Origin: an uncultured Oscillospiraceae bacterium
GTDB taxonomy: Bacteria; Bacillota; Clostridia; Oscillospirales; Acutalibacteraceae
Direction of reading: 5' to 3'
NCBI GenBank assembly: GCA_949292425.1
Contig: CASEZK010000058.1
Span: 5-64,004 of the forward strand
DNA length: 64,000 nucleotides
In this document: positions 1-64,000 of the stretch, one piece after another
Layout of the letters: every line of letters starts with the position of its first letter
How positions within the stretch are numbered: the stretch's first letter is position 1
The notes under the pieces: model-generated
Told to the model about the DNA's origin: nothing
Database searches by the model: none
What the model saw: only the letters and a program-made list of their open reading frames with translations
Made by a program: the position numbers and the translations under genes

Positions 1-33
1 ACCAAACTGAAGAAGATGTGATAAAATAAGCCT

Positions 34-825
34 ATGAAAGAAAAAGATTTTAGAAGACAAACCGGAGTAAAAATAGAAACATACGAAAAAATGGTAGAAA
101 TCGTAAAAGAAGCACACAAAGTAAAAAAAGCAAGAGGAGGCCGGAAAAACAAAATATCGGTAGAAAAAATGGTGCTGATGACGTTAGAATATTTAAGAGA
201 GTATAGAACATATTCTCATATAGGAAAAAGTTATGGAGTAAGTGAATCATATGTCTATAAAGTAATAAAATGGGTAGAGAACGTGCTGATTAAAGACGGT
301 TCATTAGCGCTACCTGGGGAAAAGCTTTGTTGAAAAGTGAAATTGAACAAGAAGTAATATTAATTGATGCAACAGAAACGCCAATAGAGCGTCCAAAAAG
401 GGGCCAAAGTTTTACTATTCAGGAAAGAAAAAGCAACATACGCTGAAAACACAGGTTGTGGCAGATGAATGTAGCCGCTTAATAATGTGTGTACAAACAT
501 GTGTAATGGTAAGCAGCACGATTTCAACCTTTTTAAAGAATCCGGAGTGCAAATTCTATCAGCTATAAAAGTTTTTGCCGATTCGGGATACCAAGGGATA
601 AATAAACTGCACAAAAATATAGAAATCCCCAAAAAGAAAACTAAAAAAACATTCTTAACTTCACAGGACAAGCGTAATAATCGTGATATTTCCCGCACAA
701 GGATTAAATTTGAGCATATTATCGGGTTTGTCAAACGTTTCAAGATTTTATCTGATAGATACCGTAAACGAAGGAAAAGGTTTTTACTTCGGTCCAATTT
801 GATTTTGCGGTATCTGCAATTTTGA
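34..825 (+). pseudogene. IS5-family (DDE_Tnp_4 type) transposase, disrupted by stops/frameshifts
   Basis: ORF 34-333 gives an HTH-like N-terminus. Out-of-frame text LIDATETPIERPK follows. ORF 487-825 gives the C-terminal ADSGYQG...RTRIKFEHIIGFVKRFKIL DDE_4-like motif. The pieces are in different frames separated by stops. Confidence 0.7.
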
Positions 826-1181
826 CCGCTCTTTTTAGTTTGGAAAGAGATCTAATATATTACTTTCCTTCTATGCTTTGGGGTAAATACTTTATGATAT
901 TTGCATAACCACTTACTATGTGATAAACTTTGTGCCATAAACAACACCTTTCCTTTATTTTTGTGGCTTGAACTTCACCATTATACTTCAAAAGGTGTTG
1001 TTTTTACTTAAGTCGTAATCTCACGTGCTTAGCACGTGGTTTTTGAAGTACCCTCTGCGTACTTCTTAGTTAAAACGTAATAAAATCATAAAAAAGTCAC
1101 ATCAAAGTGGCTTTTTTATGATTTAAGCAATATTATAGTAGCAGCCACTAATGTAGTGACTGCTTGTTTTAATTTTTAATC

Positions 1182-1406
1182 TTATATTTGATCAAAAGTT
1201 ATAAGCGCTATAGCTTCAGCTTTTTTTCTACCGATATCTACAAATTTCCCATTAACTTTTTTCAAAAATTCATCTTTTGAAAAGTTATGGTGAATATGAG
1301 CAATGCCGCAACGTTTAAATTCGTTGTCAGTATAAGTTTCTTTGTAAAAAGGGATATAAAAACCACCTGCTATTTTTTCTTGATTTGCTAAGCTTAATTT
1401 TTTCAT
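1182..1406 (-). CDS. small protein with bacteriocin-type double-glycine leader (MKKLSLANQEKIAGG)
   Basis: 74-aa ORF with RBS aaagga upstream. The leader ends in GG. The mature part is paralogous to the neighbouring ORF (IPFYKE..EF..GI.HIH..F). Confidence 0.6.
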   Translation of the reverse strand: MKKLSLANQEKIAGGFYIPFYKETYTDNEFKRCGIAHIHHNFSKDEFLKKVNGKFVDIGRKKAEAIALITFDQI

Positions 1407-1430
1407 ATAAATTTTCCTTTCATTTTTAAT

Positions 1431-1688
1431 TTAAATTTTTTTTGAGTTACGTGGTTTTGCTACTAAACCTTTAGTAAACAGACTTAATAGAGTTTCTGCT
1501 TCATTTCTTGTAAGAGACACAGGGAAGCCAATCATATTTTCGATGTAAAAAGTATCTGCACCAAAAGAACGGTGAATATGCGTAATGCCGTGCAATAAAA
1601 ATTCTTCATCAGAGAATTTTTCTTTATAAAATGGTATGTGCCATTTCCCATTTACCTTAGTTAGTTCAGTTGAATTTAACTTTTTCAT
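1431..1688 (-). CDS. small protein with double-glycine-like leader (MKKLNSTELTKVNG-K), paralog of 1182-1406
   Basis: 85-aa ORF with RBS aaaggag and an extended -10 (tggtataat, plus-strand 1742-1750) upstream. The leader matches the L-12/E-8/L-7/V-4/G-2 pattern. Confidence 0.6.
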   Translation of the reverse strand: MKKLNSTELTKVNGKWHIPFYKEKFSDEEFLLHGITHIHRSFGADTFYIENMIGFPVSLTRNEAETLLSLFTKGLVAKPRNSKKI

Positions 1689-1799
1689 TTAAAAAACTCC
1701 TTTTAATAATTTTTTTAATTGTATTTCTCAATGACAATAATATTATACCATCTGGAGTTTTTATTTGGATTAACTTTCTGTGAACTATTTGTGAATTTT

Positions 1800-2504
1800 T
1801 TATGAATTTTTACTTTTTATAGATAGTTGCTTTTCAGTACCGTTTATTAACCTATATATGTTTTCCCTATGCTTTATGATAATGACCAGTGAAAAAATGA
1901 TACATAACGTAGTACTGACAGCTATATATGTATGTGTATAAGTTTGCGTTGAGGAAAAGAAATTGAGTGCCTTAAGGGATAGAAAGTTTATGATGGGGTA
2001 TGAGATGGCGGCACTTATAGAAGACAGTGATATAATTTTACTAAATGAAAATACCAGAAGGAAAACAGCCAAGGTTATTACGGCTGTGCGCCAATCTACC
2101 ATAAAAGCTAAAGCCAGCGAGGTTACGACAGCTTTTCCGCCTTTAAAAGAATACCAGCAAGGATATATGTGACCCAATATGCAACAGAAACCGGATAAAA
2201 ATGTGATGTACTGGAAAGTGTAAAAATCGCTTATAAAATGAGAAAAAATAAGTTTACTTACTGAAATTGCGATTATACATTTAAAAAAGTCTCCGCACAT
2301 AGTTAAAACGGCGGGTAAGACGCCAACAGAACGCAAAACATTCGTGAATCCAGCATTTTTACTTCCGAGACTCCTAATGTCGGTATTTTTAAACAACTTT
2401 GTGAAAATGATGGAAAAGCAAATACTTCCTAAAAAATAGCTGATCAAAGCGACAATAAAGATGTAAATCCAAAATTTACTTATAAATTCTAAAAATAAGT
2501 TCAC
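1800..2504 (-). CDS. plsY: glycerol-3-phosphate acyltransferase PlsY
   Basis: Polytopic membrane protein with the GSKNAGFTNVLR motif. It lies adjacent to der, as in many Firmicutes. Confidence 0.85.
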   Translation of the reverse strand: MNLFLEFISKFWIYIFIVALISYFLGSICFSIIFTKLFKNTDIRSLGSKNAGFTNVLRSVGVLPAVLTMCGDFFKCIIAISVSKLIFSHFISDFYTFQYITFLSGFCCILGHIYPCWYSFKGGKAVVTSLALAFMVDWRTAVITLAVFLLVFSFSKIISLSSISAAISYPIINFLSLKALNFFSSTQTYTHTYIAVSTTLCIIFSLVIIIKHRENIYRLINGTEKQLSIKSKNS

Positions 2505-2521
2505 AATATCCTCCTTGGTAA

Positions 2522-3856
2522 TTAAGCTTTATCGTTTGATTTTGTTCGTTCTCTAATTATAAAATGTACCGGTGTACCTTCAAGTCCGAAAGATTCACGA
2601 ATTCGGTTCTCAATATACCTTTGATAAGAAAAATGAAATAACTTAGCCGAGTTTACGAAAAAAACGAATGTAGGTGGTCTCACGGACACTTGAGTCATGT
2701 AGAATATTTTTAGGCGCTTGCCTTTATCTGTAGGTGGCTGCACTCGAATAATAGCATCGGATAACAGCTCGTTTAATACGCCGGTGGATATGCGCATGGC
2801 ATTTGAATTTGATACTTTTTGAATTAAGCTGAAGAGCTGGTCTATTCTTTGTCCTGTCTTTGCTGAAATAAATATTATGGGTACGTATGCCATGAACCCA
2901 AAATCGTTTTTGAGTTTCTTTTTGTACCCTTGTAAAGTTTTATCATTCTTTTCTATAGCATCCCATTTGTTTACAGCTATAATGCACCCTTTTCCAGCTT
3001 CGTGAGCTAACCCTGCCACTTTAGAGTCTTGTTCGGTGAATCCTTCGGTAGCGTCTATCATTATTATACAAACGTCACAACGTTCTATGGCCATCTTGGC
3101 TCTAAGTACGCTGTATTTTTCAATATTATCGTACACTTTGTTTTTCCTGCGTATACCGGCGGTATCTATAAAATTAAAATTGCCAAATTGATTTTTTATA
3201 AAAGAGTCTATAGAATCTCTGGTGGTGCCTGCTATGTTTGAAACGATAGAACGGTTTTCACCGGAAATTTTATTTATAAGTGAAGACTTACCTACGTTTG
3301 GTTTTCCAATGATAGCCACATTGATAAAAGAACTGTCTTCTTGTTCTTCTTTTTGCTCAGGAAGATATTTAAATATTTCGTCCAATAAGTCTCCTGTGCC
3401 GTGACCATGGACGGAAGATACCTTTATAGGATCTCCTAGACCAAGATTATAAAATTCGTAAAAATCTGTATCGGCGCTGCCTACGGTGTCGCATTTGTTT
3501 ACGCAAACTATAACGGGACATCCGCTTTTCTGTAACATAGAGGCTACCTCCATATCTGCAGAAACGAGACCAGTTTTTATGTCGGTCACAAAGACAATAA
3601 CGTCAGCAGAATCAATAGCGAGCTCTGCTTGAGCTCTCATTTGAGAAAGTATAATATCCTTAGAGTACGGTTCAATTCCGCCTGTATCTATTAAGGAAAA
3701 AGTGCGGTTTCTCCACTCGCATTCTCCATATATTCGATCTCTTGTAACGCCGGGCGTGTCGTCCACTATAGAGGTACGGCTGCCGATTAGTTTGTTAAAT
3801 AAAGTTGATTTTCCGACATTTGGCCTGCCGACAATAGCGACAATGGGTTTAGACAT
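2522..3856 (-). CDS. der: ribosome-associated GTPase Der/EngA (two G domains + KH-like)
   Basis: Two GxxxxGKS P-loops (GRPNVGKST, GKPNVGKSS) and DTAG/DTGG motifs. Confidence 0.95.
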   Translation of the reverse strand: MSKPIVAIVGRPNVGKSTLFNKLIGSRTSIVDDTPGVTRDRIYGECEWRNRTFSLIDTGGIEPYSKDIILSQMRAQAELAIDSADVIVFVTDIKTGLVSADMEVASMLQKSGCPVIVCVNKCDTVGSADTDFYEFYNLGLGDPIKVSSVHGHGTGDLLDEIFKYLPEQKEEQEDSSFINVAIIGKPNVGKSSLINKISGENRSIVSNIAGTTRDSIDSFIKNQFGNFNFIDTAGIRRKNKVYDNIEKYSVLRAKMAIERCDVCIIMIDATEGFTEQDSKVAGLAHEAGKGCIIAVNKWDAIEKNDKTLQGYKKKLKNDFGFMAYVPIIFISAKTGQRIDQLFSLIQKVSNSNAMRISTGVLNELLSDAIIRVQPPTDKGKRLKIFYMTQVSVRPPTFVFFVNSAKLFHFSYQRYIENRIRESFGLEGTPVHFIIRERTKSNDKA

Positions 3857-4048
3857 GGCTTTATCTCCTTTTCGTTTTTAAGCTCATAGCATAACCAATA
3901 TGATAACATTATTTGCATGGTGAGGCAAGGACAAAGTGCATGATTTTATCGCTTAAATATGTAAAATATAAAACTTGGATACGAATGCATAAAACAAATG
4001 AAAGTTTTAGTGTAAAAGGGAGAAATTTTTATTATTTTTAGAGAGTCA

Positions 4049-4078
4049 TTGCTAAAAGGGACGTAAATATGGTATTAT
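4049..4078 (+). promoter_or_regulatory. sigma-A type promoter of the S10 operon
   Basis: TTGCTA, 18-nt spacer, TGgTATTAT (extended -10). Confidence 0.5.
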
Positions 4079-4192
4079 TATAAGGCGTGACTGCGACAGA
4101 TATGCGAAGAAGCGGGAGGTTGCGGTTGTAGTATTACAATCGGTTTTTCCGTGGAGTATGTCCGATTTTAAACCGGGCGATGATAAAAAGGC

Positions 4193-4260
4193 AAAACGCT
4201 TTTGAGCGCTTTTATTTTGGGTCCGGAATTCTGCTTGGCAGAATTTACGGTCTTTTATTT
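4193..4260 (+). promoter_or_regulatory. two consecutive terminator-like hairpins in the rpsJ leader (possible attenuator)
   Basis: aaaacgc/gcgctttt stem followed by TTTTATTTT. Then a ccggaattctgc...gcagaatttacgg stem followed by TCTTTTATTT. Both lie between the promoter and the rpsJ RBS. Confidence 0.35.
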
Positions 4261-4334
4261 AATAGGTCACGAAACACCCGGAAAGGGTGCAGAGTAAAAG
4301 CACGCCCGCCAACTACAAGAAGGAGGCGATTTTA

Positions 4335-4646
4335 GTGGCAGTCAAGGAAAAGATTAGGATAAGACTTAAGGGTTATGACCATCAGTTGTTAGACCAATCT
4401 GCGCTTAGAATAGTGGAAACTGCTAAACGCACAGGGGCAAAGGTTTCAGGGCCGGTGCCGCTACCTACTGAAAAGCAAGTTGTTACGATACTTCGTGCTG
4501 TTCATAAGTACAAAGATAGCCGTGAACAATTTGAAACAAGAACCCACAAAAGACTTATCGATGTCTTGAAGCCGTCAAATAAGACCGTAGAGGCTCTTAT
4601 GGCGCTGGAGCTCCCTGCTGGAGTTGACATAGAGATCAAACTTTAA
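4335..4646 (+). CDS. rpsJ: 30S ribosomal protein S10
   Basis: GTG start 8 nt after the aggagg RBS. Sequence contains [11 protein letters not shown]...[13 protein letters not shown]. Confidence 0.95.
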
Positions 4647-4712
4647 GTCAATAATTGGCAGACGGGGTCAAGTTGAAGAGATTCAACCAATAACTACCTA
4701 GGAGGGAAATGT

Positions 4713-5390
4713 ATGCAAAAAGCAATAGTCGGAAAGAAAATTGGGATGACTCAAATTTTCGACGAAAAGGGCAATGTAATTCCTGTTACAGTTGTTGAAG
4801 CAGGTCCATGCGTTGTTTCACAAAAGAAAACTATAGAAAACGATGGTTACAATTCAATTCAAATGGGATTTGGCGACATAAAACTTAAATTTAAAAAGGG
4901 CACGAGATCTAGCAAATTTGACGAAAAGCCAAGCAATGTAACTTTACCTATGCAAGGGCATTTCGCAAAAGCTGATGTGGCACCGAAGAAAGTTTTACGT
5001 GAGTTCCGTTTCGACGATATCGATCAATATAATGTTGGAGATATTATTAAGGCGGATGTGTTTGCAGAAGGGGATAAGATTGATGTAACAGGTACTAGCA
5101 AAGGCAAAGGGTACCAGGGTGTTATTAAACGCTGGAATGCACACAGATTAAAGGAAACTCATGGTTCAGGTCCGGTTGTACGTCATGCAGGTTCCAATGG
5201 TGCTTGTTCAGATCCATCAAGAGTGTTTAAGGGCAAAAAGTTACCGGGACATATGGGTGCAGAAAGAATCACAGTGCAGAATTTACGAGTAGTAAAAGTA
5301 GATAGTGAAAATAACTTGATTGCTATAAAAGGAGCTATACCAGGTCCAAATGGCGGAACAGTTATAATTCGCGAGAGCGTAAAGGCTTAA
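4713..5390 (+). CDS. rplC: 50S ribosomal protein L3
   Basis: Sequence [14 protein letters not shown]...[12 protein letters not shown], in the expected operon position. Confidence 0.95.
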
Positions 5391-5406
5391 GGAAGGAGGA
5401 AGAAAT

Positions 5407-6030
5407 ATGCCAAATGTACAAGTGCTGAATATGGCAGGACAAAAAGTTGGCGAAATGAGTTTAAATGACAATGTATTCGGCATAAAACCCAACAAGACTG
5501 TTATGCATGAAATGGTTGTAAATTATCTTGCAAATCAACGCCAAGGCACACAATCTGCATTGACTAGAGCAGAAGTTTCAGGCGGTGGTAAAAAACCATG
5601 GAGGCAAAAAGGAACAGGTCATGCAAGACAAGGCTCGATTCGTTCGCCACAATGGAGACATGGTGGTGTAGTGTTTGCTCCGAAGCCTAGAGATTACGGC
5701 TTTGATGTAAATAAAAAAGAAAGACGTCTTGCTATGAAGTCAGCCCTTTCGAGCAAAGTTTTAGACAGCAATATGATAGTTCTGGACAAGATAGCTGTAG
5801 ATGACTTTAAGACTAAGAAAGTAGTAGAGATGCTAAAAGCTATAGGGGCGAGCAAAAAAGTTCTATTAGTTCTTACGGAAAAAGACGAGAAAGTGATAAA
5901 TTCGGCTAGAAACATAGAAGGTGTTAAAACCGCTGGTGTGAATACATTGAATGTTTACGACATATTAAATTGCACAAGCCTTGTAGTAGCGCAAGAGGCA
6001 GTAAATAAAATCGAGGAGGTGTATGCTTAA
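5407..6030 (+). CDS. rplD: 50S ribosomal protein L4
   Basis: Sequence [25 protein letters not shown]. Confidence 0.95.
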
Positions 6031-6320
6031 TGGCAGCGCAAGATATAATTATCCGTCCGATAATCACGGAAAAGAGCATGAATGGCATAGCCATGAAAAA
6101 GTACACTTTTGAGGTTGCACCACAAGCTGGTAAGATTGAAATAAGAAAAGCTGTAGAGGAATTGTTTGGTGTTAAAGTTGAAAGAGTAAATACGATGCAT
6201 GTTAGAGGAAAACTAAGACGCCAAGGCAGAAATCAAGGTTACACTAAAGCGTGGAAAAAAGCGATAGTTAAGCTTACAGATGATAGTAAAGGCATAGAGT
6301 TTTTTGAAAGTATGAACTAA
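6030..6320 (+). CDS. rplW: 50S ribosomal protein L23
   Basis: Sequence [10 protein letters not shown]...[13 protein letters not shown]-type overlap with rplD. Confidence 0.95.
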
Positions 6321-6532
6321 AGGGTGTATTTAAATGACTAAAAATATGATTCTAAAAGTAATAAACAAAATAGACAATGTAAAAATTTCTCCATTTTATA
6401 GGTTGGCCTGCAGCGACACTTTTGTTTGTAACTTCAATTTTTTTGATTAATTTTGTAGACATAAATATTGTTTTGGACAGCTGTCTTGGTTAAATTGTTA
6501 ACGCTTAATAAAAGCTGGGGAAATTTGCCAGA

Positions 6533-6745
6533 GTGATGACAATTATGTTCTTTATAATAGGAGTCCAAATTGATAGATTGTTGTCGCATAATTATTATTA
6601 TCAAGATGGATATTTTTACAACTATAGCAATGTGTCATGGTTTGATGTGTTTATGGTTATTACGTTTTTAATTTATTTTTTGAGTAAGTACGTTTATAAA
6701 GCACTTAATAAAGCAGCTAAGGAGAGTCAATCTCCGCAAAGCTAA
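6533..6745 (+). CDS. hypothetical small Tyr-rich membrane peptide inside the S10 operon (uncertain)
   Basis: 70-aa ORF in the atypical 445-bp rplW-rplB spacer, with two hydrophobic segments. No clear RBS. Confidence 0.25.
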
Positions 6746-6764
6746 AATAAGGAGTGAAATTAAA

Positions 6765-7598
6765 TTGGCAATTAAAAGTTATAAACCAACAACTCCATCG
6801 AGAAGAAACATGTCAGTTGTTGATTATTCAGGACTTTCTAAAGTGGCACCTGAAAAAAGTTTGTTAGAGCCTCTTAACAAAAAGTCAGGAAGAAATAGCT
6901 ACGGGAGAATTACAGTGCGCCATAAAGGTGGCGGAAACAGAAGGAAATATCGCGTGATAGACTTTAAACGTCAAAAGTTCGATATGCCTGCTAAAGTTTT
7001 GACTTTAGAATATGACCCTAACCGTTCAGCACATATTGCGCTTATCCAATATGAAGACGGAGAGAAGAGCTACATTACAGCACCAAACGGTCTAAAGATA
7101 GGAGACACTGTAGTAGCAGGCCCTAATGCAGATATAAGACCAGGTAACGCATTGCCCCTCACCAATATTCCAGTAGGTACGTTCATACACAACGTTGAGA
7201 TGTATCCGGGAAAGGGAGCACAGTTGGCAAGATCTGCAGGAAACATGGCTCAGCTTATGGCTAAAGAAGGCAAATTGGCACTTTTAAGATTACCCTCAGG
7301 TGAGTTGAGAAATGTTCCGATAGAATGTATGGCAACTGTTGGAGAAGTAGGAAACTCAGACCACGAAAACGTTAAGATCGGTAAAGCTGGTAGAAAACGT
7401 CATATGGGGATAAGACCAACAGTTCGTGGATCGGTTATGAACCCGTGCGATCACCCACATGGTGGTGGTGAAGGCAAAAGTCCTATCGGACGTTCAGGTC
7501 CTGTTACACCTTGGGGTAAACCTACTCTTGGTTATAAGACTAGATCTAAACATAATAAGTCTGATAAGTTCATTGTTAAACGTAGAAACGGTAAATAG
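6765..7598 (+). CDS. rplB: 50S ribosomal protein L2
   Basis: TTG start after the aaggag RBS. Sequence contains [16 protein letters not shown]...[13 protein letters not shown]. Confidence 0.95.
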
Positions 7599-7627
7599 TT
7601 GAAAGATACAGAAAGGAGCTAATAGTA

Positions 7628-7903
7628 ATGGGAAGAAGTGTTAAAAAAGGTCCTTATGTACAGCCGGTGTTGCTAAAAAGAGTTCAGGAAATGAACAAGA
7701 ATGGCGAAAAGAAAGTTTTAAAAACATGGAGCCGTTCATCGACTATATTTCCTGACTTTGTAGGGCACACATTTGCCGTTCATGATGGACGTAAACACGT
7801 ACCGGTATATGTTACTGAAGATATGGTAGGTCACAAACTTGGAGAGTTTGCTCCTACAAGAACATTCAGAGGTCATGCCGGAGCAAAAACAACAAAGAAA
7901 TAA
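7628..7903 (+). CDS. rpsS: 30S ribosomal protein S19
   Basis: Sequence [10 protein letters not shown]...[13 protein letters not shown]. Confidence 0.95.
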
Positions 7904-7926
7904 GCAGCAAAGGAGTGTTGAGTTAG

Positions 7927-8262
7927 ATGGAAGCTATGGCTAAGTTAAAATATGCCAGAATTTCTCCGCGAAAAGTTTCAATTGTGCTTGATTTAATAAG
8001 AAACAAGCCGGTTAATGTTGCAATGGCTATTCTAAGGCATACCCCAAAGGCTGCCTGTGAAGATCTTCAAAAATTGTTAAAATCGGCGATTGCGAATGCA
8101 GAGAACAATTTCCATATGGATGCAGAAAAGTTGTTTGTATCGAAGTGCTTTGTTTGTCCGGGACCAATTTTAAAAAGGATCCGTCCGAAAGATCATGGTA
8201 GAGCACATAGAATAGAAAAAAGAACTTCTCATGTAACCATAGTTTTGGAAGAAAAAGAATAA
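7927..8262 (+). CDS. rplV: 50S ribosomal protein L22
   Basis: Sequence [13 protein letters not shown]...[16 protein letters not shown]. Confidence 0.95.
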
Positions 8263-8283
8263 TGCAGGTAAGGAGGTAAATAA

Positions 8284-8952
8284 ATGGGCCAAAAAGTAAA
8301 TCCACATGGGCTTCGTGTTGGAGTAATTAAAGATTGGAGTTCTCGCTGGTACGCCAAAGATAAAGATTTCGGATGCCTATTGGTAGAAGACTACAATCTT
8401 AGAAAAGTATTAAGAAAAAAATTAGCGAACGCAGGTGTTCCGAAGATAGATATAGAACGTGATGCAAATAAAGTTAGAGTGCATATTTTCTGTGCAAAAC
8501 CTGGAATGGTTATTGGTAAAGGCGGCGCTGAGATAGAAAAGCTTAGATTGAGCTGTGAAAAGATGTTAAACAAACCTGTTTTGATCAACATCGTAGAAGT
8601 AAAGTCGCCGGACCTTGATGCACAACTTATTTCTGAAAATATAGCATTACAACTTGAAAAAAGAGTTTCATTCAGACGTGCAATGAAACAATCTATAGGC
8701 AGAGCAATGAAATTTGGAGCAAAAGGCATAAAAGTGCAAGTGTCTGGACGTTTAGGCGGAGCGGAAATTGCTAGAAGCGAACGTTATCACGAAGGAACAA
8801 TACCTCTTCAAACTTTGAGAGCAGATATAGATTATGGTTTTTCTGAAGCTAATACGACTTATGGGAAAATCGGAGTAAAAGTATGGCTCTATAAAGGCGA
8901 AGTTTTAGGTGACGCTAGAGCTCCCAAAGAAAAGGAAGGGGGCAAAAAATAA
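8284..8952 (+). CDS. rpsC: 30S ribosomal protein S3
   Basis: Sequence [13 protein letters not shown]...KGGAEIEKL (KH domain). Confidence 0.95.
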
Positions 8953-9377
8953 TGTTGATGCCAAAACGTGTGAAGTACCGCAGAGTACACAGAGGTCGTA
9001 TGACGGGTAGAGCACTTAAAGGTAACACTGTTTCTAACGGCGACTATGGCTTACAAAGCATGGAACCGGCTTGGATTACAGCAAATCAGATTGAAGCTGC
9101 TCGTATTGCAATGACACGTTATTGCAAGAGATTCGGTAAAGTCTGGATAAAGATTTTCCCAGATAAACCGATAAGTAAAAAACCGTTGGAAACCCGTATG
9201 GGTAAAGGTAAAGGTGCTCCTGAATATTGGGTAGCGGTGGTAAAACCGGGCAGAGTTATGTTTGAGATTGCCGGTGTGCCAGAAGAAACAGCAAGGGAAG
9301 CTATGCGACTCGCAGCTAATAAGTTACCGGTTAAGTGTAAATTTATAAAAAAGCAAGAAACGGACGGTGAACAGTAA
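8952..9377 (+). CDS. rplP: 50S ribosomal protein L16
   Basis: Sequence [17 protein letters not shown]... Confidence 0.95.
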
Positions 9378-9583
9378 TGAAAGCTTCAGAACTTAGGAAA
9401 ATGTCGAACGAAGAGCTTGAAGCAAAATTAAAAGAGTTAAAAGCAGAATTATTTAATTTACGTTTTCAACTTGCTGTAAACCAACTAGAAAACCCGATGC
9501 GAATTAGCGCAGTGAAAAAAGACATTGCAAGAGTGAAAACTATTCTTACTCAAAATGAATTGCAGTCTCGCGCAGATGCATAA
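9377..9583 (+). CDS. rpmC: 50S ribosomal protein L29
   Basis: Sequence [27 protein letters not shown]. Confidence 0.95.
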
Positions 9584-9600
9584 GGGAAGGAGGTTTTTGC

Positions 9601-9858
9601 GTGGTTGAGAGAAATATGAGAAAAACGAATGTGGGCAGAGTGGTTAGCGACAAAATGGACAAAACGATCGTAGTAGCGATAGAAGACAGCGTTAAACATA
9701 AGCTATACAATAAGATCATCAAAAGAACAGTTAAGCTGAAAGCACACGACGAAAATAATGAATGCAAAATAGGAGACCGTGTTCGTGTGATGGAAACTCG
9801 CCCATTGAGCAAAGACAAAAGATGGCGTTTAGTTGAAATAATAGAAAAAGCGAAATAG
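9601..9858 (+). CDS. rpsQ: 30S ribosomal protein S17
   Basis: GTG start. Sequence contains [14 protein letters not shown]...[11 protein letters not shown]. Confidence 0.95.
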
Positions 9859-9926
9859 TTTAAAATAGCTAGCAAGAAGTCCGTAATCGGCTTGAGCTAT
9901 TTAAAACTGTAAAGGAGGAACGCACT

Positions 9927-10295
9927 GTGATACAACAGCAATCTTACCTTAAAGTAGCGGATAACACTGGCGCAAAAGAAATTATGTGCATACGTGTTTT
10001 AGGTGGAACCCGCAGAAGGTATGCTAGAATTGGCGACGTTGTGGTAGCATCTGTAAAAAAAGCAGCACCCGGCGGCGTTGTAAAAAAAGGTGATGTAGTT
10101 AAAGCAGTTATAGTCAGAACCGTCAACCCTACAAGACGTGCTGATGGTACTTACATTCGTTTTGATGAAAATGCAGCTGTTTTAATTAAAGACGATAAAA
10201 CCCCTAGGGGTACACGTATATTTGGACCTGTAGCAAGAGAATTAAGAGATGAAGGATAGATGAAAATCTTAAGTCTTGCTCCAGAAACGCTTTGA
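9927..10295 (+). CDS. rplN: 50S ribosomal protein L14, interrupted by an in-frame TAG at 10257-10259
   Basis: Sequence [18 protein letters not shown]...[11 protein letters not shown], then TAG, then the same frame continues as [11 protein letters not shown] and ends at TGA 10293-10295. This reconstitutes the canonical 122-aa L14 C-terminus. Confidence 0.85.
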
Positions 10296-10309
10296 TGGAG
10301 GTGTTCACT

Positions 10310-10630
10310 ATGATAAAAAAAGTACATGTAAAAACAGGTGACACTGTAGTTGTATTAAGCGGCAAAGAGCGTGGCAAAAAAGGGAAAATTATTGCAGTTA
10401 GCCCAAAAGAAGGTAAGGTAATAATTGAAGGAGTTAACATGGTATCGAAGCATGTTAAACCTAAGAAAATGGGAGAAGCTGGAGGTATAATAAAAGCTGA
10501 AGGCGCTATGTATGCAAGCAAAGTACAGCTGGTATGTCCGAGTTGTGACAAGGCTACACGTATTGCGCACAAAATCTCAGAAGATGGTAAGAAACAACGC
10601 ATTTGCAAAAAATGTGGTAAGACGCTTTAA
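10310..10630 (+). CDS. rplX: 50S ribosomal protein L24 (with C-terminal CxxC...CxxC)
   Basis: ATG after the ggagg RBS. KOW motif VKTGDTVVVLSGKERGKKG. Contains CPSC and CKKC. Confidence 0.93.
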   Translation: MIKKVHVKTGDTVVVLSGKERGKKGKIIAVSPKEGKVIIEGVNMVSKHVKPKKMGEAGGIIKAEGAMYASKVQLVCPSCDKATRIAHKISEDGKKQRICKKCGKTL

Positions 10631-10642
10631 GGAGGATAGAAC

Positions 10643-11182
10643 ATGGCAAGATTAAAAGATTTTTATAAATCTGAAGTTGCACCGGCACTAATGAATAAGT
10701 TCTCATACAAAAGCGTCATGCAAATACCAAAGCTTGATAAGATAGTTATCAATGTTGGTGCTGGCGAAGCTAGAGATAATTCAAAAGCTATAGATGCGAT
10801 CATCAGAGATATAGAAACAATTACAGGTCAGCATCCTGCTGTATGTAAAGCCAAAAAATCTGTTGCGAACTTTAAAATAAGAGAAGGCATGAACATTGGC
10901 GTGAAAGTTACCTTAAGGGGTGACAGGATGTATGAATTCCTAGATAGACTTTTCAATGTAGCACTTCCTAGAGTTAGGGACTTTAGAGGAATAAATCCTA
11001 ACTCATTTGACGGTCGTGGAAACTACAATATGGGAATAAAAGAACAGCTTATTTTCCCTGAAATAGAGTATGATAAAATAGATAAAGTACGCGGAATGGA
11101 TATTTGTTTCGCAACTACAGCGAAAACAGACGAAGAAGCCAAAGCACTTTTAGAGCTTTTAGGCGCACCGTTTACAAAATAA
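10643..11182 (+). CDS. rplE: 50S ribosomal protein L5
   Basis: Sequence [10 protein letters not shown]...[11 protein letters not shown]. Confidence 0.95.
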
Positions 11183-11194
11183 GGAGGGATTATT

Positions 11195-11380
11195 GTGGCC
11201 AAGACTTCCATGAAAGTCAAGCAGCAAAGAAAACAGAAGTATTCAACACGCGAATATAACAGATGTAAGATCTGTGGTAGGCCGCATGCTTACCTTCGCA
11301 AATTCGGAATTTGTCGTATATGCTTCAGAGAATTGGCATATAAAGGCGAGATTCCGGGTGTTAGGAAATCCAGTTGGTAA
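11195..11380 (+). CDS. rpsN: 30S ribosomal protein S14 type Z (zinc-binding, 61 aa)
   Basis: Sequence [38 protein letters not shown]. Confidence 0.95.
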
Positions 11381-11407
11381 AGTCTTTTTAGAAGGAGGAT
11401 AAAAGGC

Positions 11408-11806
11408 ATGCAAATAACAGATACAATTGCAGACTTGTTGACTAGAATAAGAAACGCTAGCACAAGCCGCCACGAAACTGTAGATATTCCTGCGTCTAAT
11501 ATGAAAAAATCAATAGTAGAGATTTTGCAAGATGAAGGATATATTAAGAAATTTACAGTTATAGAAGACGGTAAACAAGGCATTATAAGAGTTACTTTAA
11601 AGTATGACGAAAATAAAAAACCGGTTATTACTGGTTTAAAGAGAGTCTCAAAGCCAGGTTTACGCATTTATGCTGATGTGGAAAATATGCCTCAAGTTAT
11701 AAAAGGGTTAGGTATAGCTATTATTTCTACATCTAAGGGCGTGATGACAGACAAAAAAGCTAGAGAACTTAATGTAGGTGGAGAAGTATTAGCATTCATT
11801 TGGTAA
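11408..11806 (+). CDS. rpsH: 30S ribosomal protein S8
   Basis: Sequence [13 protein letters not shown]...GGEVLAFIW. Confidence 0.95.
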
Positions 11807-11822
11807 TAAAGGAGGGTAGAGC

Positions 11823-12371
11823 ATGTCTCGAATTGGAAGAAAACCTATAAATATTCCCGCAGGAGTTGAAGTAAAATTCAACGATGGCGTAATAACGGTA
11901 AAAGGCAAAAATGGAACGTTAACAAGAACTATACATCCAAATATGCAAATCAATATAGAGGAAAATGTTATAACGGTAAATCGTCCTAACGATAATAAAG
12001 AAAACAGATCCCTTCACGGATTGACAAGAACTCTTATTGCAAATATGATTGAGGGTGTAACAGAAGGCTTCAAGAAAGAACTTGAAGTAAACGGTGTAGG
12101 ATATCGTGTTCAGAAACAAGGCAAAAATCTTGTTATGAATTTAGGATTTTCACATCAGGTTACAGTATCTGAAACTGATGATATAAAGATAGAAGTTCAA
12201 GGTTCGAACAAAATAATAATTCACGGTGCTGATAAGCAAAAAGTTGGTCAGTTTGCGGCAGAAGTTCGTGAAAAGCGTCCACCGGAACCATATAAAGGCA
12301 AAGGTATAAAATATGTTGATGAACATATTCGCAGAAAAGAAGGTAAAGCCGGTAAAGGCGGCAAGAAATAA
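11823..12371 (+). CDS. rplF: 50S ribosomal protein L6
   Basis: Sequence MSRIGRKPINIPAGVEV... Confidence 0.95.
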   Translation: MSRIGRKPINIPAGVEVKFNDGVITVKGKNGTLTRTIHPNMQINIEENVITVNRPNDNKENRSLHGLTRTLIANMIEGVTEGFKKELEVNGVGYRVQKQGKNLVMNLGFSHQVTVSETDDIKIEVQGSNKIIIHGADKQKVGQFAAEVREKRPPEPYKGKGIKYVDEHIRRKEGKAGKGGKK

Positions 12372-12390
12372 TTAAGGAGTGAATAAACTT

Positions 12391-12750
12391 ATGGTGAACA
12401 AGCAAGACTCAAACAAAGCTAGATTGCACCGTCACAAAAGAGTGCGTGGCAAAATAAATGGTACAGCAGAACGTCCTCGCCTAAATGTTTTCCGCTCCAC
12501 GAGTAACATCTATGCCCAACTGATAGACGATGAAAAAGGCGTTACTTTAGCATCAGCATCAACATTGGACAAAGAATTTAATGGCTACGGCGGAAACAAA
12601 GAAGCAGCAAAAATCGTTGGTAATTTGATAGCTAAAAGAGCTTTAGAAAAAGGTGTCTCTGAGGTTGTGTTCGACAGAGGCGGATACGTATTTCATGGCA
12701 GAGTTAAAGAATTAGCTGACGGAGCCCGTGAGGGTGGACTTAAGTTCTAA
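12391..12750 (+). CDS. rplR: 50S ribosomal protein L18
   Basis: ATG 11 nt after the aaggag RBS. Sequence contains [12 protein letters not shown]...RPRLNVFRS. Confidence 0.93.
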
Positions 12751-12768
12751 AGTAAGGAGGGAATACTT

Positions 12769-13266
12769 TTGGCTAGAAATGAAGCTAGTACAATGGATTT
12801 AAAAGAACGTGTAGTTGCTATAAACCGTGTATCTAAAACCGTTAAAGGTGGACGTATATTCAAATTTGCTGCATTGGTTGTAGTAGGAGACGGAAACGGT
12901 ACAGTAGGCTTTGGTATAGGAAAAGCGGGCGAAGTTCCAGACGCTGTGAAGAAAGGTATTGAAGATGCGAAGAAAAACCTTGTAAAGATTTCTCTTAAAG
13001 GATCTACGATTCCTCACGAAATAATCGGCGAATTTGGAGCAGGCCGAGTACTTTTAAAACCTGCAGCACCTGGTACGGGAGTTATTGCAGGAGGACCTGT
13101 ACGTGCCGTTGTTGAAGCAGCTGGAATACGTGATATCAGAACAAAGGCACTTCGTTCAAATAACCCATGCAATGTAGTTAGAGCTACCATGCAGGGACTG
13201 ACGAGTTTAAGAAATGCTGAACAAGTTGCGAAAATACGTAACAAATCAGTAAAAGAAATTTTGTAG
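12769..13266 (+). CDS. rpsE: 30S ribosomal protein S5
   Basis: TTG start. Sequence contains [27 protein letters not shown]. Confidence 0.95.
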
Positions 13267-13277
13267 GGGGTAGCAAT

Positions 13278-13457
13278 ATGGAACAAGTTAAGATAAAGCT
13301 TGTAAAGAGTCTTATAAGCTGCAAAAAAGATCAAATTGCCACTGCCCATTCACTTGGTCTTAGAAAAATAGGTGACGAGACGATCCAACCTAACAACGAG
13401 CAGACCAAAGGTAAGGTGGCTAAAGTAATCCACCTCATAAAGCTTAATAAGGCTTAA
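13278..13457 (+). CDS. rpmD: 50S ribosomal protein L30 (59 aa, below the ORF-track cutoff)
   Basis: Hand translation gives MEQVKIKLVKSLISCKKDQIATAHSLGLRKIGDETIQPNNEQTKGKVAKVIHLIKLNKA. It sits between rpsE and rplO. Confidence 0.88.
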   Translation: MEQVKIKLVKSLISCKKDQIATAHSLGLRKIGDETIQPNNEQTKGKVAKVIHLIKLNKA

Positions 13458-13475
13458 TAAAGGGGAGGTGAAAAA

Positions 13476-13916
13476 ATGGAATTACATGAACTTTCACCAG
13501 CGTATGGCTCCAAAAAAACAGTCAAACGTATAGGTAGAGGACACGGCCCAGGCCAAGGCAAAACAGCTGGCAAGGGCCATAAAGGTCAAAAGGCTAGGTC
13601 GGGAGGAAGCATTCGTCCAGGTTTTGAAGGAGGACAAATGCCACTTCAAAGAAGGATCCCGAAAAGAGGATTCAACAATATTTTTGCAAAGAAGATAGTT
13701 GCAGTAAATGTAGGTTCGTTGAATGTATTTGATGATGGAGCTACTGTTGATGCAAAAGCTATGATTGATGCGGGAATAATAAAAAAACAACATGATGGGA
13801 TCAAAGTTTTATCAAATGGAACTTTGTCTAAAAAATTGATTGTTAAAGCTAGTGCCTTTTCTGAAAATGCTAAGACGAAAATAGAGGAGGCCGGCGGAAA
13901 GGCTGAGGTGATCTAA
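13476..13916 (+). CDS. rplO: 50S ribosomal protein L15
   Basis: Sequence [24 protein letters not shown]. Confidence 0.95.
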
Positions 13917-13917
13917 G

Positions 13918-15258
13918 TTGTTTAAGACAATACACAATGCTTGGAAAGACCCGGAACTCAGAAAAAAATTGTTATTTACAGTCTTTATAGTTATAATCTT
14001 TAGAATAGGGTCAATAATACCGGTTCCTTTTCTGGACGCAGATGCTTTGAGGAACTTTATGGGCGCAAGGGTAACGGAAAACTCATTTTTCGGTTTTGTA
14101 AATATGCTATCAGGTGGAGCCTTTTCACACGGAACTTTGTTTGCATTATCCATTCAACCGTATATTAATGCGTCGATAATAATGCAACTGATGACAGTGG
14201 TTATTCCGTCATTGGAAAAGCTGCAGAAGGAAGGCGAAGAAGGTCGCAAAAAAATGACAGCTATAACCAGAGTTTTAACAGTGACGATAGGTGTTTTGCA
14301 GGCTACGATGTTTTATTTGTGGCTAAGAAATGCGGGAAGAGTCACCATGTATAACGAAGGTTTTGCAGGCATTTTTTCAGCAGTTGTAATCGTCAGTGTT
14401 TTAACAGCTGGCACGGCGCTTATCATGTGGCTTGGTGAACAAGTCAACGATAAGGGCGTAGGAAACGGAATTTCCATTTTACTGTTTGCAGGTATCGTAG
14501 CTAGAATGCCACTGCTTATTACGACGTTGTGGGGATACATTTCTCTGGCAATAGAATCGCCCAATATGAACTTTGTTGGTAGAGAAAACTGGTATTTCTA
14601 CATTTTCGTGCCGTTGTTTGTGGTTTTGCTATTTGTAATCATTTGGTTGATTACGTACACAAATGATGCTGAAAGAAGGATACCGATTCAATATGCTAAG
14701 AGGGTAGTAGGTAGGAAAATGTACGGCGGCCAGAGCACACATATTCCAGTTAAGTTAAGCGGATCAGGCGTTATGCCGATTATCTTTGCACAATCGATAT
14801 TATCTTTACCTTCGGCAGTGAAGGCTGTTATGGATACTAAGGCTCCGAGCTGGATTGATTCTTTAAATAACGCGTTGGCTGTTACAGGCTGGATTTATCC
14901 TACAATTTATTTTGTATTTATAATATTCTTTGCGTATTTTTATCTTTCGATCCAATATAATCCTATAGAGATGGCGAACAATCTTCGTCAAAGTAGCGGC
15001 ACTATTCCTGGAATCAGACCAGGTAAGCCAACCAGTGATTTCATTGCAAAGGTATTGTCGAAAATAACTTTAATGGGAGCATTTTTCCTTGGTTTCATTG
15101 CGATAGAACCGTTTATATTTAGTGACTTAACCTACATGTATCAAACAACTTTCCTCGGAGGAACATCGGTTATCATTATGGTAGGTGTAGCATTAGAAAC
15201 AGTTAAGCAGATGGAATCTCAAATGATGATGCGCCACTATAAAGGATTCTTAGATTAA
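13918..15258 (+). CDS. secY: preprotein translocase subunit SecY
   Basis: TTG start. A 10-TM-like profile in the expected operon position. Confidence 0.95.
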   Translation: MFKTIHNAWKDPELRKKLLFTVFIVIIFRIGSIIPVPFLDADALRNFMGARVTENSFFGFVNMLSGGAFSHGTLFALSIQPYINASIIMQLMTVVIPSLEKLQKEGEEGRKKMTAITRVLTVTIGVLQATMFYLWLRNAGRVTMYNEGFAGIFSAVVIVSVLTAGTALIMWLGEQVNDKGVGNGISILLFAGIVARMPLLITTLWGYISLAIESPNMNFVGRENWYFYIFVPLFVVLLFVIIWLITYTNDAERRIPIQYAKRVVGRKMYGGQSTHIPVKLSGSGVMPIIFAQSILSLPSAVKAVMDTKAPSWIDSLNNALAVTGWIYPTIYFVFIIFFAYFYLSIQYNPIEMANNLRQSSGTIPGIRPGKPTSDFIAKVLSKITLMGAFFLGFIAIEPFIFSDLTYMYQTTFLGGTSVIIMVGVALETVKQMESQMMMRHYKGFLD

Positions 15259-15331
15259 TAAAAGAGAAATTTACAATCGGTGCGGTTTTGTGGCTGCATC
15301 GAGGGTGACTTTCTAAAAAGAGGCTAATTTT

Positions 15332-15964
15332 ATGAATATCATACTTCTTGGAGCACCTGGTTCAGGCAAAGGTACACAGGCTGAATTTATAGAAAAGTAT
15401 TTGTCTGTAAGGTCTATATCTACGGGCAATATTATCAGATCAGAGCTGAAAAGCGGCACGAAGTTGGGTCTAGAAGCAAAATCTTATATAGAAAAAGGGT
15501 TGTTACTTCCGGATGAAGTTGTTATAAACATGGTGAAAGAAACTATAGCAAAACCGGAGTACAAAAATGGTTTTATATTGGACGGATTTCCTAGGACCAT
15601 AGCACAAGCCGAGGCTTTGGGTAGGCTAAATGTAAATATAGATAAAGTTATTGACATAGAGGTTGATGACCAATCGATTATAAATAGACTATCGGGACGC
15701 CGTGTCTGTGAGAATTGTGGAGCAAGTTATCATTTAGAAAATAAAAAACCAGAAAAACCTGGAACTTGTGATAAATGTCACAGCACCCTTATTCAGCGGA
15801 AGGATGACCAAGTTGAGACGATAAAAGAGAGACTGAAAATCTATCATGAGCAGACAGAGCCCTTAAAAAAGTATTATAAACATGAGGGCAAGCTTGTCGA
15901 GATAGAAGGAAACAAAAGCGTAGAAGAAACTAAATCTTTAGTTTTTAAGTCCTTGGAGGAATAA
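15332..15964 (+). CDS. adk: adenylate kinase (Zn lid CxxC...CxxC)
   Basis: Contains GAPGSGKGTQ, plus CENCG and CDKCH. Confidence 0.95.
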   Translation: MNIILLGAPGSGKGTQAEFIEKYLSVRSISTGNIIRSELKSGTKLGLEAKSYIEKGLLLPDEVVINMVKETIAKPEYKNGFILDGFPRTIAQAEALGRLNVNIDKVIDIEVDDQSIINRLSGRRVCENCGASYHLENKKPEKPGTCDKCHSTLIQRKDDQVETIKERLKIYHEQTEPLKKYYKHEGKLVEIEGNKSVEETKSLVFKSLEE

Positions 15965-15967
15965 GTT

Positions 15968-16720
15968 ATGGTCGTTTTGAAGACTAAAAGAGAGATAGAT
16001 CAAATGAAAAAGGCCGGTAAAATAGCAGCAAATGCATTACATTTGGCCGGAAGATCAATTTCTCCGGGAATTACTACTTGGGATTTAGATTTTATGATAC
16101 GAGAGTATATAGAAAAGCTAGGCGCTAAACCGTCTTGCCTTGACTATGGAGGGTTTCCAAACAGCTCTTGTATTTCAATCAACAATGAGGTTGTTCATGG
16201 CATACCGAGCAAAAAACGCAAGGTTGAATCTGGAGATATAGTCAGCATAGATGTATCAGCTTTTTACAATGGCTTTCACGGAGATACAGCTTATACGTTT
16301 GCGTGTGGCGAAGTTAGCGACCAAGCTCGTGCACTTTTAAAAGCGACGCAGGAATCTTTGATGGAAGGCATAAAAAAAGCGGTGGTTGGAAACAGAATAG
16401 GCGATATATCTTCAACGATTCAAGAGCATGTCGAGGCACGCAATTACTCGGTGGTACGAGATTTTGTCGGTCACGGAGTAGGTGCGAAGCTACATGAAGA
16501 CCCTAGTGTACCAAATTATGGAGTACCTTCAAGAGGAGTACGTCTTTTACCTGGAATGACAATAGCGATAGAACCTATGATAAATGCCGGAACTTATGAA
16601 GTGGAAATTTTATCCGACGACTGGACCGCAGTAACCAAAGACGGAAAACTTTCGGCACATTTTGAGCATACAGTTGCGGTTACGCCTTCAGGACCGATGA
16701 TTTTGACGTTACCGGATTGA
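15968..16720 (+). CDS. map: type I methionine aminopeptidase
   Basis: Contains VVHGIP...DVSAFYNGFHGD...GHGVG... Confidence 0.93.
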   Translation: MVVLKTKREIDQMKKAGKIAANALHLAGRSISPGITTWDLDFMIREYIEKLGAKPSCLDYGGFPNSSCISINNEVVHGIPSKKRKVESGDIVSIDVSAFYNGFHGDTAYTFACGEVSDQARALLKATQESLMEGIKKAVVGNRIGDISSTIQEHVEARNYSVVRDFVGHGVGAKLHEDPSVPNYGVPSRGVRLLPGMTIAIEPMINAGTYEVEILSDDWTAVTKDGKLSAHFEHTVAVTPSGPMILTLPD

Positions 16721-16732
16721 TGGAGGGTAAAT

Positions 16733-16984
16733 ATGGATATTAAAGTAGGTTCGGTTGTAGTATCTAGAGCAGGACACGATAAAGATGATTTTTTTGTGGT
16801 TTTGAAAGTCAGTGGAAAAAATGTTATAATATGCGATGGAAAAAGAAGGACGCTTGAAAAACCCAAAGTAAAAAATGAAAAACATCTTATAGTGACGAAA
16901 GAAAAATTGGATGCCAGTTTTATGCAAACAAATTGTGCTATTAGGAAAAAGCTCAACTTGTTTAAAAAAATGGCTGAAGGTTAG
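16733..16984 (+). CDS. KOW-domain RNA-binding protein (between map and infA, Clostridia-typical)
   Basis: Sequence VGSVVVSRAGHDKDDFFVVL, in the expected position. Confidence 0.7.
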   Translation: MDIKVGSVVVSRAGHDKDDFFVVLKVSGKNVIICDGKRRTLEKPKVKNEKHLIVTKEKLDASFMQTNCAIRKKLNLFKKMAEG

Positions 16985-17007
16985 TTATATGAACAGGAGG
17001 GTTATGC

Positions 17008-17226
17008 TTGTCGAAGCAAGATGTAATTGAGATTGAAGGTATAGTTAAAGAAGCACTACCAAATGCGCAATTCATGGTAGAGCTTCCGAATGGAAAAACA
17101 ATATTAGCACATATTTCCGGTAAACTTAGAATGAATTACATTAAGATTTTGCCAGGAGATAAAGTAACTGTGGAGATGTCTCCATATGATTTAACAAGAG
17201 GAAGAATTATTTGGAGAGCTAAATAA
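17008..17226 (+). CDS. infA: translation initiation factor IF-1
   Basis: TTG start. Sequence contains [11 protein letters not shown]...[16 protein letters not shown]. Confidence 0.95.
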
Positions 17227-17269
17227 AATTAAAAAAATCGTTGAGATTTTACTTGAAGGGGGTATATAA

Positions 17270-17383
17270 ATGAAGGTCAGGCCTTCTGTAAAGAAAATTT
17301 GCGAGAAATGTAAAATCATTAAGCGCAAAGGTAAAATAATGGTAATTTGTGAAAATCCTAAACATAAACAACGTCAGGGATAA
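17270..17383 (+). CDS. rpmJ: 50S ribosomal protein L36 (37 aa, hand-translated)
   Basis: Sequence [37 protein letters not shown]. Confidence 0.92.
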
Positions 17384-17405
17384 AGTAAAAAATGGAGGTG
17401 TATTT

Positions 17406-17774
17406 ATGGCACGTATAGCAGGTGTTGACTTACCTAGAGATAAACGTGTTGAGATTGGTCTTTCGTACATTTTCGGTATAGGAAGAAAAACCGCAAGCGA
17501 TGTTATTAAGGCAACAGGGATTAATCCGGACACAAGGGTTAGAGATCTTACAGAAAATGATGTAGCAGCTTTAAGAGAATATATCGACAAACATTGTAGA
17601 GTTGAAGGTGACTTAAGACGTGACATCGCTTTTGATATTAAGAGATTGGTTGAAATAGGATGCTATAGAGGTATACGTCATCGTAAAGGTTTGCCTGTAA
17701 GAGGCCAGAGGTCGAAAACCAATGCTAGAACCAGAAAAGGTCCTAGAAAGACAATGGCTAATAAGAAAAAATAA
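17406..17774 (+). CDS. rpsM: 30S ribosomal protein S13
   Basis: ATG after the ggagg RBS. Sequence starts [19 protein letters not shown]. Confidence 0.95.
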
Positions 17775-17790
17775 GGAGGGGTTATAAGAC

Positions 17791-18195
17791 ATGGCAGTAC
17801 AGAAATCTGGTAAAAAAGCAACAGTTCGCAGAAGACGTGAACGTAAGAATATTGAACGTGGCCAAGCGCACATTCAGTCTACATTTAACAACACCATAGT
17901 AACAATAACAGATGTAAACGGAAATGCAGTATCTTGGGCAAGTTCAGGGGAGCTTGGTTTTAGAGGATCCAGGAAATCTACGCCATTCGCAGCACAAACG
18001 GCAGCTGAAACAGCAGCCAAAACTGCAATGGAACATGGTATGAAAACTGTAGAGGTTTTTGTTAAAGGACCAGGAGCAGGACGTGAAGCAGCAGTTAGAG
18101 CGCTACAAGGTGCAGGTTTGGAAGTTAGCATGATAAAAGATGTAACTCCGATTCCGCATAATGGGTGTCGTCCGCCAAAAAGAAGAAGAGTATAG
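17791..18195 (+). CDS. rpsK: 30S ribosomal protein S11
   Basis: Sequence [18 protein letters not shown]...[13 protein letters not shown]. Confidence 0.95.
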
Positions 18196-18224
18196 TCATA
18201 ATAACAGGAGGTGTATTTTAACTA

Positions 18225-18854
18225 ATGGCAAGATATACAGGAGCAGTTTGTAGACTTTGTAGAAGAGAAGGCCAAAAGCTTTATTTAAAAGGTGATAGAT
18301 GTTATACCGAAAAATGTTCAGTAGGAAGGAGATCGTATGCACCTGGCCAGCATGGTCAAGGCAGAAAGAAAGTTTCTGAATACGGTTTACAATTACGTGC
18401 AAAACAAGCTACAAGGCGTTACTATGGAGTTTTAGAAGGACAATTTAGACATTACTATGATTTAGCAAAGAAGAGAGAAGGTAAGGTTGGTGAACAACTT
18501 TTAGTTGTTCTGGAAACCCGCTTAGATAATATAGTTTACAGACTAGGTTTTGCAAGCTCTCGTCCGGAAGCTAGACAATTAGTACTTCATAATCATTTCT
18601 CAGTTAATGGCAAGAAAGTTAACATACCATCTTACCTAGTGAAACCGGGAGATGTCATCAGTATAAACGAGAAAAGCCGCCAAAGTGAAAAAATCAAGGG
18701 AATACTGGAAAGGAATGCTTCTCGTCCTGTGCCGAAATGGTTAGAAGTTAATTCTGAGCAATTCGCAGGGAAAATGATTAATTATCCGGTACGTGAAGAT
18801 ATAGATCTACCGGTTGAAGAAACACTTATCGTTGAGTTGTACTCCAAGCTATAA
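18225..18854 (+). CDS. rpsD: 30S ribosomal protein S4
   Basis: Sequence [16 protein letters not shown]... Confidence 0.95.
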
Positions 18855-18916
18855 TAGGTTATTTTTAATAGTTGATTTAAATTTAATAACCTAATTAAAC
18901 GAAGGAGGAACTAACG

Positions 18917-19867
18917 ATGTTAGAGATGGAAAAACCAAGAATTTCTGTAGAAGACTTATCTGAAGATGGAACATATGGCAAGTTTGTTGTTGAACCTTTA
19001 GAAAGAGGTTTTGGAAATACTTTAGGAAATAGCTTAAGAAGAGTGTTGCTTTCTTCGCTTCCGGGTGTGGCGGTAACTTCAATGAAAATAGATGGGGTTA
19101 TGCATGAGTTTTCAACCATACCGGGCGTTAAAGAAGACGTAACTGAGATAGTATTGAACTTAAAAAGTTTAATAGCTAGACTAGAAACAGACGAAGCTAA
19201 GACTATATTCATGAGGAAAAAAGGCCCATGCGAGTTAAAGGCAGGAGATATTCCATTTGATGGAGAAATAGAGATTTTGAACCCAGACCTACACATAGCT
19301 ACCTTGAACGAAGATGCAGACTTGTGCATGGAGCTGGTGATAGATAAGGGAAGAGGCTATGTTTCTGCAGATAAGAATAAAAAGGAAATGCAAGACAACA
19401 CATTGGGAGTAATTCCTATAGATTCTATATATACGCCGGTGTTGAAAGTAAACTACAATGTTGAAAATACCAGAGTAGGGCAGATAACTGACTATGATAA
19501 GTTATCGATAGAAGTCTGGACCAATGGTGTTATCGATGCAAAAGAAGCGATATCGTTGTCGGCGAAGATATTGACGGAACATTTAAACTTGTTCTCAGAT
19601 TTAACCGAAGCTGAGAGCGGATTGAACATTTTAGTTGAAAAAAATACAAGTGACAAAGAAAAAATTCTTGGTATAACTTTGGATGAAATGGACTTATCTG
19701 TTCGTTCTTTCAACTGTTTAAAACGTGCAGGACTAAATACTGTTGAAGAGTTGACCAAGAAAACAGAAGCTGACATGATGAAGGTCAGAAATCTTGGTAG
19801 AAAATCTTTAGAGGAAGTAATAAAGAAGTTGAAGTCTTATGGGCTAGACCTCTGTAAAGAAGATTAA
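18917..19867 (+). CDS. rpoA: DNA-directed RNA polymerase subunit alpha
   Basis: Sequence [25 protein letters not shown]...[12 protein letters not shown]. Confidence 0.95.
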
Positions 19868-19898
19868 TGGTGAATATAGTGTAAAGGAGTGAATTTTG

Positions 19899-20240
19899 AT
19901 GCCAGGAACTAGGAAGCTTGGAAGAACCGCTTCACACAGAACGGCTATGCTAAGAGCAATGGTGACTTTCCTTTTAGAGAAAGGTAAGATCGAGACCACA
20001 GTGTATAGAGCTAAAGAAGTGCGTTCAATAACGGAAAAAATGATTACATTAGCGAAAGACAATAGCTTGCATAATAAACGTTTAGCGTTGGCTTTTATTA
20101 CTAAAGAAGAAGTAGTGAAAAAGTTGTTCGACGAAATAGCACCAAAATATGCAGACAAAAATGGTGGATATACGAGGATCAGTAAGTTAGGACCAAGACG
20201 TGGCGATGCTGCTGAAATGGCAATGATAGAATTAATATAA
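19899..20240 (+). CDS. rplQ: 50S ribosomal protein L17
   Basis: Sequence [17 protein letters not shown]... Confidence 0.93.
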
Positions 20241-20256
20241 GGTTGAATTAAAATAT

Positions 20257-20294
20257 AACGCGGGCAAGAGAAGTTTCTCTGGTCCGCGTTTGTT
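20257..20294 (+). terminator. intrinsic terminator ending the ribosomal superoperon
   Basis: aacgcgg...ccgcgtt stem followed by TGTT. Confidence 0.6.
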
Positions 20295-20456
20295 ATAAGA
20301 AGAAAATTAAGTGATAATCAAGTGGTTCAATAAAATGTAAGCGATGAGGATAAGAAAGAGCTAATAATGGATTAAGATATGTTAGTTGCAATCAAAGAAC
20401 ACATTAATTAAGGGCATTCAATAATAAGAGATAACAGAAAAAATAGTAGGAGAGAC

Positions 20457-21185
20457 AATGGCAACAGTAAAAGTAAAGTGTCCCTATTGTGAGAGAGAGG
20501 ATATTGTACTGTATGGAAAAACAGTTCCGGGAGACAACATCATCTCTGCCGAAATATAGAATGCTCTCATAAAACATTTCAGCTTGAGTATAAAAATAAT
20601 GCCAGCAAACCTGATACAAAAGAAAAAATAATACAAATAGCAATGAATGGAGCAGGATTATGGGATACAGGACGAGTATTAGACATTTCAAAAGACACAG
20701 CAACAACTGTTAAAAACGGAAAAATTTGTAAATCAAGTGAATGAGGAATATCTTTCTAAACAGAATGCAGAAAAGCCACTTAATGTTATAATTTGCAATG
20801 TATTATCAACAGAAATGGATGAAATGTGGAGTTTTCATCACTATAAAATCCCACTAGAGATATGGCGCTGTGGTGGGCAGTGGATCATGCCACAAGTACC
20901 ACGTTAGCATTTACATTTTGGTACATGAGTAAAAACTTAGACAAGCTTCTTGCGTTGCTCAAGCTGTTCCCAATTATAAGGGTTTATACGGATCATAATT
21001 TTGCTTATGAAAATGTACTCCCTCACAACAGCTTGTTTGTGGAAAAAAGAACACTCAGAAAATAGAAAGGGATAATCTGACTTTACATACTCGCATAAAA
21101 AGACTCTACCGTAAAACTATTTGCTTTTCCAAGAGCAAATAGATTCATAAAGCTGTTATTGGTACCTTTATCAATTTGATGGCAG
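20457..21185 (+). pseudogene. IS1-family transposase relic (InsA zinc finger + InsB pieces, several frameshifts/stops)
   Basis: Fragments read MATVKVKCPYCERE..., then ECSHKTFQLEY...IAMNGAG, EMDEMWSF, WWAVDH...VYTDHNFAYE and IERDNLTLHTRIKRLYRKTICFSKS. They are spread over three frames. Confidence 0.7.
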
Positions 21186-21197
21186 ACATCTCAATGA

Positions 21198-22247
<1,050 letters not shown>

Positions 22248-22257
22248 TTAAAAACAT

Positions 22258-23091
22258 TTATTCCACTACTTCATCATCCGGTTTTTCAGCTAACACTTTC
22301 ACTTTGTCATTTCCGCTTTTTTGTAAAGCTTTACCCAAGTTTGCAAGTAAATCTATGATAAATATAGCTAGAAAATAATTCACAGTATTTGTAAAGTATT
22401 GCAAATCCAATGTATTTGTCTTTGATAAGAAAACAGTTTCAAAAACTATAAAAATAACACTCAAGTAGCCAAAAACGAAAAGCCCTCTCAATTTACCCGC
22501 ATTGTCAACGTTTGCAAATACTCTTGCTAGATTTAAAAGGAATAGCGTAACGAAAATTACTACTATTTCGTCCAACATTTCCCATGGGTAACGCGAAACA
22601 GAATTGTAAACCGAAAACCTTTCAAACAATTTTATTATACTCCAAACAACAGGAATTAAAACTAAAATCTCTCTATTTTTAAATATATTCTTGCCTATAA
22701 AGTAACATATGCCTATCATTACAAAAACTATTCCGGAAGCAATTCCGAATAAGGATAAAACAAGCTGCATAATATCTCTGTAGCCATTAATATAATTTAA
22801 TAGTTTTGTAATAGATTCAGCCCCTAAAAATACGCCAACCAGCAATGAAAAAATAGACGTACTCACGTTTTTCTTCACAGTAAAGCTAAAATTCTTTGGC
22901 CACTTGATGCAATAGCCCATTACAATAAGAACAACTGCTAAAAATAAAAGCGAAAAAAAGCAAACGGCATTACACACAAAATCTGAATTTCCGAAAATAC
23001 TGTTAAGCTTGCCAGTTGCTTGTAAGATAAACATAACCGCAAGTAAAACCAATGATATAAAAACTAGAATTTTTAAATGTTTCATTTTCAT
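22258..23091 (-). CDS. hypothetical polytopic membrane protein
   Basis: ATG after the aggag RBS. About 8 hydrophobic segments and no recognisable motif. Confidence 0.55.
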   Translation of the reverse strand: MKMKHLKILVFISLVLLAVMFILQATGKLNSIFGNSDFVCNAVCFFSLLFLAVVLIVMGYCIKWPKNFSFTVKKNVSTSIFSLLVGVFLGAESITKLLNYINGYRDIMQLVLSLFGIASGIVFVMIGICYFIGKNIFKNREILVLIPVVWSIIKLFERFSVYNSVSRYPWEMLDEIVVIFVTLFLLNLARVFANVDNAGKLRGLFVFGYLSVIFIVFETVFLSKTNTLDLQYFTNTVNYFLAIFIIDLLANLGKALQKSGNDKVKVLAEKPDDEVVE

Positions 23092-23195
23092 ATAAAACAC
23101 TCCTAAAAATAAAAATTTAAGATATTGCATATATATTTTACTTCTTAAAAAAAAAATTGTAAATAGTTATATTAACAAAAAGGGAGAAAAAACTC

Positions 23196-24192
23196 ATGAA
23201 ACAAAAAATTATTTTACTCTTAATCTTATTTATTTTTATGATAATTACGCCTGTTTTCGCTTTAAATGGTAACTTCAAGGTTGATATACCAAACATAAAA
23301 AAATATACTACAAAATGTCAATTTATCAAAAAACAAAACTAATGACGATAAGTTTAAAGTACTAGATAAATCAAACGGCGAAATAATTGATGTAAATGTA
23401 CGAAAATTTTTGTGCTTGAGTGTTGCTTGCGAGATGTCACCCTTAAATGAGATTGAAGCTTTAAAGGCACAAACGGTAGCCGCTTACACTTACTTTAAAA
23501 ACTTACAAGAAAATCAAAAAAATAAGCCAGACGATGACCTAAAAGGCTGTGATTTTAGCGTTGATTCAAAAAATCGAATTTACTATATGACTCCCGAAAT
23601 GCTAAAAGAGCGATGGCAAGAGAATTTTGAGAAATATTACGATAAAATGATGAAAATAGTCGACAGTGTCTATGGTGAAAGTCTCAAACAGAACGGTAAA
23701 TATATTGAAGCTCTTTATCATTCCATATCTAGCGGAAATACTGAAAATTTAGAGGACGTTTTCGGAGGAAATGCAGATTATTTAGTGTCTGTGCCGAGCC
23801 CTTACGACCTTTCAGCTCCAGGTTATCAAAGCAAAAAAGAATTGTCACTAGATGAATTTAAAACAATTGCGCAAAATAAATTTCAATCAAATTTTAATGA
23901 TGATGTTAACTCATGGATGCACGAAAATGAACGTACTCAGGCCGGAATGATAAAATCCATTAACATTGGTGACAAAACTGTTAATGGTAGACAGGTAAGA
24001 GAAGCTTTCGCACTCCGCTCTTCAAACTTCACCATAAAAATTTGCGATGATAAAGTTATATTCACAGTAAAAGGATACGGTCACGGTGTTGGTATGAGTC
24101 AATATGGTGCAAACGAGATGGCAAAACAGGGCGCATCTTATAAGCAAATCTTGTCTTGGTATTACCCCAACACAAGCCTTGAAAAGGAATAA
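23196..24192 (+). pseudogene. spoIID: SpoIID/LytB-domain protein (stage II sporulation protein D-like), frameshifted in an A7 run
   Basis: The signal-peptide ORF starting at 23196 stops at about 23345. The catalytic body ([12 protein letters not shown]...[13 protein letters not shown]) is in another frame from about 23299. An A7 tract at 23296-23302 joins the two. Confidence 0.7.
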
Positions 24193-24278
24193 AATCAGCA
24201 TAAATGTATAAAGCTTTTTGCACAAGCGCATACTGATTTTAGCAAAAGTAAAACTTGAATTTTGAAGGAGAAAAAATA

Positions 24279-25664
24279 ATGAATACAAGTATACAAAAAG
24301 TAAAAGCATTGGAAATCCTTGATTCTAGGGGATTTCCTACAGCATGGGCTTCAGTGACGTTTTCAGATGGAACCTGCGATAGTGCTAGTGTACCGTCCGG
24401 TGCATCTGTGGGCAAAAATGAGGCGCTTGAATTAAGAGACCAAAATAGCAAGCGTTTTTTTGGAAAAGGCGTGACAACCGCCGTAAAAAATATTAATGAA
24501 ATTATTTCTCCCGCCTTATCCAGGCTAAAAAATCCAGATTTGTGGAGTGTAGATAATTTATTAATGGAACTTGACGGTACCAAAAACAAGTCAAACTTAG
24601 GTGCAAACGCAACGTTAGCTGTATCTATGGCTTTTGCGAAAACTGCTTCAAAATTTTACAACATGCCCCTGTTTAGATATCTGGGTGGATTTTCCTCAAA
24701 GAAAATGCCAACACCAATGATGAATATTTTAAATGGAGGCGTGCACGCTTCAAACAATGTGGATATACAAGAATTTATGATAGTTCCGACAGGATCTAGT
24801 AGTTTTCAAGAAGGACTACGTTGGTGCAGTGAAATATATCATACATTAGGGAGTATATTGAGAAGCAATGGCTATGAAACATCTGTTGGAGATGAGGGCG
24901 GTTACGCGCCAAACTTTCCTTCCGATGAAGAAGCTATTGAGGTTATAATCTCAGCTATAAATCAAGCCGGATATAGCACAAATGAAGTGAAAATTGCTCT
25001 GGACGCGGCTAGCAGCCAATGGCATTTTGGAAACAACTATACGATGTTGAAAAGGCAGAAATCATTTACAAGCCAAGAACTAGTTGATTTCTGGGACAAC
25101 TGGTGCGAGAAGTATCCTATTATTTCGATAGAAGATGGAATGTCCGAAGAAGACTTCGATGGGTGGGCTATATTGACTGAAACTCTGGGTAGCCGAATAC
25201 AGCTAGTTGGGGACGATTTATTCGTTACAAATTCAGAAAAGTTAAAACATGGCGCCAAACAAAATCTTGCAAATTCAATATTAATTAAGCCAAATCAAAT
25301 AGGGACATTATCAGAAACATTTGAAACAATCGAAACCGCAAAATCTCTAGGGTATAGCACTGTAGTGTCGCATCGCTCGGGTGAGACGGAAGATACTTCC
25401 ATAGCAGATATCGCTGTTGCTTCCAGCAGCTGGTTAATAAAATCAGGTGCGCCATGTCGAAGCGAAAGAGTCGCTAAGTACAACCGTTTACTTGAGATTG
25501 AGTCTATGCTTAAAACGGAGGATACACAAAAAACTTTTTTTAACAAAAGAAGTGAATTTATAAAAAATTATAATTTTTTTAACGATAAAAGAGAAAAACA
25601 ACATTCTACCTTTCAAAGCAAAGGAATGAATAAACCAAAGCACGGATATTTGCTAGAAGTATGA
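24279..25664 (+). CDS. eno: enolase (divergent, with C-terminal extension)
   Basis: Contains ILDSRGFPT, SHRSGETEDT and RSERVAKYNRLLEIE. ATG follows the gaaggag RBS. Confidence 0.88.
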   Translation: MNTSIQKVKALEILDSRGFPTAWASVTFSDGTCDSASVPSGASVGKNEALELRDQNSKRFFGKGVTTAVKNINEIISPALSRLKNPDLWSVDNLLMELDGTKNKSNLGANATLAVSMAFAKTASKFYNMPLFRYLGGFSSKKMPTPMMNILNGGVHASNNVDIQEFMIVPTGSSSFQEGLRWCSEIYHTLGSILRSNGYETSVGDEGGYAPNFPSDEEAIEVIISAINQAGYSTNEVKIALDAASSQWHFGNNYTMLKRQKSFTSQELVDFWDNWCEKYPIISIEDGMSEEDFDGWAILTETLGSRIQLVGDDLFVTNSEKLKHGAKQNLANSILIKPNQIGTLSETFETIETAKSLGYSTVVSHRSGETEDTSIADIAVASSSWLIKSGAPCRSERVAKYNRLLEIESMLKTEDTQKTFFNKRSEFIKNYNFFNDKREKQHSTFQSKGMNKPKHGYLLEV

Positions 25665-25740
25665 GACCAAGCTTTAACTTGACAGTTTAATGAATTTATT
25701 ATAAAATAGTTTGTGAATTTAATAAATGCGGGGTGTATTT

Positions 25741-25893
25741 ATGAAAAAGTGTAATAAATTTAGTATATTGATTGCAATAGCTGCCACAGCTGCTACTATT
25801 GCCGCTGCAGTTGCTACAGCTATTGTTTACTTTGAGAAAAAGAGAAAAGACGAAGAAGAACTTGAAAAGTATCTGGATTACTCAATAATATAA
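25741..25893 (+). CDS. hypothetical 50-aa single-TM protein (hand-translated)
   Basis: Sequence MKKCNKFSILIAIAATAATIAAAVATAIVYFEKKRKDEEELEKYLDYSII, followed by a terminator. Confidence 0.4.
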   Translation: MKKCNKFSILIAIAATAATIAAAVATAIVYFEKKRKDEEELEKYLDYSII

Positions 25894-25974
25894 ATCTGAA
25901 ATAATTAATGGCCGCTAATTGCTGTATTTTTATTAGATTGTTTGAAAAAATTTCAATTGAATTTCTCTTAAAAA

Positions 25975-25999
25975 ACAGCCACTTATGTGGCTGTTTTTG
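25975..25999 (+). terminator. intrinsic terminator
   Basis: acagccac-ttat-gtggctgt stem followed by TTTTT. Confidence 0.65.
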
Positions 26000-26097
26000 C
26001 ATTTTAATGCAACTTTTAAAATTTGGGTCCAAGCGTATAATAAAGACAAAGTTATACATTCTACAAAAATATTTTTAAATTTATCGTTTCTATATAT

Positions 26098-26125
26098 TTG
26101 AATTTATTTACTTTATGTGTATAAT
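26098..26125 (+). promoter_or_regulatory. candidate promoter of tyrS
   Basis: TTGAAT, 16-nt spacer, TATAAT. Confidence 0.45.
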
Positions 26126-26198
26126 ATATTTGTTTAATATTCAAAAATATAAAAAGTCAGTATCCGTAATTTAAAATACAAATGCAGGAGGAACCTTT

Positions 26199-27449
26199 AT
26201 GAAAACCTACGAGGAACTACAAAAAAGAGGACTAATAGCTCAAGTTACTAACGAAAAACAAATAAAAAATCTTCTTGACAGCCGCAAAATTAAATTTTAC
26301 ATAGGCTTTGACCCCACTGCTAACAGTCTCCATGTTGGACACTTTGCGCAAATGATGATAATGTCGCATCTTCAAAAAGCCGGCCATACGCCTATCATAC
26401 TATTTGGTGGCGGAACAGCTATGATTGGTGATCCTTCGGGTAAGTCTGATATGAGAAAGATGTTGTCTAAAGAAGAAATAGATTATAATATATTTTGCTT
26501 TGAGAAGCAAATGGCAAAATTCATTTCATTTAAAAACGATAAAGCAATTATGATCAACAACGCTTCTTGGTTGTGGCATTTAAACTATATAGATTTCCTC
26601 CGAAATATCGGTATTCACTTTAATGTAAACAAAATGTTGTCATCCGAATGTTACAAACAACGGTTATCCAGAGGTCTTTCATTTTTCGAAATTAACTATA
26701 TGCTTATGCAAAGTTATGACTTTTTAGTGTTGAGTGATAAATATAACTGCCAGCTTGAACTCGGTGGCGATGACCAGTGGAGCAATATCTTAGGTGGTAT
26801 AGACCTTATTCGCAAAAAAAGAAAAAAAGATGTTTATGGAATGACTTTTAACCTTTTAACCACCAGCGAAGGCAAAAAAATGGGTAAAACTGAAAAAGGT
26901 GCCCTCTGGCTAGATCCGAACAAAACTTCTCCGTACAACTTTTATCAATACTGGAGGAACATAGATGATAAAGATATAGCGAAATGCTTGAAAATGTTAA
27001 CCTTTTTGCCACTTGCACAAATACAAGAGCTTTCAAAACTTGAAGGCAGTAAAATAAACTACGCAAAAGAAATTTTAGCTTTTGAAGTTACTAAATCTGT
27101 ACATGGTAAAGAAGAAGCAAAAAAAGTTCAAAATGGCACAAGAGCTATCTTTACTAAATGTACTTGTTCAGGCAGTATTCCAAATGTAAAAATATCTAAA
27201 AATGATTTTTCATCTAGTAAAATTTCAATTATCAAGCTGTTGCTTATAACAAAACTTTCTAAATCTAACAGCGAAGCTAGGCGTCTCATAGAGCAAGGTG
27301 GAATATCTATATTAGATAATAATAAATACAAAAAAATAGACTCTATAAATAAAGAGTTCTTCATAAAAGATTTTATTAATCCAGTTATAATAAGAAAAGG
27401 TAAAAAAGTTCACTTAAAAATAGAACTAGTAACTCATTATTTTAAATAA
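26199..27449 (+). CDS. tyrS: tyrosine--tRNA ligase
   Basis: HVGH (HIGH) and KMGKT (KMSKS) motifs, with a C-terminal S4-like domain. Confidence 0.93.
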
Positions 27450-27857
27450 TTGATTAATGGTTCACATGTCCAAAATACTTACGTACAATCATAACATTGC
27501 TTGAAATGATCATAGTGTTAACTGTCTCAAGATGTTTGACTTTCATTTTATTCAAGACTAAGGGAATTAATTACTTAGTATCATTAAAAGGGTTAAAATA
27601 TTCTTTAGTTCTAAAGCTTGTACATAATTTGATTTTCTTTTTCTCTTATACTTTTGTATTGTTGCAATATTTAAACTCACTGTATTTGCATAATATCTTT
27701 TAAAAGATGTCCAGTTTAGTTGGGGTAGCCAAAGAGACAAAAGATCTAAAGGTTGAACCAAGAGAAATCTAGCACATTGAGATGTATTCGATACGCTTGA
27801 CTTACAGCTGTTGTGTTCCCAACGTCAAATGTGTGTTTATGATTTCTTATAAACGCT

Positions 27858-27886
27858 TTGATTTTTTTGAAACAATGTGATAAAAT
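27858..27886 (+). promoter_or_regulatory. candidate promoter of the ferredoxin gene
   Basis: TTGATT, 17-nt spacer, TGaTAAAAT. Confidence 0.45.
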
Positions 27887-27915
27887 ATATTTATTAAACT
27901 TAACGGAGGTGCTTT

Positions 27916-28089
27916 ATGGCTTACAAAATTAACGATGAGTGTATATCATGCGGAGCATGCGAAGCACAATGCCCCGTTGGTGCAATTTCTGAAGGTGAAG
28001 GAAGATACGTAATAGACCCTGAAATTTGTATCGATTGTGGTGCATGTGCTGGTGTTTGCCCTGTTAGTGCTCCTAATCCAGCTGAATAA
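27916..28089 (+). CDS. fdx: 2x[4Fe-4S] clostridial-type ferredoxin (57 aa, hand-translated)
   Basis: Sequence MAYKINDECISCGACEAQCPVGAI...CIDCGACAGVCPV, preceded by a ggagg RBS. Confidence 0.9.
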   Translation: MAYKINDECISCGACEAQCPVGAISEGEGRYVIDPEICIDCGACAGVCPVSAPNPAE

Positions 28090-28120
28090 TAGCGCGTATT
28101 ATTTGCTTTCAATGAAATTT

Positions 28121-28146
28121 AAGGCGAGGATTTCTCGCCTTATTTT
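28121..28146 (+). terminator. intrinsic terminator
   Basis: aaggcgag...ctcgcctt stem followed by a T-run. Confidence 0.65.
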
Positions 28147-28172
28147 AATATAAAACTATGCGGAGATTCTTT

Positions 28173-28922
28173 ATGACAAATGAAAAATTAGAACAACTCG
28201 GAAATGGCATATCAGTTATAGTGTCGGATGAACACAAATTTTCTACAGATACGCTGCTTCTAGCGGATTTTGCTTACCCTAAAAAATATGAAAAAGCAGC
28301 AGAATTCGGGACAGGCTGTGGCACAATTCCTCTTTTCTGGCACACCAAAACTCCACCAAAATTTACAACAGCAATTGAGATTCAAAAAAATGCATTTAAC
28401 CTTGCTAAACGTTCCGTAGAGCTTAATAATTTATCAGACAGAATTGAAGTTGTGCATTCTGATATAAAAAATTATGACCTCAAAAATTACAAGCATTCAT
28501 ATGATTTGGTCGTCTGTAACCCGCCGTATAAAGCTGTGGGTAGAGGTTTGCTTAATGACTCGGTACATAAAAAAATAGCACGGCATGAGCTTGTTTGTTC
28601 TACAGACGACGTAGTAAAAGTGGCCGAAAAATTTTTAAATTTCGGTGGTAGGCTTTGCATTTGCCAAAGAAGCGAACGGCTTTGTGATGTGATGCTTTCA
28701 ATGAGAAAAAACAATATAGAACCAAAGAGGTTAAGGTTTGTACAGCAGCGGTGCACATCATTACCTAAGCTTTTTCTTTTGGAAGGAAAAAGAGGCAGAA
28801 ACCCTGGTCTTGTTGTGATGCCAGCTTTAATCATGGAAGATGACAATGGAAATAAATCTGATGAGCTAAAAAAAATTTATGAATTTTATATGGAAAGCGG
28901 AGAAAATAAAAATGATTGGTAA
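28173..28922 (+). CDS. SAM-dependent methyltransferase, tRNA (adenine-N6)-methyltransferase-like (YabB/TrmN6 type)
   Basis: CNPPY motif and a GTGCG SAM loop. Sits upstream of rsmI, as yabB-yabC does in Bacillus. Confidence 0.75.
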   Translation: MTNEKLEQLGNGISVIVSDEHKFSTDTLLLADFAYPKKYEKAAEFGTGCGTIPLFWHTKTPPKFTTAIEIQKNAFNLAKRSVELNNLSDRIEVVHSDIKNYDLKNYKHSYDLVVCNPPYKAVGRGLLNDSVHKKIARHELVCSTDDVVKVAEKFLNFGGRLCICQRSERLCDVMLSMRKNNIEPKRLRFVQQRCTSLPKLFLLEGKRGRNPGLVVMPALIMEDDNGNKSDELKKIYEFYMESGENKNDW

Positions 28923-29754
28923 ATTGATTATTGTTGGTACACCTATAGGCAACTTGCAAGATTTTTCACAAAGAGCTATCGAGACCTTAAAAAGTGTAGA
29001 CTTTATAGCGGCAGAAGATACCAGAGTCACTCTTAAGCTTTTAAATCATTTCAATATCAAGAAGCCTCTTACAAGCTACTTTGAGCATAGCGATAAACAA
29101 AAAGCTGAATTTATTTGTACAAGAATTTTAAACGGCGAAACTTGTGCATTGGTCTCAGATGCCGGAATGCCTGCTATATCTGATCCCGGTGAAAAGCTTG
29201 TTAGACTTTGCGAAGAAAAATGCATACCCGTAACTGTAATACCAGGCCCCAGTGCATTTACAGCTGCGTTGTGCATATCCGGAATCTCAAGCGGAAGGTT
29301 TACTTTTGAGGGATTTTTAAGCGTAAATAAAAAAAGTCGCAGAGAGCATTTAAATGAATTAAAATTTGAAAAGCGCACCATGATTTTTTATGAGGCACCG
29401 CACAAACTTAAAAATACCATACGTGATTTATACGACACTTTAGGAGACCGAAAAATCGCAATCGTCAGAGAACTCACCAAAATACACGAAGAAGTTATAA
29501 GGACTACGTTGCAAGGGGCTTGTAATATGTTAGAAAGTACAGTGCTCAAAGGTGAAATAGTAATAATAGTGGAGGGCTTTAGCAAAGCCGAAGTAACTAC
29601 AGTTTCAAAAGATGATGCTGTGAAAACAGTAGATAAATTTTTAAACGAAAAATTAAGCCTGTCGCAGGCTACTAAGCTTGCAGCTAAGGAAACCGGCCTT
29701 TCTAAAAGCGAACTTTACAGACTTTTTCTAAATAAAAATTATTTTTGTAAGTAG
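28912..29754 (+). CDS. rsmI: 16S rRNA (cytidine1402-2'-O)-methyltransferase
   Basis: Sequence GKLIIVGTPIGNLQDFSQRAIETL...AAEDTR. Confidence 0.9.
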   Translation: MIGKLIIVGTPIGNLQDFSQRAIETLKSVDFIAAEDTRVTLKLLNHFNIKKPLTSYFEHSDKQKAEFICTRILNGETCALVSDAGMPAISDPGEKLVRLCEEKCIPVTVIPGPSAFTAALCISGISSGRFTFEGFLSVNKKSRREHLNELKFEKRTMIFYEAPHKLKNTIRDLYDTLGDRKIAIVRELTKIHEEVIRTTLQGACNMLESTVLKGEIVIIVEGFSKAEVTTVSKDDAVKTVDKFLNEKLSLSQATKLAAKETGLSKSELYRLFLNKNYFCK

Positions 29755-29769
29755 ACTGTTTTAAATCAT

Positions 29770-29803
29770 AAAAAGCCACATCAACACCGAGTATTGATGC
29801 GGC
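29770..29803 (-). terminator. intrinsic terminator of rnpB
   Basis: On the minus strand, a gccgcatcaa...ttgatgtggc stem followed by TTTTT. Confidence 0.6.
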
Positions 29804-29808
29804 CTTAT

Positions 29809-30150
29809 GTGACTAAATCTATAAGCCGAGTTCTGTTGAAAGCAGTCATCTATCTTGGCCAAATGTCACCATTCAGCTCAGTGCCACCTTTAAGACATAC
29901 CGAGCAGGCACATAAATGTCTTATTTGCGGTGTTGCTCCAGATAGGGTTTACATAGCCACACAGTCTCCTATGCGCTGGTGAGCTCTTACCTCGCCTTTC
30001 CATCCTTACCAAAGTTGGCGGTATATTTCTGTTGCACTATCCCTAGGGTTGCCCCCGGCGGCCGTTAGCCGTTATCTTGCTCTGTGGAGCTCGGACTTTC
30101 CTCGCGTACACCCTTTCGGTAAAGTACCCGCGACTGCTCAATTTACTCAC
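29809..30150 (-). ncRNA. rnpB: RNase P RNA (ends approximate)
   Basis: The minus strand contains the universally conserved GAGGAAAGTCCGAGCTC and ACAGAACTCGGCTTA blocks. A P1-like pairing gtgagtaaat/atttagtcac closes the structure. The stretch is locally GC-rich in an AT-rich genome. Confidence 0.88.
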
Positions 30151-30227
30151 AGAATAATTTTAACATTATATTTTAGTTTTGTCAAAATATAAAATGATAT
30201 ATCGTATTCCAAATAATAAGTATTAAT

Positions 30228-30422
30228 CTAACTACGTGGTCTTTTTTCGTTAAAATTGTGCTTTATAGAGTTGATTTCATGAAAGCTTTGTGTGTTTTTA
30301 TGAGTACCAAAATGTTGGGTGTTATCTATACTTGTATAATTATAAGATAACCCTCCAGAAATTCCACCTAAACTGTCTTCTATCAATTCTATTATATCAT
30401 TCTTTTTATTATCCTTTTCCAT
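30228..30422 (-). CDS. 64-aa peptide with double-glycine leader (…IIELIEDSLGGISGG) and Asn/Thr/Ser/His-rich, Cys-free core
   Basis: RBS aaaggag 9 nt upstream. The gene lies 27 nt downstream of the GNAT gene on the same strand. Confidence 0.55.
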   Translation of the reverse strand: MEKDNKKNDIIELIEDSLGGISGGLSYNYTSIDNTQHFGTHKNTQSFHEINSIKHNFNEKRPRS

Positions 30423-30449
30423 CTTTTTAAACTCCTTTCATATTTAAAG

Positions 30450-31025
30450 TCAATTTAAAATTTTATAATATAGAGCAGCATCACATTTACAAGGGCCGTT
30501 GCACTCTACGCAAGTATAGTTTTTGTCGTTTTCCCAAATTCTATGTACAGTTTTAAAGAAGGTAAATCCTGACTTTAAAAGTACATTTTCAACAGGAACA
30601 TAACTGCCTCTTTTCCAAGCGGGACACCATGCTGCTTTATACCCTATTTTTTGAGCTTTGTCCAAGGTTCTGTTAAACAAATTATATCCTAGTCCCATTT
30701 TTTCACAATCTTTTCTAAGTGCCATGGATTTAGTGTGGCATATGGAACTGTCGGACCCTGTTACAGAAATTAGTTCTTGCTTAGGTATTTTAAAGTCCTT
30801 TTCAGCACTATTCATATTATCTTCAAAGAATAAACAGTAGCCCAGTACATTGCCGTTTTCATCCAAGGCTAATGTGCACATTTCGTTATCACAATTCACA
30901 TGATCTAAAATTTTTTTTCTATCTATATAATTTTCTCCAAATCTGCCAACGGCGACATTTATCATATCGTCCAAATACTCGTTTACAAAATTTGAATAGG
31001 TAACATTTTTTACCTGAGTCATCAT
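30450..31025 (-). CDS. GNAT-family N-acetyltransferase with C-terminal Cys cluster (CVECNGPCKC)
   Basis: GNAT-like beta4/motif A region (ALDENGNVLGYCLF ... RKDCEKMGLGYNLF). An RBS is present. Confidence 0.65.
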   Translation of the reverse strand: MMTQVKNVTYSNFVNEYLDDMINVAVGRFGENYIDRKKILDHVNCDNEMCTLALDENGNVLGYCLFFEDNMNSAEKDFKIPKQELISVTGSDSSICHTKSMALRKDCEKMGLGYNLFNRTLDKAQKIGYKAAWCPAWKRGSYVPVENVLLKSGFTFFKTVHRIWENDKNYTCVECNGPCKCDAALYYKILN

Positions 31026-31045
31026 TTCTCATCCTTTTCTTTTGT

Positions 31046-31079
31046 TCTGGCTCTGTGTCATTAACACCACAGAGCCAGA
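31046..31079 (-). other. perfect 12-bp intercistronic stem-loop between the large gene and the GNAT gene
   Basis: tctggctctgtg / cacagagccaga with a 10-nt loop and no T-run. Confidence 0.5.
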
Positions 31080-31094
31080 TATAACGTAATAATA

Positions 31095-34000
31095 TTAATT
31101 TTTTGCTTGTAGTACTCCGTCTACAAGTTCATATTCATCTTTTATACTTTGAGCTACACGTATTCTAGCAGCTGTTCCATCAGATTTTTTAACTGTTAAA
31201 CTTTCTAAAGGTGTTGTTCCCCACTGCAAAAATCTTTTCGTCTGATTTTGTAAATACTCTATTACTTCTTCATTTACCTCAAACAACTCATCTGCGTCAC
31301 TCTTTAAAATTACGGTTATATTACCACGACCGTCTGAAGAAGTTTTTTCTATCATTGATTTTTGCCTGTTTAATACTTCTTCTCCAACAGAAAATGTTAC
31401 TTTACCGTTGCAGAAGTCATCGGGGGATAGACTCAAATAAATTTTTATTTCTTCATTGCCTCCCGCATTCAGCTCTTTTTCATCATATCCAACTTGTACA
31501 CATTTAATGTCAATATTTATCATGTTTTCAATATAATTTAGTAGATTAATATTTTCCTTTTTGAGATATAAGCTATCGCTGTCAGGGTTCATCGTAATAT
31601 AAACTGTCTGTTCCTCTTTATCAAATCTTATTTTTTTAATACCGTTTTCTTGTAAAGTCTTACTACTTAGTTCGTTTCTTCCTAGACGCGTTGCAACATT
31701 TTTATAACTGGAACTATAATCTTCAATGGTAAATCTATCTTTAAGGTCATCTGCAATTGTAGGTATTACACTACCATTGTTTACATGAATAGCTTTTACA
31801 TCGTCTGGCTTTTCATATCCAGTCTGTTTTGCTAAATATTCCAGCAAAGCTTTGTTGATTGTTAAGGTGTTATTTCCATCTTTTAAAGTCACATAAATCC
31901 ATTGACCAGTATAACTACTTGTAGCTTTTGCTATTTTACCAATTCCTATAGCGGCAACTTCATCTACTCCGAACTCGTCCATGATTTTAGCAGTATTTGG
32001 ATCTATGCCATTATTCACAAGTTCGGCGACATTTTTATTTACTTTGTGATCATGCATAGTTTGAGCAATTTCCTTACCTACATTTTCGTCAAGCATAATT
32101 TCAGCGACAGGTCTTGATACTGAAGCTTTTCCCATAATTTTTTGTAATTTTAGATCTCTTATTTCTTGCTGAGTACGGTGCAGCAAGGTATTTCTATCTT
32201 CAGCTTCTTTAAAAATTTCACTTAAATTTTCGTCCAATTCTGGTCTTATATCACAATTATTAAACCTTATAGACTCAACTTTATCTAAACTTCTAAAGCC
32301 TGCCTCTACAGCGAGAGATTTTAAGCTATTTTCTTCAATAGTAACGTTTTTACTTTTGTCAATCAAAGTTAACTCTAAGCAATTTTTTACCTTTTTTACT
32401 CCTTGGACATTAGTTTGCCTAAATATTTTTTCTATTTCTGTAAGTTGACGAATGGTATTATTATAGGAAAATAAATATCCTCTTCCTTTTACAGTTTCAG
32501 GTTCTGCAAAAAGTTCTTTTAAATCATCATCTAATGTTGGCTTAATGTTACCGTTGTTGACTAGTATATATTGAACTTCATTTATACTGCTAAAGCCTGC
32601 TTTATTTATAAAAGTATTTAAGTTGTCTGATGTAATAGTAATGTTGTTGTGCCCATCAGGCAAAGTCAACATTAGCCATCCTCTATCATTTTTAGCTGTT
32701 ACATCATTTACGTTTAGTGTAGCGTTGTCTTCTTTATTAATGGTTTCTTCATGCCTATCGGTATCAACACCACCCATGGGTTGAGTTTGGTCATCTTCTA
32801 AAGGCCGAACAACATCTTTATCTTGGACATTTTCTGCATGCTGATTTTGATCGATGGTTTCTTCACGGCTATCAGCATTAACACTAGCCATTGGAGCGTG
32901 CTCATCTTCTCGCTGTTGTTGCAATTCAAGCTTTAATCTTTCTATCTCAGTATTTCTTTCTTCTAAGGCTCTTGTAAGTCCTTCATTTTTTTCTTTAACG
33001 GAGTTTAACATTTCATTCGTTTGTCTTAATTCCTGCATAAGTTGTCCGAGGTTATTTTGACCATCTACTGCTTGACCGCTTAGTGCTTCCATAGCTCTGT
33101 TTTGACGATCTAATTGTTCGCGCAGTTCACCTATTTGCCGTACATACTCATCTTTCGCATTCGTTACTTGATTTACTTGATCTGCCAGATATTGATTGTT
33201 ACCTCGAAGTTGTTGGATGGCCTCAAGTTGGCCTTGGGTTGTTGCGTTTATTTCTCTTATTTGAGACTCTAAATTTTCAAGTTGCTCTGTTAACGCTAGA
33301 TTTTGTTCGTTGAGACGCTCGATTGTTTCTTTTCCAAGTTCATTTTCTTTAGTTGCAGAATCTAATTGTTGCAGGTTTTGATCTAATTGTTGCTGTAGAC
33401 TATCGATTGATCTTGTCAGCTCTTGCTTTTCCTTTTCAAATTGTTGTTGCAATTCTGCAATGGTTTGCTTTGCATCTCGATTATTGAGGTCACTGTTTAC
33501 TTGCGCAGTTTCTTTAGGTTCTTCTACGTCATCAGTATGGACTCCTTTCACAACTTTATCTTCTCTAAGTGTGATAGTAGGTTGCTGAGTGGAATTCTGT
33601 TCATGACTAACTTTACCCTGCTGCTGTGTGGAAACTTCAAGCGAAGGAGTTTCTTTTTCAACTGAGTTATTGTTAAAAAGATTTTTAAGAAGATTTTCGT
33701 CATCAATATCAACTGTTTTGCGCGAGGGACGAAAATTTGTGTCTGCGCTGAATGAAGGCACACTTTCGTTTAGATCACTATCGCTAAGCCCGCTAGTGCC
33801 TACATAACTATCCTCGTCTTTAGCGTAAGTGCTATTTTCACCACTTTCGTAAGCATTATCTTCAGCATTGTCATCCTCATCTTCATTGTAGAGGGTAGCC
33901 TCTTGTTGTGAGCTAACCGTAGGAGAAGAAAATTGAGACATTTTCATAGCCGCACCTGTGGCGAAAGAGATGCCTAATAATCCTAACATACCAACAGCAG

Positions 34001-34271
34001 CTATCTTAGGAGACATTGCTCCGCCACTTACATTCAACAATTCGTCGTCAGACAATGTAGATTTTAAATCTTTCAAGTACGATTCAAGTTCATCCTTAGA
34101 AAAATCGTAGTGATATTTTTTACTTATATCAACTATTTTTTGTAATAAATCGTTAGAATTTTTTATTTGATCTGATTTTTCCAAATCATTTTGTAATTTT
34201 TTAAATTCTGCTTTTAACTCGTCATTTTCATGTACCTTAGCGTAAAATTTGACGACATTTTCTTTTGACAT
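31095..34271 (-). CDS. 1058-aa protein: Nif11-like GG leader + TM helix + acidic linker + long coiled coil + repeated ~58-aa modules
   Basis: ATG after the aggagg RBS. Sequence MSKENVVKFYAKVHENDELKAEFKKL...LSDDELLNVSGG, then AMSPKIAAVGMLGLLGISFATGAAM. A Q/E/L heptad-rich region of about 190 aa follows, then 3 clear and 2 degenerate repeats. Confidence 0.8.
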   Translation of the reverse strand: MSKENVVKFYAKVHENDELKAEFKKLQNDLEKSDQIKNSNDLLQKIVDISKKYHYDFSKDELESYLKDLKSTLSDDELLNVSGGAMSPKIAAVGMLGLLGISFATGAAMKMSQFSSPTVSSQQEATLYNEDEDDNAEDNAYESGENSTYAKDEDSYVGTSGLSDSDLNESVPSFSADTNFRPSRKTVDIDDENLLKNLFNNNSVEKETPSLEVSTQQQGKVSHEQNSTQQPTITLREDKVVKGVHTDDVEEPKETAQVNSDLNNRDAKQTIAELQQQFEKEKQELTRSIDSLQQQLDQNLQQLDSATKENELGKETIERLNEQNLALTEQLENLESQIREINATTQGQLEAIQQLRGNNQYLADQVNQVTNAKDEYVRQIGELREQLDRQNRAMEALSGQAVDGQNNLGQLMQELRQTNEMLNSVKEKNEGLTRALEERNTEIERLKLELQQQREDEHAPMASVNADSREETIDQNQHAENVQDKDVVRPLEDDQTQPMGGVDTDRHEETINKEDNATLNVNDVTAKNDRGWLMLTLPDGHNNITITSDNLNTFINKAGFSSINEVQYILVNNGNIKPTLDDDLKELFAEPETVKGRGYLFSYNNTIRQLTEIEKIFRQTNVQGVKKVKNCLELTLIDKSKNVTIEENSLKSLAVEAGFRSLDKVESIRFNNCDIRPELDENLSEIFKEAEDRNTLLHRTQQEIRDLKLQKIMGKASVSRPVAEIMLDENVGKEIAQTMHDHKVNKNVAELVNNGIDPNTAKIMDEFGVDEVAAIGIGKIAKATSSYTGQWIYVTLKDGNNTLTINKALLEYLAKQTGYEKPDDVKAIHVNNGSVIPTIADDLKDRFTIEDYSSSYKNVATRLGRNELSSKTLQENGIKKIRFDKEEQTVYITMNPDSDSLYLKKENINLLNYIENMINIDIKCVQVGYDEKELNAGGNEEIKIYLSLSPDDFCNGKVTFSVGEEVLNRQKSMIEKTSSDGRGNITVILKSDADELFEVNEEVIEYLQNQTKRFLQWGTTPLESLTVKKSDGTAARIRVAQSIKDEYELVDGVLQAKN

Positions 34272-34384
34272 AATAATTCCTCCTAATTTTTTTATTTTCA
34301 ATTTTGATGTAAAAGCTCAGCCTCCTCTCTTTAAGTAATAATAAATTATGAAATAAGCTGATACTATTATGCCATATTTATAAT

Positions 34385-34418
34385 ACAACCAAAATAATTA
34401 TATCACAACCAAAATAAT
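34385..34418. repeat. tandem direct repeat ACAACCAAAATAAT x2 (20-bp period) in the promoter region of the large gene
   Basis: Exact 14-mers at 34385-34398 and 34405-34418. The proximal copy abuts a TGgCATAAT-like extended -10 on the minus strand. Confidence 0.5.
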
Positions 34419-34663
34419 ATGTAAACTATTTAAAACAAAGATTTTTCATTTTTCTAAATAAATTCTTAAAAACCTTGATGCCAATACGAAAAACTTATGT
34501 TTTTATGTTGATGAACCGATATGTAAGATGTTTTTTGCACATTTTTATTTAAAAACAAAAAATCCCCAATAAAATTGAGGACTTTTTGAGTAAATTAAAA
34601 ATAAATTATTAATTAATGAAAAAATAAGCAAGAAAATGTTAGTATATATGAGACTTCATAGCC

Positions 34664-35038
34664 TTAAACCACAGCTACAGCTTCTATTTCAACTAAAGCT
34701 CCCATAGGCAGTGCAGCAACTTGTATTGCGGAGCGAGCAGGGAAACTTCCAGGCTTAAAGAACTCTTCATATACTTTATTCATTTTTGAAAAGTTATTCA
34801 TATCACTTAAGAAGACAGTTGTTTTTAAAACTTTTTCATTTGAAGAACCCGCTTCATTTAAAACTTCCATTAAGTTTGTAAGTGACTGCCGGGTTTGTTC
34901 CTCTATACCACCAGGAACAAACTTCCCTATAGATGGATCTATTGGCAATTGTCCAGAAGTGTAAACCACACCCCGAGATAAAACCGCTTGAGAATACGGT
35001 CCCACAGCTTTTGGAGCCTTGCCTGTATTTATAACCAT
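34664..35038 (-). CDS. ridA: RidA/YjgF-family reactive intermediate deaminase
   Basis: Sequence APKAVGPYSQAV...TVFLSDMNNF...PARSAIQVAALPMGALVEIE. Confidence 0.9.
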   Translation of the reverse strand: MVINTGKAPKAVGPYSQAVLSRGVVYTSGQLPIDPSIGKFVPGGIEEQTRQSLTNLMEVLNEAGSSNEKVLKTTVFLSDMNNFSKMNKVYEEFFKPGSFPARSAIQVAALPMGALVEIEAVAVV

Positions 35039-35119
35039 AAAATATTACCCCTCTCTAACACCTATTCGTATGCTCATTTTATCATTTGTATCACTTGAAC
35101 ACAATATAAGTTAAATCAT

Positions 35120-35551
35120 TTAATTTTCTAATTGCAAACACGCCATTAAAGCTAAAAAATAAACATCTTTTCCAAATCCTACAATCTGACCTTTACATAC
35201 ATCGCTTATAACAGAATGTCGCCTAAATTCTTCCCTTGCATATATATTGGACATGTGAACTTCAATACAAGGCGTCTGCACCGACAATATTGCGTCTCTT
35301 AAAGATAAGCTATAGTGAGACAGAGCCCCGGCGTTAATTATTATGTAATCGTAATCACTGCTTTCAGCTTGCAATTTGTCAATCAGTACGCCTTCATGGT
35401 TCGACTGTAATATTTCACAATCGATGTTATTACTTTTAGCGTACTTCAGAATTTGAATTTTTATCTCATCGAAGGTTTCCGTTCCGTATATACTTTTTTC
35501 TCTGAAACCTGTTAAATTGATATTAGGTCCAAGTAACATCAAAACTTTCAT
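35120..35551 (-). CDS. aroQ: type II 3-dehydroquinate dehydratase
   Basis: Sequence MKVLMLLGPNINLTG...QSNHEG...NAGALSHYS. Confidence 0.9.
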   Translation of the reverse strand: MKVLMLLGPNINLTGFREKSIYGTETFDEIKIQILKYAKSNNIDCEILQSNHEGVLIDKLQAESSDYDYIIINAGALSHYSLSLRDAILSVQTPCIEVHMSNIYAREEFRRHSVISDVCKGQIVGFGKDVYFLALMACLQLEN

Positions 35552-35555
35552 GTCG

Positions 35556-36059
35556 TTACACCTTAGAGCTTGTTTCATTCTTTATGAAGCCTTTCTTTAA
35601 AAACCTTTCAACTTTTCTTTTTATTTTAAAACTAAGTATTTCTGGGTCTTTCGCTTGCGGGTTCAACAGGATGGATTTCATTCCGGATAAATTCGCAAGC
35701 AATACATCTGTAAAAATCTGGTCTCCTATCATCAATGTTTTTTTGATTCCTTTGCCTATTGCTTTTTTTACTTTAAAAGGCATCGGTTTTTTAGCATGAT
35801 AAATTCCCCTCAAATTTACAGTTTTTGCAAAGGATTCTACTCTTTCCTTTGTGTTGTTTGAGATTATAAGAAGTTTAAATTTTTCTTTTTCCATTTCTTT
35901 AAGCCAATTCAAAACCCCATCAAAAGGTTCTTTAGAGTCCGGAACAGAAAGCGTATTATCTATGTCCAACAAAATAGTTTCCACGTTAAACTTTTTTATT
36001 TCCTCCACAGAAATATCTGTTAATTTATCAAAGCACCTTGTAGGTTTAAGTAAACTCAT
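35556..36059 (-). CDS. yqeG: YqeG-family HAD-IIIA phosphatase
   Basis: Contains LLDIDNTL and GDQIFTDVLLANLSGM. Confidence 0.8.
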   Translation of the reverse strand: MSLLKPTRCFDKLTDISVEEIKKFNVETILLDIDNTLSVPDSKEPFDGVLNWLKEMEKEKFKLLIISNNTKERVESFAKTVNLRGIYHAKKPMPFKVKKAIGKGIKKTLMIGDQIFTDVLLANLSGMKSILLNPQAKDPEILSFKIKRKVERFLKKGFIKNETSSKV

Positions 36060-36090
36060 AGACTAAAGGCTCCTTTTTAGTTTTTAAATA

Positions 36091-36114
36091 AAAAAACAGG
36101 CCTGAAAGCCTGTT
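36091..36114 (-). terminator. intrinsic terminator after rpsU
   Basis: On the minus strand, an acaggc-tttcag-gcctgt stem followed by TTTTTT. Confidence 0.6.
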
Positions 36115-36121
36115 TTAATTA

Positions 36122-36295
36122 TTAAAATTTACGCTTTCTAGCAGCTTCGGATTTTTTTCTACGTCTAACAGAAGGCTTTTCATAAGCCTCTCTTTTGCGG
36201 ATCTCAGCAATAACGCCTGCTCTAGAACATTGCTTTTTAAACCTTCTAAGCGCGCTATCTAAAGATTCATTATCTTTTATTCTGATTTCAGCCAT
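36122..36295 (-). CDS. rpsU: 30S ribosomal protein S21
   Basis: Sequence [22 protein letters not shown]..., preceded by a gggaggg RBS. Confidence 0.93.
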
Positions 36296-36510
36296 TATAT
36301 CCCTCCCATCCGCCAAAAGGCAGGGGTCTTATTCTTTACTTTACGAGTCACATTATACATCACAAAAACAAGATTGTCAACATACATTTCCTAATTAGTT
36401 ATGTTGGTGAAAAATAGAAATAAAGCTACGGTAGCAATTTATAAAGTTCTTGTCTAAAAAATAGAACATGATGGTATTAATATTAAAAACATGTAATTAT
36501 AAAAAACTTG

Positions 36511-36539
36511 TTGACAAAATAAATCTGTCGTGATATAGT
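36511..36539 (+). promoter_or_regulatory. promoter of the tRNA pair
   Basis: TTGACA, 17-nt spacer, TGaTATAGT. Confidence 0.6.
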
Positions 36540-36554
36540 ACTATTAAAGTGTTT

Positions 36555-36630
36555 GCTGGTGTAGCTCAGTTGGTAGAGCAGCTGATTTGTAATCAGCAGG
36601 TCGGGGGTTCAAGTCCGTCCACCAGCTCCA
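36555..36630 (+). tRNA. tRNA-Thr (anticodon UGU), CCA encoded
   Basis: Manual cloverleaf: acceptor GCTGGTG/CACCAGC, D arm GCTC/GAGC, anticodon arm GCTGA-TTTGTAA-TCAGC. The T arm GGGGG-TTCAAGT-CCGTC has one G.G mismatch. Confidence 0.85.
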
Positions 36631-36692
36631 GTACCTTAAATAAAGCTATGATAGTTCTCAACTTCTGAGGAACAAAAAACAGCATGAAATAT

Positions 36693-36777
36693 GGGAGATT
36701 TCCAGAGCGGCCAAATGGGGCAGACTGTAAATCTGTTGTCTATGACTTCGGTGGTTCGAATCCACCATCTCCCACCA
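36693..36777 (+). tRNA. tRNA-Tyr (anticodon GUA), long variable arm, CCA encoded
   Basis: Acceptor GGGAGAT/ATCTCCC, anticodon loop CTGTAAA, T arm GGTGG-TTCGAAT-CCACC. Confidence 0.88.
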
Positions 36778-36933
36778 TTGTTTTTAATCGAGTATTTTCT
36801 TTCAGATGTTCTTTTAAAATGATTCAAGGTTTTTAGGTTATTAAGCAATTTTTGTTAGTTACTATCCATTGTAAATATTTCTAAAATGAGTTAAAATTAA
36901 TATATAAACATAAAGAAAGAACGGTTTGCGCTG

Positions 36934-39315
36934 ATGGATAATTTAACAAATGAATTTTTAAGTCTGAAAAGAAAATTGATGGAAAAGTACTTTGAAAAAA
37001 TGAACGACATGCAAAAAAAAGCTATTTTTTCAACTAATGGTCCCGTACTTATATTGGCAGGTGCCGGAAGCGGAAAAACTACCGTGCTTATCAACAGGAT
37101 TACAAATTTGATAAAGTATGGTTGTGCTTATGGAGATGCAAATGTGCCGGGGTTCGTTAATCAAAAGTATGTAGATGAAATGAAGAATTGCTTAAATTCC
37201 AATAATAATGACAAAATAGAATATATATTGAAAGATTTATCGGTCTGTCCTGCTAAACCCTGGCAGATCCTTGCTATTACTTTCACGAATAAGGCTGCAA
37301 ATGAACTGAAAGATAGATTAGAAATTGCACTTGGGACCGAAACAGGTCGTGATGTATTTGCATCGACGTTTCATTCTACTTGTTCCGTTATCCTTAGGAA
37401 ATTTGCGGATAAACTTGGGTACTCACAACATTTCACTATATACGATACTGATGATTCCTATCGTCTTATAAAGGAATGCCAGAATGACTTAAATATTGAT
37501 GACAAAGTATTGTCTTATAGATCTATTTTATCTGAAATATCTAGAGCAAAAGATCAGATAATTTCCCCCGATGATTTTCGAAAAAATTCCGGGACCGATT
37601 TTAGACTATCTAATATTTCCAAAGTTTATTCTATGTACCAAAAACGCTTAGCACAGGCTGATGCTATGGACTTTGGCGATCTTTTATGTAATGTGGTTTT
37701 ACTCTTTAAAAGGTTTCCGGACATATTGGAATATTATCAAAATAGGTTTCATTACATTATGGTGGATGAATATCAGGACACAAACTTTGTGCAGTACGAG
37801 TTTATAAGGCTTTTGAGCCAAAAACATAAAAACCTGTGCGTTGTTGGAGACGACGACCAGAGTATATATAAATTCCGCGGTGCCACCATTGAAAACATAT
37901 TAAATTTTGAAAAGACTTTTAAAAACAGCACTGTCGTTAGGCTTGAGCAAAATTATAGATCCACTCAAAATATACTAAATGCAGCTAACGCCGTTATTAA
38001 AAATAACAGTTCAAGGAAACCTAAGACTTTATGGACAAAAAATAAATGCGGAAACAAAATAAATATATATACAGCTTTGAACGAAACAGATGAAGCCGAT
38101 TTTATAACTACGACTATAACAGATCAAGTTGCCAATGGGAAAAAATATTCCGATTTTGCCGTTTTGTACCGTATGAACGCACAGTCTAACAGTATTGAAA
38201 AAGTTTTTATTAAATCTGGCATACCTTATAGAATCATTGGCGGACATAGGTTCTATGAGAGAAGAGAAATCCGCGACATTATGGCATACTTAAGCGTAAT
38301 AAATAACCCAAATGACGAGATCAGACTTAAAAGAATAATTAACCAGCCAAAACGCTCTATAGGCAACAAAACTATCGAAAAGCTCTGTAACTTATCTTCA
38401 GAAACAGGCGAGTCTATACTAAACTTAATGAGAAATGCCAATGAGTATCAGTACTTATTAAGATCCTGTTCAAAGTTAAAGGCTTTTGCTAAGTTAATGG
38501 ATGAATTGATTGAGTATTTAAATAGTCCGTCGTTATCTTCTCTACATGAGTTATACGAGCAAATTTTAGAAAAAACAAACTATGTAAATTATCTTTTAGC
38601 AGAAAATGACGAAAGTGAAACCCGCATAGAAAACATCAAAGAATTGGCATCTAATATTTTGAAATTCGAGGAAGAATACGGTGAAAACGCAAATCTTTCT
38701 ACATTCCTTGAAGAAGTGGCTCTTTTAACTGACATCGATAACTACGATTCTGATTCTAACGCTGTAACGCTTATGACTATGCATTCTGCCAAAGGATTGG
38801 AATTTCCGGTGGTATTTTTGCCCGGTTTTGAGGATGGAATATTTCCAGGAATTCAGACACTTTATAACGAAGATGAAATAGAAGAGGAGAGGCGTTTAGC
38901 CTACGTGGGAATAACCAGGGCCAAAGAAGAGCTTTTAATAACTAAAGCTCAAACACGTATGCTGTTTGGTAGCACTTCTAGGTACAAACCTTCTCGCTTT
39001 TTGCTTGAAATTCCAGAAGAGCTAGTTTTATTTACCGAAAGCACAAAACACACAACAACTTCTTTTTCGCATTTTATATCAAAACCTAAAGTTGCTCCTG
39101 TTATAAAAAATTTAGGTACATATTCAAAGCCTCAACCACAGAATAAAAATTCTTACGCTTATGGAGATAAAGTTAAACATAAAATTTTCGGCGTTGGTAC
39201 AATAGTTTCTGCTACTTCCATGGGAAATGACACTTTAATTGAGATAGCTTTTGATGGTGCCGGAAACAAAAAGTTGATGGCCAATTTCGCAAAGCTAGAA
39301 AAGGTAAAAATATAA
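36934..39315 (+). CDS. pcrA: ATP-dependent DNA helicase PcrA/UvrD family
   Basis: Contains AGAGSGKTTVL, VDEYQDTN, QNYRST and MTMHSAKGLEFPVVFL. Confidence 0.92.
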   Translation: MDNLTNEFLSLKRKLMEKYFEKMNDMQKKAIFSTNGPVLILAGAGSGKTTVLINRITNLIKYGCAYGDANVPGFVNQKYVDEMKNCLNSNNNDKIEYILKDLSVCPAKPWQILAITFTNKAANELKDRLEIALGTETGRDVFASTFHSTCSVILRKFADKLGYSQHFTIYDTDDSYRLIKECQNDLNIDDKVLSYRSILSEISRAKDQIISPDDFRKNSGTDFRLSNISKVYSMYQKRLAQADAMDFGDLLCNVVLLFKRFPDILEYYQNRFHYIMVDEYQDTNFVQYEFIRLLSQKHKNLCVVGDDDQSIYKFRGATIENILNFEKTFKNSTVVRLEQNYRSTQNILNAANAVIKNNSSRKPKTLWTKNKCGNKINIYTALNETDEADFITTTITDQVANGKKYSDFAVLYRMNAQSNSIEKVFIKSGIPYRIIGGHRFYERREIRDIMAYLSVINNPNDEIRLKRIINQPKRSIGNKTIEKLCNLSSETGESILNLMRNANEYQYLLRSCSKLKAFAKLMDELIEYLNSPSLSSLHELYEQILEKTNYVNYLLAENDESETRIENIKELASNILKFEEEYGENANLSTFLEEVALLTDIDNYDSDSNAVTLMTMHSAKGLEFPVVFLPGFEDGIFPGIQTLYNEDEIEEERRLAYVGITRAKEELLITKAQTRMLFGSTSRYKPSRFLLEIPEELVLFTESTKHTTTSFSHFISKPKVAPVIKNLGTYSKPQPQNKNSYAYGDKVKHKIFGVGTIVSATSMGNDTLIEIAFDGAGNKKLMANFAKLEKVKI

Positions 39316-39699
39316 CAGCTATTTATAAATATTCCAGGTTTGACCGTGGGATATTTTAATTGCAAATTTTTCCACATTAATGCAAACCTCCAAAAACAAC
39401 CCGGAGGTTATTAACATAGCTGTAAATGTTAAAACCATATACCTAATGTTATCGTCAGTTTTCACTTGGTTTGATAAGTATTTACGTTATCTGTACTTTC
39501 ATTTGAGTTTGCTGAATTTATATTTTCAACCTGCCGTGCTATCAATGCGGCTTTTTCTTCGTCTGTTAGCATATCGATCATAGTGTAAGGGTTCACATTA
39601 CCAAATATTTTTTGTTGCCTATTTTTAGCATTTTTCTGATAAGTTCCTGGTCGTCACCGACCCGAATCAAAATCACATTTCAATGTCACTTTCATCTCA

Positions 39700-40924
39700 G
39701 CCTTATGGAATTTCGTATTCCATGTAAACTGCACCATGTAAGTCACTCTTTACTTCTTGTCCGTTCACTGTTGGGTATACTTTAAAGAGGCGAGTAGGAA
39801 AGTACCGCCTTACTGCATTTAAACAGCAGGTTTGCACAAACCTCTCACAGAATCGTGCTTACCCGTCTCTGAGTACACTGCTCCCGCTATCACTTGATTG
39901 CACTTGACTTTTTGGATGATGTATTTTAATGTGACATGCCTTGCAAACCACAATGGTTTTTCGCCGTTTAGCTATCATTGCTCGTTCCCAAATATTCTTA
40001 CCTTTGAGATTTTTCAATTTGTTAACGTGATGAATTTCATAATGTTCTGCTTCGCATGCGTCACAAGGTTCACAGGCTTTCGCCTTTAATCGTTTCTCCA
40101 TAGCATAACGAATATACTTAAATCCTTATCCGCTTGTGATTTGCACTGCGTTTTAAACAATTCCTGTTTTGCTAATTTGTATGTTTTATCAGTTCTTGTC
40201 TTTTTTTGCCGTCTGCTTCACTTATCTAGATGTTAAGCTTTTTCATCTTCCGCCTTACAACACTATACTCGTAGGTGAAGTGCTTTTCTTTGGGTTTGTT
40301 TGAGTTTTGTGCAATTCTTGCTAAAATTTTAGCCGTTGGTTGCATATGAGGTTTTCCTCCCTAATTGACTTTTATTTTAGTGCATGATAACTGCGTTACT
40401 TCGCCATGTAATGGGAATTATCTCTCAGACTACCACAGACGCTCCGTTGCCTTATCTGATATTCAGCGTCATCTTTCTCACTGTTGCTTGAAACTTATCA
40501 CCTTGCGGTATTACGCATAGTCTTTTCAGGCATTCCGCTTTAGGCAATCCCCAGTTAGTACTGTGTATTGGTTTGCAGATTGTCGGTTGTGCTTTTGTTT
40601 CATTACCACAGGTTCACCTGCAGGTTGTATGGTGTCGTCGATAACAAACTAACAGACCAATATCGTCAGTTTTTTGCCATACCAAAGGTCTCAGATATTT
40701 TCCTTTGCTCCGGCAAAAAGAGGAACTAGAAACTCACATTCATTAAATCCAAATTCAACCTCGTATCTGCTTAGCATCACAGTTCGGTCGCTTCCGAATA
40801 TCTTTAAAAGACTTACTGCTTTCCTACCATGCTTTGTTCCCGAGTCAGCTTTCGCCTTTCGGTTAGGTAGGTTGCTTCGAGTGTTATCTTACTCGGTAGT
40901 ACCTTACACTACTTTACACCGCAC
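39700..40924 (-). mobile_element. group II intron relic with internally deleted IEP (3' boundary unresolved)
   Basis: The minus strand begins GTGCGGTG at 40924, followed by about 580 nt of ORF-free, structured-looking sequence. A 38-codon ORF (40229-40345, MQPTAKILARIAQNS...) resembles an RT N-terminus. A YIRYA (YADD-region) remnant comes next, followed by an intact HNH C-terminus. Confidence 0.6.
39859..40101 (-). pseudogene. HNH endonuclease C-terminal fragment of a group II intron reverse transcriptase/maturase
   Basis: Sequence CEPCDACEAEHYEIHHVNKLKNLKGKNIWERAMIAKRRKTIVVCKACHIKIHH. No RT or X domain ORF lies upstream. Confidence 0.7.
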
Positions 40925-41649
40925 TCTACTGGGTACACGTTGCCTATTGCGATTATCAGTTTAAGGTAGTAATGATGTATAACCAAGTCATTAATTCGAA
41001 TGATGAGTTGTTTGGGCTTTTTGTGATAAATATGACTTCGTGTACTGGGTACTTTGGTCACCATAGACTATATCACCGCGAAGATTGGTATAAGATAAAT
41101 ATGCGCTCTTAATGTGCTTTTACAAATAGGATACATTTATGCCATTATCTATTTCACTCCAAGCAAGGCTGTGGCATCATAGCAATCAAATATTGATAAG
41201 ACATGCAATTTGCCATTTTTATTTCATTTCTGTTACATTCGGTAACGCAATTTCTCGAGTAACTTACCTGATGAAAATGTATTTTCTGATTTTTGTGCCT
41301 ACCTATGTAATTACGTTTGGGTTACTTTTCGAATGTTTAGAAAGTCCTATTTTCTCCACAGCACAGTAGTAGCCCTTTTACTTGCCATATTTATTTAATT
41401 TTCTTCAGTCATGTTTTTTATTTTCCCTTCTAGGATTCTTAACTCTTTTGACCTTGCTATGTTTATTTTGCTAATTTTGCTGTTTATGTTTTGGAGTATT
41501 ATTTATATTTCTTTGCTGTTATTTTTGTCTCCTAATTTTTTATCATTTTATTAAGAACATCTTATCGGTTTTTTATACTATATCAAGTTTATTGTCAAAA
41601 GATATAATAATTTATTAAACATATTGTTGTTATATGTGAAATATATGAA

Positions 41650-41678
41650 TTGACAAAATATTTGAAATAGTATATAAT
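41650..41678 (+). promoter_or_regulatory. perfect consensus sigma-A promoter
   Basis: TTGACA, 17-nt spacer, TATAAT. Confidence 0.65.
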
Positions 41679-41746
41679 TAATACGTAAGTTTTAGTTTAT
41701 CATTGCTATTTTAAAATGAACCATTATAGAAAAGGAGTAAAAATTT

Positions 41747-43105
41747 ATGAAAAAATTATTAGCTGCAATAATGTGCATTTGTTTAATTACATCAAGCATA
41801 GGCATTTCAGTATCTGCTGCAAACGAAAGTGATGATAACCATACAGATGAAACGCTTATCTCATATTTACTTAAACCTATCCCATATTTACTTAAACCAG
41901 TCTTTTGGGCAGGGTCGCTTATTGATAGCGCTGCTAAGGCAACAGCTTATTCAATTGGGATGGCTTCTCCAATTTTGATAATGATTCTAGTAAACAAATT
42001 TAGTGAACTATATAAGACGCATCAAGCAAGGGCAAACTGTGGAACTATAGACCCTGTTAGAGATCCTATTTTAGTCATAAATAAGTTAGACAGTTACCTG
42101 AAAAATGTAAAAGGGCAAGAAAAAGCCAAGGAAAAACTAAGAAATTTTGTTATAAATTTAGTAGATGAACGTAACAAAAAACTTTCTGGGATTTCTAAAA
42201 AGAAGGGAGCTAATTTAATTTATTTTGTAGGCCCGTCAGGCGTAGGAAAATCTTTATCTGCTGAGATTTTAACCAAAGTTATTACAGGGAATAATTCTCT
42301 ACCATATATAATAGAACCTTCTGATATTGATAAGGGATCTAAAAAGTCTAGTGTTGTAGAACAATTATTTGGAATGAGAGCTAAAAAAATAAATAATTCG
42401 GAATACTACGAATTGTCACCACTTTTGCTGCAACTAAAAGCTACCCCTAATATGGTAGTCATAATAAATGAATATGACAAATTACAAACTAAAGATCTAG
42501 ATGAAAAACTAAGGACTATCTTAGACCAGGGCTATGTAAAAGTAAACGGAGAAACCATAGATTGTTCACACGCAACCTTTATAATTACTTCAAACGAAAG
42601 TTTAGGTTCTATCTCGAAAGGTGCACATGAAGACGACGGTACAGGTTCTCGTACGTATGTAGAACACGACAAAGCATTCTTGAATAGAATCAAGTTTATA
42701 AATTTTGAAAACTTAAGTTTTGAACAATATAAGGAAATAGCACAAGCACCTTGTGCTGATTTACAAAAAAATTACCTAGCTTCATATAAGATATTCGTCG
42801 ATTTTAATGATGCCATAGAAAGAATAGCAGATTTAACTGAAAAGCTGAATCAGGGAGCTAGGCCAATTCAAGACTTTGTAGATAAATTAAATGAAAAGAT
42901 ATTAACCGAAGTTATTCTTAAAAATTCGAAAGACAGAAATTATGAAGGAAAAACGTACAAGGTTTCTTATGATGAGTCAAGAGAAGATTTTGTTGTAAAT
43001 GAAATAAAAAAGCCAGTTAGTGAGTCAACACAAACAGGTGAAAGTGTTGGTGCAAATGCAAATGAAGTAAATAGCAATACAATAAGCTTGCAGCAAACTG
43101 CATAA
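41747..43105 (+). CDS. signal-peptide/TM-anchored standalone AAA+ ATPase resembling ClpA/ClpB NBD2 (torsin-like architecture)
   Basis: Signal peptide MKKLLAAIMCICLITSSIGISVSA|AN, then a TM segment AYSIGMASPILIMILVNKF. Contains VKGQEKAK, Walker A GPSGVGKS, Walker B-like VVIINEYDK, sensor-1 FIITSN and FLNRI. Confidence 0.7.
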   Translation: MKKLLAAIMCICLITSSIGISVSAANESDDNHTDETLISYLLKPIPYLLKPVFWAGSLIDSAAKATAYSIGMASPILIMILVNKFSELYKTHQARANCGTIDPVRDPILVINKLDSYLKNVKGQEKAKEKLRNFVINLVDERNKKLSGISKKKGANLIYFVGPSGVGKSLSAEILTKVITGNNSLPYIIEPSDIDKGSKKSSVVEQLFGMRAKKINNSEYYELSPLLLQLKATPNMVVIINEYDKLQTKDLDEKLRTILDQGYVKVNGETIDCSHATFIITSNESLGSISKGAHEDDGTGSRTYVEHDKAFLNRIKFINFENLSFEQYKEIAQAPCADLQKNYLASYKIFVDFNDAIERIADLTEKLNQGARPIQDFVDKLNEKILTEVILKNSKDRNYEGKTYKVSYDESREDFVVNEIKKPVSESTQTGESVGANANEVNSNTISLQQTA

Positions 43106-43106
43106 T

Positions 43107-43145
43107 AAAAAAGCCAGTCATCTTTTGAAGATGATTGGTTTTTTG
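43107..43145. terminator. bidirectional intrinsic terminator between convergent genes
   Basis: ccagtcatc...gatgattgg stem flanked by an A-run and a T-run. Confidence 0.65.
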
Positions 43146-43149
43146 CTTA

Positions 43150-44142
43150 TTACTCTTCATCAAATTTTTTTATGTACTTTTTAGCTAATGGGTTCGATGA
43201 AATTGCTTTTTCAATTTGCCTATTAGAAACATGAGTATATATCTCAGTAGTGCCCAAGTTAGAATGTCCCAGTATATCCTTTAACACTCTTATATCTACA
43301 TTCCCATGCTGATACATAAGTGTAGCAGCGGTGTGTCTTAGCTTATGAACTGAATAACCCTCATTTTTCAAATTTGCTTTATTTAGGTATTTATATACCA
43401 AAGCTTGTACAGTCTTTGGACTAATTCTTTTTTTTTGTTTACTTATAAACAAAGCATTCCTATCAGCAATTCCATTCATTGGTCTAACTTTTAAATAATT
43501 TTTTATAGCACTATTGCATGCTTCATTTAAGTAAATTATTCTTTCTTTATTACCTTTTCCTGTTAATCTTAAAGTGTTGTCGGATCTTATATCGCTTAAG
43601 TTCATATTTACAAGCTCAGACAAACGCATACCGCAGTTTAAAAAAAGAGTTAATATGCAAAAATCTCTCTCTCTGTAAGTTCCAGTTACACTATTTAACA
43701 ACTCTAAGCTTTCTTCTAATGTTAAAAATTTGGGTAGTGAAGACTTCTTTTTAGGGGTATCGATTTCTTTACATGGGTTTTCATCTATTTGGTGAGTTTT
43801 ATTTGACAAAAAATTGAAAAAGGATCTTAAACATGAAATTTTTCTTGCTTTAGTGGACGAGCTATTTTTTCTTTCATAAGTAAGGTAATTAAAGTAATCG
43901 TAAATATCCGTAAGCGTAATACTTTTTACCATTTGGATATCTATATCATCAATTTTGATATCTTTAAAATTTTCAGAATTTTTGGCCTCAGAATATTTAA
44001 ACTTTTTAATATATCTGAAAAAAGTACGAAGATCTAAGTAATACTCGCTTACTGTCTTAGGTGATTTTCCTTTAATATTCAACATATAATTTAAAAAATC
44101 TTTTATAACTGGTGAGGTAATGCTAAAGTTAGGATTTTTCAT
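43150..44142 (-). CDS. tyrosine recombinase, XerC/XerD-like (start uncertain: 44142, 44184 or 44274)
   Basis: Contains HKLRHTAATLMYQHG...LGHSNLGTTEIYTHV and an N-terminal SAM-like core-binding motif (SPKTVSEYYLDLRTFFRY). Confidence 0.85.
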   Translation of the reverse strand: MKNPNFSITSPVIKDFLNYMLNIKGKSPKTVSEYYLDLRTFFRYIKKFKYSEAKNSENFKDIKIDDIDIQMVKSITLTDIYDYFNYLTYERKNSSSTKARKISCLRSFFNFLSNKTHQIDENPCKEIDTPKKKSSLPKFLTLEESLELLNSVTGTYRERDFCILTLFLNCGMRLSELVNMNLSDIRSDNTLRLTGKGNKERIIYLNEACNSAIKNYLKVRPMNGIADRNALFISKQKKRISPKTVQALVYKYLNKANLKNEGYSVHKLRHTAATLMYQHGNVDIRVLKDILGHSNLGTTEIYTHVSNRQIEKAISSNPLAKKYIKKFDEE

Positions 44143-44470
44143 TTTTATGAACCTCGCTGTTTCTATAAAATTTTCTAAGAACATTGTAACACTTTTAACT
44201 TCCAGTAAACAAGTATGATGTAGAGTATAGGTAGTACCACATAATATGCGAAAAGAATAGCTAAAATAATACAAATAGACTTACAAAAATAATGTTATAA
44301 GTGTAAAATCAATTAAGTCAACAGAGATTTTCTATTAAACGCAAATTATAATGTTGTACAGTTTTTGAAGCTCATTTCGCGTTCTTCTTTAACTAAAAAG
44401 TGATAAACTTAGCCACCTTTATGGCAGCTAAATGTTTTTTTCACAGGTGATTTCGTTAAATTGTCAGTAG

Positions 44471-46168
44471 CTACATATTCCAAAAGTTTTCTATAAAACC
44501 CATAACATCGTTCAAATCTACCTTGTGGGAATCTTTTTCACTACGAACCTTAACTTCAATTTTATTTTCAGCTAAGTTTCTTTTGCTAACTATAACTCTG
44601 ATCGGGGCTCCTAAAAGATCAGCGTCGGCAAATTGAGCTCCTGCTGCGAGGTTTCTATCGTCAAACAACACGTCGTATTTTTTTGATAACTTACTATACA
44701 ACTCGTAGCTTACGTTTTTAACTTCATCTTGGTTTAAGTTTAAAGCACATATTTCCACTTGCCATGGGGCAACGCTCTTTGGCCAAATGGGTCCTTTGTC
44801 GTCATGACTGTTTTCCACTATGCAGGCTAATAGCCTTCCTACACCTATTCCGTAGCACCCCATAACAGGATTTAACAGTTTGCCGTTTTTGTCCGTATAT
44901 GTCATATGCATAGTTTCTGTATATTTTTTGCCAAGCTGAAATATATTTCCGACCTCTATGCCCCTTCTAACTGTTAAATCACCGCCACAATGAGCACATT
45001 TATGGCTAGATTCAACTTTATAAAAGTCAAAAAACTTATGCACTGTTATATCTCTGCTCATGCTAAATCCAACTTTGTGATATCCATGCTTATTAGCGCC
45101 ACAAACTAAATTTTCTTCGCCGGCTAAAGATTTATCATATATAACTTTAAACTTAGTGTGAAAATCTTCACAAGGTCCAATATAGCCGATTTTTAATCCA
45201 TAGTCTTCCGGGTTTGGAAGTTCACGAATCTCTTCGCCAAGCATATTGCGAAGTTTAGCTTCATTTACCTGCAAGTCTCCCCTTAAAAACACGATAACAA
45301 TCTGATTAGATATCGCTGTCAAGAAAACGACAGCTTTAACTGTGTGGCTTTTACTTATGTTAAGATAGCTTGCAAGATCATCTATCGTTTTTATTTTGGG
45401 CGTATAAACTTCTTTTAGTTCCTGCGTTTGCACACTTTCTTTGTCGATATTAGAAACAGCAACTTCCATATTTGCCTTATAGTCGCAATTATCGCACAGG
45501 ACGATGGAGTCTTCACCGGCGGGAGATAAAAACATAAATTCGTGGGCTATATTTCCGCCCATCATTCCAGAATCAGAGCAGATTGAGACAACGCCGTCAA
45601 GACCAACTCTTTTAAATATATTCTCATATGCTTTATGAACTTTTTCGTAATACTGCTCGAGATCTGCTTGTGACGTATGGAATGAATAGGCATCTTTCAT
45701 AGTAAACTCACGCACTCGAATTAAACCCGCTCTAGCTCGTGGCTCATCACGGAACTTAGTTTGAATTTGGTAAACCATGAAAGGATAGTCAAGGTACGAC
45801 CTTGCTTCGCTGCGAGCCAAATGAACAACTGCCTCTTCGTGAGTCATAGCCAAGACCATATCTCTATTTGCCCTGTCTTTGAACCTCAAAAGTTCATTTC
45901 CAACAGAAGAAAATCTACCAGACTCTTTCCACAACTCTGCAGGCAATGTAACCGGCAAAAGTATTTCTTGCCCGCCTATTTTTTCCATTTCATCTCTTAT
46001 GATATTCTCTATTTTTTTTTGTATTTTCATAGCAGGAGCCAAAAGTGAATAGATCCCGCTGCCCACATTTCTTATATATCCACCTCTTAGCAGAAACACG
46101 TGGCTAGGTAAAGTTGCTTCGGCTGGCTTGTCTCGCAAGGTTCTACCTAACAATTTGCTCATTAGCAT
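44471..46168 (-). CDS. proS: proline--tRNA ligase (bacterial type with INS domain)
   Basis: Contains SKLLGRTLRDKPAEA..SH.LLLRGGYI and class II motifs. Confidence 0.93.
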   Translation of the reverse strand: MLMSKLLGRTLRDKPAEATLPSHVFLLRGGYIRNVGSGIYSLLAPAMKIQKKIENIIRDEMEKIGGQEILLPVTLPAELWKESGRFSSVGNELLRFKDRANRDMVLAMTHEEAVVHLARSEARSYLDYPFMVYQIQTKFRDEPRARAGLIRVREFTMKDAYSFHTSQADLEQYYEKVHKAYENIFKRVGLDGVVSICSDSGMMGGNIAHEFMFLSPAGEDSIVLCDNCDYKANMEVAVSNIDKESVQTQELKEVYTPKIKTIDDLASYLNISKSHTVKAVVFLTAISNQIVIVFLRGDLQVNEAKLRNMLGEEIRELPNPEDYGLKIGYIGPCEDFHTKFKVIYDKSLAGEENLVCGANKHGYHKVGFSMSRDITVHKFFDFYKVESSHKCAHCGGDLTVRRGIEVGNIFQLGKKYTETMHMTYTDKNGKLLNPVMGCYGIGVGRLLACIVENSHDDKGPIWPKSVAPWQVEICALNLNQDEVKNVSYELYSKLSKKYDVLFDDRNLAAGAQFADADLLGAPIRVIVSKRNLAENKIEVKVRSEKDSHKVDLNDVMGFIENFWNM

Positions 46169-46290
46169 ATTTTTCCCCTCACTTTGAATGTTTTACATTA
46201 TAAATTTTAGCACAAACGACTCTACAAAGCAAACTTTACCCATTTAGAAATTGCTAATATTCATCAGGAGAGTCAGCTACTGTTCCTCAC

Positions 46291-46890
46291 TTAATCTACA
46301 GGAGCGTTTGGCATTCTCGGGTCTGGCTCTAAAGTCGGGTTAAAGGTGCTTTTAATGGGCTCATTGTCATTATTAATAGTAATGTTTGGTTTTGCTTCAG
46401 TACTATTATTTAGCGTACCGGTTTGCTCTAAGAAACTATGCATGAACCCACCAAGATCTACGGAACAAATGTCACCGGCGATGGCTTTGTTGTTATAAAC
46501 TAAAATATTAGCACGAACACCTTCAGAAATATTTTTGTAGTTTAAAACCTGATAAGTGTACCTAATGCATGCTCTGCCTTTGTATTTTTGTAAATCCATC
46601 CCTTGTTTTTTTTGTATTTCATTGTATTTTTCATAAACTGCGTTAAATGTTTCAGGAACCGTAATTTTTTGCATTTCCAGGGGCTCACAATTTACCTGCC
46701 ACCCAAATTGAGATAAAAAATTAACTCTGTCTTCATTAGTTTTTGCGCACGTGCTGTACTTTTCTGGTATGTCTTCCTCAGAGTTGTGTTGAGATTTAAA
46801 TATAGAGACCCCGATTATTATTGCTATTATTGAAATAAAAAAAAGTAAAAACAATTTTATTTTTTTAGATTTTACTGTAAAAACAAACAT
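46291..46890 (-). CDS. DUF4830-like membrane-anchored protein
   Basis: N-terminal TM segment. FLSQFGWQV...VPETFNAVYEKYNEIQKKQGMDLQKYKG pattern recognised by eye. Confidence 0.55.
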   Translation of the reverse strand: MFVFTVKSKKIKLFLLFFISIIAIIIGVSIFKSQHNSEEDIPEKYSTCAKTNEDRVNFLSQFGWQVNCEPLEMQKITVPETFNAVYEKYNEIQKKQGMDLQKYKGRACIRYTYQVLNYKNISEGVRANILVYNNKAIAGDICSVDLGGFMHSFLEQTGTLNNSTEAKPNITINNDNEPIKSTFNPTLEPDPRMPNAPVD

Positions 46891-47019
46891 ATGATGAATC
46901 CTCCTTTTATTAAAATATATTCAAGCAAGTAAAAATCATGTTTTTATTTTCACATATTTTATCATTAATGATTTTGTGTTAAAATAACTATAAGTAATGA
47001 TTAAGAAGGAGCGACCTGA

Positions 47020-48732
47020 ATGAAAGAAAAAGAAATTTATGAACTCTGGAGAAAAAACGTTGTTGAAGATGCGGACTTAATAGAAGACCTTAAAAAAATA
47101 GAAAATGACGAGAATGAAATATATGACAGATTTTACAAAGACTTGAGCTTCGGAACGGCAGGACTTAGAGGGATAATAGGTGCAGGTAGCAACAGGATGA
47201 ATATTTACACTGTAAGAAAAGCTACGAAAGGCCTTGCAGATTATTTAAACTTAAATTACAAAAGTCCAAGTGTTGCCATATCTTTTGACTCAAGAATAAA
47301 ATCAGATCTTTTTGCAAAAGAAGCTGCTAAAGTTTTAGCCGCAAATGAAATAAAAGTATATATAGTAAAAGAACTTTGCCCTGTGCCATTTTTATCTTTT
47401 GCGGTGCGATCTTTATCTACCAGTGCGGGTATCATGATAACGGCCAGCCATAATCCTTCAAACTACAATGGTTATAAATGCTATGGACCAGATGGTTGCC
47501 AAATGACTGAAAAATCGGCAAATAAGGTTTACGAATTAATAGAAAAAGTGAATATATTCAATGTAAAAACAGCTGATTTTAATGAAGCTGTGAATGAAGG
47601 TAAGATAGTGTTTATAGAAGATGATTTGAAGGAGAAATATTTAGATGCTGTAGAAGCTCAAAGCATAAATAAAAATATTTGTAAAGGTTCTGGGCTTAGG
47701 GTAGTTTATACTCCGCTTAACGGAGCCGGGAACAAATTCGTTAGAGAAATTTTTAACAGAATAGGCGTAGATGACGTACATGTGGTAAAAGAGCAAGAAA
47801 ATTCAGATGGCAACTTTCCAACTTGCAAGTACCCAAACCCGGAAGCTAAAGAAGCTTTGTCACTTGCTGTGAAGTTGGCAAGAAAGGTAGATGCAGATCT
47901 CGTAGTGGCTACAGACCCAGATAGCGACAGGTTGGGCATAGCAGTTAAAAATGGAAACGAATACACTTTCTTGAGTGGCAACGAAGTCGGAATAATGCTG
48001 TTTGAATATATTTTATCTCAGAGAAAATTAAATGGTACTTTGCCTCAAAGACCTTTTGCAGTGAAAACCATTGTTTCTACGGATTTAACGGATAAGATAG
48101 CCGAGAGATACAACTGCGAGTTGAGGGAAGTGCTGACAGGCTTTAAATATATAGGAGAGCAAATTTTAGAGCTTGAAAAGAATGGGCAAGAGGATAGATT
48201 TGTTTTTGGGTATGAGGAAAGCTACGGGTACCTTTCGGGAACATACGTTAGAGACAAAGATGGGGTAGTGGCTTCTATGTTGACCTGTGAATTGGCCGCA
48301 TATTTGAAGAAACAAAACAAAACTTTAGTTGACTTTGTAAATGGCCTCTATGAAGAATACGGGTTTTATGAAAATACGGTTCTGAATTTTGGGTTTAAAG
48401 GTGCACAAGGTTCTGCTAAAATGACAAAAGTTATGGATAATTTAAGAGAAAAACCTTTTAATGAAGTTGCTGGTTATAAAGTTGTAAAGATAGCGGACTA
48501 CAGTGTCCTTAAAACATTCGATATTGCAACTGCAAGAAAAACCAGCATCGATTTGCCTAAATCTAACGTTTTATCTTTTTATTTAGATAAAAACAATAAA
48601 TTGATGATAAGGCCTTCCGGGACTGAACCGAAGATAAAGGCTTATATAACTGCTGTGGGCAAAAGTTTTAGCGAATCTAAAAAAATTACAAAAGAGATCA
48701 CAGATTTTATTTCTAAAATAATTAACGATTGA
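47020..48732 (+). CDS. phosphoglucomutase/phosphomannomutase family (alpha-D-phosphohexomutase)
   Basis: TASHNPSNYNGYK active-site loop, DPDSDR metal loop and GYEESYG sugar loop. Confidence 0.9.
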   Translation: MKEKEIYELWRKNVVEDADLIEDLKKIENDENEIYDRFYKDLSFGTAGLRGIIGAGSNRMNIYTVRKATKGLADYLNLNYKSPSVAISFDSRIKSDLFAKEAAKVLAANEIKVYIVKELCPVPFLSFAVRSLSTSAGIMITASHNPSNYNGYKCYGPDGCQMTEKSANKVYELIEKVNIFNVKTADFNEAVNEGKIVFIEDDLKEKYLDAVEAQSINKNICKGSGLRVVYTPLNGAGNKFVREIFNRIGVDDVHVVKEQENSDGNFPTCKYPNPEAKEALSLAVKLARKVDADLVVATDPDSDRLGIAVKNGNEYTFLSGNEVGIMLFEYILSQRKLNGTLPQRPFAVKTIVSTDLTDKIAERYNCELREVLTGFKYIGEQILELEKNGQEDRFVFGYEESYGYLSGTYVRDKDGVVASMLTCELAAYLKKQNKTLVDFVNGLYEEYGFYENTVLNFGFKGAQGSAKMTKVMDNLREKPFNEVAGYKVVKIADYSVLKTFDIATARKTSIDLPKSNVLSFYLDKNNKLMIRPSGTEPKIKAYITAVGKSFSESKKITKEITDFISKIIND

Positions 48733-48792
48733 CCTTATAAAAGTGAATTTATGGATAAAACTAATTTAGGAAAATAAATTTGATTTTTTATA

Positions 48793-48820
48793 TTGAAACT
48801 TTCAAATGCTGGTGTATAAT
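48793..48820 (+). promoter_or_regulatory. candidate promoter
   Basis: TTGAAA, 16-nt spacer, TATAAT. Confidence 0.5.
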
Positions 48821-48856
48821 ATAAAAATAGGTATAAAATAATGTGGGGGTTGTTGT

Positions 48857-49405
48857 ATGGAATTTTTGAGAAACGTTGGAGAAACTGTTAATAGTGCGAT
48901 TGATTTTGTGGTGGAAAAGAACCGCAAATTTACCAAAACAGCGAAAATTAAACGTCTTATTAAAAAAGAATCAGATTCAATTATTAGATCCTATATTACT
49001 CTTGGTAAGCATTATTATGAGGACTTAAGGGACGTACCGGACAATGCTATGAAGAAGATTTGTGATTCTATAGATGAGTCTAAAAAAGAGATCTCAAAAT
49101 TGAAAGAGAGATTGATTCAAGTAAATATGCAAGGGAACTATTCTGACTATAGAAACTTTGTTGAAGACGATTTAGACTTTTTTGAGCCAACAGAGTGTAG
49201 CTGTACGGAAGAATCTTTAGGTGAATTTTGCCATTGTGCCGAAGACGACAAAACCAGTAAAGATAAGTGCGAGTGTGAAGGAAATGCTGGAACTAAAAAG
49301 GAATGCAACTGTGAAGACGGCGAAAAAAACGAAGATGGCTCATGCAACTGCGACGGAAAAGGGAATAAAAGTACTTCTCGCAAGAACGGTAATAACAGAG
49401 GATAA
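48857..49405 (+). CDS. hypothetical protein with helical N-domain and CxC-repeat (metallothionein-like) acidic tail
   Basis: Five CxC motifs (CSC, CHC, CEC, CNC, CNC) within about 60 aa. Confidence 0.6.
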   Translation: MEFLRNVGETVNSAIDFVVEKNRKFTKTAKIKRLIKKESDSIIRSYITLGKHYYEDLRDVPDNAMKKICDSIDESKKEISKLKERLIQVNMQGNYSDYRNFVEDDLDFFEPTECSCTEESLGEFCHCAEDDKTSKDKCECEGNAGTKKECNCEDGEKNEDGSCNCDGKGNKSTSRKNGNNRG

Positions 49406-49904
49406 CGCCTTTTAGTGATATAATGATGAAGTTTCAAATTGCCGAAATAAATGAGGCAAATAGTCAAAGCGAAAAATAAATTTAGTAAATAAAATGAAGG
49501 TACGTAGAAAGCGTATAAAATAACGATGCGATAAGATAGATCGTTTTTTCTCAATGAGTTTTCGTGAGTTAGCGAAAATGAGAGAATAAAATTTATAGAA
49601 AAAAATAGAGAATGACCTGAACGAGAGTAAAGTGGCATTTTATTGTAAATTGCTCAAGATAAAGTCGATAAGAGTTTTATGCATTCAAAAAATAGGTCGT
49701 GGAAATATATCAACGCTATGGTGCTATGATTGCTATTAGCAGAGAAGAATGGCACGATGCCTATGTATAAGTTCAAACGCTTCAAGCTTTGAAAATAAGG
49801 TAAATAAGGTGTGATAAAATTCCGAGCGAAGGGACACAATTTACTAAAAAATAGGACTTACTAAGAATGAAGTGTGGAGGTGCCCTAAAAGTTAGGCTTC
49901 CATT

Positions 49905-49937
49905 GTGTAACAGATTTTTATATGTTACACATTTTTT
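49905..49937 (+). terminator. orphan intrinsic terminator about 500 nt downstream of the nearest + strand gene
   Basis: Perfect 8-bp stem gtgtaaca/tgttacac followed by TTTTTT. Confidence 0.5.
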
Positions 49938-50341
49938 ATGCAGCCAAGAAGCGAAGCCTGTATTGCACAGGGCTCAACCATGCTGGTTTCACTTTTGTTC
50001 GTTTTAATATTTTATATATCGTTCAATTTCAGATTTTAATTCTTCATAGCTATAATAAAAAATCTACTACAATATTATTTATGATTAATATACCTTGCAA
50101 CCAGTGAGGAATTATCTATCTTGTTGTTTAAGCTATATAATGAAGGAGCAATCGGTATGTCGCTTTATTTTCTTAGGCTTCGTATCTGTGAACAAGACTG
50201 CTAACCAGTTGCTCATTCTAAGCGTTCGTTCTATGCAGATTGAATCACCTTAGGCGCATTCACGTCACGCCACGGTGGATAGAATAGGCAGTGAGTGAAG
50301 CTGGAATTTATCAATTGCATATCCTAAAGAGTGACAGATTT

Positions 50342-50590
50342 ATGAACGCAGTAGGCATCGATGTTTCTAAAGGAAAAAGTATGGTTGCTATTCCTCAGAC
50401 AATATGGCGGTTGTTTCTAGCCTTAATGTCAAGCATGCTGTCAGCAACCCTGATTTACTTGTAGAACTTATAAAATCAATTGAGTAGAAATCACGCATTG
50501 TTATGAATCACATTGGACGTTATTACGAATCAATTATCCGTAAGCTTACGCAAGCTGATCTTTTTGTGTTAGTGCTGTTAACACACTAAT
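50342..50590 (+). pseudogene. IS110-family recombinase N-terminal relic (frameshift + stop, 3' two-thirds missing)
   Basis: MNAVGIDVSKGKSMVAI..., then, shifted in frame, ...RIVMNHIGRYYESIIRKLTQADLFV. Confidence 0.65.
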
Positions 50591-50818
50591 TGTTTATTGT
50601 ATTCTTGCTTTTTAACGGTTTACTCTTGCTCATCAGCAAAGCACATTAAATTTACTGGTGATGTTATTAGCATCGCTAGTGCTAACATTGTCGAAATTGT
50701 TTTTTCATTATAAATTACCTCTTAAATTATTTTATGCATATACCGAACAAATGAATTTTTGTCAATCATATCGTCGAATATTTTTATAGAGAATATCTGC
50801 TAGTACACTCTTGCATAT

Positions 50819-51376
50819 CTAATACCTTAGTATTCTTTTATGGATAAATAAAGCTAAAGTTCCGCACAATAGCCCTTTCAGCAAGTTTAAAAGCAATACT
50901 GCACACAAAAACTGAATAAGCAAATTGTTATTACAAATTAAAATTTCATTATACGGCACGGCTGCTATTTTTGAATATAAAGGTATCAATACAAAATAAT
51001 TGAGTACTAGAGAAAAAATACATAAATTAAAAATTCCTGTTCCTATTCCCTTGATCGCTCCTCGTAGCGTCCTATTACGCTTACATATAAAAATAGGCAT
51101 AACAAAAGAAAAACTTAGTAACATATCCGCTAAATTTCCGATAAAAAAAGTTGACGTGCCTTTCACTAGCATCACCAACACAGTTCGTATAAATATTATC
51201 AAACTAGCGGCGAAAGGTCCCAAAACAAGTCCTCCGACTATAACTATCGAATCGCTCAAATTCACTTTATAAAAACTTGGTAGTGGAGGAACCGGAAAAG
51301 AAAACAACGCTAAAACTGTCGCAATAGCAGAAAATATTGCTATTCTAGAAATATATAATATTTTATTGTGCAGCAA
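50819..51376 (-). CDS. ECF-transporter S (substrate-binding) component, substrate unknown
   Basis: 185 aa with about 6 TM segments. The RIAIFSAIATVL...F.VNLSDSIVIVGGLVLGP pattern is typical of S components. Confidence 0.6.
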   Translation of the reverse strand: MLHNKILYISRIAIFSAIATVLALFSFPVPPLPSFYKVNLSDSIVIVGGLVLGPFAASLIIFIRTVLVMLVKGTSTFFIGNLADMLLSFSFVMPIFICKRNRTLRGAIKGIGTGIFNLCIFSLVLNYFVLIPLYSKIAAVPYNEILICNNNLLIQFLCAVLLLNLLKGLLCGTLALFIHKRILRY

Positions 51377-51488
51377 AGGAAAACCTCCTTATCAAATTTT
51401 ATTGATTATATTTTTAAAATATTGTATAATAAATTTTATATAATGAGAATTATTTATTGATTTTACATCTAAAGAAAAGGTGATTTAC

Positions 51489-53012
51489 ATGTTCGCTAAA
51501 ATAAAAAGTCTTGGACTTTTAGGTCTAGACGCTTTTATAGTAGATGTAGAGGCTTCTATAGACAGAGGAATTCCAGCTTTCGACATTGTGGGCTTGCCAG
51601 ATGCAGCCGTTAGAGAATCTCGAAATAGAGTAAGGTCAACTATAAAAAATGTCGGCTTAGATTTTCCTGTAAGCAAAATAACCATAAACTTGGCTCCTGC
51701 AGACATAAAAAAAGAAGGCGCAATCTATGATCTACCAATTTTAATCGCAATCATGGCAGCTTCAGGGCAACTAAATGTGAACTTAGATAGTTGTGTTTTT
51801 CTAGGTGAACTTTCTTTAAACGGCGCAGTTAAGCCTATAAAAGGTACTCTTGCTATGCTTTCTAAAGCCAAAGACCTGGGTATAAACACAGCTTTTATCC
51901 CAAAAGAAAACGAAGCAGAAGGCGCAGTTATCAACTGTATAAATACTTACCCTACAGACAATATAGAAAATTTAATTTTGCATTTGATGGGAGAAAAGAA
52001 ACTTCCTCGTGCTAAATTAAATAATACCACAAAAACTGAAAATTTTGAACATATAGATTTTTCACAAGTCAAAGGACAATTTCAAGCCAAAAGAGCTCTA
52101 GAAATTGCCGCTGCAGGAGGACATAATGTGTTATTAATAGGCCCTCCCGGTTCAGGAAAAAGCATGTTAGCAAAAAGGTTACCCTCCATTTTGCCCGACA
52201 TGACTTTTGAAGAATCTATAGAAACAAGTAAAATATATTCTATAGCAGGTCTGTTGCCTCTAGGTACCAGTCTTTTAAAAAAACGCCCATTCAGATCTGT
52301 ACATCATACTATATCACCTGCTGGTCTTGCTGGAGGAGGCAGTATACCTAAGCCCGGAGAGATTTCATTAGCTCACAATGGGTTTTTATTTTTATATGAG
52401 TTACCTGAGTTTGCAAGAGCCTCAATGGAAGTTCTCAGACAGCCAGTAGAAGACCGCAAAGTTACAATATCGCGCGTGAATGGTACCTTGAGCTACCCCT
52501 GTTCTATTATGTTAATCGCAGCAATGAATCCATGTCCTTGCGGGTACTACGGTCACCCTACGAAAAAATGCATTTGCAGTAAAAATCTGGTAAAGAAATA
52601 CCTTTCTAAAGTCTCGGGGCCTCTTTTAGATAGGATAGATATACAGGTTGAAGTAGCACCTGTTGACTTTGAAAAGCTTAGTACATATCAAAGTAAGGAA
52701 AGCTCTGAAAGTATAAAAGAGCGTGTAAATAAAGCAAGAATCATTCAAGCAAGTCGTTACAAAAGCAGCAATGCCACATGCAATGCACTGATAACGCCGG
52801 ATATGCTCGAAAAGCATTGCCAGCTTTCAGACAATGCTAGGGCTTTATTCAAAAAAGCTTTTGAAAATTTAAACTTATCCGCCAGAGCATATGACAGGAT
52901 ATTAAAAGTTTCAAGAACTATAGCAGATTTAGCCTGCAGCGAAATTATAAAATCCTCGCACGTTGCTGAAGCTGTACAATACAGAAACTTAGACCAAAAA
53001 TACTGGAATTAA
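51489..53012 (+). CDS. comM: YifB/ComM family Mg-chelatase-like ATPase
   Basis: Sequence MFAKIKSLGLLGLD..., Walker A GPPGSGKS, and the C4 cluster NPCPCGYYGH...C.C. Confidence 0.9.
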   Translation: MFAKIKSLGLLGLDAFIVDVEASIDRGIPAFDIVGLPDAAVRESRNRVRSTIKNVGLDFPVSKITINLAPADIKKEGAIYDLPILIAIMAASGQLNVNLDSCVFLGELSLNGAVKPIKGTLAMLSKAKDLGINTAFIPKENEAEGAVINCINTYPTDNIENLILHLMGEKKLPRAKLNNTTKTENFEHIDFSQVKGQFQAKRALEIAAAGGHNVLLIGPPGSGKSMLAKRLPSILPDMTFEESIETSKIYSIAGLLPLGTSLLKKRPFRSVHHTISPAGLAGGGSIPKPGEISLAHNGFLFLYELPEFARASMEVLRQPVEDRKVTISRVNGTLSYPCSIMLIAAMNPCPCGYYGHPTKKCICSKNLVKKYLSKVSGPLLDRIDIQVEVAPVDFEKLSTYQSKESSESIKERVNKARIIQASRYKSSNATCNALITPDMLEKHCQLSDNARALFKKAFENLNLSARAYDRILKVSRTIADLACSEIIKSSHVAEAVQYRNLDQKYWN

Positions 53013-53078
53013 CTTATCACTTATAAAAGTTTCGTGGATTGTAAATAGTGAGTTTTTATTTTATAATTATTGTAAAAA

Positions 53079-53939
53079 ATGAAAAGAGGATTTATATTGA
53101 AGTTAAATTTTACAAAAATGCACGGTTGCGGCAACGATTACATTTATTTTGATTGCATTCAAGGTCCTGAAATTGAAGACCCGGGAAAGCTAAGTCTGAA
53201 GCTGTCTGATAGAAGATACGGTGTAGGATCAGATGGAGTGATTTTAATATGTAGATCCGACATTGCAGATGCTAAGATGCGCATGTTTAACGCAGACTCT
53301 AGTGAAGGTAAAATGTGTGGAAATGGCATTAGATGCGTAGGTAAATATCTTTTTGACAACCACTTGGTGGAAAGTGAAACTATAAAAATTGAAACGTTAA
53401 GTGGCATAAAAACGCTTTACGTAAATTCTGAGAACGGAAAAGCAAACTCTATAACGGTAGATATGGGTAGAGCTGTATTTTTACCGAAGCTCATACCTGT
53501 TTCGATAAATGAAAAAAAGATTATAAATTACCCTTTCAATATAGATGGTACGGAATACAGAATCAATTGTGTATCTATGGGGAATCCTCATTGTGCTGTG
53601 TTTTGTGATGATATAGAATCTTTAGATATAGAAAATTTAGGACCTACTTTTGAAAATGCAAAAATATTTCCTGAAAAAGTTAATACTGAATTTATAAAAG
53701 TTATAGATAGAAAAACACTTCGTATGAGAGTATTTGAACGTGGAAGTGGAGAAACTTTTGCATGCGGCACGGGAGCGTGTGCCGCGGTTGTTGTGGCAGT
53801 GGAAAATGGATTTTGCGATAAAAATGAAGATGTTTTGGTTCACCTCAAAGGTGGAGATTTAGTGGTAAAGTATACAGATGAAACTGTATTTATGACTGGC
53901 TCTGCGGAGGTTGTTTTTTATGGAGAGGTGGAAGTTTAA
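53079..53939 (+). CDS. dapF: diaminopimelate epimerase (in-frame TTG at 53097 with RBS is an alternative start)
   Basis: Contains FTKMHGCGNDYIYFD, SMGNPHCAVF and FACGTGACA. Confidence 0.9.
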   Translation: MKRGFILKLNFTKMHGCGNDYIYFDCIQGPEIEDPGKLSLKLSDRRYGVGSDGVILICRSDIADAKMRMFNADSSEGKMCGNGIRCVGKYLFDNHLVESETIKIETLSGIKTLYVNSENGKANSITVDMGRAVFLPKLIPVSINEKKIINYPFNIDGTEYRINCVSMGNPHCAVFCDDIESLDIENLGPTFENAKIFPEKVNTEFIKVIDRKTLRMRVFERGSGETFACGTGACAAVVVAVENGFCDKNEDVLVHLKGGDLVVKYTDETVFMTGSAEVVFYGEVEV

Positions 53940-53956
53940 GAGTATTCAAGCATGTT

Positions 53957-54054
53957 GGCTAAGCGCGCCGCGCGCCAATGGAATAATTTATTATTTCATT
54001 GATTCAAGAGAAAATTTCTCTTGAATCGAGCCCACTGCGTGGGCGCGCGCGGCT
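53957..54054. repeat. GC-rich nested palindrome (outer GCCGCGCGCC / GGCGCGCGCGGC arms, inner 11-bp attcaagaga hairpin)
   Basis: Read directly from the sequence. About 70 percent GC arms inside an AT-rich spacer. Confidence 0.6.
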
Positions 54055-54123
54055 TTATATGAAACTTGATAAAAAAATACAAAAAGGGGAGACAATAGGA
54101 AATTTTATTTTCCTAAAAACATT

Positions 54124-55305
54124 ATGAATATAAATAAAAACCATTTAAATTTAATTGAGAGTTATCTCTTTTCCGATGTGGCAAAAAAAGTGAAAGCTTT
54201 TACAGAAAAAAACAAAGACAAAAAAGTAATAAAACTTGGTATAGGTGATGTTACTTTGCCGCTTTGTAGCACTGTAGTAAAAGCAATGCAAAAAGCTGTT
54301 TTAGAAATGGGACGTAAGGAAACGTTTAGGGGTTACGGGCCAGAAGAAGGTTATGAATTTTTAAGAGAAAAAATACAAGAGCATTATTTGCAAAAAGGTG
54401 TGAGTCTAAGTTTAGATGAAATCTTTGTAAACGATGGAGCCAAGTGTGATTTAGGTAATATTCTGGAGCTTTTTTCAAGTGATAACACTGTGCTTATTCC
54501 GGACCCGGTTTATCCTGCATACGTGGATACAAACGTTATGGATGGCCGAAGGATAAAATATATAGATGCAACACAAGAGAATGATTTTTTACCGCTTCCG
54601 AATGAAAAAGATAAAGCGGACATTATATATTTATGCTCACCAAATAATCCTACAGGTGCCGTGTATAGCTACGATCAGCTGAAAAAATGGGTAGACTTTG
54701 CGCTTAACTGTAATGCTGTCATACTTTTTGATTCAGCCTATGGTTATTTTATAAAAGATAGCGACTTACCAAGCAGCATATTTGAAGTTGAAGGGGCCGA
54801 CAAGTGTGCAATAGAAATATGCTCATTCTCTAAATCAGCTGGATTTACAGGTACCAGGTGTGGGTACACAATAATATCGAATTGCCTGGAGTTTGATGGT
54901 CAAAGCATAAATAAAATGTGGCGCCGCAGGCTAGCTGCAAAGTTTAACGGAGTTTCGTATATCGTCCAAAGAGGAGCTGCCGCTATATTTACCGAAAAGG
55001 GTCAGTCTGAAATTTTTGACAACATAAACTATTACCGAGAAAATGCTAAATTTATAGCAAATGCTTTAAAAGACATGGACATTTACTTTACTGGGGGAGA
55101 AAATTCTCCGTATATATGGCTGAAATGTCCCAACAAAATGACATCTTGGCAATTTTTTGATTATCTATTAAATGAAGCTAATATAGTCGGAACGCCTGGA
55201 AGTGGTTTTGGCGAGAAAGGAGAAGGATTTTTAAGGTTGACAGCTTTTGGTGATCGTGAAAATACCAAAGAAGCTGTGGAAAGACTTAAAAAACTACATT
55301 TTTAA
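54124..55305 (+). CDS. dapL: LL-diaminopimelate aminotransferase
   Basis: Contains LIESYLFSDVAKKV...KLGIGDVTLPL and SFSKSAGFTGTRCGY (PLP lysine). Confidence 0.85.
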   Translation: MNINKNHLNLIESYLFSDVAKKVKAFTEKNKDKKVIKLGIGDVTLPLCSTVVKAMQKAVLEMGRKETFRGYGPEEGYEFLREKIQEHYLQKGVSLSLDEIFVNDGAKCDLGNILELFSSDNTVLIPDPVYPAYVDTNVMDGRRIKYIDATQENDFLPLPNEKDKADIIYLCSPNNPTGAVYSYDQLKKWVDFALNCNAVILFDSAYGYFIKDSDLPSSIFEVEGADKCAIEICSFSKSAGFTGTRCGYTIISNCLEFDGQSINKMWRRRLAAKFNGVSYIVQRGAAAIFTEKGQSEIFDNINYYRENAKFIANALKDMDIYFTGGENSPYIWLKCPNKMTSWQFFDYLLNEANIVGTPGSGFGEKGEGFLRLTAFGDRENTKEAVERLKKLHF

Positions 55306-55592
55306 CGTTACATTTTAAAAAATATTAATTATAATAAAAAAATATTTATACAGCAGGTGTTAAATTTTTTGAAAAAGTTAGTTGCTAAAGTATATTAACC
55401 TACGGCATGCTTACTAAGCTTTGTTCCTACAAAGTTCAAAAGCAACCGATGATGCAGGGGAAAGCCTAGAAACTGTAAGTGAAGAAAGAGACCTAAGAAA
55501 TTTTGAAGCCGTACAAGTAATAGAAACTTCGGCAGGTGAAATGCGTATTGACAAAAATGGTAGAGTCTTTATATTTAGAAAGTAAAAATAAA

Positions 55593-55626
55593 ACAGTCAT
55601 GCTTTTATGGCATGACTGTTTTATTT
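55593..55626 (+). terminator. intrinsic terminator with no intact upstream gene
   Basis: acagtcatgc/gcatgactgt 10-bp stem followed by TTTATTTAT. Confidence 0.6.
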
Positions 55627-55729
55627 ATGGACGAAGAACTTTACTAGCTTTTTTTAACAAAAACCAAAATAAGTCATACTTTGATAATAGAATCTTTCTG
55701 AAAATATAAGAGGAGGTTTTATTGAAAGT

Positions 55730-55987
55730 ATGAACTTTTTATCTTTAGATAAACTTCGCCAAGGTCAAGATGCAGAAGTTGTAGCACTACTTTCTGAGGG
55801 AAACAGCAGACGTCGTAATTTGGATTTGGGGTTAGTTTCAGGAACTAAAATTAAGATGTTATTTGAAAGCCATTGTAAAAATCCAAAGGCTTATCTTATA
55901 AGAGGTGCAGTTATTGCGCTTCGAGATGAAGATGCTGACAAAATTTTAGTTAAAGTACTAAAAGAAAAGGAGATTGCTTCCTTATGA
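55730..55987 (+). CDS. feoA: FeoA-domain ferrous iron transport protein A
   Basis: L.KLRQGQDAEVV...RRRNLDLGLVSGTKI pattern. ATGA overlap with feoB. Confidence 0.85.
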   Translation: MNFLSLDKLRQGQDAEVVALLSEGNSRRRNLDLGLVSGTKIKMLFESHCKNPKAYLIRGAVIALRDEDADKILVKVLKEKEIASL

Positions 55988-58143
55988 ACGTTTTTCAAAA
56001 AATACTTTCTAATAAAAGTGAAAAAAATAAGCTGAATTTTAAGATAGATAACTTAAAAGGCGACAAGATTATAGCACTAGCAGGTAATCCAAACGTTGGG
56101 AAAAGTACAGTTTTCAACGAACTAACTGGATTAAAACAACATACTGGCAATTGGCCGGGAAAGACCGTCTCAAATGCAAGAGGGAAATATTCATATAAAG
56201 GAAAAGATTTTATTTTGGTAGATTTGCCCGGTACATATTCTCTGCTATCAAATTCCTCTGAAGAAGAAATAGCAAGAGATTACATATGTTTCGGAAATGC
56301 TGACGCTACAGTTGTGGTAGTTGACGCAACTTGTATTGAAAGAAACTTAAATTTAGTTTTGCAAATAATTGAAATAACTCAAAATGTAATTGTGTGCGTG
56401 AACATCTTAGACGAAGCCGAAAAAAAAGGAATAGTTATAGACTTAAATGAATTGTCACTACAGCTAGGAGTACCTGTCGTCGGTATGAGTGCAAGATCAA
56501 AAAAAGGCTTAGATTCTTTCATGGAAACAGTCTATGATATCGCTTATAATAAAAGAAAAACTTACAAGGTAAAACTTGAATATCAGCCAGAAGTAGAGCA
56601 GGCTTTAAAGGAGTTAGAGCCGCTGGTGTTTGAAAAAGTAAAAAACAAAATAAATGCAAGGTGGGTAAGTGTTAAGCTTTTAGATATAGATGAAAAATTA
56701 AATTACTCACTCACAGAGTTTGTAGGTTGCAATTTGCTTGAAGATAAAAAAATATCAGAAATTTTAAATTCATTTCATGAAGCTTTGCTGCAAAAAGGTA
56801 TAGAAAAAGAAAACTTGAAAGATAGATTGGTTTCCTCTGTAGTAAAAAAAGCCGAAGATGTATACAACAAAAGTGTGCACTTGAAGAACAAAAACTACAA
56901 TGAGAGAGACCGCAAAATTGATAAATTACTTACCTCTAAGCTTACAGGAATACCTATAATGATTGCACTGTTATTTTTAATTTTTTGGCTTACTATGGTG
57001 GGGGCAAATTATCCATCCGAAGTTATTGCAAATGTTTTATTTGCACTGCAAGATAAACTGACAGAACTTTTTTCATTAATCAATGCACCGGCTTGGTTGC
57101 ATGGATTGTTGATTTTAGGCCTATATAGAACAGCGGCATGGGTCGTCTCAGTTATGCTGCCGCCTATGGCCATCTTCTTCCCGCTATTTACGTTGCTTGA
57201 AGACCTCGGGTACTTGCCACGAGTAGCGTTTAATTTAGACAACTATTTTAAAAAAGCTTGTGCTCACGGAAAACAGGCTCTCACTATGTGCATGGGATTT
57301 GGCTGTAACGCTTGCGGAGTTATAGGTTGCAGAATAATCGATTCTCCGAGAGAAAAATTAATAGCAATTATTACAAATAATTTTGTGCCTTGTAACGGAA
57401 GGTTCCCGACATTAATAGCCATAATAACTATGTTTTTTACAGGTTTAGCTGCAGGCCCATACGTGTCTTTATTTTCTACATTTTTATTGACTTGCACTAT
57501 AATACTCGGTGTTTTAACAACCCTGCTTGCTTCAAAAATTTTATCAAAAACGATATTAAAAGGCATACCTTCATCATTTGCTTTGGAACTTCCACCATAT
57601 AGAAAGCCACAAATAGGGAAGGTTATAGTTAGATCAGTTTTCGATAGAACGCTATTTGTGCTTGGCAGAGCGGTAATAGTAGCAGCACCCGCCGGATTAA
57701 TTATTTGGATTATGGCAAATGTGTATGTAGGAGAGAACAGCATTCTCTTTTATTGCTATAATTTTCTGGACCCGTTTGCAAAGCTTATCGGTTTAGATGG
57801 AGTAATACTAATGGCGTTTATCTTGGGATTTCCTGCAAATGAAATAGTTATTCCGATTATAATAATGTCATACTTATGCACCGGAAGCTTGACTGACATT
57901 TCGTCATTAAGTGATTTGCATCAATTGCTTATAAACAATGGTTGGACTTGGCTAACAGCTGTGTGCACTATGCTTTTTTCGTTGATGCATTTTCCTTGTG
58001 GGACGACGTGCTTAACCATAAAAAAAGAAACCAACAGCTTTAAATGGACTATTTTATCATTTATAATACCTACGATCGCCGGCATAGTGATGTGTTTTTT
58101 GCTTACAAACTTTGTTAATATATTTAATTTATTGCAATTTTAA
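55984..58143 (+). CDS. feoB: ferrous iron transport protein B
   Basis: G-domain IALAGNPNVGKSTVFNELTG, DLPGTYSL, and a polytopic C-terminal region. Confidence 0.93.
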   Translation: MNVFQKILSNKSEKNKLNFKIDNLKGDKIIALAGNPNVGKSTVFNELTGLKQHTGNWPGKTVSNARGKYSYKGKDFILVDLPGTYSLLSNSSEEEIARDYICFGNADATVVVVDATCIERNLNLVLQIIEITQNVIVCVNILDEAEKKGIVIDLNELSLQLGVPVVGMSARSKKGLDSFMETVYDIAYNKRKTYKVKLEYQPEVEQALKELEPLVFEKVKNKINARWVSVKLLDIDEKLNYSLTEFVGCNLLEDKKISEILNSFHEALLQKGIEKENLKDRLVSSVVKKAEDVYNKSVHLKNKNYNERDRKIDKLLTSKLTGIPIMIALLFLIFWLTMVGANYPSEVIANVLFALQDKLTELFSLINAPAWLHGLLILGLYRTAAWVVSVMLPPMAIFFPLFTLLEDLGYLPRVAFNLDNYFKKACAHGKQALTMCMGFGCNACGVIGCRIIDSPREKLIAIITNNFVPCNGRFPTLIAIITMFFTGLAAGPYVSLFSTFLLTCTIILGVLTTLLASKILSKTILKGIPSSFALELPPYRKPQIGKVIVRSVFDRTLFVLGRAVIVAAPAGLIIWIMANVYVGENSILFYCYNFLDPFAKLIGLDGVILMAFILGFPANEIVIPIIIMSYLCTGSLTDISSLSDLHQLLINNGWTWLTAVCTMLFSLMHFPCGTTCLTIKKETNSFKWTILSFIIPTIAGIVMCFLLTNFVNIFNLLQF

Positions 58144-58160
58144 AAAACAGAATATAAATG

Positions 58161-58189
58161 TTGACAAAGCATTTTAAATACTATATAAT
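58161..58189 (+). promoter_or_regulatory. perfect consensus sigma-A promoter
   Basis: TTGACA, 17-nt spacer, TATAAT. Confidence 0.65.
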
Positions 58190-58218
58190 ATAGCAAAAAC
58201 AAAAAGGAGGATAATTTT

Positions 58219-58521
58219 ATGAACTTACAAGAGTTTATGGACAAAAACCCAGAACTGATGAAAAAGGCGGCAGAGTGTAAAGATGTGCAAGAATTTGCGA
58301 AATTTGCAAAAGAAAATGGTGTAGAAATAAAACCAGAAGGACTAAAAGATGCATATGGATATGTGCGCTCTCACTACGGCAGTGGAGAGTTGAGTGAGGA
58401 TGCACTGTCTAGTGTAGCTGGAGGAAAGGGCGGATCTGAGTATGAAATACTTAATTCTTCAAACCTATACCAAAATGCTAAAAATAAGGATGAATATATT
58501 TATAAAAAATCCAAAAAATAA
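58219..58521 (+). CDS. Nif11-like leader peptide precursor (leader ends LSEDALSSVAGG; 31-aa Cys-free Lys/Asn/Tyr/Glu-rich core)
   Basis: RBS aaggagg. The helical leader has the ELSEDAL..VAGG motif typical of Nif11-type RiPP/bacteriocin precursors. Confidence 0.65.
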   Translation: MNLQEFMDKNPELMKKAAECKDVQEFAKFAKENGVEIKPEGLKDAYGYVRSHYGSGELSEDALSSVAGGKGGSEYEILNSSNLYQNAKNKDEYIYKKSKK

Positions 58522-58567
58522 TTAGCTACCCGATGTTCGGGTAAACGTCGAAGATTACACCAAAAGA

Positions 58568-58612
58568 ATCTCCCTCGTGGTACAATTTAGAGTATGACGA
58601 AGGGAGATTTTT
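58568..58612 (+). terminator. intrinsic terminator of the precursor gene
   Basis: atctccctcg...cgaagggagat stem followed by TTTTT. Confidence 0.55.
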
Positions 58613-59397
58613 ATGATTATAATAGCACAAACGGTTTATCACGTACAAAATGACTATCAGGTGACTTATAATGACGATGTTACTGAAAATTGATACTCGC
58701 TTGGATCTTGAAAGTGTATTCACTGAAAACATAAATAAACTTGCCGATAAAATTATTAGCAAGTTATACTTAAATAAGCTCCAGAACAGCATAAAAACTA
58801 AAAGCTGTTGAAGACAATGAGGTTAAAGCTTTTGAGACCTACAAAATGATATATGAACTGTGAAAATACATAATAGACTTGAGCCTCAACAATTCATACC
58901 TACATAAAAAAGCTTATATTGAGGTCAATTACAATGTGAAGTACTATAATAAAAAAGAAGAAAATCACAAAACCTTGCCAAATTAAATCGAAGTCTTTGG
59001 CACCAAATCCGAGCTAAAAATGATGCATCAATTTTACTTACAATGTCATTGTCAGCAGATAAAAAGTCTATAACTGCCTAATTTTATATTCGTATTACGG
59101 AAACATTATATCAAAAATCGACTCTGATCAAATAATAAACAAACATTCCAAAATAGCTGCAAGTGATGTAAAAAAACTGGTATAAAAAATTGTATTCAGA
59201 CATCCTTTAAGGGATGTAGATTAATTTCTAACAAAGCATACGGAATTTTGTAAAAACAACTCGGCAAACCAAAATACGAATAGATCCGGACAACATTACG
59301 ATAATTTTCCTATGGAAAGGCTTTAAAATACATTTAAAAGCCTGAGCTTTGAAACTTTATAATTCCTTATTTATATATTCTGAAAAAATTTTGAGCT

Positions 59398-59751
59398 TTA
59401 TTTTACAGTTTTAGCTTTTTCCACCAGAGCTGTAAACCCTGCTGCGTCAGAAATAGCGATTTCGGACAACATCTTGCGGTTTAGTTCAATGCCAGCTTTT
59501 TTCAAGCCATTCATAAATGAAGAGTAATTTATACCGTTCATTTTGCATGCAGCTGAAATTCTCGTTATCCATAAACGTCTGAAATCACGCTTTTTTTGTC
59601 TTCTGCCAATATAAGCATAGTTCCCTGATTTCATAACGGCTTCTTTAGCCATTTTAAAGTGCTTACTTTTAGCACCCCAATAGCCTTTAGCTAATTTAAG
59701 TACTTTTTTTCTTCTTTTCCTGGTTGCTAATGCACCTTTAACTCGTGCCAT
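59398..59751 (-). CDS. rplT: 50S ribosomal protein L20
   Basis: Sequence [26 protein letters not shown]. Confidence 0.95.
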
Positions 59752-59776
59752 TTTCGTTCCCTCCGATATATAAACT

Positions 59777-59974
59777 TTATTTGTATGGTATAAGTCTTTT
59801 TATTTGAAAAACATTGGTCTTATCAGTAATAGCTGTCTTTCTGAGACCTCTTTTTCTTTTTGTTGTTTTCTTGTTTAAAATGTGAGACTTATTAGCGTGA
59901 GCACGAATAACTTTTCCGCTTTTTGAAAGTTTAAAGCGTTTTTTCGCCCCGCTATGTGTTTTAATTTTAGGCAT
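59777..59974 (-). CDS. rpmI: 50S ribosomal protein L35
   Basis: Sequence [21 protein letters not shown]. Confidence 0.95.
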
Positions 59975-59998
59975 TTCATTTCCTCCTTAAAAATCATG

Positions 59999-60517
59999 TT
60001 ACTTGCTAGGTTTTGGAGCAAGGAACATTAACATACTACGACCTTCCAACTTCGCTGGTTTTTCTACGCAAGCAAATTCACTGCAAGAGCTGCTGAACTT
60101 ATTCATAATATCGTGTCCAAGTTCTGGATGTCCCATTTCGCGCCCCCTAAAACGAATTGAAACTTTAACTTTATTACCTTGTTTTACAAATTTTTCTGCA
60201 TGTTTGAGTTTGGTATTAAAGTCATGCGTATCAATATTTAAGGACAAACGTATCTCTTTAAGCTCAATAGTTTTCTGGTTCTTTTTGGCCTCTTTTTCTC
60301 TCTTTGCCATTTCAAACCGATACTTGCCATAATCCATAATCTTGCACACAGGCGGGGCAGCTTTAGGGGCTATCTTGACAAGGTCAAGGTTTTTACTTAC
60401 AGCTAATTGCAAAGCTTCCTTTGCGCAAACTATACCGAGCTGAGCACCGTCATCTCCGATGAGACGTAACTCTTTATCGCGTATTTCTTCGTTAATCTGT
60501 AGTTCCTTATTGCTAAT
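59999..60517 (-). CDS. infC: translation initiation factor IF-3 with ATT start codon
   Basis: The ORF track begins at an internal Met. The frame stays open upstream as ISNKELQINEEIRDKELRLIGDDGAQLGIV. ATT lies 7 nt after the ggaggtg RBS. A non-AUG start is the known IF3 autoregulation feature. Confidence 0.9.
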   Translation of the reverse strand: MSNKELQINEEIRDKELRLIGDDGAQLGIVCAKEALQLAVSKNLDLVKIAPKAAPPVCKIMDYGKYRFEMAKREKEAKKNQKTIELKEIRLSLNIDTHDFNTKLKHAEKFVKQGNKVKVSIRFRGREMGHPELGHDIMNKFSSSCSEFACVEKPAKLEGRSMLMFLAPKPSK

Positions 60518-60542
60518 ATTTAAGCACCTCCAAAAATTATAT

Positions 60543-60576
60543 AAAACAAAATGCGAATGGAATTTTCCCTTCGCAC
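60543..60576 (-). promoter_or_regulatory. terminator-like hairpin in the infC leader (L20-leader-type attenuator candidate)
   Basis: On the minus strand, a tgcgaaggg...ccattcgca stem followed by TTTTGTTTT, immediately upstream of the infC RBS. Confidence 0.4.
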
Positions 60577-60782
60577 GTCAATAAAAACTTAGAATCTAAG
60601 CTTTGAAAATATTGACCCATGCAGACAAAACCCCATAGGTGAAAATGAATAATCATTTCACTTTGTTTTTACTTTTAAAGAGTAACATATTTTATTTGTT
60701 TCGTCAAGCTATTTTTTAGCTTGCTTTTTCCCTTTTAAAAATTTTACTGTTGTGTTATTATGTGGATAAAGAAAATTTTTAG

Positions 60783-61112
60783 GTGGTGACAGATTTTCTC
60801 TCTATGTTTTACAGTAAAGTTTACTATTGGACAAAGAAAATTCCGAAAGGCAAGGTTGCAACTTATGGACTAATTGCAATTTTGTGTAAGTCTCCAAACG
60901 CATCTAGAGTAGTTGGCAATGCCCTGCATCATAACCCTGACCCGCCTGAAATACCATGCCATCGAGTTGTTAACAAAGATGGATGTTTAGCAAAAAAGTT
61001 TGGCGATGGAGGGAAATCTGCTCAAAAGGAACGGCTAGAGAACGAGGGAGTGTTTGTAGATGAAAACTTTAAGGTAGACCTGTCTAAATATTTATGGAAC
61101 CCTTTTTTATAA
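60783..61112 (+). CDS. MGMT-family protein (methylated-DNA-protein-cysteine methyltransferase DNA-binding domain only; start may be ATG 60804)
   Basis: IPKGKVATYG...PCHRVV motif with the active-site Cys. Confidence 0.8.
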   Translation: MVTDFLSMFYSKVYYWTKKIPKGKVATYGLIAILCKSPNASRVVGNALHHNPDPPEIPCHRVVNKDGCLAKKFGDGGKSAQKERLENEGVFVDENFKVDLSKYLWNPFL

Positions 61113-61137
61113 CAAGTTCAAATTAGGAGTGAAAGTT

Positions 61138-62127
61138 ATGTCAAATTCAAATGGAAAAACGTCTTATTTACAAAGTATACCAAAGCTACATATATTAAAA
61201 GATGTAGGTACTAAAACCATAGAAACTGAAAGGTTGCTTTTAAGAAAGTTTAAGGTTGAAGATGCAAAAGATATGTACAACAATTGGGCTACAGATCCGG
61301 AAGTTTCAAGGTATGTCAATTGGTTGCCACATAAGTGCATAGAAGAGACTGAAGAAATTATATCTTTATGGGTTTCTCAATACGAAAATGAGCATTGTTA
61401 CCGATGGTGTATTGTAGATAAAGCTAGCAATGAGGCTATTGGCAGCATAGATGTAGTTCATCTCTTTAAAGAGGCTTGTTGTGCGGAAATAGGCTATGCC
61501 ATGTCTAGAAAATTTTGGGGTAAAGGCATAATGACAGAAGTTTTCAAAGCAGTTATAGCTTACCTTTTCGACAAAGCAAATTTTAACCGTATACAAGCTC
61601 GATTTGACGTTGATAATCCTGCGTCGGGTAGAGTTATGCAAAAAGCTGGACTTAGCTATGAGGGCACAATGCGTCAGCCGAACACCGATAATACTGGACA
61701 TTTTTGCAGTTGTACATTGTATTCTATATTAAGAGAAGAATACTTAAAAATGAAAGAGCAATATAAAAACTTAGAAATGAAGACAAATAAAAGCTTCTGG
61801 GATCTGCTTGATGAAATGGTTAAAAATTCTGAAATAATAATAATAGATAGGCCAAAGAGCACAGCACACCCTAGGTTTAAAGAGGCTATTTATCCATTGG
61901 ACTATGGTTACTTAAGCGGCACAACTGCATGCGACGGAGAAGGCATAGATATTTTCGTCGGTTCTATGAGCAGCAAAAAAGTAGATGCTATATTGTGCAC
62001 TGTAGATTATTTAAAGAAAGACTCAGAAATAAAAATAATGCTTGGTTGCACGGAAGAAGAAAAAATGGCAGCTCATAACTTTTTAAATTCTACTAGCTTT
62101 ATGAAGAACATTTTAATACGTAGATAA
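61138..62127 (+). CDS. fusion protein: RimJ/RimL-type GNAT N-acetyltransferase + C-terminal inorganic-pyrophosphatase-like domain
   Basis: N-terminal: ETERLLLRKFKVEDAKDMYNNWATDPEVSRY. C-terminal: AIYPLDYGYLSGTTACDGEGIDIFVGS, which resembles the PPase YP.NYG...DGDP.DV motif. Confidence 0.65.
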   Translation: MSNSNGKTSYLQSIPKLHILKDVGTKTIETERLLLRKFKVEDAKDMYNNWATDPEVSRYVNWLPHKCIEETEEIISLWVSQYENEHCYRWCIVDKASNEAIGSIDVVHLFKEACCAEIGYAMSRKFWGKGIMTEVFKAVIAYLFDKANFNRIQARFDVDNPASGRVMQKAGLSYEGTMRQPNTDNTGHFCSCTLYSILREEYLKMKEQYKNLEMKTNKSFWDLLDEMVKNSEIIIIDRPKSTAHPRFKEAIYPLDYGYLSGTTACDGEGIDIFVGSMSSKKVDAILCTVDYLKKDSEIKIMLGCTEEEKMAAHNFLNSTSFMKNILIRR

Positions 62128-62152
62128 TTAACATTTTTTTGGGGGCAAGGTT

Positions 62153-62971
62153 ATGCGTAAAAACTTAAATGAAACGTGCATGAAGATTAGGAAACTTATT
62201 TTAAAAACAATAGGTGCGTTGGGTGTCGGGCATATAGGCGGGTCTCTGTCCATAGTAGAGCTTTTAGTTGTGCTTTATGAAAAGCACATGAACGTAGACC
62301 CAAAGAATCCTAAAAAATATGGAAGAGACAGACTAGTTGTCTCAAAAGGCCATGCTGGACCTGCTGTTTATTCTGTTTTGTGCTATGAAGGTTTCTTTGA
62401 CGAAAGCTGGTTATTGACTTTAAACAAACCGGGAACTAATCTTCCCAGTCATTGCGATATGAACAAAACCCCTGGAATCGATATGACTACCGGTTCTTTG
62501 GGTCAAGGTTTTTCTTGTGCTATGGGCATAGCGAAGGCTTCACAGCTTAAAAAAGATGGCGCAACGATTTATACGATTATTGGAGATGGAGAAACTCAGG
62601 AGGGGCAAATATGGGAAGCGGCAATGTTTGCTTCTCAGCACAGACTTAATAATGTCATAGCTTTTACAGACTACAATAAGCTACAACTTGATGGAAAAGT
62701 TTGCGACATATGTGACATTGAGCCGTTAAATAAAAAATGGCAGGCTTTTAATTGGAACACAATAGTAGTAAAGGATGGTCACAACTGTGATGAGATAGAT
62801 AGGGCTATTAGTATGGCGAAAAGGACCGATAAACCTTCTATGATTATTTTAAATACAATAAAAGGGAAGGGCGTAAGTTTTGCAGAAAATGCAGGTGTGA
62901 GCAATCACAGCATGACTATATCTGATGAAATGTTAAAATGCGGCTTAGCTGAGTTAGGAGGAATGGCTTAA
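62153..62971 (+). CDS. transketolase, N-terminal (TPP-binding) subunit
   Basis: Contains GHIGGSLS, SKGHAGPA and GDGETQEGQIWEA. Confidence 0.9.
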   Translation: MRKNLNETCMKIRKLILKTIGALGVGHIGGSLSIVELLVVLYEKHMNVDPKNPKKYGRDRLVVSKGHAGPAVYSVLCYEGFFDESWLLTLNKPGTNLPSHCDMNKTPGIDMTTGSLGQGFSCAMGIAKASQLKKDGATIYTIIGDGETQEGQIWEAAMFASQHRLNNVIAFTDYNKLQLDGKVCDICDIEPLNKKWQAFNWNTIVVKDGHNCDEIDRAISMAKRTDKPSMIILNTIKGKGVSFAENAGVSNHSMTISDEMLKCGLAELGGMA

Positions 62972-63903
62972 TGGAGATTCGCAAAGTTTTAGCACAGACA
63001 CTCGATGACCTGATGGCGAAAAACGAAAATATAGTCCTGATTGATGCAGATTTATCAAAACCAAATGGCTTATCGGGTTTAAAAGATAAATACCCTAAAA
63101 GAGCTATGGACATAGGTATAGCTGAACAAAACATGGCCTGCATAGCGGCGGGAATGAGCAGCTACGGATTTGTCCCATTCATTTCAACATTTACGGCTTT
63201 TGCTTCCAGAAGAATATGTGATCAGATTGCTATTTCGTGCGCTTATGCAAAACAAAATGTTAAAATAATTGCTACAGACCCTGGAATTAGTGCAGAATAT
63301 AACGGTGGCACACATATGAGCTTTGAAGATGTAGGAGTGCTTCGCAGCATACCAGAAATAGTAATAGTTGAACCGACAGATTGTATTCAACTGAAAAAGC
63401 TTCTTCCTCAAATAGTGAACCATTACGGTGTTGTTTATATTCGAACTCTAAGAAAAGAAGTAACGGATGTATTTTCTGAAAACGATAATTTTGATTTATT
63501 TAAATCAACTAAACTACAAGACGGCAAAGATGTGTCTATTTTTTGTTCAGGGCTGATGGTTCAAGAAACTTTGATGGCTAATAAAATTTTAAAAGAACAG
63601 GGCATAAATGCGGATATTATAAATATATACACGACTAAACCTATAGACAAAGACGCGATAATAAAATCGGCAAAAAAGACAGGAGCGGTTGTTACGGCTG
63701 AAAATCATAATTTAATTGGAGGATTGAGGTCGGCTGTAACTGAGGTTTTATCTGAAAACTATCCTGTGTATGTAAAATCGATAGGCGTAAATGATAAATT
63801 TGGGCAAGTTGGGAAAATGCCATACTTAAAAGAGCAGTACAACATGCGTGCTGAAGATATAATAGAAAAAGTTAAGGAAGTTTTAGCACTTAAGAGAACA
63901 TAG
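62971..63903 (+). CDS. transketolase, C-terminal (pyrimidine-binding) subunit
   Basis: Contains DIGIAEQNM, GGTHMSFEDV and an ATGA-style junction with the N subunit gene. Confidence 0.9.
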   Translation: MEIRKVLAQTLDDLMAKNENIVLIDADLSKPNGLSGLKDKYPKRAMDIGIAEQNMACIAAGMSSYGFVPFISTFTAFASRRICDQIAISCAYAKQNVKIIATDPGISAEYNGGTHMSFEDVGVLRSIPEIVIVEPTDCIQLKKLLPQIVNHYGVVYIRTLRKEVTDVFSENDNFDLFKSTKLQDGKDVSIFCSGLMVQETLMANKILKEQGINADIINIYTTKPIDKDAIIKSAKKTGAVVTAENHNLIGGLRSAVTEVLSENYPVYVKSIGVNDKFGQVGKMPYLKEQYNMRAEDIIEKVKEVLALKRT

Positions 63904-64000
63904 TGCAATTTTTAAACTATTGTGCCTTCTATAAGTATGCTGTTATCGTCAGTGTTTGCCGGTACGCAAATGCCGCATTCGTCGTTTTTTGACGGTATAG

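What the first reader, a model, noticed from the sequence alone, without database searches (positions are those of the whole stretch)
30228..31025. GG-leader peptide translationally adjacent to a Cys-cluster GNAT: candidate acylated RiPP-like module
A 64-aa ORF has a leader fitting the double-glycine pattern (I-4, L-7, L-12 relative to ISGG). Its 40-aa core is Cys-free and N/T/S/H-rich (LSYNYTSIDNTQHFGTHKNTQSFHEINSIKHNFNEKRPRS). It lies 27 nt downstream of a GNAT acetyltransferase that ends in CVECNGPCKCDAALYY. Both follow the Nif11-leader giant gene on the same strand, separated by a perfect 12-bp stem-loop (31046-31079). GNATs are known tailoring enzymes in several RiPP classes. No protease, exporter, cyclase or rSAM gene is present, so the combination does not match a described class.
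Basis: inference. Interest (0 to 1): 0.65.

Follow-up and report, generated by a model that had tools for sequence, protein, structure and literature searches.

The report
Conserved GG-leader peptide plus GNAT module
A small secreted-type peptide gene and an unusual cysteine-rich acyltransferase gene travel together, often with giant membrane proteins that carry the same cleavage motif, in gut and rumen Clostridia; this is probably an undescribed peptide-tailoring system, but no modification has been shown.

Summary
All features lie on the minus strand. A 64-aa ORF (30228..30422) has a strong Shine-Dalgarno site and a canonical double-glycine leader. It sits 27 nt after a 191-aa GNAT (30450..31025). 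The GNAT follows a 1058-aa Nif11-N-terminal gene and a 12-bp hairpin.

The small ORF is a real gene. It lies next to GNAT homologues in 9 of 15 lineages sampled. Its leader differs mostly by synonymous codons (113 vs 42). In four other loci an intrinsic terminator follows it.

The GNAT belongs to an uncharacterised family with a Cys4 knuckle between the last two strands. It matches no housekeeping family. Three clades of this family link to double-glycine systems in different ways:
- Nif11-TM giants plus a downstream peptide.
- An upstream GG peptide alone.
- An operon with a HlyD-like protein and a C39-peptidase ABC exporter.

My best reading (about 0.45) is a leader-guided acyltransferase acting on GG-leader substrates that are exported by a transporter encoded elsewhere. 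The acyl group, the acceptor site and the role of the giant are all unknown. The nearest known kind is GNAT-tailored GG-leader RiPPs (selidamides and N-acylated lipopeptide RiPPs), so I rate this a new variant, not a new category. Interest is moderate.

The parts
34397..34425 (-). Promoter-like site TTTACA-17-TATAAT with an extended TG (11 of 12 matches), about 100 nt upstream of the giant gene. DNA homology to related loci begins here, at 34431.
   Evidence: consensus scan; blastn block 34431..33902, 73% identity to L003/L014/L026/L028. The promoter assignment is inferred, not shown.
31095..34271 (-). Giant gene of 1058 aa from the ATG (the longest ORF starts at a TTG at 34301). It has a Nif11-like N-terminal domain (34086..34271) and the junction TLSDDELLNVSGG with GG at 34020..34025. 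A single TM helix follows (33945..34007). After that come an acidic low-complexity stretch, a coiled coil and a lineage-specific C-terminal region.
   Evidence: PF07862 27.0 bits against 23.8; TIGR03798 24.3 bits, below its 32.3 cut-off. (one hydrophobic segment). (only the first 110-250 aa are conserved among giants of other loci). (coordinates).
31046..31079 (-). Perfect 12-bp stem with a 10-nt loop between the giant and the GNAT. No U-tract follows it on the coding strand, so it is not a canonical terminator. It could be an attenuating or RNA-stabilising hairpin.
   Evidence: It is conserved with loop changes in L002/L003/L026, replaced by a different GC hairpin in L005, and absent in L008/L011. 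It is not listed by the terminator scan.
30450..31025 (-). GNAT-fold acyltransferase of 191 aa. Motif A is intact (RKDCEKMGLG). The Cys4 knuckle CVECNGPCKC (30483..30512) is inserted between the last two beta strands. Four further Cys are invariant in the close clade.
   Evidence: Pfam; alignment A1, eight invariant Cys. (AF2 pLDDT 85.5; strands 154-159 and 182-188 flank the knuckle). (Foldseek: generic GNATs, TM 0.6-0.7). (932 representatives at E<=1e-3). (the four C-terminal Cys are invariant across clades).
30432..30438 (-). Shine-Dalgarno site AAAGGAG, 9 nt before the peptide ATG.
   Evidence: Equivalent GGAGG or AGGAG sites precede the peptide gene in the related loci.
30351..30422 (-). 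Leader of the small peptide (aa 1-24): a Lys-rich N-terminus followed by IIELIEDSLGGISGG. This is a double-glycine leader with L-12, L-7 and I-4.
   Evidence: The block [VI][IL]E[LF]IEDSLG[GD][VI]SGG is conserved in seven loci, with 113 synonymous against 42 non-synonymous codon differences. The positions match the LahT150 and ComA recognition rules (PMC6363468).
30228..30350 (-). Core of the small peptide (aa 25-64, plus the stop codon). The first 14 residues, LSYNYTSIDNTQHF (30309..30350), are conserved across lineages. The consensus is an aromatic residue at +2 to +4, then [NS]-[ILV]-D-[NSD]-x-x-H-[FW]. The basic tail after that is lineage-specific.
   Evidence: DNA homology to the UMGS1224-type loci stops at 30321/30322, inside this ORF.

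Best explanation
This is a self-contained operon found in gut and rumen Clostridia (Ruminococcaceae-like). Its order is: promoter, one or more Nif11-leader/TM 'giant' proteins, a Cys4-knuckle GNAT, a small double-glycine-leader peptide, then the end of the operon.

The GNAT is most likely a cytoplasmic, CoA-dependent acyltransferase. I propose that it recognises the GG-type leader or junction of the operon's own products and transfers an acyl group to them. The small peptide is the likeliest target, and the giant's N-terminal module is a possible second one. A peptidase-containing ABC transporter (PCAT) encoded elsewhere in the genome would then cut after the GG and export the product. That product would be a short, hydrophilic, cationic, Cys-free linear peptide, more like a signal or a narrow-spectrum bacteriocin than a cyclised RiPP.

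What is shown:
- The genes are real.
- The peptide-GNAT and Nif11-GNAT pairings are conserved.
- The enzyme has a GNAT fold and an intact CoA motif.
- The leader fits a PCAT substrate.
- The GNAT family is linked to PCAT operons.

What is inferred:
- That the GNAT acts on the peptide at all.
- The acyl donor.
- The acceptor residue.
- The cleavage and export step in this organism.
For: 1. The peptide is a real gene. It has a strong SD site. Its leader block shows 113 synonymous against 42 non-synonymous codon differences across seven loci. Intrinsic terminators follow it directly in L003, L005, L008 and L011.

2. Co-occurrence. A small GG-leader ORF follows the GNAT at 16-48 nt in six close-clade lineages with 61-97% GNAT identity. 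It precedes the GNAT in three lineages with only 36-41% identity, including Clostridium sp. CAG:557 and mouse and human gut MAGs. The flanking housekeeping genes differ between loci.

3. Link to export machinery. In L023 and L039/L040 the GNAT homologue is the first gene of GNAT, Peripla_BP_6, HlyD-like, PCAT. The PCAT has C39, ABC_membrane and ABC_tran domains, and the catalytic-Cys motif is present.

4. Enzyme plausibility. AF2 gives pLDDT 85.5 and Foldseek gives probability 1.0 to many GNATs. The motif-A residues are conserved. No curated housekeeping family matches.

5. Conserved enzyme with fast-evolving partners. Between the window and UMGS1224-type loci the GNAT is 97% identical. The giant is only 45-49% identical, and the peptide tail is unrelated.

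6. Shared junction change. The giant (ISGG|RLSPK) and the peptide (VSGG|RLSYN) of L002, L003 and L014 carry the same extra Arg after the GG.

7. Precedent. GNAT maturases occur in about 8% of NHLP/Nif11 GG-leader clusters (PMC8784127).
Against: - No conserved Lys, Orn or Arg acceptor sits at core positions 1-2. The only near-universal core feature is an aromatic residue at +2 to +4, and that residue is Phe in one lineage, so it cannot be the acceptor everywhere.
- Six of the 15 lineages in the two nearest clades show no adjacent small peptide. Some of these are on short contigs.
- One lineage has giants and the GNAT but no peptide.
- No PCAT or other exporter lies in the 64-kb window.
- The wider Cys4-GNAT family (932 representatives) includes fusions to HTH and methyltransferase domains. 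Its contexts were not sampled and may have nothing to do with peptides.
- The GNAT has no recognisable RiPP recognition element.
- The RNA data are uninformative.
Confidence: 0.45

Rival explanations
1. The small peptide is an unmodified class II-type GG peptide (a bacteriocin or pheromone). The GNAT is not a maturase. It is a producer-protection or regulatory enzyme. For example, it could acetylate and so inactivate peptide that stays in or re-enters the cytoplasm, or it could acetylate a cellular target. On this reading the co-occurrence reflects immunity or regulation, not tailoring.
For: - The operon has no other candidate immunity gene.
- The cores are linear, Cys-free and cationic, like unmodified GG peptides.
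- No conserved acceptor residue lies near the junction.
- An immunity gene would fit a position in a PCAT operon equally well.
- Precedent from my own knowledge, not tested here: the MccE GNAT domain detoxifies processed microcin C.
Against: - Immunity to exported GG bacteriocins is normally provided by small membrane proteins.
- This reading does not explain why the GNAT stays with Nif11-TM giants when the small peptide is absent.
- It does not explain the Arg insertion shared by the giant and peptide junctions.
Confidence: 0.22
2. The true partner of the GNAT is the conserved N-terminal module of the giants (Nif11 domain, GG, TM helix). The enzyme would acylate that cytoplasmic or juxtamembrane segment of a polymorphic surface protein. 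The small peptide would be an accessory, such as a decoy, competitor, regulator or minimal paralogue, and not the main substrate.
For: - In the close clade a Nif11-TM protein lies beside the GNAT in eight of eleven lineages. One of these has no small peptide (L001/L015). In another the gene order is reversed (L037).
- Only the first ~110-140 aa of the giants are conserved. This is the part a cytoplasmic enzyme could reach.
- The giant's junction fits the L-12, E-8, L-7, V-4, GG rule exactly.
Against: - Three lineages with 36-41% GNAT identity have a small GG peptide and no Nif11-TM protein at all.
- The small peptide's leader and first 14 core residues are under clear purifying selection.
- The residues after the giants' GG are Lys in some lineages and Arg in others, so a fixed Lys acceptor is not evident there either.
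Confidence: 0.18
3. Adjacency without functional coupling. The GNAT is a small-molecule or housekeeping acetyltransferase that happens to sit in a variable region that also collects GG-peptide genes.
For: - The wider family is large, and its members have varied domain fusions.
- The structural neighbours are polyamine or arylalkylamine N-acetyltransferases and N-terminal acetyltransferases.
- Several lineages lack an adjacent peptide.
Against: - Three different kinds of linkage to GG systems appear in three clades, across different genomic backgrounds and gene orders.
- Gaps of 16-48 nt and a shared terminator indicate co-transcription.
- Homology between the window and the UMGS1224-type loci is confined to the module itself.
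Confidence: 0.1
4. A GNAT-toxin/antitoxin pair, with the small protein neutralising a tRNA-acetylating GNAT toxin.
For: - It is a two-gene cassette of a small ORF and a GNAT.
- A ribbon-helix-helix-like 61-70-aa ORF lies about 0.5 kb upstream of the GNAT in the CAG:557-type loci.
Against: - In the window the small ORF lies downstream, not upstream. It has no DNA-binding domain, and it carries a canonical export leader.
- The window-clade loci have no RHH gene.
- Nothing in PADLOC matches the GNAT or the peptide, and only the generic GNAT models match in Pfam/NCBIfam.
- The GNAT is conserved at 97% while its supposed antitoxin diverges freely in its C-terminal half.
Confidence: 0.03

Closest known systems
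Selidamides (kamptornamide, phaeornamide, nostolysamides): GNAT maturases KspN, PhaN and NpuN acting on NHLP/Nif11 GG-leader precursors (PMC8784127, PMC13647313)
   Same: - A small cytoplasmic GNAT is encoded beside a Gly-Gly-leader precursor.
- The cluster can be minimal and can lack its own protease or exporter (the ksp cluster does).
- A Nif11-type leader gene is in the same operon.
- The cores are Lys/Arg-rich.
- The enzyme is conserved while the cores vary.
   Different: - The small precursor here has a short 24-aa leader with no Nif11 or NHLP homology.
- Core positions 1-2 are Leu-Ser here and vary among homologues, whereas selidamides have the acylated Lys or Orn there.
- The GNAT carries a Cys4 knuckle and four more invariant Cys.
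- Its relation to the selidamide GNAT clade could not be tested, because no sequences were on hand.
- The Nif11-bearing genes here are 166-2200-aa TM proteins, not peptides.
N-terminally acylated RiPPs (goadvionins, lipolanthines, lipoavitides, aphotorhaptins; N-acetylated microviridins), as listed in PMC13647313
   Same: - A GNAT acts as the tailoring enzyme of a ribosomal peptide.
- Acting on the new N-terminus would account for the conserved first few core residues (x-x-aromatic).
- The best TM-scores normalised to the target are to N-terminal acetyltransferases: Ard1, Naa30 and Naa50 at 0.81-0.87.
   Different: - Those systems have further maturases (lanthionine or avionin synthetases, ATP-grasp ligases, FAS/PKS) and Cys/Ser/Thr-rich cores. 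Here no other maturase is present and the core is Cys-free.
- N-terminal acylation would require the leader to be removed inside the cell, before export. Nothing here shows that.
Class II double-glycine peptides and their PCAT exporters (ComC/ComA, LahA/LahT, CtA/PCAT1)
   Same: - The leader geometry is the same: hydrophobic residues at -4, -7 and -12, then GG.
- The core is short, linear and cationic.
- A PCAT and a HlyD-like partner lie next to distant GNAT homologues.
   Different: - Those peptides are usually unmodified and sit beside their transporter, immunity or two-component genes.
- Here the only constant neighbour is a GNAT, and no transporter lies within 64 kb.
Nif11-leader RiPP precursors (TIGR03798) and lactobin A/cerein 7B-type class IIb bacteriocins (TIGR03949)
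   Same: - The giants' first ~85 aa are a Nif11-type leader ending in LLNVSGG.
- The next ~25 residues are a Gly/Ala-rich hydrophobic helix that resembles a class IIb bacteriocin core (E=0.011).
   Different: - Both matches are below the curated cut-offs.
- The 'core' continues for 70 to more than 2000 residues of lineage-specific sequence.
- To my knowledge no PCAT substrate of that size has been described.

Membership tests
Double-glycine (GG) leader peptide / PCAT substrate | Gly-Gly (or GA/GS) at the leader-core junction | tested here: met
   The sequence is ...SLGGISGG|LSY. The second GG is the conserved one, because the first becomes GD in L008 and L035.
Double-glycine (GG) leader peptide / PCAT substrate | Hydrophobic residues at -4, -7 and -12 (and -15), with an acidic residue near -8 | tested here: met
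   The peptide has I-4, L-7, L-12 and I-15. It has D-9 and E-10 but Ser at -8. The rule is taken from PMC6363468. The giant's junction fits fully, with L-12, E-8, L-7 and V-4.
Double-glycine (GG) leader peptide / PCAT substrate | A cognate C39-peptidase ABC transporter in the genome | not testable with these tools
   None is among the 20 large window ORFs scanned. The rest of the genome was not available. A PCAT is present next to distant GNAT homologues.
Double-glycine (GG) leader peptide / PCAT substrate | Cleavage after the GG and export of the core | not testable with these tools
   This needs biochemistry, for example LahT150 digestion or mass spectrometry of culture supernatant.
Selidamide-type GNAT-acylated RiPP | Precursor with an NHLP or Nif11 leader | tested here: not met
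   The 64-aa peptide has no Pfam or NCBIfam hit. Only the giant and a separate 100-aa ORF at 58219..58521 have Nif11 leaders.
Selidamide-type GNAT-acylated RiPP | Lys, or Arg-derived Orn, at core position 1-2 as the acyl acceptor | tested here: not met
   Core positions 1-2 are L-S in the window. In homologues they are R-L, I-K, V-R, V-E, V-Y, Q-D, Q-T and M-N.
Selidamide-type GNAT-acylated RiPP | The GNAT falls in the RiPP-associated selidamide clade | not tested
   No KspN, PhaN or NpuN sequences were obtainable. There is no PDB relative by sequence.
Selidamide-type GNAT-acylated RiPP | A fatty-acylated product | not testable with these tools
   This needs mass spectrometry.
GNAT superfamily acyltransferase | GNAT fold | tested here: met
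   The AF2 model has pLDDT 85.5 and pTM 0.83. Foldseek gives 626 PDB matches at E<=1e-3, and the listed top matches are GNATs with TM 0.6-0.7.
GNAT superfamily acyltransferase | Sequence membership and CoA-binding motif A (R/Q-x-x-G-x-G/A) | tested here: met
   PF00583 scores 22.7 bits against its gathering score of 20.7, which is borderline. The segment ...EKMGLG... is conserved in A1 and A3. The reading of the motif is my own.
GNAT superfamily acyltransferase | Acyl-CoA-dependent transfer activity | not testable with these tools
   This needs an enzyme assay.
GNAT-toxin / RHH-antitoxin modules (TacAT, AtaRT, KacAT type) | A small upstream antitoxin with an RHH DNA-binding domain | tested here: not met
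   The small ORF lies downstream, has no domain hit and carries an export leader. PADLOC gives nothing.
Nif11-leader RiPP precursor (TIGR03798), for the giant gene | Nif11-type leader ending in GG | tested here: inconclusive
   PF07862 is above its cut-off (27.0 against 23.8). TIGR03798 is below its cut-off (24.3 against 32.3).
Nif11-leader RiPP precursor (TIGR03798), for the giant gene | A short core peptide after the leader | tested here: not met
   About 975 residues follow the GG, starting with a TM helix.

The most novel reading that the evidence does not exclude
The Cys4-knuckle GNAT is a junction-specific acyltransferase serving a system that applies RiPP logic to whole proteins. That logic is a conserved leader, tailoring guided by the leader or junction, and Gly-Gly cleavage by a PCAT. 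Here it would be applied not only to a small peptide but to polymorphic surface proteins of 166 to more than 2200 aa, whose only conserved part is a Nif11-GG-TM head. The acyl mark at the junction would control processing or anchoring of these giants. The small peptide would be a co-evolving minimal substrate or signal from the same machinery.
Probability: 0.12. Interest if true: 0.8.

Novelty: new variant of a known kind. Interest (0 to 1): 0.5.

Why it matters
If the GNAT does modify the peptide, this would be one of the simplest RiPP-like pathways known. It would have one enzyme, one short GG-leader precursor and no cyclase, and it is widespread in uncultured gut and rumen Clostridia. It would supply a new, compact, leader-guided acyltransferase scaffold with a metal-knuckle substrate loop for peptide engineering. 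It would also add a new family of secreted peptides that may act in gut community signalling or competition. Separately, the GNAT is constantly paired with hypervariable giant proteins that carry a perfect PCAT recognition motif directly before a TM helix. That raises a testable question: can double-glycine processing act on very large membrane proteins?

Tried and rejected
**Searches that gave little**
- Sequence search of the GNAT profile against the PDB gave only weak generic GNAT hits.
- Foldseek gave only generic GNAT neighbours, with no specific subfamily.
- The homologue search with the giant's N-terminal 135 aa returned a single hit because of the word index.
- Self-BLAST of the giant found no internal repeats at 1e-3, although three similar ~60-aa segments are visible by eye.
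- The genome scan with the broad alignment A2 failed for lack of a conserved stretch. A1 and A3 worked.
- No GG-leader ORF was found near the GNAT in L015, L020, L023, L024, L030, L036, L038 or L039.
- RNA evidence is uninformative. Two runs labelled transcriptomic hold the locus only as contigs, with flat depth of about 9x like the DNA run, against 140-220x over rnpB.
- Supplements with selidamide GNAT sequences are not held, so the clade test could not be run.
- A literature search for a described GNAT plus double-glycine peptide system in Clostridia found none.

**Readings rejected**
- Spurious ORF: rejected on conservation, the synonymous/non-synonymous ratio, the SD site and the terminators.
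- Toxin-antitoxin pair: rejected on gene order, domains and the export leader.
- Defence system: no PADLOC match to the GNAT or the peptide, and only weak coiled-coil-type hits to the giant.
- Foreign island by composition: GC content is flat at about 0.31-0.39 across the locus.
- Hairpin 31046..31079 as an intrinsic terminator: it has no U-tract and the scan does not call it.
Full report
**What is in the window**

Everything in the finding lies on the minus strand. Reading 5' to 3' on that strand, the order is as follows.
- A promoter-like site, TTTACA-17-TATAAT with an extended TG, lies at 34425..34397.
- A 1058-aa gene spans 34271..31095. Its longest ORF starts at a TTG at 34301.
- A perfect 12-bp hairpin lies at 31079..31046.
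- A 191-aa GNAT gene spans 31025..30450.
- After a 27-nt spacer that holds the SD site AAAGGAG comes a 64-aa ORF at 30422..30228.

The next feature downstream is unrelated. It is the RNase P RNA gene at 30149..29806 (Rfam 262 bits). It has its own TTGACA-17-TAAAAT promoter at 30185..30157 and a terminator at 29806..29772.

The 64-aa product splits into two parts.
- The leader is MEKDNKKNDIIELIEDSLGGISGG.
- The 40-aa Cys-free core is LSYNYTSIDNTQHFGTHKNTQSFHEINSIKHNFNEKRPRS.

Counted from the second GG, the leader has I-4, L-7, L-12 and I-15. These are the positions that the C39 protease LahT150 packs into its hydrophobic groove, and they agree with the ComA consensus (PMC6363468).

The surroundings carry no maturation or export genes. 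The 20 large ORFs I scanned are all housekeeping or otherwise unrelated to peptide maturation or export. They include tyrS, rsmI, a UvrD/PcrA helicase, proS, FeoB, enolase and GAPDH. The unscanned ORFs of 150 aa or more mostly lie in the ribosomal-protein cluster.

**The small ORF is a real gene**

A word-indexed search found only three close relatives. Inspection of the loci that encode GNAT homologues found many more. In six close-clade lineages the GNAT is 61-97% identical to the window's. In each of them a 54-75-aa ORF follows the GNAT at 16-48 nt and has a GGAGG-type SD site.

The block [VI][IL]E[LF]IEDSLG[GD][VI]SGG is almost invariant in these ORFs. The first ~14 core residues keep a recognisable pattern: an aromatic residue at +2 to +4, then [NS]-[ILV]-D-[NSD]-x-x-H-[FW]. 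The rest of the core is a lineage-specific basic tail.

Three further points support a coding gene.
- Over the 15-codon leader block in seven loci there are 113 synonymous and 42 non-synonymous pairwise codon differences.
- In L003, L005, L008 and L011 a strong hairpin follows the stop codon, with a U-run in the latter three, so the peptide gene closes the operon.
- A GG-leader pattern scan over the whole window in six frames returns this ORF and only three non-specific matches.

**The GNAT**

Pfam assigns it to Acetyltransf_1 only narrowly, at 22.7 bits against a cut-off of 20.7. NCBIfam places it in no curated family.

The AF2 model is confident (pLDDT 85.5, pTM 0.83). It matches hundreds of solved GNATs at TM 0.6-0.7 and 10-17% identity. 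The neighbours are arylalkylamine and polyamine N-acetyltransferases and N-terminal acetyltransferases. The CoA-binding motif A is intact.

The distinctive feature is the segment Y-x-C-x2-C-x-G-P-C-x-C-x3-YYK. In the model it forms the loop between the last two strands (154-159 and 182-188). In N-terminal acetyltransferases this loop helps to close the peptide-binding site. That last point rests on general knowledge of the fold and is an inference here.

An exhaustive profile search found 932 cluster representatives at E<=1e-3. The matches run the full length of the protein, including this segment. The four C-terminal Cys are invariant across 28 diverse members. Four more Cys are invariant only in the close clade, and Cys96 at the start of beta4 is also kept in the next clade. 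Some distant members are fused to HTH-XRE, methyltransferase or membrane domains. The family has no Pfam model of its own.

**Three independent links between this GNAT family and double-glycine systems**

1. *Close clade (53-97% identity).* The GNAT sits beside one to four proteins with a shared head. The head is a Nif11 domain, then ...E[DE]LLNVSGG, then at once a Gly/Ala-rich TM helix. This holds in eight of eleven lineages. One of them has no small peptide (L001/L015, Eubacteriales bacterium SKADARSKE-1). In another the Nif11-TM gene follows the GNAT (L037).

2. *Next clade (36-41% identity).* These are Clostridium sp. CAG:557 and several mouse and human gut MAGs, where the locus follows rplQ in most. 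There is no giant. Instead a 58-87-aa ORF lies immediately upstream of the GNAT, ending ...LNEL[NK]ED[ED]LLN[VI]AGG|Q[DT][YF]H.... This is seen in three of four lineages.

3. *More distant members.* In L023 and in L039/L040 the GNAT is the first gene of a tight operon. The operon reads GNAT, Peripla_BP_6, HlyD-like protein, 744-aa ABC transporter. The transporter has an N-terminal C39 peptidase domain and the catalytic-Cys motif.

Gene order, partner type and genomic background all differ between the three situations. The tie to GG-type substrates and their exporter is the common element.

**The module behaves as a unit with fast-evolving cargo**

I compared the window with the UMGS1224-type loci, whose GNAT is 97% identical. 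DNA similarity is limited to two blocks.
- Block 34431..33902 covers the promoter and the Nif11-GG-TM head, at 73%.
- The second block reaches 88.7% over 31083..30322, which covers the hairpin, the GNAT, the peptide leader and the conserved core. In L003 and L014 it extends into the giant's 3' end, to about 32000, at about 80%.

Everything outside these blocks differs, as does the peptide tail. The two giants are 45-49% identical. Giants of other lineages share only their first 110-250 residues.

The hairpin between giant and GNAT is kept in the nearest loci. It is replaced by another hairpin in L005 and is absent in L008 and L011. It lacks a U-tract, so at most it modulates read-through or RNA stability.

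In L002, L003 and L014 the giant (ISGG|RLSPK) and the peptide (VSGG|RLSYN) share an extra Arg after the GG that the window lacks. This is a hint that one machine reads both junctions.

**Most likely mechanism**

The simplest account of the conserved pairings is a leader- or junction-guided acyltransferase. It would act in the cytoplasm on GG-leader products of its own operon. A PCAT encoded elsewhere would then cleave after the GG and export the product. I put this at about 0.45.

Several things are not known.
- *The donor.* It could be acetyl-CoA or a longer acyl-CoA.
- *The acceptor.* No Lys or Orn is conserved at core positions 1-2, unlike the selidamides. The only near-universal core feature is an aromatic residue at +2 to +4, which is Phe in one lineage, so it is more likely a recognition element than the acceptor. 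A Ser within +2 to +7 is present in every core I listed. The new N-terminus after cleavage and the Lys-rich leader N-terminus also remain candidate sites.
- *The giant.* Whether it is a substrate is open.

The main rivals are these.
- The GNAT protects the producer or regulates, and the peptide is unmodified (0.22).
- The Nif11-TM head of the giants is the real substrate (0.18).
- The genes are adjacent without functional coupling (0.10).
- The pair is a toxin-antitoxin module (0.03).

**Comparison with what is known**

GNAT maturases in GG-leader NHLP/Nif11 clusters are an established kind. They occur in about 8% of 2,346 such candidate clusters, and Firmicutes account for 18.6% of the clusters. 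The characterised selidamide enzymes acylate Lys or Orn at core position 1-2 before the leader is removed (PMC8784127; PMC13647313). Other RiPP GNATs acylate the N-terminus after leader removal. These act in goadvionins, lipolanthines, lipoavitides and aphotorhaptins (PMC13647313).

The present module works like these in outline, but it fails two selidamide membership features. The small precursor has no NHLP or Nif11 leader, and it has no Lys or Orn at positions 1-2. The GNAT's clade could not be tested.

It also differs in three other ways: the Cys4 knuckle, the absence of any other maturase, and the co-operonic giant TM proteins. I found no paper that describes this GNAT family or this pairing. 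I therefore file it as a new variant of a known kind.

**Verdict**

Interest is moderate (0.5). It is a good, cheap target for co-expression and mass spectrometry, but it does not overturn anything.

Noticed in passing
window 58219..58521 (+): There is a second GG-leader gene in the window. It is a 100-aa ORF directly after feoB, with a Nif11-type leader (TIGR03798 29.2 bits, E=8e-7, below the 32.3 cut-off). The leader ends ...ELSEDALSSVAGG. The 31-aa core is Cys-free and Lys-rich and begins with Lys (KGGSEYEILNSSNLYQNAKNKDEYIYKKSKK). A Lys at core position 1 is the selidamide acceptor position, so this peptide could be an in-trans substrate of the GNAT. A Gate-domain gene (the domain found in FeoB) also precedes the Nif11 genes in L001 and the GNAT in L037.
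   Followed up: partly
window 29806..30149 (-), promoter 30157..30185, terminator 29772..29806: The RNase P RNA gene (class A, 262 bits) lies immediately downstream of the peptide gene. It has a near-consensus promoter. No terminator separates it from the peptide gene, so the operon may read through into rnpB.
   Followed up: partly
window 34431..33902 and 31083..30322, against L003/L014/L026/L028: Homology to the UMGS1224-type loci is confined to the module. It starts exactly at the putative promoter and ends inside the peptide ORF after the conserved core. The flanking genes are unrelated (rnpB and ridA here; dnaB_2-like and secreted-protein genes there). The module therefore seems to have moved or been exchanged as a cassette.
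   Followed up: partly
giant genes: window 31095..34271; L001 1601..7762; L035 11..5917; L008 4179..9678: Proteins that share only a ~110-aa Nif11-GG-TM head carry unrelated C-terminal regions of 70 to more than 2000 aa. Up to four paralogues sit in tandem. This looks like a polymorphic surface or secreted protein family with a conserved targeting head.
   Followed up: partly
L017 4713..4925, L018 7298..7492, L019 7222..7434, L021 7238..7423: A conserved 61-70-aa ORF lies upstream of the GG peptide and GNAT in the CAG:557-type loci (...FKIPIVPPTTNKCIRFPNDVIERVE...FSAFVVEAVRVAL...). By eye it looks like a ribbon-helix-helix protein. It has no Pfam hit. It may be a local regulator.
   Followed up: no
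L003 10832..17911 (- strand): Downstream of the module in the UMGS1224-type locus there is an array of genes on the opposite strand that encode ~150-290-aa proteins. At least two of them begin with a signal-peptide-like MRRFLKK... sequence (seen in the equivalent L014 locus). The one scanned has no Pfam hit.
   Followed up: no
window 39380..41700, including 39859..40101 (-): This ~2.3-kb stretch has no long ORF. It contains an 80-aa fragment with a Cys/His-rich motif of the HNH type, which by eye resembles the C-terminus of a group II intron maturase. It may be a decayed mobile element. There is no Rfam hit at gathering threshold.
   Followed up: no
window 43150..44274 (-) and 41747..43105 (+): A tyrosine recombinase/integrase (Phage_integrase 128 bits) lies next to a secreted AAA-domain protein, about 9 kb from the module.
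   Followed up: no
window 61129..62127 (+): This is an unrelated second GNAT (Acetyltransf_3, 121 bits). It has an extra ~150-aa C-terminal domain of unknown type.
   Followed up: no
window 30356..30519, runs X2 and X17: In one run labelled transcriptomic, contig depth rises to 23x over the 5' end of the peptide gene and the 3' end of the GNAT, against about 9x on either side. A contig from a related strain diverges at 30452. Contig depth is too coarse to interpret.
   Followed up: partly
L018 7761..7937: The CAG:557 GG peptide gives a weak match to NCBIfam NF002452 (PRK01631, 'hypothetical protein') at E=1.8e-6 and 27.8 bits, against a cut-off of 144. I did not follow this up.
   Followed up: no

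Follow-up and report, generated by a model that had tools for sequence, protein, structure and literature searches.

Double-glycine leaders, together with C39 peptidases and ABC exporters, form the textbook machinery for bacteriocins, pheromones and RiPPs, and structural and experimental work points to a limit of about 100 residues on the cargo of C39/ABC export. In the window, the whole 64-kb stretch of DNA analyzed here, a single ORF on the minus strand (31095..34271, 1058 aa plus stop, counted from the ATG) encodes a protein of an uncultured gut Clostridia bacterium that carries such a leader in front of 974 further residues. How would a protein of this size be matured and exported behind a leader of this type? 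Its layout is that of a pre-pro-protein, with the domains in the order Nif11/GG leader, hydrophobic segment, linker, coiled coil and modules. Neither the protein of the window itself nor the identical representative of its cluster is on record for genomic context, and locus comparisons were made on homologs.

The ATG at 34271 has a ribosome-binding site 7 nt upstream (AGGAGG, 34279..34284, minus strand); a TTG at 34301, listed by the ORF tool, is without an AGGAGG-type site. A promoter-like site (TTTACA, 17 nt, TG-extended TATAAT; 34397..34425, minus strand; a consensus match only) is likely the start of a three-gene operon, and a terminator-like hairpin at 34556-34588 belongs to the gene upstream of the large gene.

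Residues 1-84 (34020..34271, minus strand) are a Nif11-type double-glycine leader, as an earlier note on this DNA had claimed. Pfam Nif11 (PF07862) matches residues 1-62 above its gathering cut-off (26.9 bits vs 23.8, E = 6e-6). NCBIfam leader_Nif11 (TIGR03798) covers residues 19-84 over model positions 6-68 of 68 (E = 2.7e-5) and falls below its trusted cut-off (24.3 bits vs 32.3). A family profile also matches PDB entry 9zn4, a "Nif11 domain-containing protein" (E = 3e-4). The leader ends in LSDDELLNVSGG (residues 73-84, L73-S-D-D-E77-L78-L-N-V81-S-G83-G84), a canonical GG site with the consensus residues L-12, E-8, L-7, V-4, G-2 and G-1. Every homolog whose N-terminus was aligned keeps the motif (8/9); in the ninth, P0005, the gene is split and the leader lies in a separate overlapping ORF. 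Cleavage is predicted after G84 (codons 34020-34025), which leaves 974 residues where the Nif11 leader family normally has a short core.

The segment immediately past the GG (residues 85-114; 33930..34019, minus strand), AMSPK-IAAVGMLGLLGISFATGAAM-KMSQF, combines a basic n-region with a G/A/S-rich hydrophobic core. Residues 90-109 are the only hydrophobic stretch of the whole protein (Kyte-Doolittle 19-mer mean 1.85, the sole window above 1.6). The transmembrane helix that the earlier note placed directly after the GG is thus present as a hydrophobic stretch, and a Sec-type signal layout fits it: AMSPK followed by IAAVGMLGLLGISFATGAAM gives an n-region and an h-region within the 12-20-residue range, the n-region being N-terminal only once the GG has been cut. 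In the target, as in nearly all of the large relatives described below, the helix resembles a Sec signal peptide or a signal anchor in its n-h-c layout. The candidate signal-peptidase sites, TGA/A or GAA/M (slash, cut), are only fair, and one homolog has V at -1. Residues 85-114 are also the most conserved segment of the protein (83% identity to homolog P0012, vs 63% in the leader and 29-67% in other parts), more than a disposable signal peptide would usually show, and this counts against our preferred reading below. A class IIb bacteriocin model, TIGR03949 (lactobin A/cerein 7B), aligns to residues 71-108 under its cut-off (15.5 bits vs 21.5, E = 0.011). The target sequence has neither a lipobox Cys after the helix nor a C-terminal LPXTG, and lipoprotein and sortase anchoring were rejected.

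The S/D/E/N-rich linker (residues 115-265; 33477..33929, minus strand) is acidic, as previously described, with a net charge of -21 over residues 113-265, and contains a conserved motif, D-x-N-L-L-K-x-L-F ... E-x-P-S-L-x-V-x-x-Q-Q (residues 191-217; 33621-33701, minus strand). The Q/E/L-rich coiled coil, put earlier at about 190 aa, is borne out as a continuous heptad stalk of 205 aa (residues 266-470; 32862..33476, minus strand), where 3.5-residue periodicity reaches z = 23 against shuffles and SMC/Rad50 arm-like NCBIfam matches are found. No other segment has any heptad periodicity, and the 858-aa homologs are without the coiled coil.

Five modules of about 58 aa had been proposed for the remainder. 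By sequence, three alpha/beta copies of about 65 aa are unambiguous (hhalign P = 1e-19 to 1e-21, together with the AlphaFold model): residues 529-593 (32493..32687), 627-691 (32199..32393) and 787-852 (31716..31913), all on the minus strand. Between the second and third lie six short helices in which an A-x-x-[IL]-M-x-x-x-x-V-like pattern recurs (residues 692-786; 31914..32198, minus strand). A divergent fourth unit (residues about 878-945; 31437..31640, minus strand) and a fifth with the conserved C-terminus (residues about 974-1056; 31104..31352, minus strand) compare with the three at P = 0.004-0.2 only and share with them just the strand/helix order predicted in the AlphaFold model. Mean pLDDT over the module region is 86, and the C-terminal region is 51-67% conserved. 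Searches of Pfam, NCBIfam and PHROGs and a sequence-profile search of PDB gave no significant match for the C-terminal modules, and Foldseek with the model finds nothing at E < 1e-3 in PDB or BFVD. Likenesses to small alpha/beta domains of the FliF, PrgH/PrgK and GerM type are weak (Foldseek E = 0.01-0.3) and were not relied on.

To survey homologs for recurring fusions of the leader with large cargo, we searched 1.84 billion representatives with an N-terminal profile, whose matches we refer to as the class. The search returned 115 proteins that share only the N-terminal ~120 positions with the target. The GG site could be located in 111 of these, and 61/111 have 150 to 1274 residues after it, so the fusion recurs in at least 61 representative proteins with at least 150 residues past the GG. 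Forty-one matches are at least 450 aa long (longest, 1355 aa), one fetched large-cargo locus encodes more than 3303 aa, and PF07862 matches 30 of 43 long class members. Cargo size varies continuously across the matches on one kind of leader: at the short end are cargos of 3-60 aa, often RiPP- or bacteriocin-like, and at the other end giant ones. The earlier description of such a leader on a protein of more than 1000 aa as atypical therefore stands in one respect, a cargo of 974 aa being far beyond known substrates, and fails in another, the target being no isolated oddity. A word-indexed homolog search with a 20-sequence N-terminal alignment returned short proteins only and missed the long ones, and a metagenome locus search with a narrower N-terminal alignment gave five loci.

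A start consisting of a Nif11 leader and a signal-like helix recurs in many of these large proteins. A hydrophobic 15-mer follows the GG in 57/61 matches with at least 150 residues past the cut vs 22/50 shorter ones (Fisher p = 8e-9), a comparison made within one match set that is biased towards members with a hydrophobic segment because the profile included it. The n-region carries a net charge of +1 or +2 in 47/61 large-cargo matches, and a strict [AS]xA lies past the hydrophobic core in 37/61 (e.g. SSSA/M, ASA/M, SYA/M). The basic residue between GG and helix is absent in some members; elsewhere K and R alternate. The 12 residues before the GG have a mean charge of about -2.7 to -2.9 in large- and small-cargo groups alike, and an alignment of 20 diverse members has the GG in every sequence, with S-3 and L-12 conserved at 90% or more. 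The target-type module is found in other class members, as are extracellular-type domains (BspA-type LRR, transglutaminase-like). Our search of the literature on Nif11 with large cargo or a signal peptide found no description of such an architecture. The start is found on dozens of further large proteins, so it could tentatively be taken to mark an undescribed route of making or exporting big surface proteins.

The large gene is the first of a conserved three-gene operon, followed by a GNAT acetyltransferase gene (191 aa; 30450..31025, minus strand) whose start lies 69 nt after it, and then by a gene for a small double-glycine peptide (64 aa, ..DIIELIEDSLGGISGG / LSYNYTSIDNTQHF.., slash at the GG; 30228..30422, minus strand). 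As operon partners, the GNAT (30450-31025) and the small GG peptide (30228-30422) were absent from the earlier note. The GNAT assignment is given by Pfam (PF00583, 22.7 bits vs 20.7), an AlphaFold model (pLDDT 86.6) and Foldseek (best E = 8.5e-11). Protein N-terminal acetyltransferases are nearest to it in fold, with Naa30 and Ard1 at an rmsd of 2.3-3.0 A, and the C-terminus of the GNAT carries an invariant C-x2-C-x-G-P-C-x-C. The GNAT is 97% identical across lineages whose large proteins share 45% identity. It probably modifies one or both of the leader-bearing products, its role being a guess, and its tight linkage and high conservation suggest that the leader guides modification of whole proteins instead of peptides.

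In close relatives the large gene has putative ridA and aroQ, so named from their Pfam domains, on one side and the gene for RNase P RNA on the other, and in another clade it lies in a different housekeeping context. With these housekeeping contexts in both clades, a phage or mobile-element origin was rejected. A polymorphic-toxin reading is likewise unsupported, since what lies downstream is no immunity gene that co-varies but the extremely conserved GNAT.

No C39 peptidase or ABC exporter was found in the 64-kb window, in agreement with the claim that no cognate exporter lies there: all ORFs of at least 500 aa are assigned to other functions, and the unassigned ORFs of 137-332 aa are not peptidases. 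A candidate exporter beside the second Nif11 peptide (55984-58143, 719 aa) was identified as FeoB, not a PCAT. Nor did any large-cargo locus examined have an ABC- or C39-like ORF within about 10 kb. Four other GG-leader ORFs had been proposed in the window. Two are confirmed: the ORF at 58219-58521 encodes a genuine Nif11 peptide precursor (26.2 bits, ending ...LSSVAGG), and 30228-30422 has a conserved GG leader. The other two, 1182-1406 (..EKIAGG) and 1431-1688 (..TKVNGK), are plausible candidates. This ordinary Nif11 precursor and the other GG peptides have no transporter beside them, which implies trans-acting processing for the genome.

Our preferred reading, at a probability of about 45%, is that a trans-encoded C39 peptidase removes the leader, after which the helix directs a fibrillar surface protein into Sec export or anchors it. 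In gut Clostridia, Nif11 leaders are cut by a PCAT peptidase, for which the last 13 leader residues suffice and any sequence past the cut is tolerated (PMC6363468). A C39-type (PCAT-family) peptidase, its gene located elsewhere in the genome, would recognize the last ~13 leader residues in the cytoplasm and cut after Gly83-Gly84. The cut would replace an acidic flank (about -3) with a free amino terminus and Lys89, so that AMSPK, 20 hydrophobic residues and a small-residue tail would be arranged like a Sec signal peptide or N-terminal signal anchor, and the remainder of the protein would cross the membrane via Sec/SRP. The acidic linker may then span the wall, with the 205-aa coiled coil as a stalk and the alpha/beta modules displayed or released. 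Given the unusual conservation of the hydrophobic helix, we lean towards its retention, either as an anchor or to bind a partner. We know of no reason for a removable Nif11 leader on a Sec substrate, and this too counts against the preferred reading.

The Sec-like n-h-c layout of the helix is also why whole-protein export by a C39-peptidase ABC exporter is not the best-supported reading. In that alternative, a dedicated peptidase-containing ABC transporter encoded elsewhere would cut at the GG and thread the ~974-residue unfolded cargo out, in the manner of Gram-negative type I systems with giant adhesins; the helix would derive from a class II bacteriocin-like core and later serve as a membrane anchor. 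The canonical GG leader, the continuous cargo range on one leader type and the weak TIGR03949 match over residues 71-108 agree with this, as does the high conservation of the helix, expected if it is fitted to a transporter; Gram-negative type I ABC transporters with C39-like domains do export very large proteins (PMC6959990). Against it, PCAT1 works by alternating access and has room in its cavity for a single cargo of ~66 aa (PMC6959990), and export of MccV by a PCAT-type system drops sharply at 116 aa (PMC10231218). The Sec-like segment, needless for a PCAT, nearly always accompanies large cargo, and no transporter gene adjoins any large-cargo locus examined. We consider direct PCAT export unlikely.

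Somewhat less likely again is an uncleaved type II membrane protein, with Nif11 as a permanent cytoplasmic domain, the helix as a signal anchor, the C-terminus outside and the GG a relic or a site of occasional regulated release. Some 85 cytoplasmic residues, one transmembrane helix and a large outside domain are a common layout in Gram-positive bacteria, the helix is conserved like a functional transmembrane segment, and no peptidase gene lies nearby (64-kb window; ~10 kb at other loci). A relic would decay, however, and the GG is invariant, with S-3 and L-12 held across divergent members; the uncut N-side flank is acidic (-2.7 on average), a poor positive-inside fit for an N-in anchor, and some members have no basic residue at all from GG to helix. 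The strong conservation of residues 85-114 and their weak class IIb bacteriocin similarity also bear on a peptide product: cuts at the GG and by signal peptidase would release a hydrophobic, bacteriocin- or pheromone-like peptide of ~24-30 residues (AMSPKIAAVGMLGLLGISFATGAA), the large domain being a co-product or carrier. Pheromones derived from signal peptides are known in enterococci. We hold this to be improbable, for it leaves ~950 residues of structured, selectively maintained modules (pLDDT 86; C-terminal conservation 51-67%) unexplained, the bacteriocin match is under threshold and no immunity-like gene was identified.

If the leader is cleaved across the class, where 150 to more than 3300 residues follow it, then either C39 peptidases have a further role in maturing surface proteins that depend on Sec, or there are PCATs able to move very large cargo. 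Each outcome would change the annotation of class genes, now hypothetical or wrongly "RiPP precursor". We regard it as possible, though doubtful, that giant surface proteins of gut and rumen Clostridia follow an unrecognized export logic, in which the leader masks a Sec signal until the C39 cut (a two-key gate) or recruits a PCAT for cargos 10-30x any known, with the N-terminal-acetyltransferase-like GNAT and the small GG peptide in the same pathway. If true, this would give uncultured gut and rumen Clostridia a new class of surface proteins, variable and in some cases with BspA-type LRR domains; as a handle for displaying or secreting proteins it would be both testable and portable.

Among known systems, N11P precursors (PF07862, TIGR03798; ProcA, LahA1-9 of Lachnospiraceae C6A11) share with the class the ~80-residue helical Nif11-like leader, the C-terminal L-S-x-x-E-L-x-x-V-x-G-G motif and the pattern of a conserved leader followed by hypervariable sequence. 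They too occur as several paralogs per genome, often distant from the transporter and frequently with GNAT companions (PMC2887384, PMC6363468, PMC8784127). N11P cores are tens of residues long, whereas the target cargo has 974 and the class reaches more than 3300; class cargo begins with a signal-peptide-like hydrophobic segment, and that of the target is a folded multi-domain protein with a coiled coil. Unlike N11P, the target has no lanthionine synthetase, cyclodehydratase or other classic maturase near it, and scores below the TIGR03798 trusted cut-off.

PCAT substrates (class II bacteriocins, microcin V, CtA of PCAT1) resemble the target in the GG leader with hydrophobic -4/-7/-12 positions and in the hydrophobic, glycine-rich sequence past the cut. 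Their cargos are under about 100 aa, with the export drop at 116 aa (PMC10231218), compared with 974 aa here, and the target locus differs in having no transporter, accessory or immunity gene. In selidamide-type RiPP clusters, as here, a GNAT gene adjoins genes for Nif11-leader proteins, and the selidamide GNATs modify residues near the core start, in the cytoplasm and with the leader still attached (PMC8784127). The class differs from them in having no conserved Lys/Orn acceptor after the GG (K and R alternate, sometimes neither is present), and the loci examined contain no LanM or arginase genes. The operon GNAT, unlike those of selidamide clusters, has a unique Cys-rich tail and protein N-terminal acetyltransferases as its closest folds. 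An extra conserved N-terminal element before the export signal of large surface proteins is also found in the extended signal peptide region of autotransporters and in the YSIRK-type signal peptides of Gram-positive surface proteins. Those extensions are 20-25 residues long, part of the signal peptide and removed by signal peptidase, whereas that of the target, a folded RiPP-type leader of 84 residues, has a separate protease site of a different kind.

A single long ORF occupies 31095-34301 on the minus strand of the window, and an AGGAGG (34284-34279) 7 nt 5′ of the ATG at 34271 bears out the 1058-aa product beginning MSKENVV that the earlier note had claimed (31095-34271). A strong promoter-like site matching the consensus (TTTACA, 17 nt, TG-TATAAT; 34425-34397, minus strand) probably serves this gene, with a terminator-like hairpin ending the upstream gene just before it; the placement of the AGGAGG and of the promoter-like site identifies the product. 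Pfam Nif11 matches residues 1-62 at 26.9 bits, above the gathering score of 23.8 (E = 6e-6), confirming the Nif11-type leader proposed for residues 1-84. The NCBIfam model TIGR03798 ('Nif11-like leader peptide family RiPP precursor') aligns over nearly its full length to residues 19-84 (E = 2.7e-5), with a score under the trusted cut-off (24.3 vs 32.3), and a profile of the target family retrieves 9zn4, the sole solved 'Nif11 domain-containing protein' (E = 3e-4). The leader ends in L73-S-D-D-E77-L78-L-N-V81-S-G83-G84, in sequence a textbook double-glycine (GG) motif in which positions −12, −7 and −4 are hydrophobic and −8 is Glu.

The architecture behind the GG largely agrees with what had been read from the sequence alone. 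The sole hydrophobic stretch of the protein, the expected TM-type segment, follows immediately (residues 90-109, Kyte-Doolittle (KD) 1.85), then an acidic linker (113-265, net charge −21) and a coiled coil (266-470) in one unbroken heptad pattern (3.5-residue power z = 23 vs shuffles); the same shuffle test found no heptad periodicity in other segments. The C-terminal half is modeled confidently by AlphaFold (mean pLDDT 86) as five small beta-beta-alpha-beta-(alpha)-beta units plus a six-helix insert. The claim of five module copies thus stands for the model but not for the sequence, in which only units 529-593, 627-691 and 787-852 are repeats (HMM E 1e-28 to 1e-33; hhalign P among them 1e-19 to 1e-21); for units four and five against these, P is just 0.004-0.2. 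Inside the otherwise poorly conserved linker, the motif D.NLLK.LF....E.PSL.V..QQ (residues 191-217; 33621-33701) is invariant in all homologs, which suggests a putative binding or processing site.

Among 5.8 billion proteins, cargo-wide homologs make up just 13 clusters, all from metagenomes or MAGs, one of them 'uncultured Ruminococcaceae bacterium UMGS1224'. The leader, GG and hydrophobic segment are kept in all homologs with an aligned N-terminus (8/9 in the alignment with the target); the ninth, P0005, is a split gene with its leader in an overlapping 147-aa ORF. Measured as identity to the 858-aa clade (P0012), conservation is 83% in the post-GG hydrophobic segment (residues 85-114), 63% in the leader (1-84), 38% in the linker (115-265), 29% in the coiled coil (266-470; 41/205 positions aligned), 38-67% in modules 1-3, 33% in the inter-module segment (594-626), 39% in the helical insert (692-786) and 51-64% in the C-terminal units (853-1058). 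The coiled coil, missing from the 858-aa forms, is by this alignment a lineage-specific insertion.

We searched 1.84 billion representative proteins with the target-family profile, from which the coiled-coil columns dropped because most homologs are without that region. Nearly all of the 115 hits match only profile positions 1 to ~120-160 (leader, GG and helix), and fusions of leader and large cargo proved recurrent: 59/114 hits are ≥250 aa and 41 are ≥450 aa, the longest reaching 1310-1355 aa. The largest cargo seen is in a metagenomic member (L017) that spans at least 3303 aa before the contig ends; it follows a 166-aa Nif11-leader protein with the cut site SAG rather than SGG (9464-19912 for the pair). 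Across 20 diverse N-termini the GG is invariant. In the class it is followed by an n-region of 2-6 residues, in most cases including a single Lys or Arg (xSPK, xSPR, xSAR, IDIKK), an h-region of 15-22 G/A/S-rich hydrophobic residues and often a small-x-small motif (SSSA/M, EASA/M, SYA/MDPP, AFA/MDPEP; slash, putative cut). A 15-mer of KD ≥1.6 starting within ~22 residues past the GG is present in 57/61 hits with ≥150 residues after the cut and in 22/50 shorter ones (Fisher p = 8e-9), in a hit set enriched for the helix since the query profile included it; hits aligned over the leader alone (e.g. P0051, P0060, P0113, P0098) nevertheless have the helix. The four long exceptions have KD 1.38-1.53, and some short members are ordinary Cys-rich or bacteriocin-like cores without a hydrophobic segment. 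Among the 61 large-cargo hits, the n-region carries a net charge of +1 or +2 in 47 and a strict [AS]xA lies behind the hydrophobic core in 37. The 12 residues N-terminal of the GG average about −2.7 to −2.9 in charge in large- and short-cargo groups alike.

The Pfam domains of large cargos are all of extracellular type (BspA-type LRR_5, 6/43; transglutaminase-like cores, 2/43), and a module HMM finds the target's module again in other members, one an LRR protein. Tandem members are common and differ in cargo while their N-termini are nearly identical (runs of four in L010/L018, of three in L020 and of two in L021). A leaderless hit, P0043 (2064 aa), has nine stretches matching profile positions ~380-443; it is probably a compositional false positive, as the dedicated module HMM missed it, and G-patch, TFCD_C and Ras, eukaryote-type domains seen once each in the scanned set, probably come from it.

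Two same-strand genes follow the target gene at successive, terminator-free intervals of 69 and 27 nt: a 191-aa GNAT acetyltransferase (30450-31025; PF00583, 22.7 vs 20.7 bits) and a 64-aa peptide (30228-30422) which, as noted earlier, has its own double-glycine leader, DIIELIEDSLGGISGG. This order is kept in two different chromosomal contexts, and the GNATs are 97% identical between clades whose large proteins share 45%. The GNAT family is tiny (14 clusters) and lies directly 3′ of one to three Nif11-GG-helix proteins wherever the upstream side is visible and complete: in the window, L002/L004/L015, L007/L008, L020 (Eubacteriales bacterium SKADARSKE-1; 177, 196 and 2053 aa) and L021/L022 (640 and 719 aa). 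At L011 the gene before it encodes a 1355-aa member with a cargo that has no sequence relationship to the target's, and a further upstream ORF of at least 1319 aa has its N-terminus off the contig end. The small GG peptide follows at all loci but L020. The GNAT model (pLDDT 86.6) has the standard fold, and the solved structures of lowest rmsd are protein N-terminal acetyltransferases (Naa30/NatC, 2.3-3.0 Å; Ard1; RimI), none with a counterpart of its invariant C-terminal C-x2-C-x-G-P-C-x-C. Among the maturases of Nif11/NHLP clusters, GNATs rank third in frequency, and those characterised acylate a Lys or Orn close to the start of the core while the leader is still attached (PMC8784127). The cassette is like these systems in its GNAT beside Nif11-leader genes and unlike them in that no Lys is conserved after the GG in the class, so the same acylation is not supported here.

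Directly downstream of the cassette, a class A RNase P RNA gene (29806-30149, minus strand, 262 bits) comes with a promoter-like site of its own (30185-30157) and a terminator-like hairpin (29806-29772), and the ORFs called over it are spurious. In the 858/902-aa clade, an array of at least seven paralogous genes lies downstream of the cassette (L002 13478-18976; L004 and L015 13723-20298, minus strand), encoding proteins of 150-300 aa with ordinary N-terminal signal peptides (MRRFLKKLSLLCL...) and no Pfam match. Upstream in L002/L004/L015 (4313-7160, plus strand) is a 948-aa secreted protein with an ordinary signal peptide, no Pfam match and, with the HMMs used, no relation to the target.

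The window belongs to the core chromosome of a low-GC organism of Clostridia type, with a ribosomal-protein operon carrying an S10-Clostridia leader, two tRNA genes (36555-36627 and 36693-36774), and genes for enolase, GAPDH, TyrRS, ProRS, a UvrD/PcrA-type helicase, FeoAB and a SpoIID-domain protein. A tyrosine recombinase of the phage integrase family (43150-44274, minus strand) adjoins an AAA ATPase (41747-43105, plus strand), with several unassigned small ORFs at 39.8-41.4 kb and the tRNA genes ~3-7 kb away; the syntenic homolog locus L007 does not have the region, its helicase and PGM genes being close neighbors, and 41747-44274 may be a small integrated element. Among the other GG-leader ORFs of the earlier note, 58219-58521 (plus strand) is a classical 100-aa Nif11 precursor (Pfam 26.2 bits; ...LSEDALSSVAGG / cut / KGGSEYEILNSSNLYQNAKNKDEYIYKKSKK) directly 3′ of feoA/feoB (55730-58143), and neither a maturase nor a transporter adjoins it. 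The adjacent paralogs 1182-1406 and 1431-1688 (minus strand; 74 and 85 aa) have short leader-like starts (MKKLSLANQEKIAGG and MKKLNSTELTKVNGK), but one has GK in place of GG; they share the core [FW][YH]IPFYKE..D.EF...GI.HIH, and neither has a Pfam match.

The earlier note was correct that the 64 kb hold no C39 peptidase or ABC exporter: ORFs of ≥500 aa are all otherwise assigned, and none of the unassigned ones left (137-332 aa) is a peptidase. In the large-cargo loci examined, no transporter gene lies within about 10 kb. In gut Clostridia, Nif11 leaders are cleaved by the C39 domain of a peptidase-containing ABC transporter (PCAT), a domain that reads just the last ~13 leader residues and tolerates downstream sequence (PMC6363468). 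Large cargo in the class is nearly always accompanied by an n-h-c segment. The reading we favor, at a probability of roughly 0.45, is that a peptidase encoded elsewhere, presumably shared with the ordinary Nif11 and GG peptides found across the window, would cut off the leader in the cytoplasm; with the acidic flank replaced by a positively charged N-terminus, the freed segment could serve as a Sec-type signal peptide or as an anchor, and the acidic linker, stalk and modules would end up outside the cell. The unusual conservation of the helix argues that it may have a sequence-specific job, as a retained anchor or partner contact, rather than being discarded.

Export of the entire cargo directly by a dedicated PCAT is unlikely: PCAT1 is an alternating-access transporter whose cavity accommodates one 66-residue cargo (PMC6959990), a PCAT-type microcin exporter is less efficient at 116 residues (PMC10231218), and the target's cargo is far larger than those of known PCAT substrates. 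Somewhat more doubtful still is a type II membrane protein whose Nif11 domain stays uncleaved in the cytoplasm, which sits poorly with the invariance of the GG and with an acidic N-flank. That the real product is the conserved hydrophobic peptide of 24-30 residues appears improbable, for all the identity of that segment.

By its Pfam match and motif, the target N-terminus qualifies in sequence as a Nif11-type double-glycine leader, whereas the protein misses the TIGR03798 cut-off and is without the short core of the RiPP-precursor family. We found no mention in the literature, including Haft 2010 (PMC2887384), of large proteins with a Nif11 leader or of a GG leader ahead of a signal-peptide-like segment, and class members whose source names were looked up carry no informative ones. 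With the leader features present, two RiPP-precursor family features absent and no description in the literature, we would rate the target, on sequence, context and predicted structure, as the first-noticed member of a recurrent class.

What the first reader, a model, noticed from the sequence alone, without database searches (positions are those of the whole stretch)
41650..43105. Signal-peptide/TM-anchored standalone ClpB-NBD2-like AAA+ protein (torsin-like) behind a perfect consensus promoter
The 452-aa protein starts with a cleavable-looking signal peptide (VSA|AN) and a tandem peptide repeat (ISYLLKP/IPYLLKP, from a 16-nt DNA repeat at about 41865-41905). A TM helix follows, then a single AAA+ module. 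Its motifs parallel Hsp100 NBD2: V.GQ..A, GPSGVGKS, VVIINEYDK, FIITSN, FLNRI. The Walker B Asp is replaced by Asn (NE instead of DE). A lone NBD2-type module tethered to the membrane is reminiscent of eukaryotic torsins and is not a standard bacterial Clp architecture. The gene is driven by TTGACA-17-TATAAT and lies in a mobile-element-scarred islet.
Basis: partly seen in the sequence, partly recalled or inferred. Interest (0 to 1): 0.65.

Follow-up and report, generated by a model that had tools for sequence, protein, structure and literature searches.

The report
Membrane-anchored single-ring Clp-type ATPase
The gene encodes a real but uncharacterised protein from uncultured gut Clostridia: one ClpB/ClpC-type ATPase module tethered to the cell membrane, with an unusual but conserved active-site change; it copies the domain order of eukaryotic torsins but is not a torsin relative.

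Summary
A 452-aa ORF (41747-43105, +) lies behind the only 12/12 TTGACA-17-TATAAT promoter in the region and ends at a strong terminator. It encodes a signal-peptide-like N-terminus, a variable segment with a tandem repeat (21 nt x2, not 16), a hydrophobic helix and one AAA+ module.

By sequence and by predicted fold the module is an Hsp100 second nucleotide-binding domain (ClpC, ClpB, Skd3). It belongs to a small family of about 150 clusters at 50% identity. Every named source is an uncultured Clostridia, Eubacteriales or Ruminococcaceae MAG, apart from one 'Bacilli bacterium' label. No dedicated Pfam or NCBIfam model exists.

The Walker B Asn is family-wide. It co-varies with loss of the ClpB 'Arg621' magnesium-switch arginine. 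The Walker A Lys, catalytic Glu, sensor 1, Arg finger (FLNR) and sensor 2 (GAR) stay nearly invariant, so a working but re-tuned ATPase is likely. An invariant DDGTGSRT loop sits where ClpA/C/X carry their ClpP-docking loop.

Torsin likeness is architectural only. The family profile scores TorsinA 8 bits against 85 for ClpC, and torsin's defining losses are absent. The ATPase is most likely cytoplasmic.

No family-wide gene partner exists. One subclade is always preceded by a sugar-phosphate transferase gene. The function remains inferred.

The parts
41650..41678 (+). Sigma-70-type promoter, TTGACA-17 nt-TATAAT
   Evidence: 12/12 match, the only one in 39300-44500. Near-consensus promoters (11-12/12) lie 30-70 nt upstream of homologues in at least 10 other sequence groups.
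41733..41737 (+). Shine-Dalgarno AGGAG, 9 nt before the ATG
   Evidence: Read from the sequence.
41747..43105 (+). CDS, 452 aa: membrane-anchored single Hsp100-D2-type AAA+ protein
   Evidence: ORF. Pfam AAA_2 1.1e-10. ClpC/ClpB/Hsp104 NBD2 by sequence and by fold. An identical protein, P0001, occurs in a metagenome contig.
41747..41818 (+). Residues 1-24: Sec-type signal peptide or N-terminal anchor (MKK, h-region, VSA|AN)
   Evidence: Best 12-mer KD 2.89. The same layout is found in all short family members. Cleavage was not tested.
41857..41898 (+). 21-nt tandem duplication encoding ISYLLKP/IPYLLKP in the variable, presumably extracytoplasmic segment
   Evidence: The segment has no consensus across the family, and the repeat is absent from P0002 and P0003.
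41942..41992 (+). Residues 66-82: second hydrophobic segment, the putative membrane-spanning helix
   Evidence: 17-mer KD 1.86, with a net positive C-side flank. An equivalent segment lies mostly 70-100 aa before Walker A in the 58 members examined, but is weak (KD about 1 or less) in several. It sits within a predicted helix at residues 58-98.
42230..42253 (+). Walker A GPSGVGKS (162-169)
   Evidence: K168 is present in 244 of 244 aligned family sequences.
42455..42481 (+). Walker B VVIINEYDK (237-245): Asn241 replaces the Asp, Glu242 is kept
   Evidence: Position 241 is N in 156, D in 73 and E in 15 of 249 sequences; E242 is present in 242.
42593..42595 (+). Sensor 1 Asn283 (TSN)
   Evidence: Present in 247 of 249 sequences; aligns with the ClpC/ClpB TSN.
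42632..42655 (+). Invariant DDGTGSRT loop (296-303) between sensor 1 and the Arg finger
   Evidence: Invariant or nearly so. It aligns with the ClpC segment that holds the ClpP-docking loop. Local pLDDT falls to about 73.
42686..42688 (+). Arg314 of FLNR, the equivalent of the ClpB NBD2 arginine finger
   Evidence: Present in 242 of 244 sequences. T. thermophilus ClpB Arg747 is the proposed Arg finger (PMC3940203). Its position in FLNR was counted from a recalled sequence.
42713..43006 (+). Residues 323-420: ClpB-D2-small-type lid domain with sensor 2 (GAR, R372 at 42860-42862) and a C-terminal beta-hairpin
   Evidence: Pfam ClpB_D2-small 0.0013, below the cut-off; 1.7e-8 in homologue P0004. 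Strands 403-409 and 414-420 are predicted. R372 is present in 223 of 239 sequences.
43007..43102 (+). Residues 421-452: low-complexity tail, predicted disordered
   Evidence: pLDDT below 50 for 426-452. Tails vary in length and sequence among homologues.
43108..43144 (.). Intrinsic terminator hairpin shared with the convergent recombinase gene
   Evidence: 17-pair stem followed by a T-run.
43150..44142 (-). Xer-family tyrosine recombinase, 330 aa as called (ORF open to 44274), convergent neighbour
   Evidence: TIGR02224 XerC 5.8e-66, 223 bits, below the 335-bit cut-off. The same pair occurs next to P0003 and P0006.
39789..40101 (-). Group II intron remnant: HNH-type ORF plus domain V/VI. It is an upstream neighbour, not part of the gene.
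   Evidence: RF00029 34.6 bits, E 1.8e-4; ORF; frames shattered upstream.

Best explanation
The gene encodes a membrane-anchored AAA+ ATPase built from a single Hsp100 (ClpB/ClpC) second-domain module. It is made from its own strong promoter as a monocistronic message.

Most likely path (inferred):
1. The N-terminal signal peptide or anchor takes the N-terminus across the membrane.
2. A short, fast-evolving segment stays outside.
3. The second hydrophobic helix returns the chain, so the ATPase sits in the cytoplasm directly under the membrane.
4. As in its Hsp100 relatives, it assembles into a ring. Because the tether leaves from the N-terminal side of the module, the face that is the substrate entry side in ClpB/ClpC looks at the membrane.
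5. The opposite, cytoplasmic face displays six copies of the invariant DDGTGSRT loop, at the place where ClpA/C/X dock ClpP.

It probably binds and hydrolyses ATP with altered magnesium handling: Walker B Asn, together with loss of the ClpB Arg621-type switch. It would use that cycle to remodel or extract a membrane-associated client, with a cytoplasmic partner docked on the loop. A link to cell-envelope glycopolymer assembly is the best lead, but a weak one.

Shown: gene, signals, motifs, family, fold class, conservation pattern, neighbourhoods. Inferred: topology, ring formation, hydrolysis, client and partner.
For: Identity:
- AAA_2 and NBD2-only matches to ClpV, ClpB and ClpA models, far below their cut-offs.
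- ClpC at 85 bits with the family profile.
- AlphaFold model with pLDDT 84.8 whose top 50 PDB matches are all ClpC, ClpB, Skd3 or ClpA second domains.

Family:
- 153 clusters at E<=1e-30 among 1.84 billion representatives.
- Named sources are almost all uncultured Clostridia, Eubacteriales or Ruminococcaceae MAGs.

Active site under selection:
- K168, E242, N283, R314 and R372 are nearly invariant.
- R or K at the ClpB Arg621-equivalent position occurs 20 times, all with Walker B Asp and none with Asn (156 sequences). The role of Arg621 is taken from PMC3940203.

Topology:
- Short members have a signal-peptide-like start.
- A second hydrophobic segment lies mostly 70-100 aa before Walker A, mostly with a net positive C-side flank.
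- A helix is predicted at residues 58-98.
- In the clade with a long N-terminal extension, the equivalent first helix follows a +9 cluster and has no cleavage motif, which fits an in-to-out anchor.

Own transcription unit: perfect promoter and terminator, with 11-12/12 promoters in many homologues.

Envelope lead:
- A Bac_transf gene lies 164-180 bp upstream on the same strand in 5 sequence groups (6 counting a tandem second copy), within four different flanking contexts.
- In places it is accompanied by LytR_cpsA_psr, a GT2 glycosyltransferase, VanY, LiaF or Amidase_3.
Against: - No topology predictor could be run. The second hydrophobic segment is weak (17-mer KD about 1 or less) in several members.
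- The canonical aromatic pore-loop-1 motif (GYVG) is not conserved. The query has KKIN there and other clades have Tyr/Gly-rich loops, so classical threading is uncertain.
- A Walker B Asp-to-Asn change usually cripples hydrolysis in engineered AAA+ mutants (general knowledge).
- The Bac_transf link is confined to one subclade. It is absent from this 64-kb window and from the query's closest relatives.
- No partner gene is conserved family-wide.
- The 'transcriptomic' runs that hold the locus gave evenly covering long contigs and say nothing about expression.
Confidence: 0.45

Rival explanations
1. Nucleotide-switch or scaffold protein. The Asn in Walker B abolishes turnover, and the protein works as an ATP-bound assembly platform at the membrane rather than as a motor. 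This is mechanistically closer to torsin, which needs a partner to hydrolyse.
For: Asn241 replaces the magnesium-coordinating Asp in 156 of 249 family sequences. The pore-loop-1 aromatic motif is not conserved. The invariant DDGTGSRT loop could recruit an activating partner.
Against: The catalytic Glu, sensor 1, Arg finger and sensor 2 are all nearly invariant, which is not expected in a site that no longer hydrolyses. Asp and Asn forms coexist within one family with the rest of the site unchanged. Unlike torsin, the family has its own Arg finger.
Confidence: 0.2
2. A membrane-tethered unfoldase that feeds ClpP or another cytoplasmic protease, that is, a membrane version of ClpC or ClpX.
For: The closest solved relatives are ClpC second domains from ClpC-ClpP complexes. 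A conserved loop occupies the ClpP-docking insertion point.
Against: The loop is DDGTGSRT, acidic and polar, with no hydrophobic IGF/IGL-type tripeptide. No clpP or other protease gene recurs nearby in 27 sequence groups.
Confidence: 0.1
3. Cargo of a mobile element or an anti-phage defence gene, for example a DolB-like ClpB-type ATPase of a Dodola-type system.
For: PADLOC DolB matches at 3.8e-7. A recombinase and a group II intron scar are adjacent. GC is slightly lower (29-32%) than in the flanking housekeeping genes.
Against: The DolB match covers only the P-loop region, residues 113-182. The recombinase is Xer-like over its full length, and the pair is conserved in different chromosomal settings among housekeeping genes. 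No flanking att-like repeats were found. No family member occurs in 72,556 plasmids or 50,697 phage records. No defence-type partner gene recurs.
Confidence: 0.07
4. A truly torsin-like exported ATPase. The signal peptide is cleaved, the second hydrophobic stretch is only a monotopic membrane association, and the AAA+ domain works outside the cytoplasmic membrane.
For: It has the same order as torsin: signal sequence, hydrophobic region, NBD2-like module. The second hydrophobic segment is weak in several members. The Walker B context NEYDKMH in many members resembles torsin DEMDKMH.
Against: There is no ATP supply outside a monoderm cell (general knowledge). The flank on the C-side of the helix is net positive in most members. 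Sequence and fold place it far closer to ClpC and ClpB than to torsin. The Arg finger and GAR sensor 2 are present.
Confidence: 0.05

Closest known systems
Hsp100/Clp second nucleotide-binding domain (ClpC, ClpB, Hsp104, ClpA, ClpE D2; human CLPB/Skd3 as a natural single-NBD2 protein)
   Same: - Same fold, and the best matches by sequence and by structure.
- A GQ..A motif before the P-loop, Walker A GP(S/T)GVGK(S/T), a TSN sensor 1, an FLNR arginine, a GAR sensor 2 and a D2-small lid with a C-terminal hairpin.
   Different: - Only one AAA+ module, with no N-domain, first NBD or middle domain.
- N-terminal signal/TM tether.
- Walker B Asn, together with loss of the Arg621-type residue.
- No GYVG pore loop.
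- A new invariant DDGTGSRT loop.
- Scores far below every NCBIfam Clp cut-off, for example 53.7 against 885 bits for ClpV.
Torsins (eukaryotic ER-lumenal AAA+, Pfam PF06309)
   Same: - Same order of parts: signal sequence, hydrophobic region, single NBD2-derived module.
- No canonical pore-loop motif.
- A DK(M)H context after Walker B.
   Different: - No Pfam Torsin hit, and 8.2 bits with the family profile.
- Homology is detectable only over the large subdomain.
- It has its own Arg finger and GAR sensor 2 instead of Gly-Cys-Lys, and a ClpB-type small domain.
- It is probably cytoplasmic rather than lumenal.
FtsH and Msp1/ATAD1 (membrane-anchored single-ring AAA+ machines that pull proteins out of membranes)
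   Same: An N-terminal membrane anchor followed by one AAA+ ring whose entry face looks at the membrane. FtsH also has two helices with a loop outside. This comparison rests on general knowledge and is an analogy of layout only.
   Different: Those proteins belong to the classical AAA clade and have aromatic pore loops, and FtsH carries an M41 protease. Here the module is of the Hsp100 D2 type, there is no protease domain and the pore loop is variable.
DolB of the Dodola defence system (PADLOC PDLC03838)
   Same: A short ClpB-like single ATPase, with a weak profile match.
   Different: The match is restricted to residues 113-182, and no DolA-like neighbour or defence context is present.

Membership tests
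Hsp100/Clp clade of AAA+ (NBD2-type module) | AAA_2-type P-loop domain with Walker A, a Walker B catalytic Glu and sensor 1 Asn | tested here: met
   PF07724 1.1e-10, 42.3 bits, above the cut-off of 27. K168, E242 and N283 are nearly invariant. The Walker B Asp is replaced by Asn.
Hsp100/Clp clade of AAA+ (NBD2-type module) | Trans-acting arginine (FLNR) and sensor 2 arginine (GAR) in a D2-small lid | tested here: met
   R314 in 242 of 244 and R372 in 223 of 239 sequences. D2-small scores 0.0013 in the query, below the cut-off, and 1.7e-8 in P0004. The fold matches ClpB NBD2 over about 325 columns.
Hsp100/Clp clade of AAA+ (NBD2-type module) | Aromatic-hydrophobic pore loop 1 (GYVG) | tested here: not met
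   The aligned position reads KKIN in the query, and the region is variable across the family.
ClpB / ClpC / ClpA / ClpV (named two-ring Clp ATPases) | Two AAA+ modules plus an N-domain; score above the NCBIfam equivalog cut-off | tested here: not met
   Only the NBD2 part of the models is matched: 53.7, 45.5 and 38.3 bits against cut-offs of 885, 1232 and 993.
ClpP-partnered unfoldases (ClpA/C/E/X) | Hydrophobic IGF/IGL-type tripeptide loop between sensor 1 and the Arg finger | tested here: not met
   The loop at that position is DDGTGSRT.
Torsin (PF06309) | Match to the Torsin profile | tested here: not met
   No hit at E<=1. The family profile gives TOR1A 8.2 bits. hhalign gives 75% probability over 146 columns.
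Torsin (PF06309) | No intrinsic arginine finger, so activation comes from LAP1/LULL1 (PMC4999309) | tested here: not met
   R314 at the ClpB Arg-finger position is nearly invariant.
Torsin (PF06309) | Gly-Cys-Lys sensor II with a redox cysteine (PMC4999309) | tested here: not met
   The sensor II is QGARP.
Torsin (PF06309) | AAA+ domain on the non-cytoplasmic side of the membrane | not testable with these tools
   Hydrophobicity and charge heuristics favour a cytoplasmic domain. No topology predictor or experiment was available.
Dodola DolB | Full-length match and a DolA partner gene | tested here: not met
   The match is partial, covering residues 113-182 only. No recurrent partner was found.

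The most novel reading that the evidence does not exclude
The family is a previously unrecognised kind of bacterial membrane machine. It would be a Clp-type ring hanging under the membrane that uses a naturally re-wired magnesium site (Asn for Asp, no Arg621 switch) and a new docking loop (DDGTGSRT) to hand membrane-derived clients to a cytoplasmic partner. In part of the family this would be coupled to the first step of cell-wall glycopolymer synthesis. That would make it a bacterial functional counterpart of Msp1 or torsin-type membrane AAA+ proteins, which arose independently from the Hsp100 second domain.
Probability: 0.2. Interest if true: 0.7.

Novelty: new variant of a known kind. Interest (0 to 1): 0.5.

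Why it matters
Clp/Hsp100 ATPases are among the best-studied protein machines, yet no membrane-tethered single-ring form is described in the libraries searched. That covers Pfam, NCBIfam, PADLOC, PHROGs, PDB and four literature searches.

The family offers a natural experiment on the AAA+ active site. Walker B Asp-to-Asn is paired with loss of the arginine that gates magnesium in ClpB, while every other catalytic residue is kept.

It also shows that the torsin-like layout (signal sequence, hydrophobic segment, NBD2 module) has arisen in bacteria independently of torsins. This bears on how torsins could have originated.

The practical impact is limited for now. All carriers are uncultured gut Clostridia and the client is unknown.

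Tried and rejected
1. Torsin membership was rejected: the Pfam, profile, hhalign and Foldseek tests all favour Hsp100 D2.

2. In the long-N-terminus clade (P0109-P0120) the first 85 aa looked from memory like a Nif11-type double-glycine leader (...ISGG). Neither Pfam nor NCBIfam supports this, so the idea was dropped.

3. Domain fusions in the ten longest family members gave nothing beyond AAA domains.

4. Expression evidence failed. Two runs labelled 'transcriptomic' from mouse gut hold the locus, but as long contigs covering genes and spacers evenly. They are not usable.

A motif-specific DNA pattern (DDGTGSRT...HDK) in metagenome contigs added 15 loci.

6. The neighbour census over 27 sequence groups found no family-wide partner. 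Tyrosyl-tRNA synthetase, an MgsA-type ATPase and BipA each recur in 3 groups and look like lineage synteny.

7. Plasmid and phage collections held only ordinary Clp genes at 25-30% identity.

8. No att-like direct or inverted repeats flank the gene-recombinase pair.

9. Literature searches for bacterial torsin-like or membrane-anchored NBD2 proteins found nothing relevant.
Full report
**The observation**

The window holds an ORF at 41747-43105 (+) of 452 aa.

TTGACA-17-TATAAT at 41650-41678 is the only 12/12 promoter match in 39300-44500. The overall number of weaker matches there is at background level. An AGGAG box lies 9 nt before the ATG. A hairpin with a 17-pair stem and a T-run (43108-43144) follows the stop and is shared with the convergent downstream gene. 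The gene is therefore a self-contained transcription unit.

One detail needs correction. The DNA repeat behind ISYLLKP/IPYLLKP is a 21-nt tandem duplication (41857-41898, 20/21 identical), not a 16-nt repeat.

**What the protein is**

- Pfam finds AAA_2 (1.1e-10) and, weakly, the ClpB D2-small lid.
- NCBIfam models for ClpV, ClpB and ClpA match only with their second-domain portions. Scores of 38-54 bits compare with cut-offs of 885-1232.
- The best solved relatives are ClpC, ClpB, Hsp104 and ClpE second domains. With a family profile, ClpC reaches 85 bits.
- An AlphaFold model built on 59 family sequences has mean pLDDT 84.8. Its 50 best PDB matches are all ClpC, ClpB, Skd3 or ClpA second domains over about 325 columns.

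The module is thus an Hsp100 NBD2 with its lid, standing alone.

**The family**

The protein is not an orphan. A word-indexed search found 150 relatives of mostly 430-780 aa. An exhaustive profile search of 1.84 billion representatives found 153 clusters at E<=1e-30.

Every named source is an uncultured Clostridia, Eubacteriales, Ruminococcaceae or Acutalibacteraceae MAG from gut samples, apart from one 'Bacilli bacterium' label. The window's own sequence recurs in mouse, rat and manure metagenomes. Source names are generic or wrong: 'AAA family ATPase', 'hypothetical protein', 'type VI secretion ATPase ClpV1 family'. None of the four libraries searched (Pfam, NCBIfam, PADLOC, PHROGs) has a model specific to this family.

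**Shared anatomy**

1. A signal-peptide-like start: MKK, a hydrophobic core, and a small-x-small motif.
2. A segment of 30-250 aa without any consensus.
3. A second hydrophobic stretch, mostly 70-100 aa before Walker A, mostly with a net positive C-side flank.
4. The AAA+ module.
5. A variable low-complexity tail.

Some genomes carry two copies, in tandem (L005, L016) or a few kb apart. One clade replaces the cleavable-looking start by an 85-130 aa extension. That extension is followed by a helix preceded by a +9 charge cluster, which fits an in-to-out anchor. Together these points favour a hairpin or type I topology with the ATPase in the cytoplasm. This is a heuristic inference, because no topology predictor was available, and in several members the second segment is only weakly hydrophobic.

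**The active site**

Asn at the Walker B Asp position is the majority state: N 156, D 73, E 15 of 249 sequences. K168, E242, sensor 1 N283, R314 and sensor 2 R372 are nearly invariant.

In T. thermophilus ClpB NBD2 the proposed Arg finger is Arg747. A conserved Arg621 sits between the Walker A Thr and the Walker B Asp and controls magnesium binding (PMC3940203). Counting from sensor 1 Asn709 in the ClpB sequence as I recall it puts Arg747 in FLNR, which corresponds to R314 here. In the alignment to ClpC, the Arg621-equivalent is I188.

Across the family, Arg or Lys at that position occurs 20 times. All 20 are with Walker B Asp, and none of the 156 Asn-type sequences has it. These counts are not phylogenetically independent, but the pattern is clean. 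The Arg-Asp pair was lost together while the rest of the catalytic set stayed. That points to a re-tuned, still working site rather than a decayed one.

**Two further peculiarities**

First, the GYVG pore loop is not conserved. The query has KKIN followed by YY, and other clades carry Tyr/Gly-rich loops.

Second, an invariant DDGTGSRT..HDK(A/S)FLNR stretch lies between sensor 1 and the Arg finger. In the ClpC alignment this is the segment with the ClpP-docking loop. From general knowledge, the ClpP-binding helix-loop-helix of ClpA was grafted at this same site of ClpB to make the ClpP-binding 'BAP' variant. The loop here is acidic and polar and has no IGF/IGL tripeptide, so ClpP docking is unlikely. 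Conservation this strong on the face away from the membrane suggests a different partner.

**Torsin comparison**

The TorsinA sequence I recalled was verified against PDB chains for residues 51-332. Four tests were run:

- Pfam Torsin gives no hit at E<=1.
- The family profile gives TorsinA 8.2 bits.
- hhalign gives 75% probability, E 2.5e-5, over 146 columns of the large subdomain only.
- No torsin is in the Foldseek top 50.

Torsins lack an Arg finger, have a Gly-Cys-Lys sensor II and lack a pore-loop motif (PMC4999309). This family shares only the last of these. The resemblance is one of layout, reached independently from the same Hsp100 D2 stock.

**Genomic setting**

The window is chromosomal. 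It carries an S10 leader, RNase P RNA and tRNAs. PcrA lies upstream and ProS downstream of the locus.

Between PcrA and the promoter lies a decayed group II intron. It consists of a domain V/VI match below the gathering score, an HNH ORF, and frames broken by stops. Longer copies at higher depth occur in the same metagenomes.

The convergent neighbour is a full-length Xer-type recombinase, scoring 223 bits against XerC, below the equivalog cut-off. The same ATPase-recombinase pair occurs next to P0003 (60% identical) and, with an amidase gene between them, next to P0006. The outer flanks differ in each case.

Nothing marks the pair as mobile. There are no flanking repeats. No family member is found in the plasmid or phage collections.

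**Neighbour census**

Over 27 sequence groups no partner is shared by the whole family. The strongest signal is a small Bac_transf sugar-phosphate transferase gene 164-180 bp upstream on the same strand. It occurs in 5 groups (6 counting the tandem second copy in L005) and in four different outer contexts.

In the widespread Clostridium sp. CAG:557 clade, a convergent LytR_cpsA_psr gene follows the ATPase gene. Other loci have VanY, a GT2 glycosyltransferase, LiaF or Amidase_3 nearby, and two have FtsEX-PcsB genes nearby.

This gives a lead towards cell-envelope biogenesis. It is confined to one subclade, however. Neither gene is present in this window.

Many homologues share the strong private promoter, 11-12/12 matches at 30-70 nt upstream.

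**Verdict**

The finding is real and correctly read as a membrane-tethered lone NBD2-type ATPase with a Walker B Asn. The torsin label should be dropped in favour of 'single-ring Hsp100-D2 family with an N-terminal membrane anchor'.

The most likely mechanism is an ATP-driven ring under the membrane acting on a membrane-associated client, with a partner docked on the DDGTGSRT loop. This rests on inference from anatomy and conservation, and I give it 0.45. Identity and family placement are secure.

It is a new variant of a known kind and of moderate interest. The main attraction is the naturally altered active site and the new docking loop. The main limitation is the absence of any functional handle in cultured organisms.

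Noticed in passing
window 39789-41600 (-): A decayed group II intron: domain V/VI at 39789-39885, an HNH-type ORF at 39859-40101, and reverse-transcriptase frames full of stops. In two mouse-gut runs, contigs at 2-3 times the local depth match pieces of it with 769 extra letters between them, so fuller copies exist in the same community.
   Followed up: partly
window 43003-43017 and 43104-43118: An exact 15-nt repeat, AATAAAAAAGCCAGT, 101 nt apart. One copy lies inside the CDS where the folded domain ends (EIKKPV). The other forms the left arm of the terminator. This may be a trace of how the disordered 32-aa tail was added.
   Followed up: no
L005, L006, L007, L008, L018-L021 (about 170 bp upstream of the ATPase gene): In one subclade a small Bac_transf gene always precedes the ATPase gene at a nearly constant 164-180 bp, although the outer flanks differ. 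In the Clostridium sp. CAG:557 clade, a LytR_cpsA_psr gene and a 657-aa multi-pass membrane protein without Pfam hits follow.
   Followed up: partly
P0109-P0120 (e.g. L022 6001-7899): One clade carries an extra 85-130 aa N-terminal region ending in ...ISGG, then a signal-peptide-like stretch. Most of it keeps Walker B Asp. From memory the start resembles Nif11-type double-glycine leaders, but neither Pfam nor NCBIfam supports that.
   Followed up: partly
P0194, P0203, P0241 (profile search periphery): Proteins of about 1000 aa with two or three tandem AAA_2 plus D2-small units. Their first unit passes the Pfam Torsin gathering score on a partial stretch (39-52 bits, profile positions 13-78). 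They are not part of this family, and their origin was not examined.
   Followed up: no
L005 8454-11356; L016 5584-8746; L004/L014: Several genomes carry two paralogues, in tandem or a few kb apart. The members of a pair differ in their outer segments.
   Followed up: no
L004, L010, L033 (150-261 bp from the ATPase gene): A tyrosyl-tRNA synthetase gene lies directly beside the ATPase gene in three sequence groups, in different orientations. This is probably lineage synteny.
   Followed up: no
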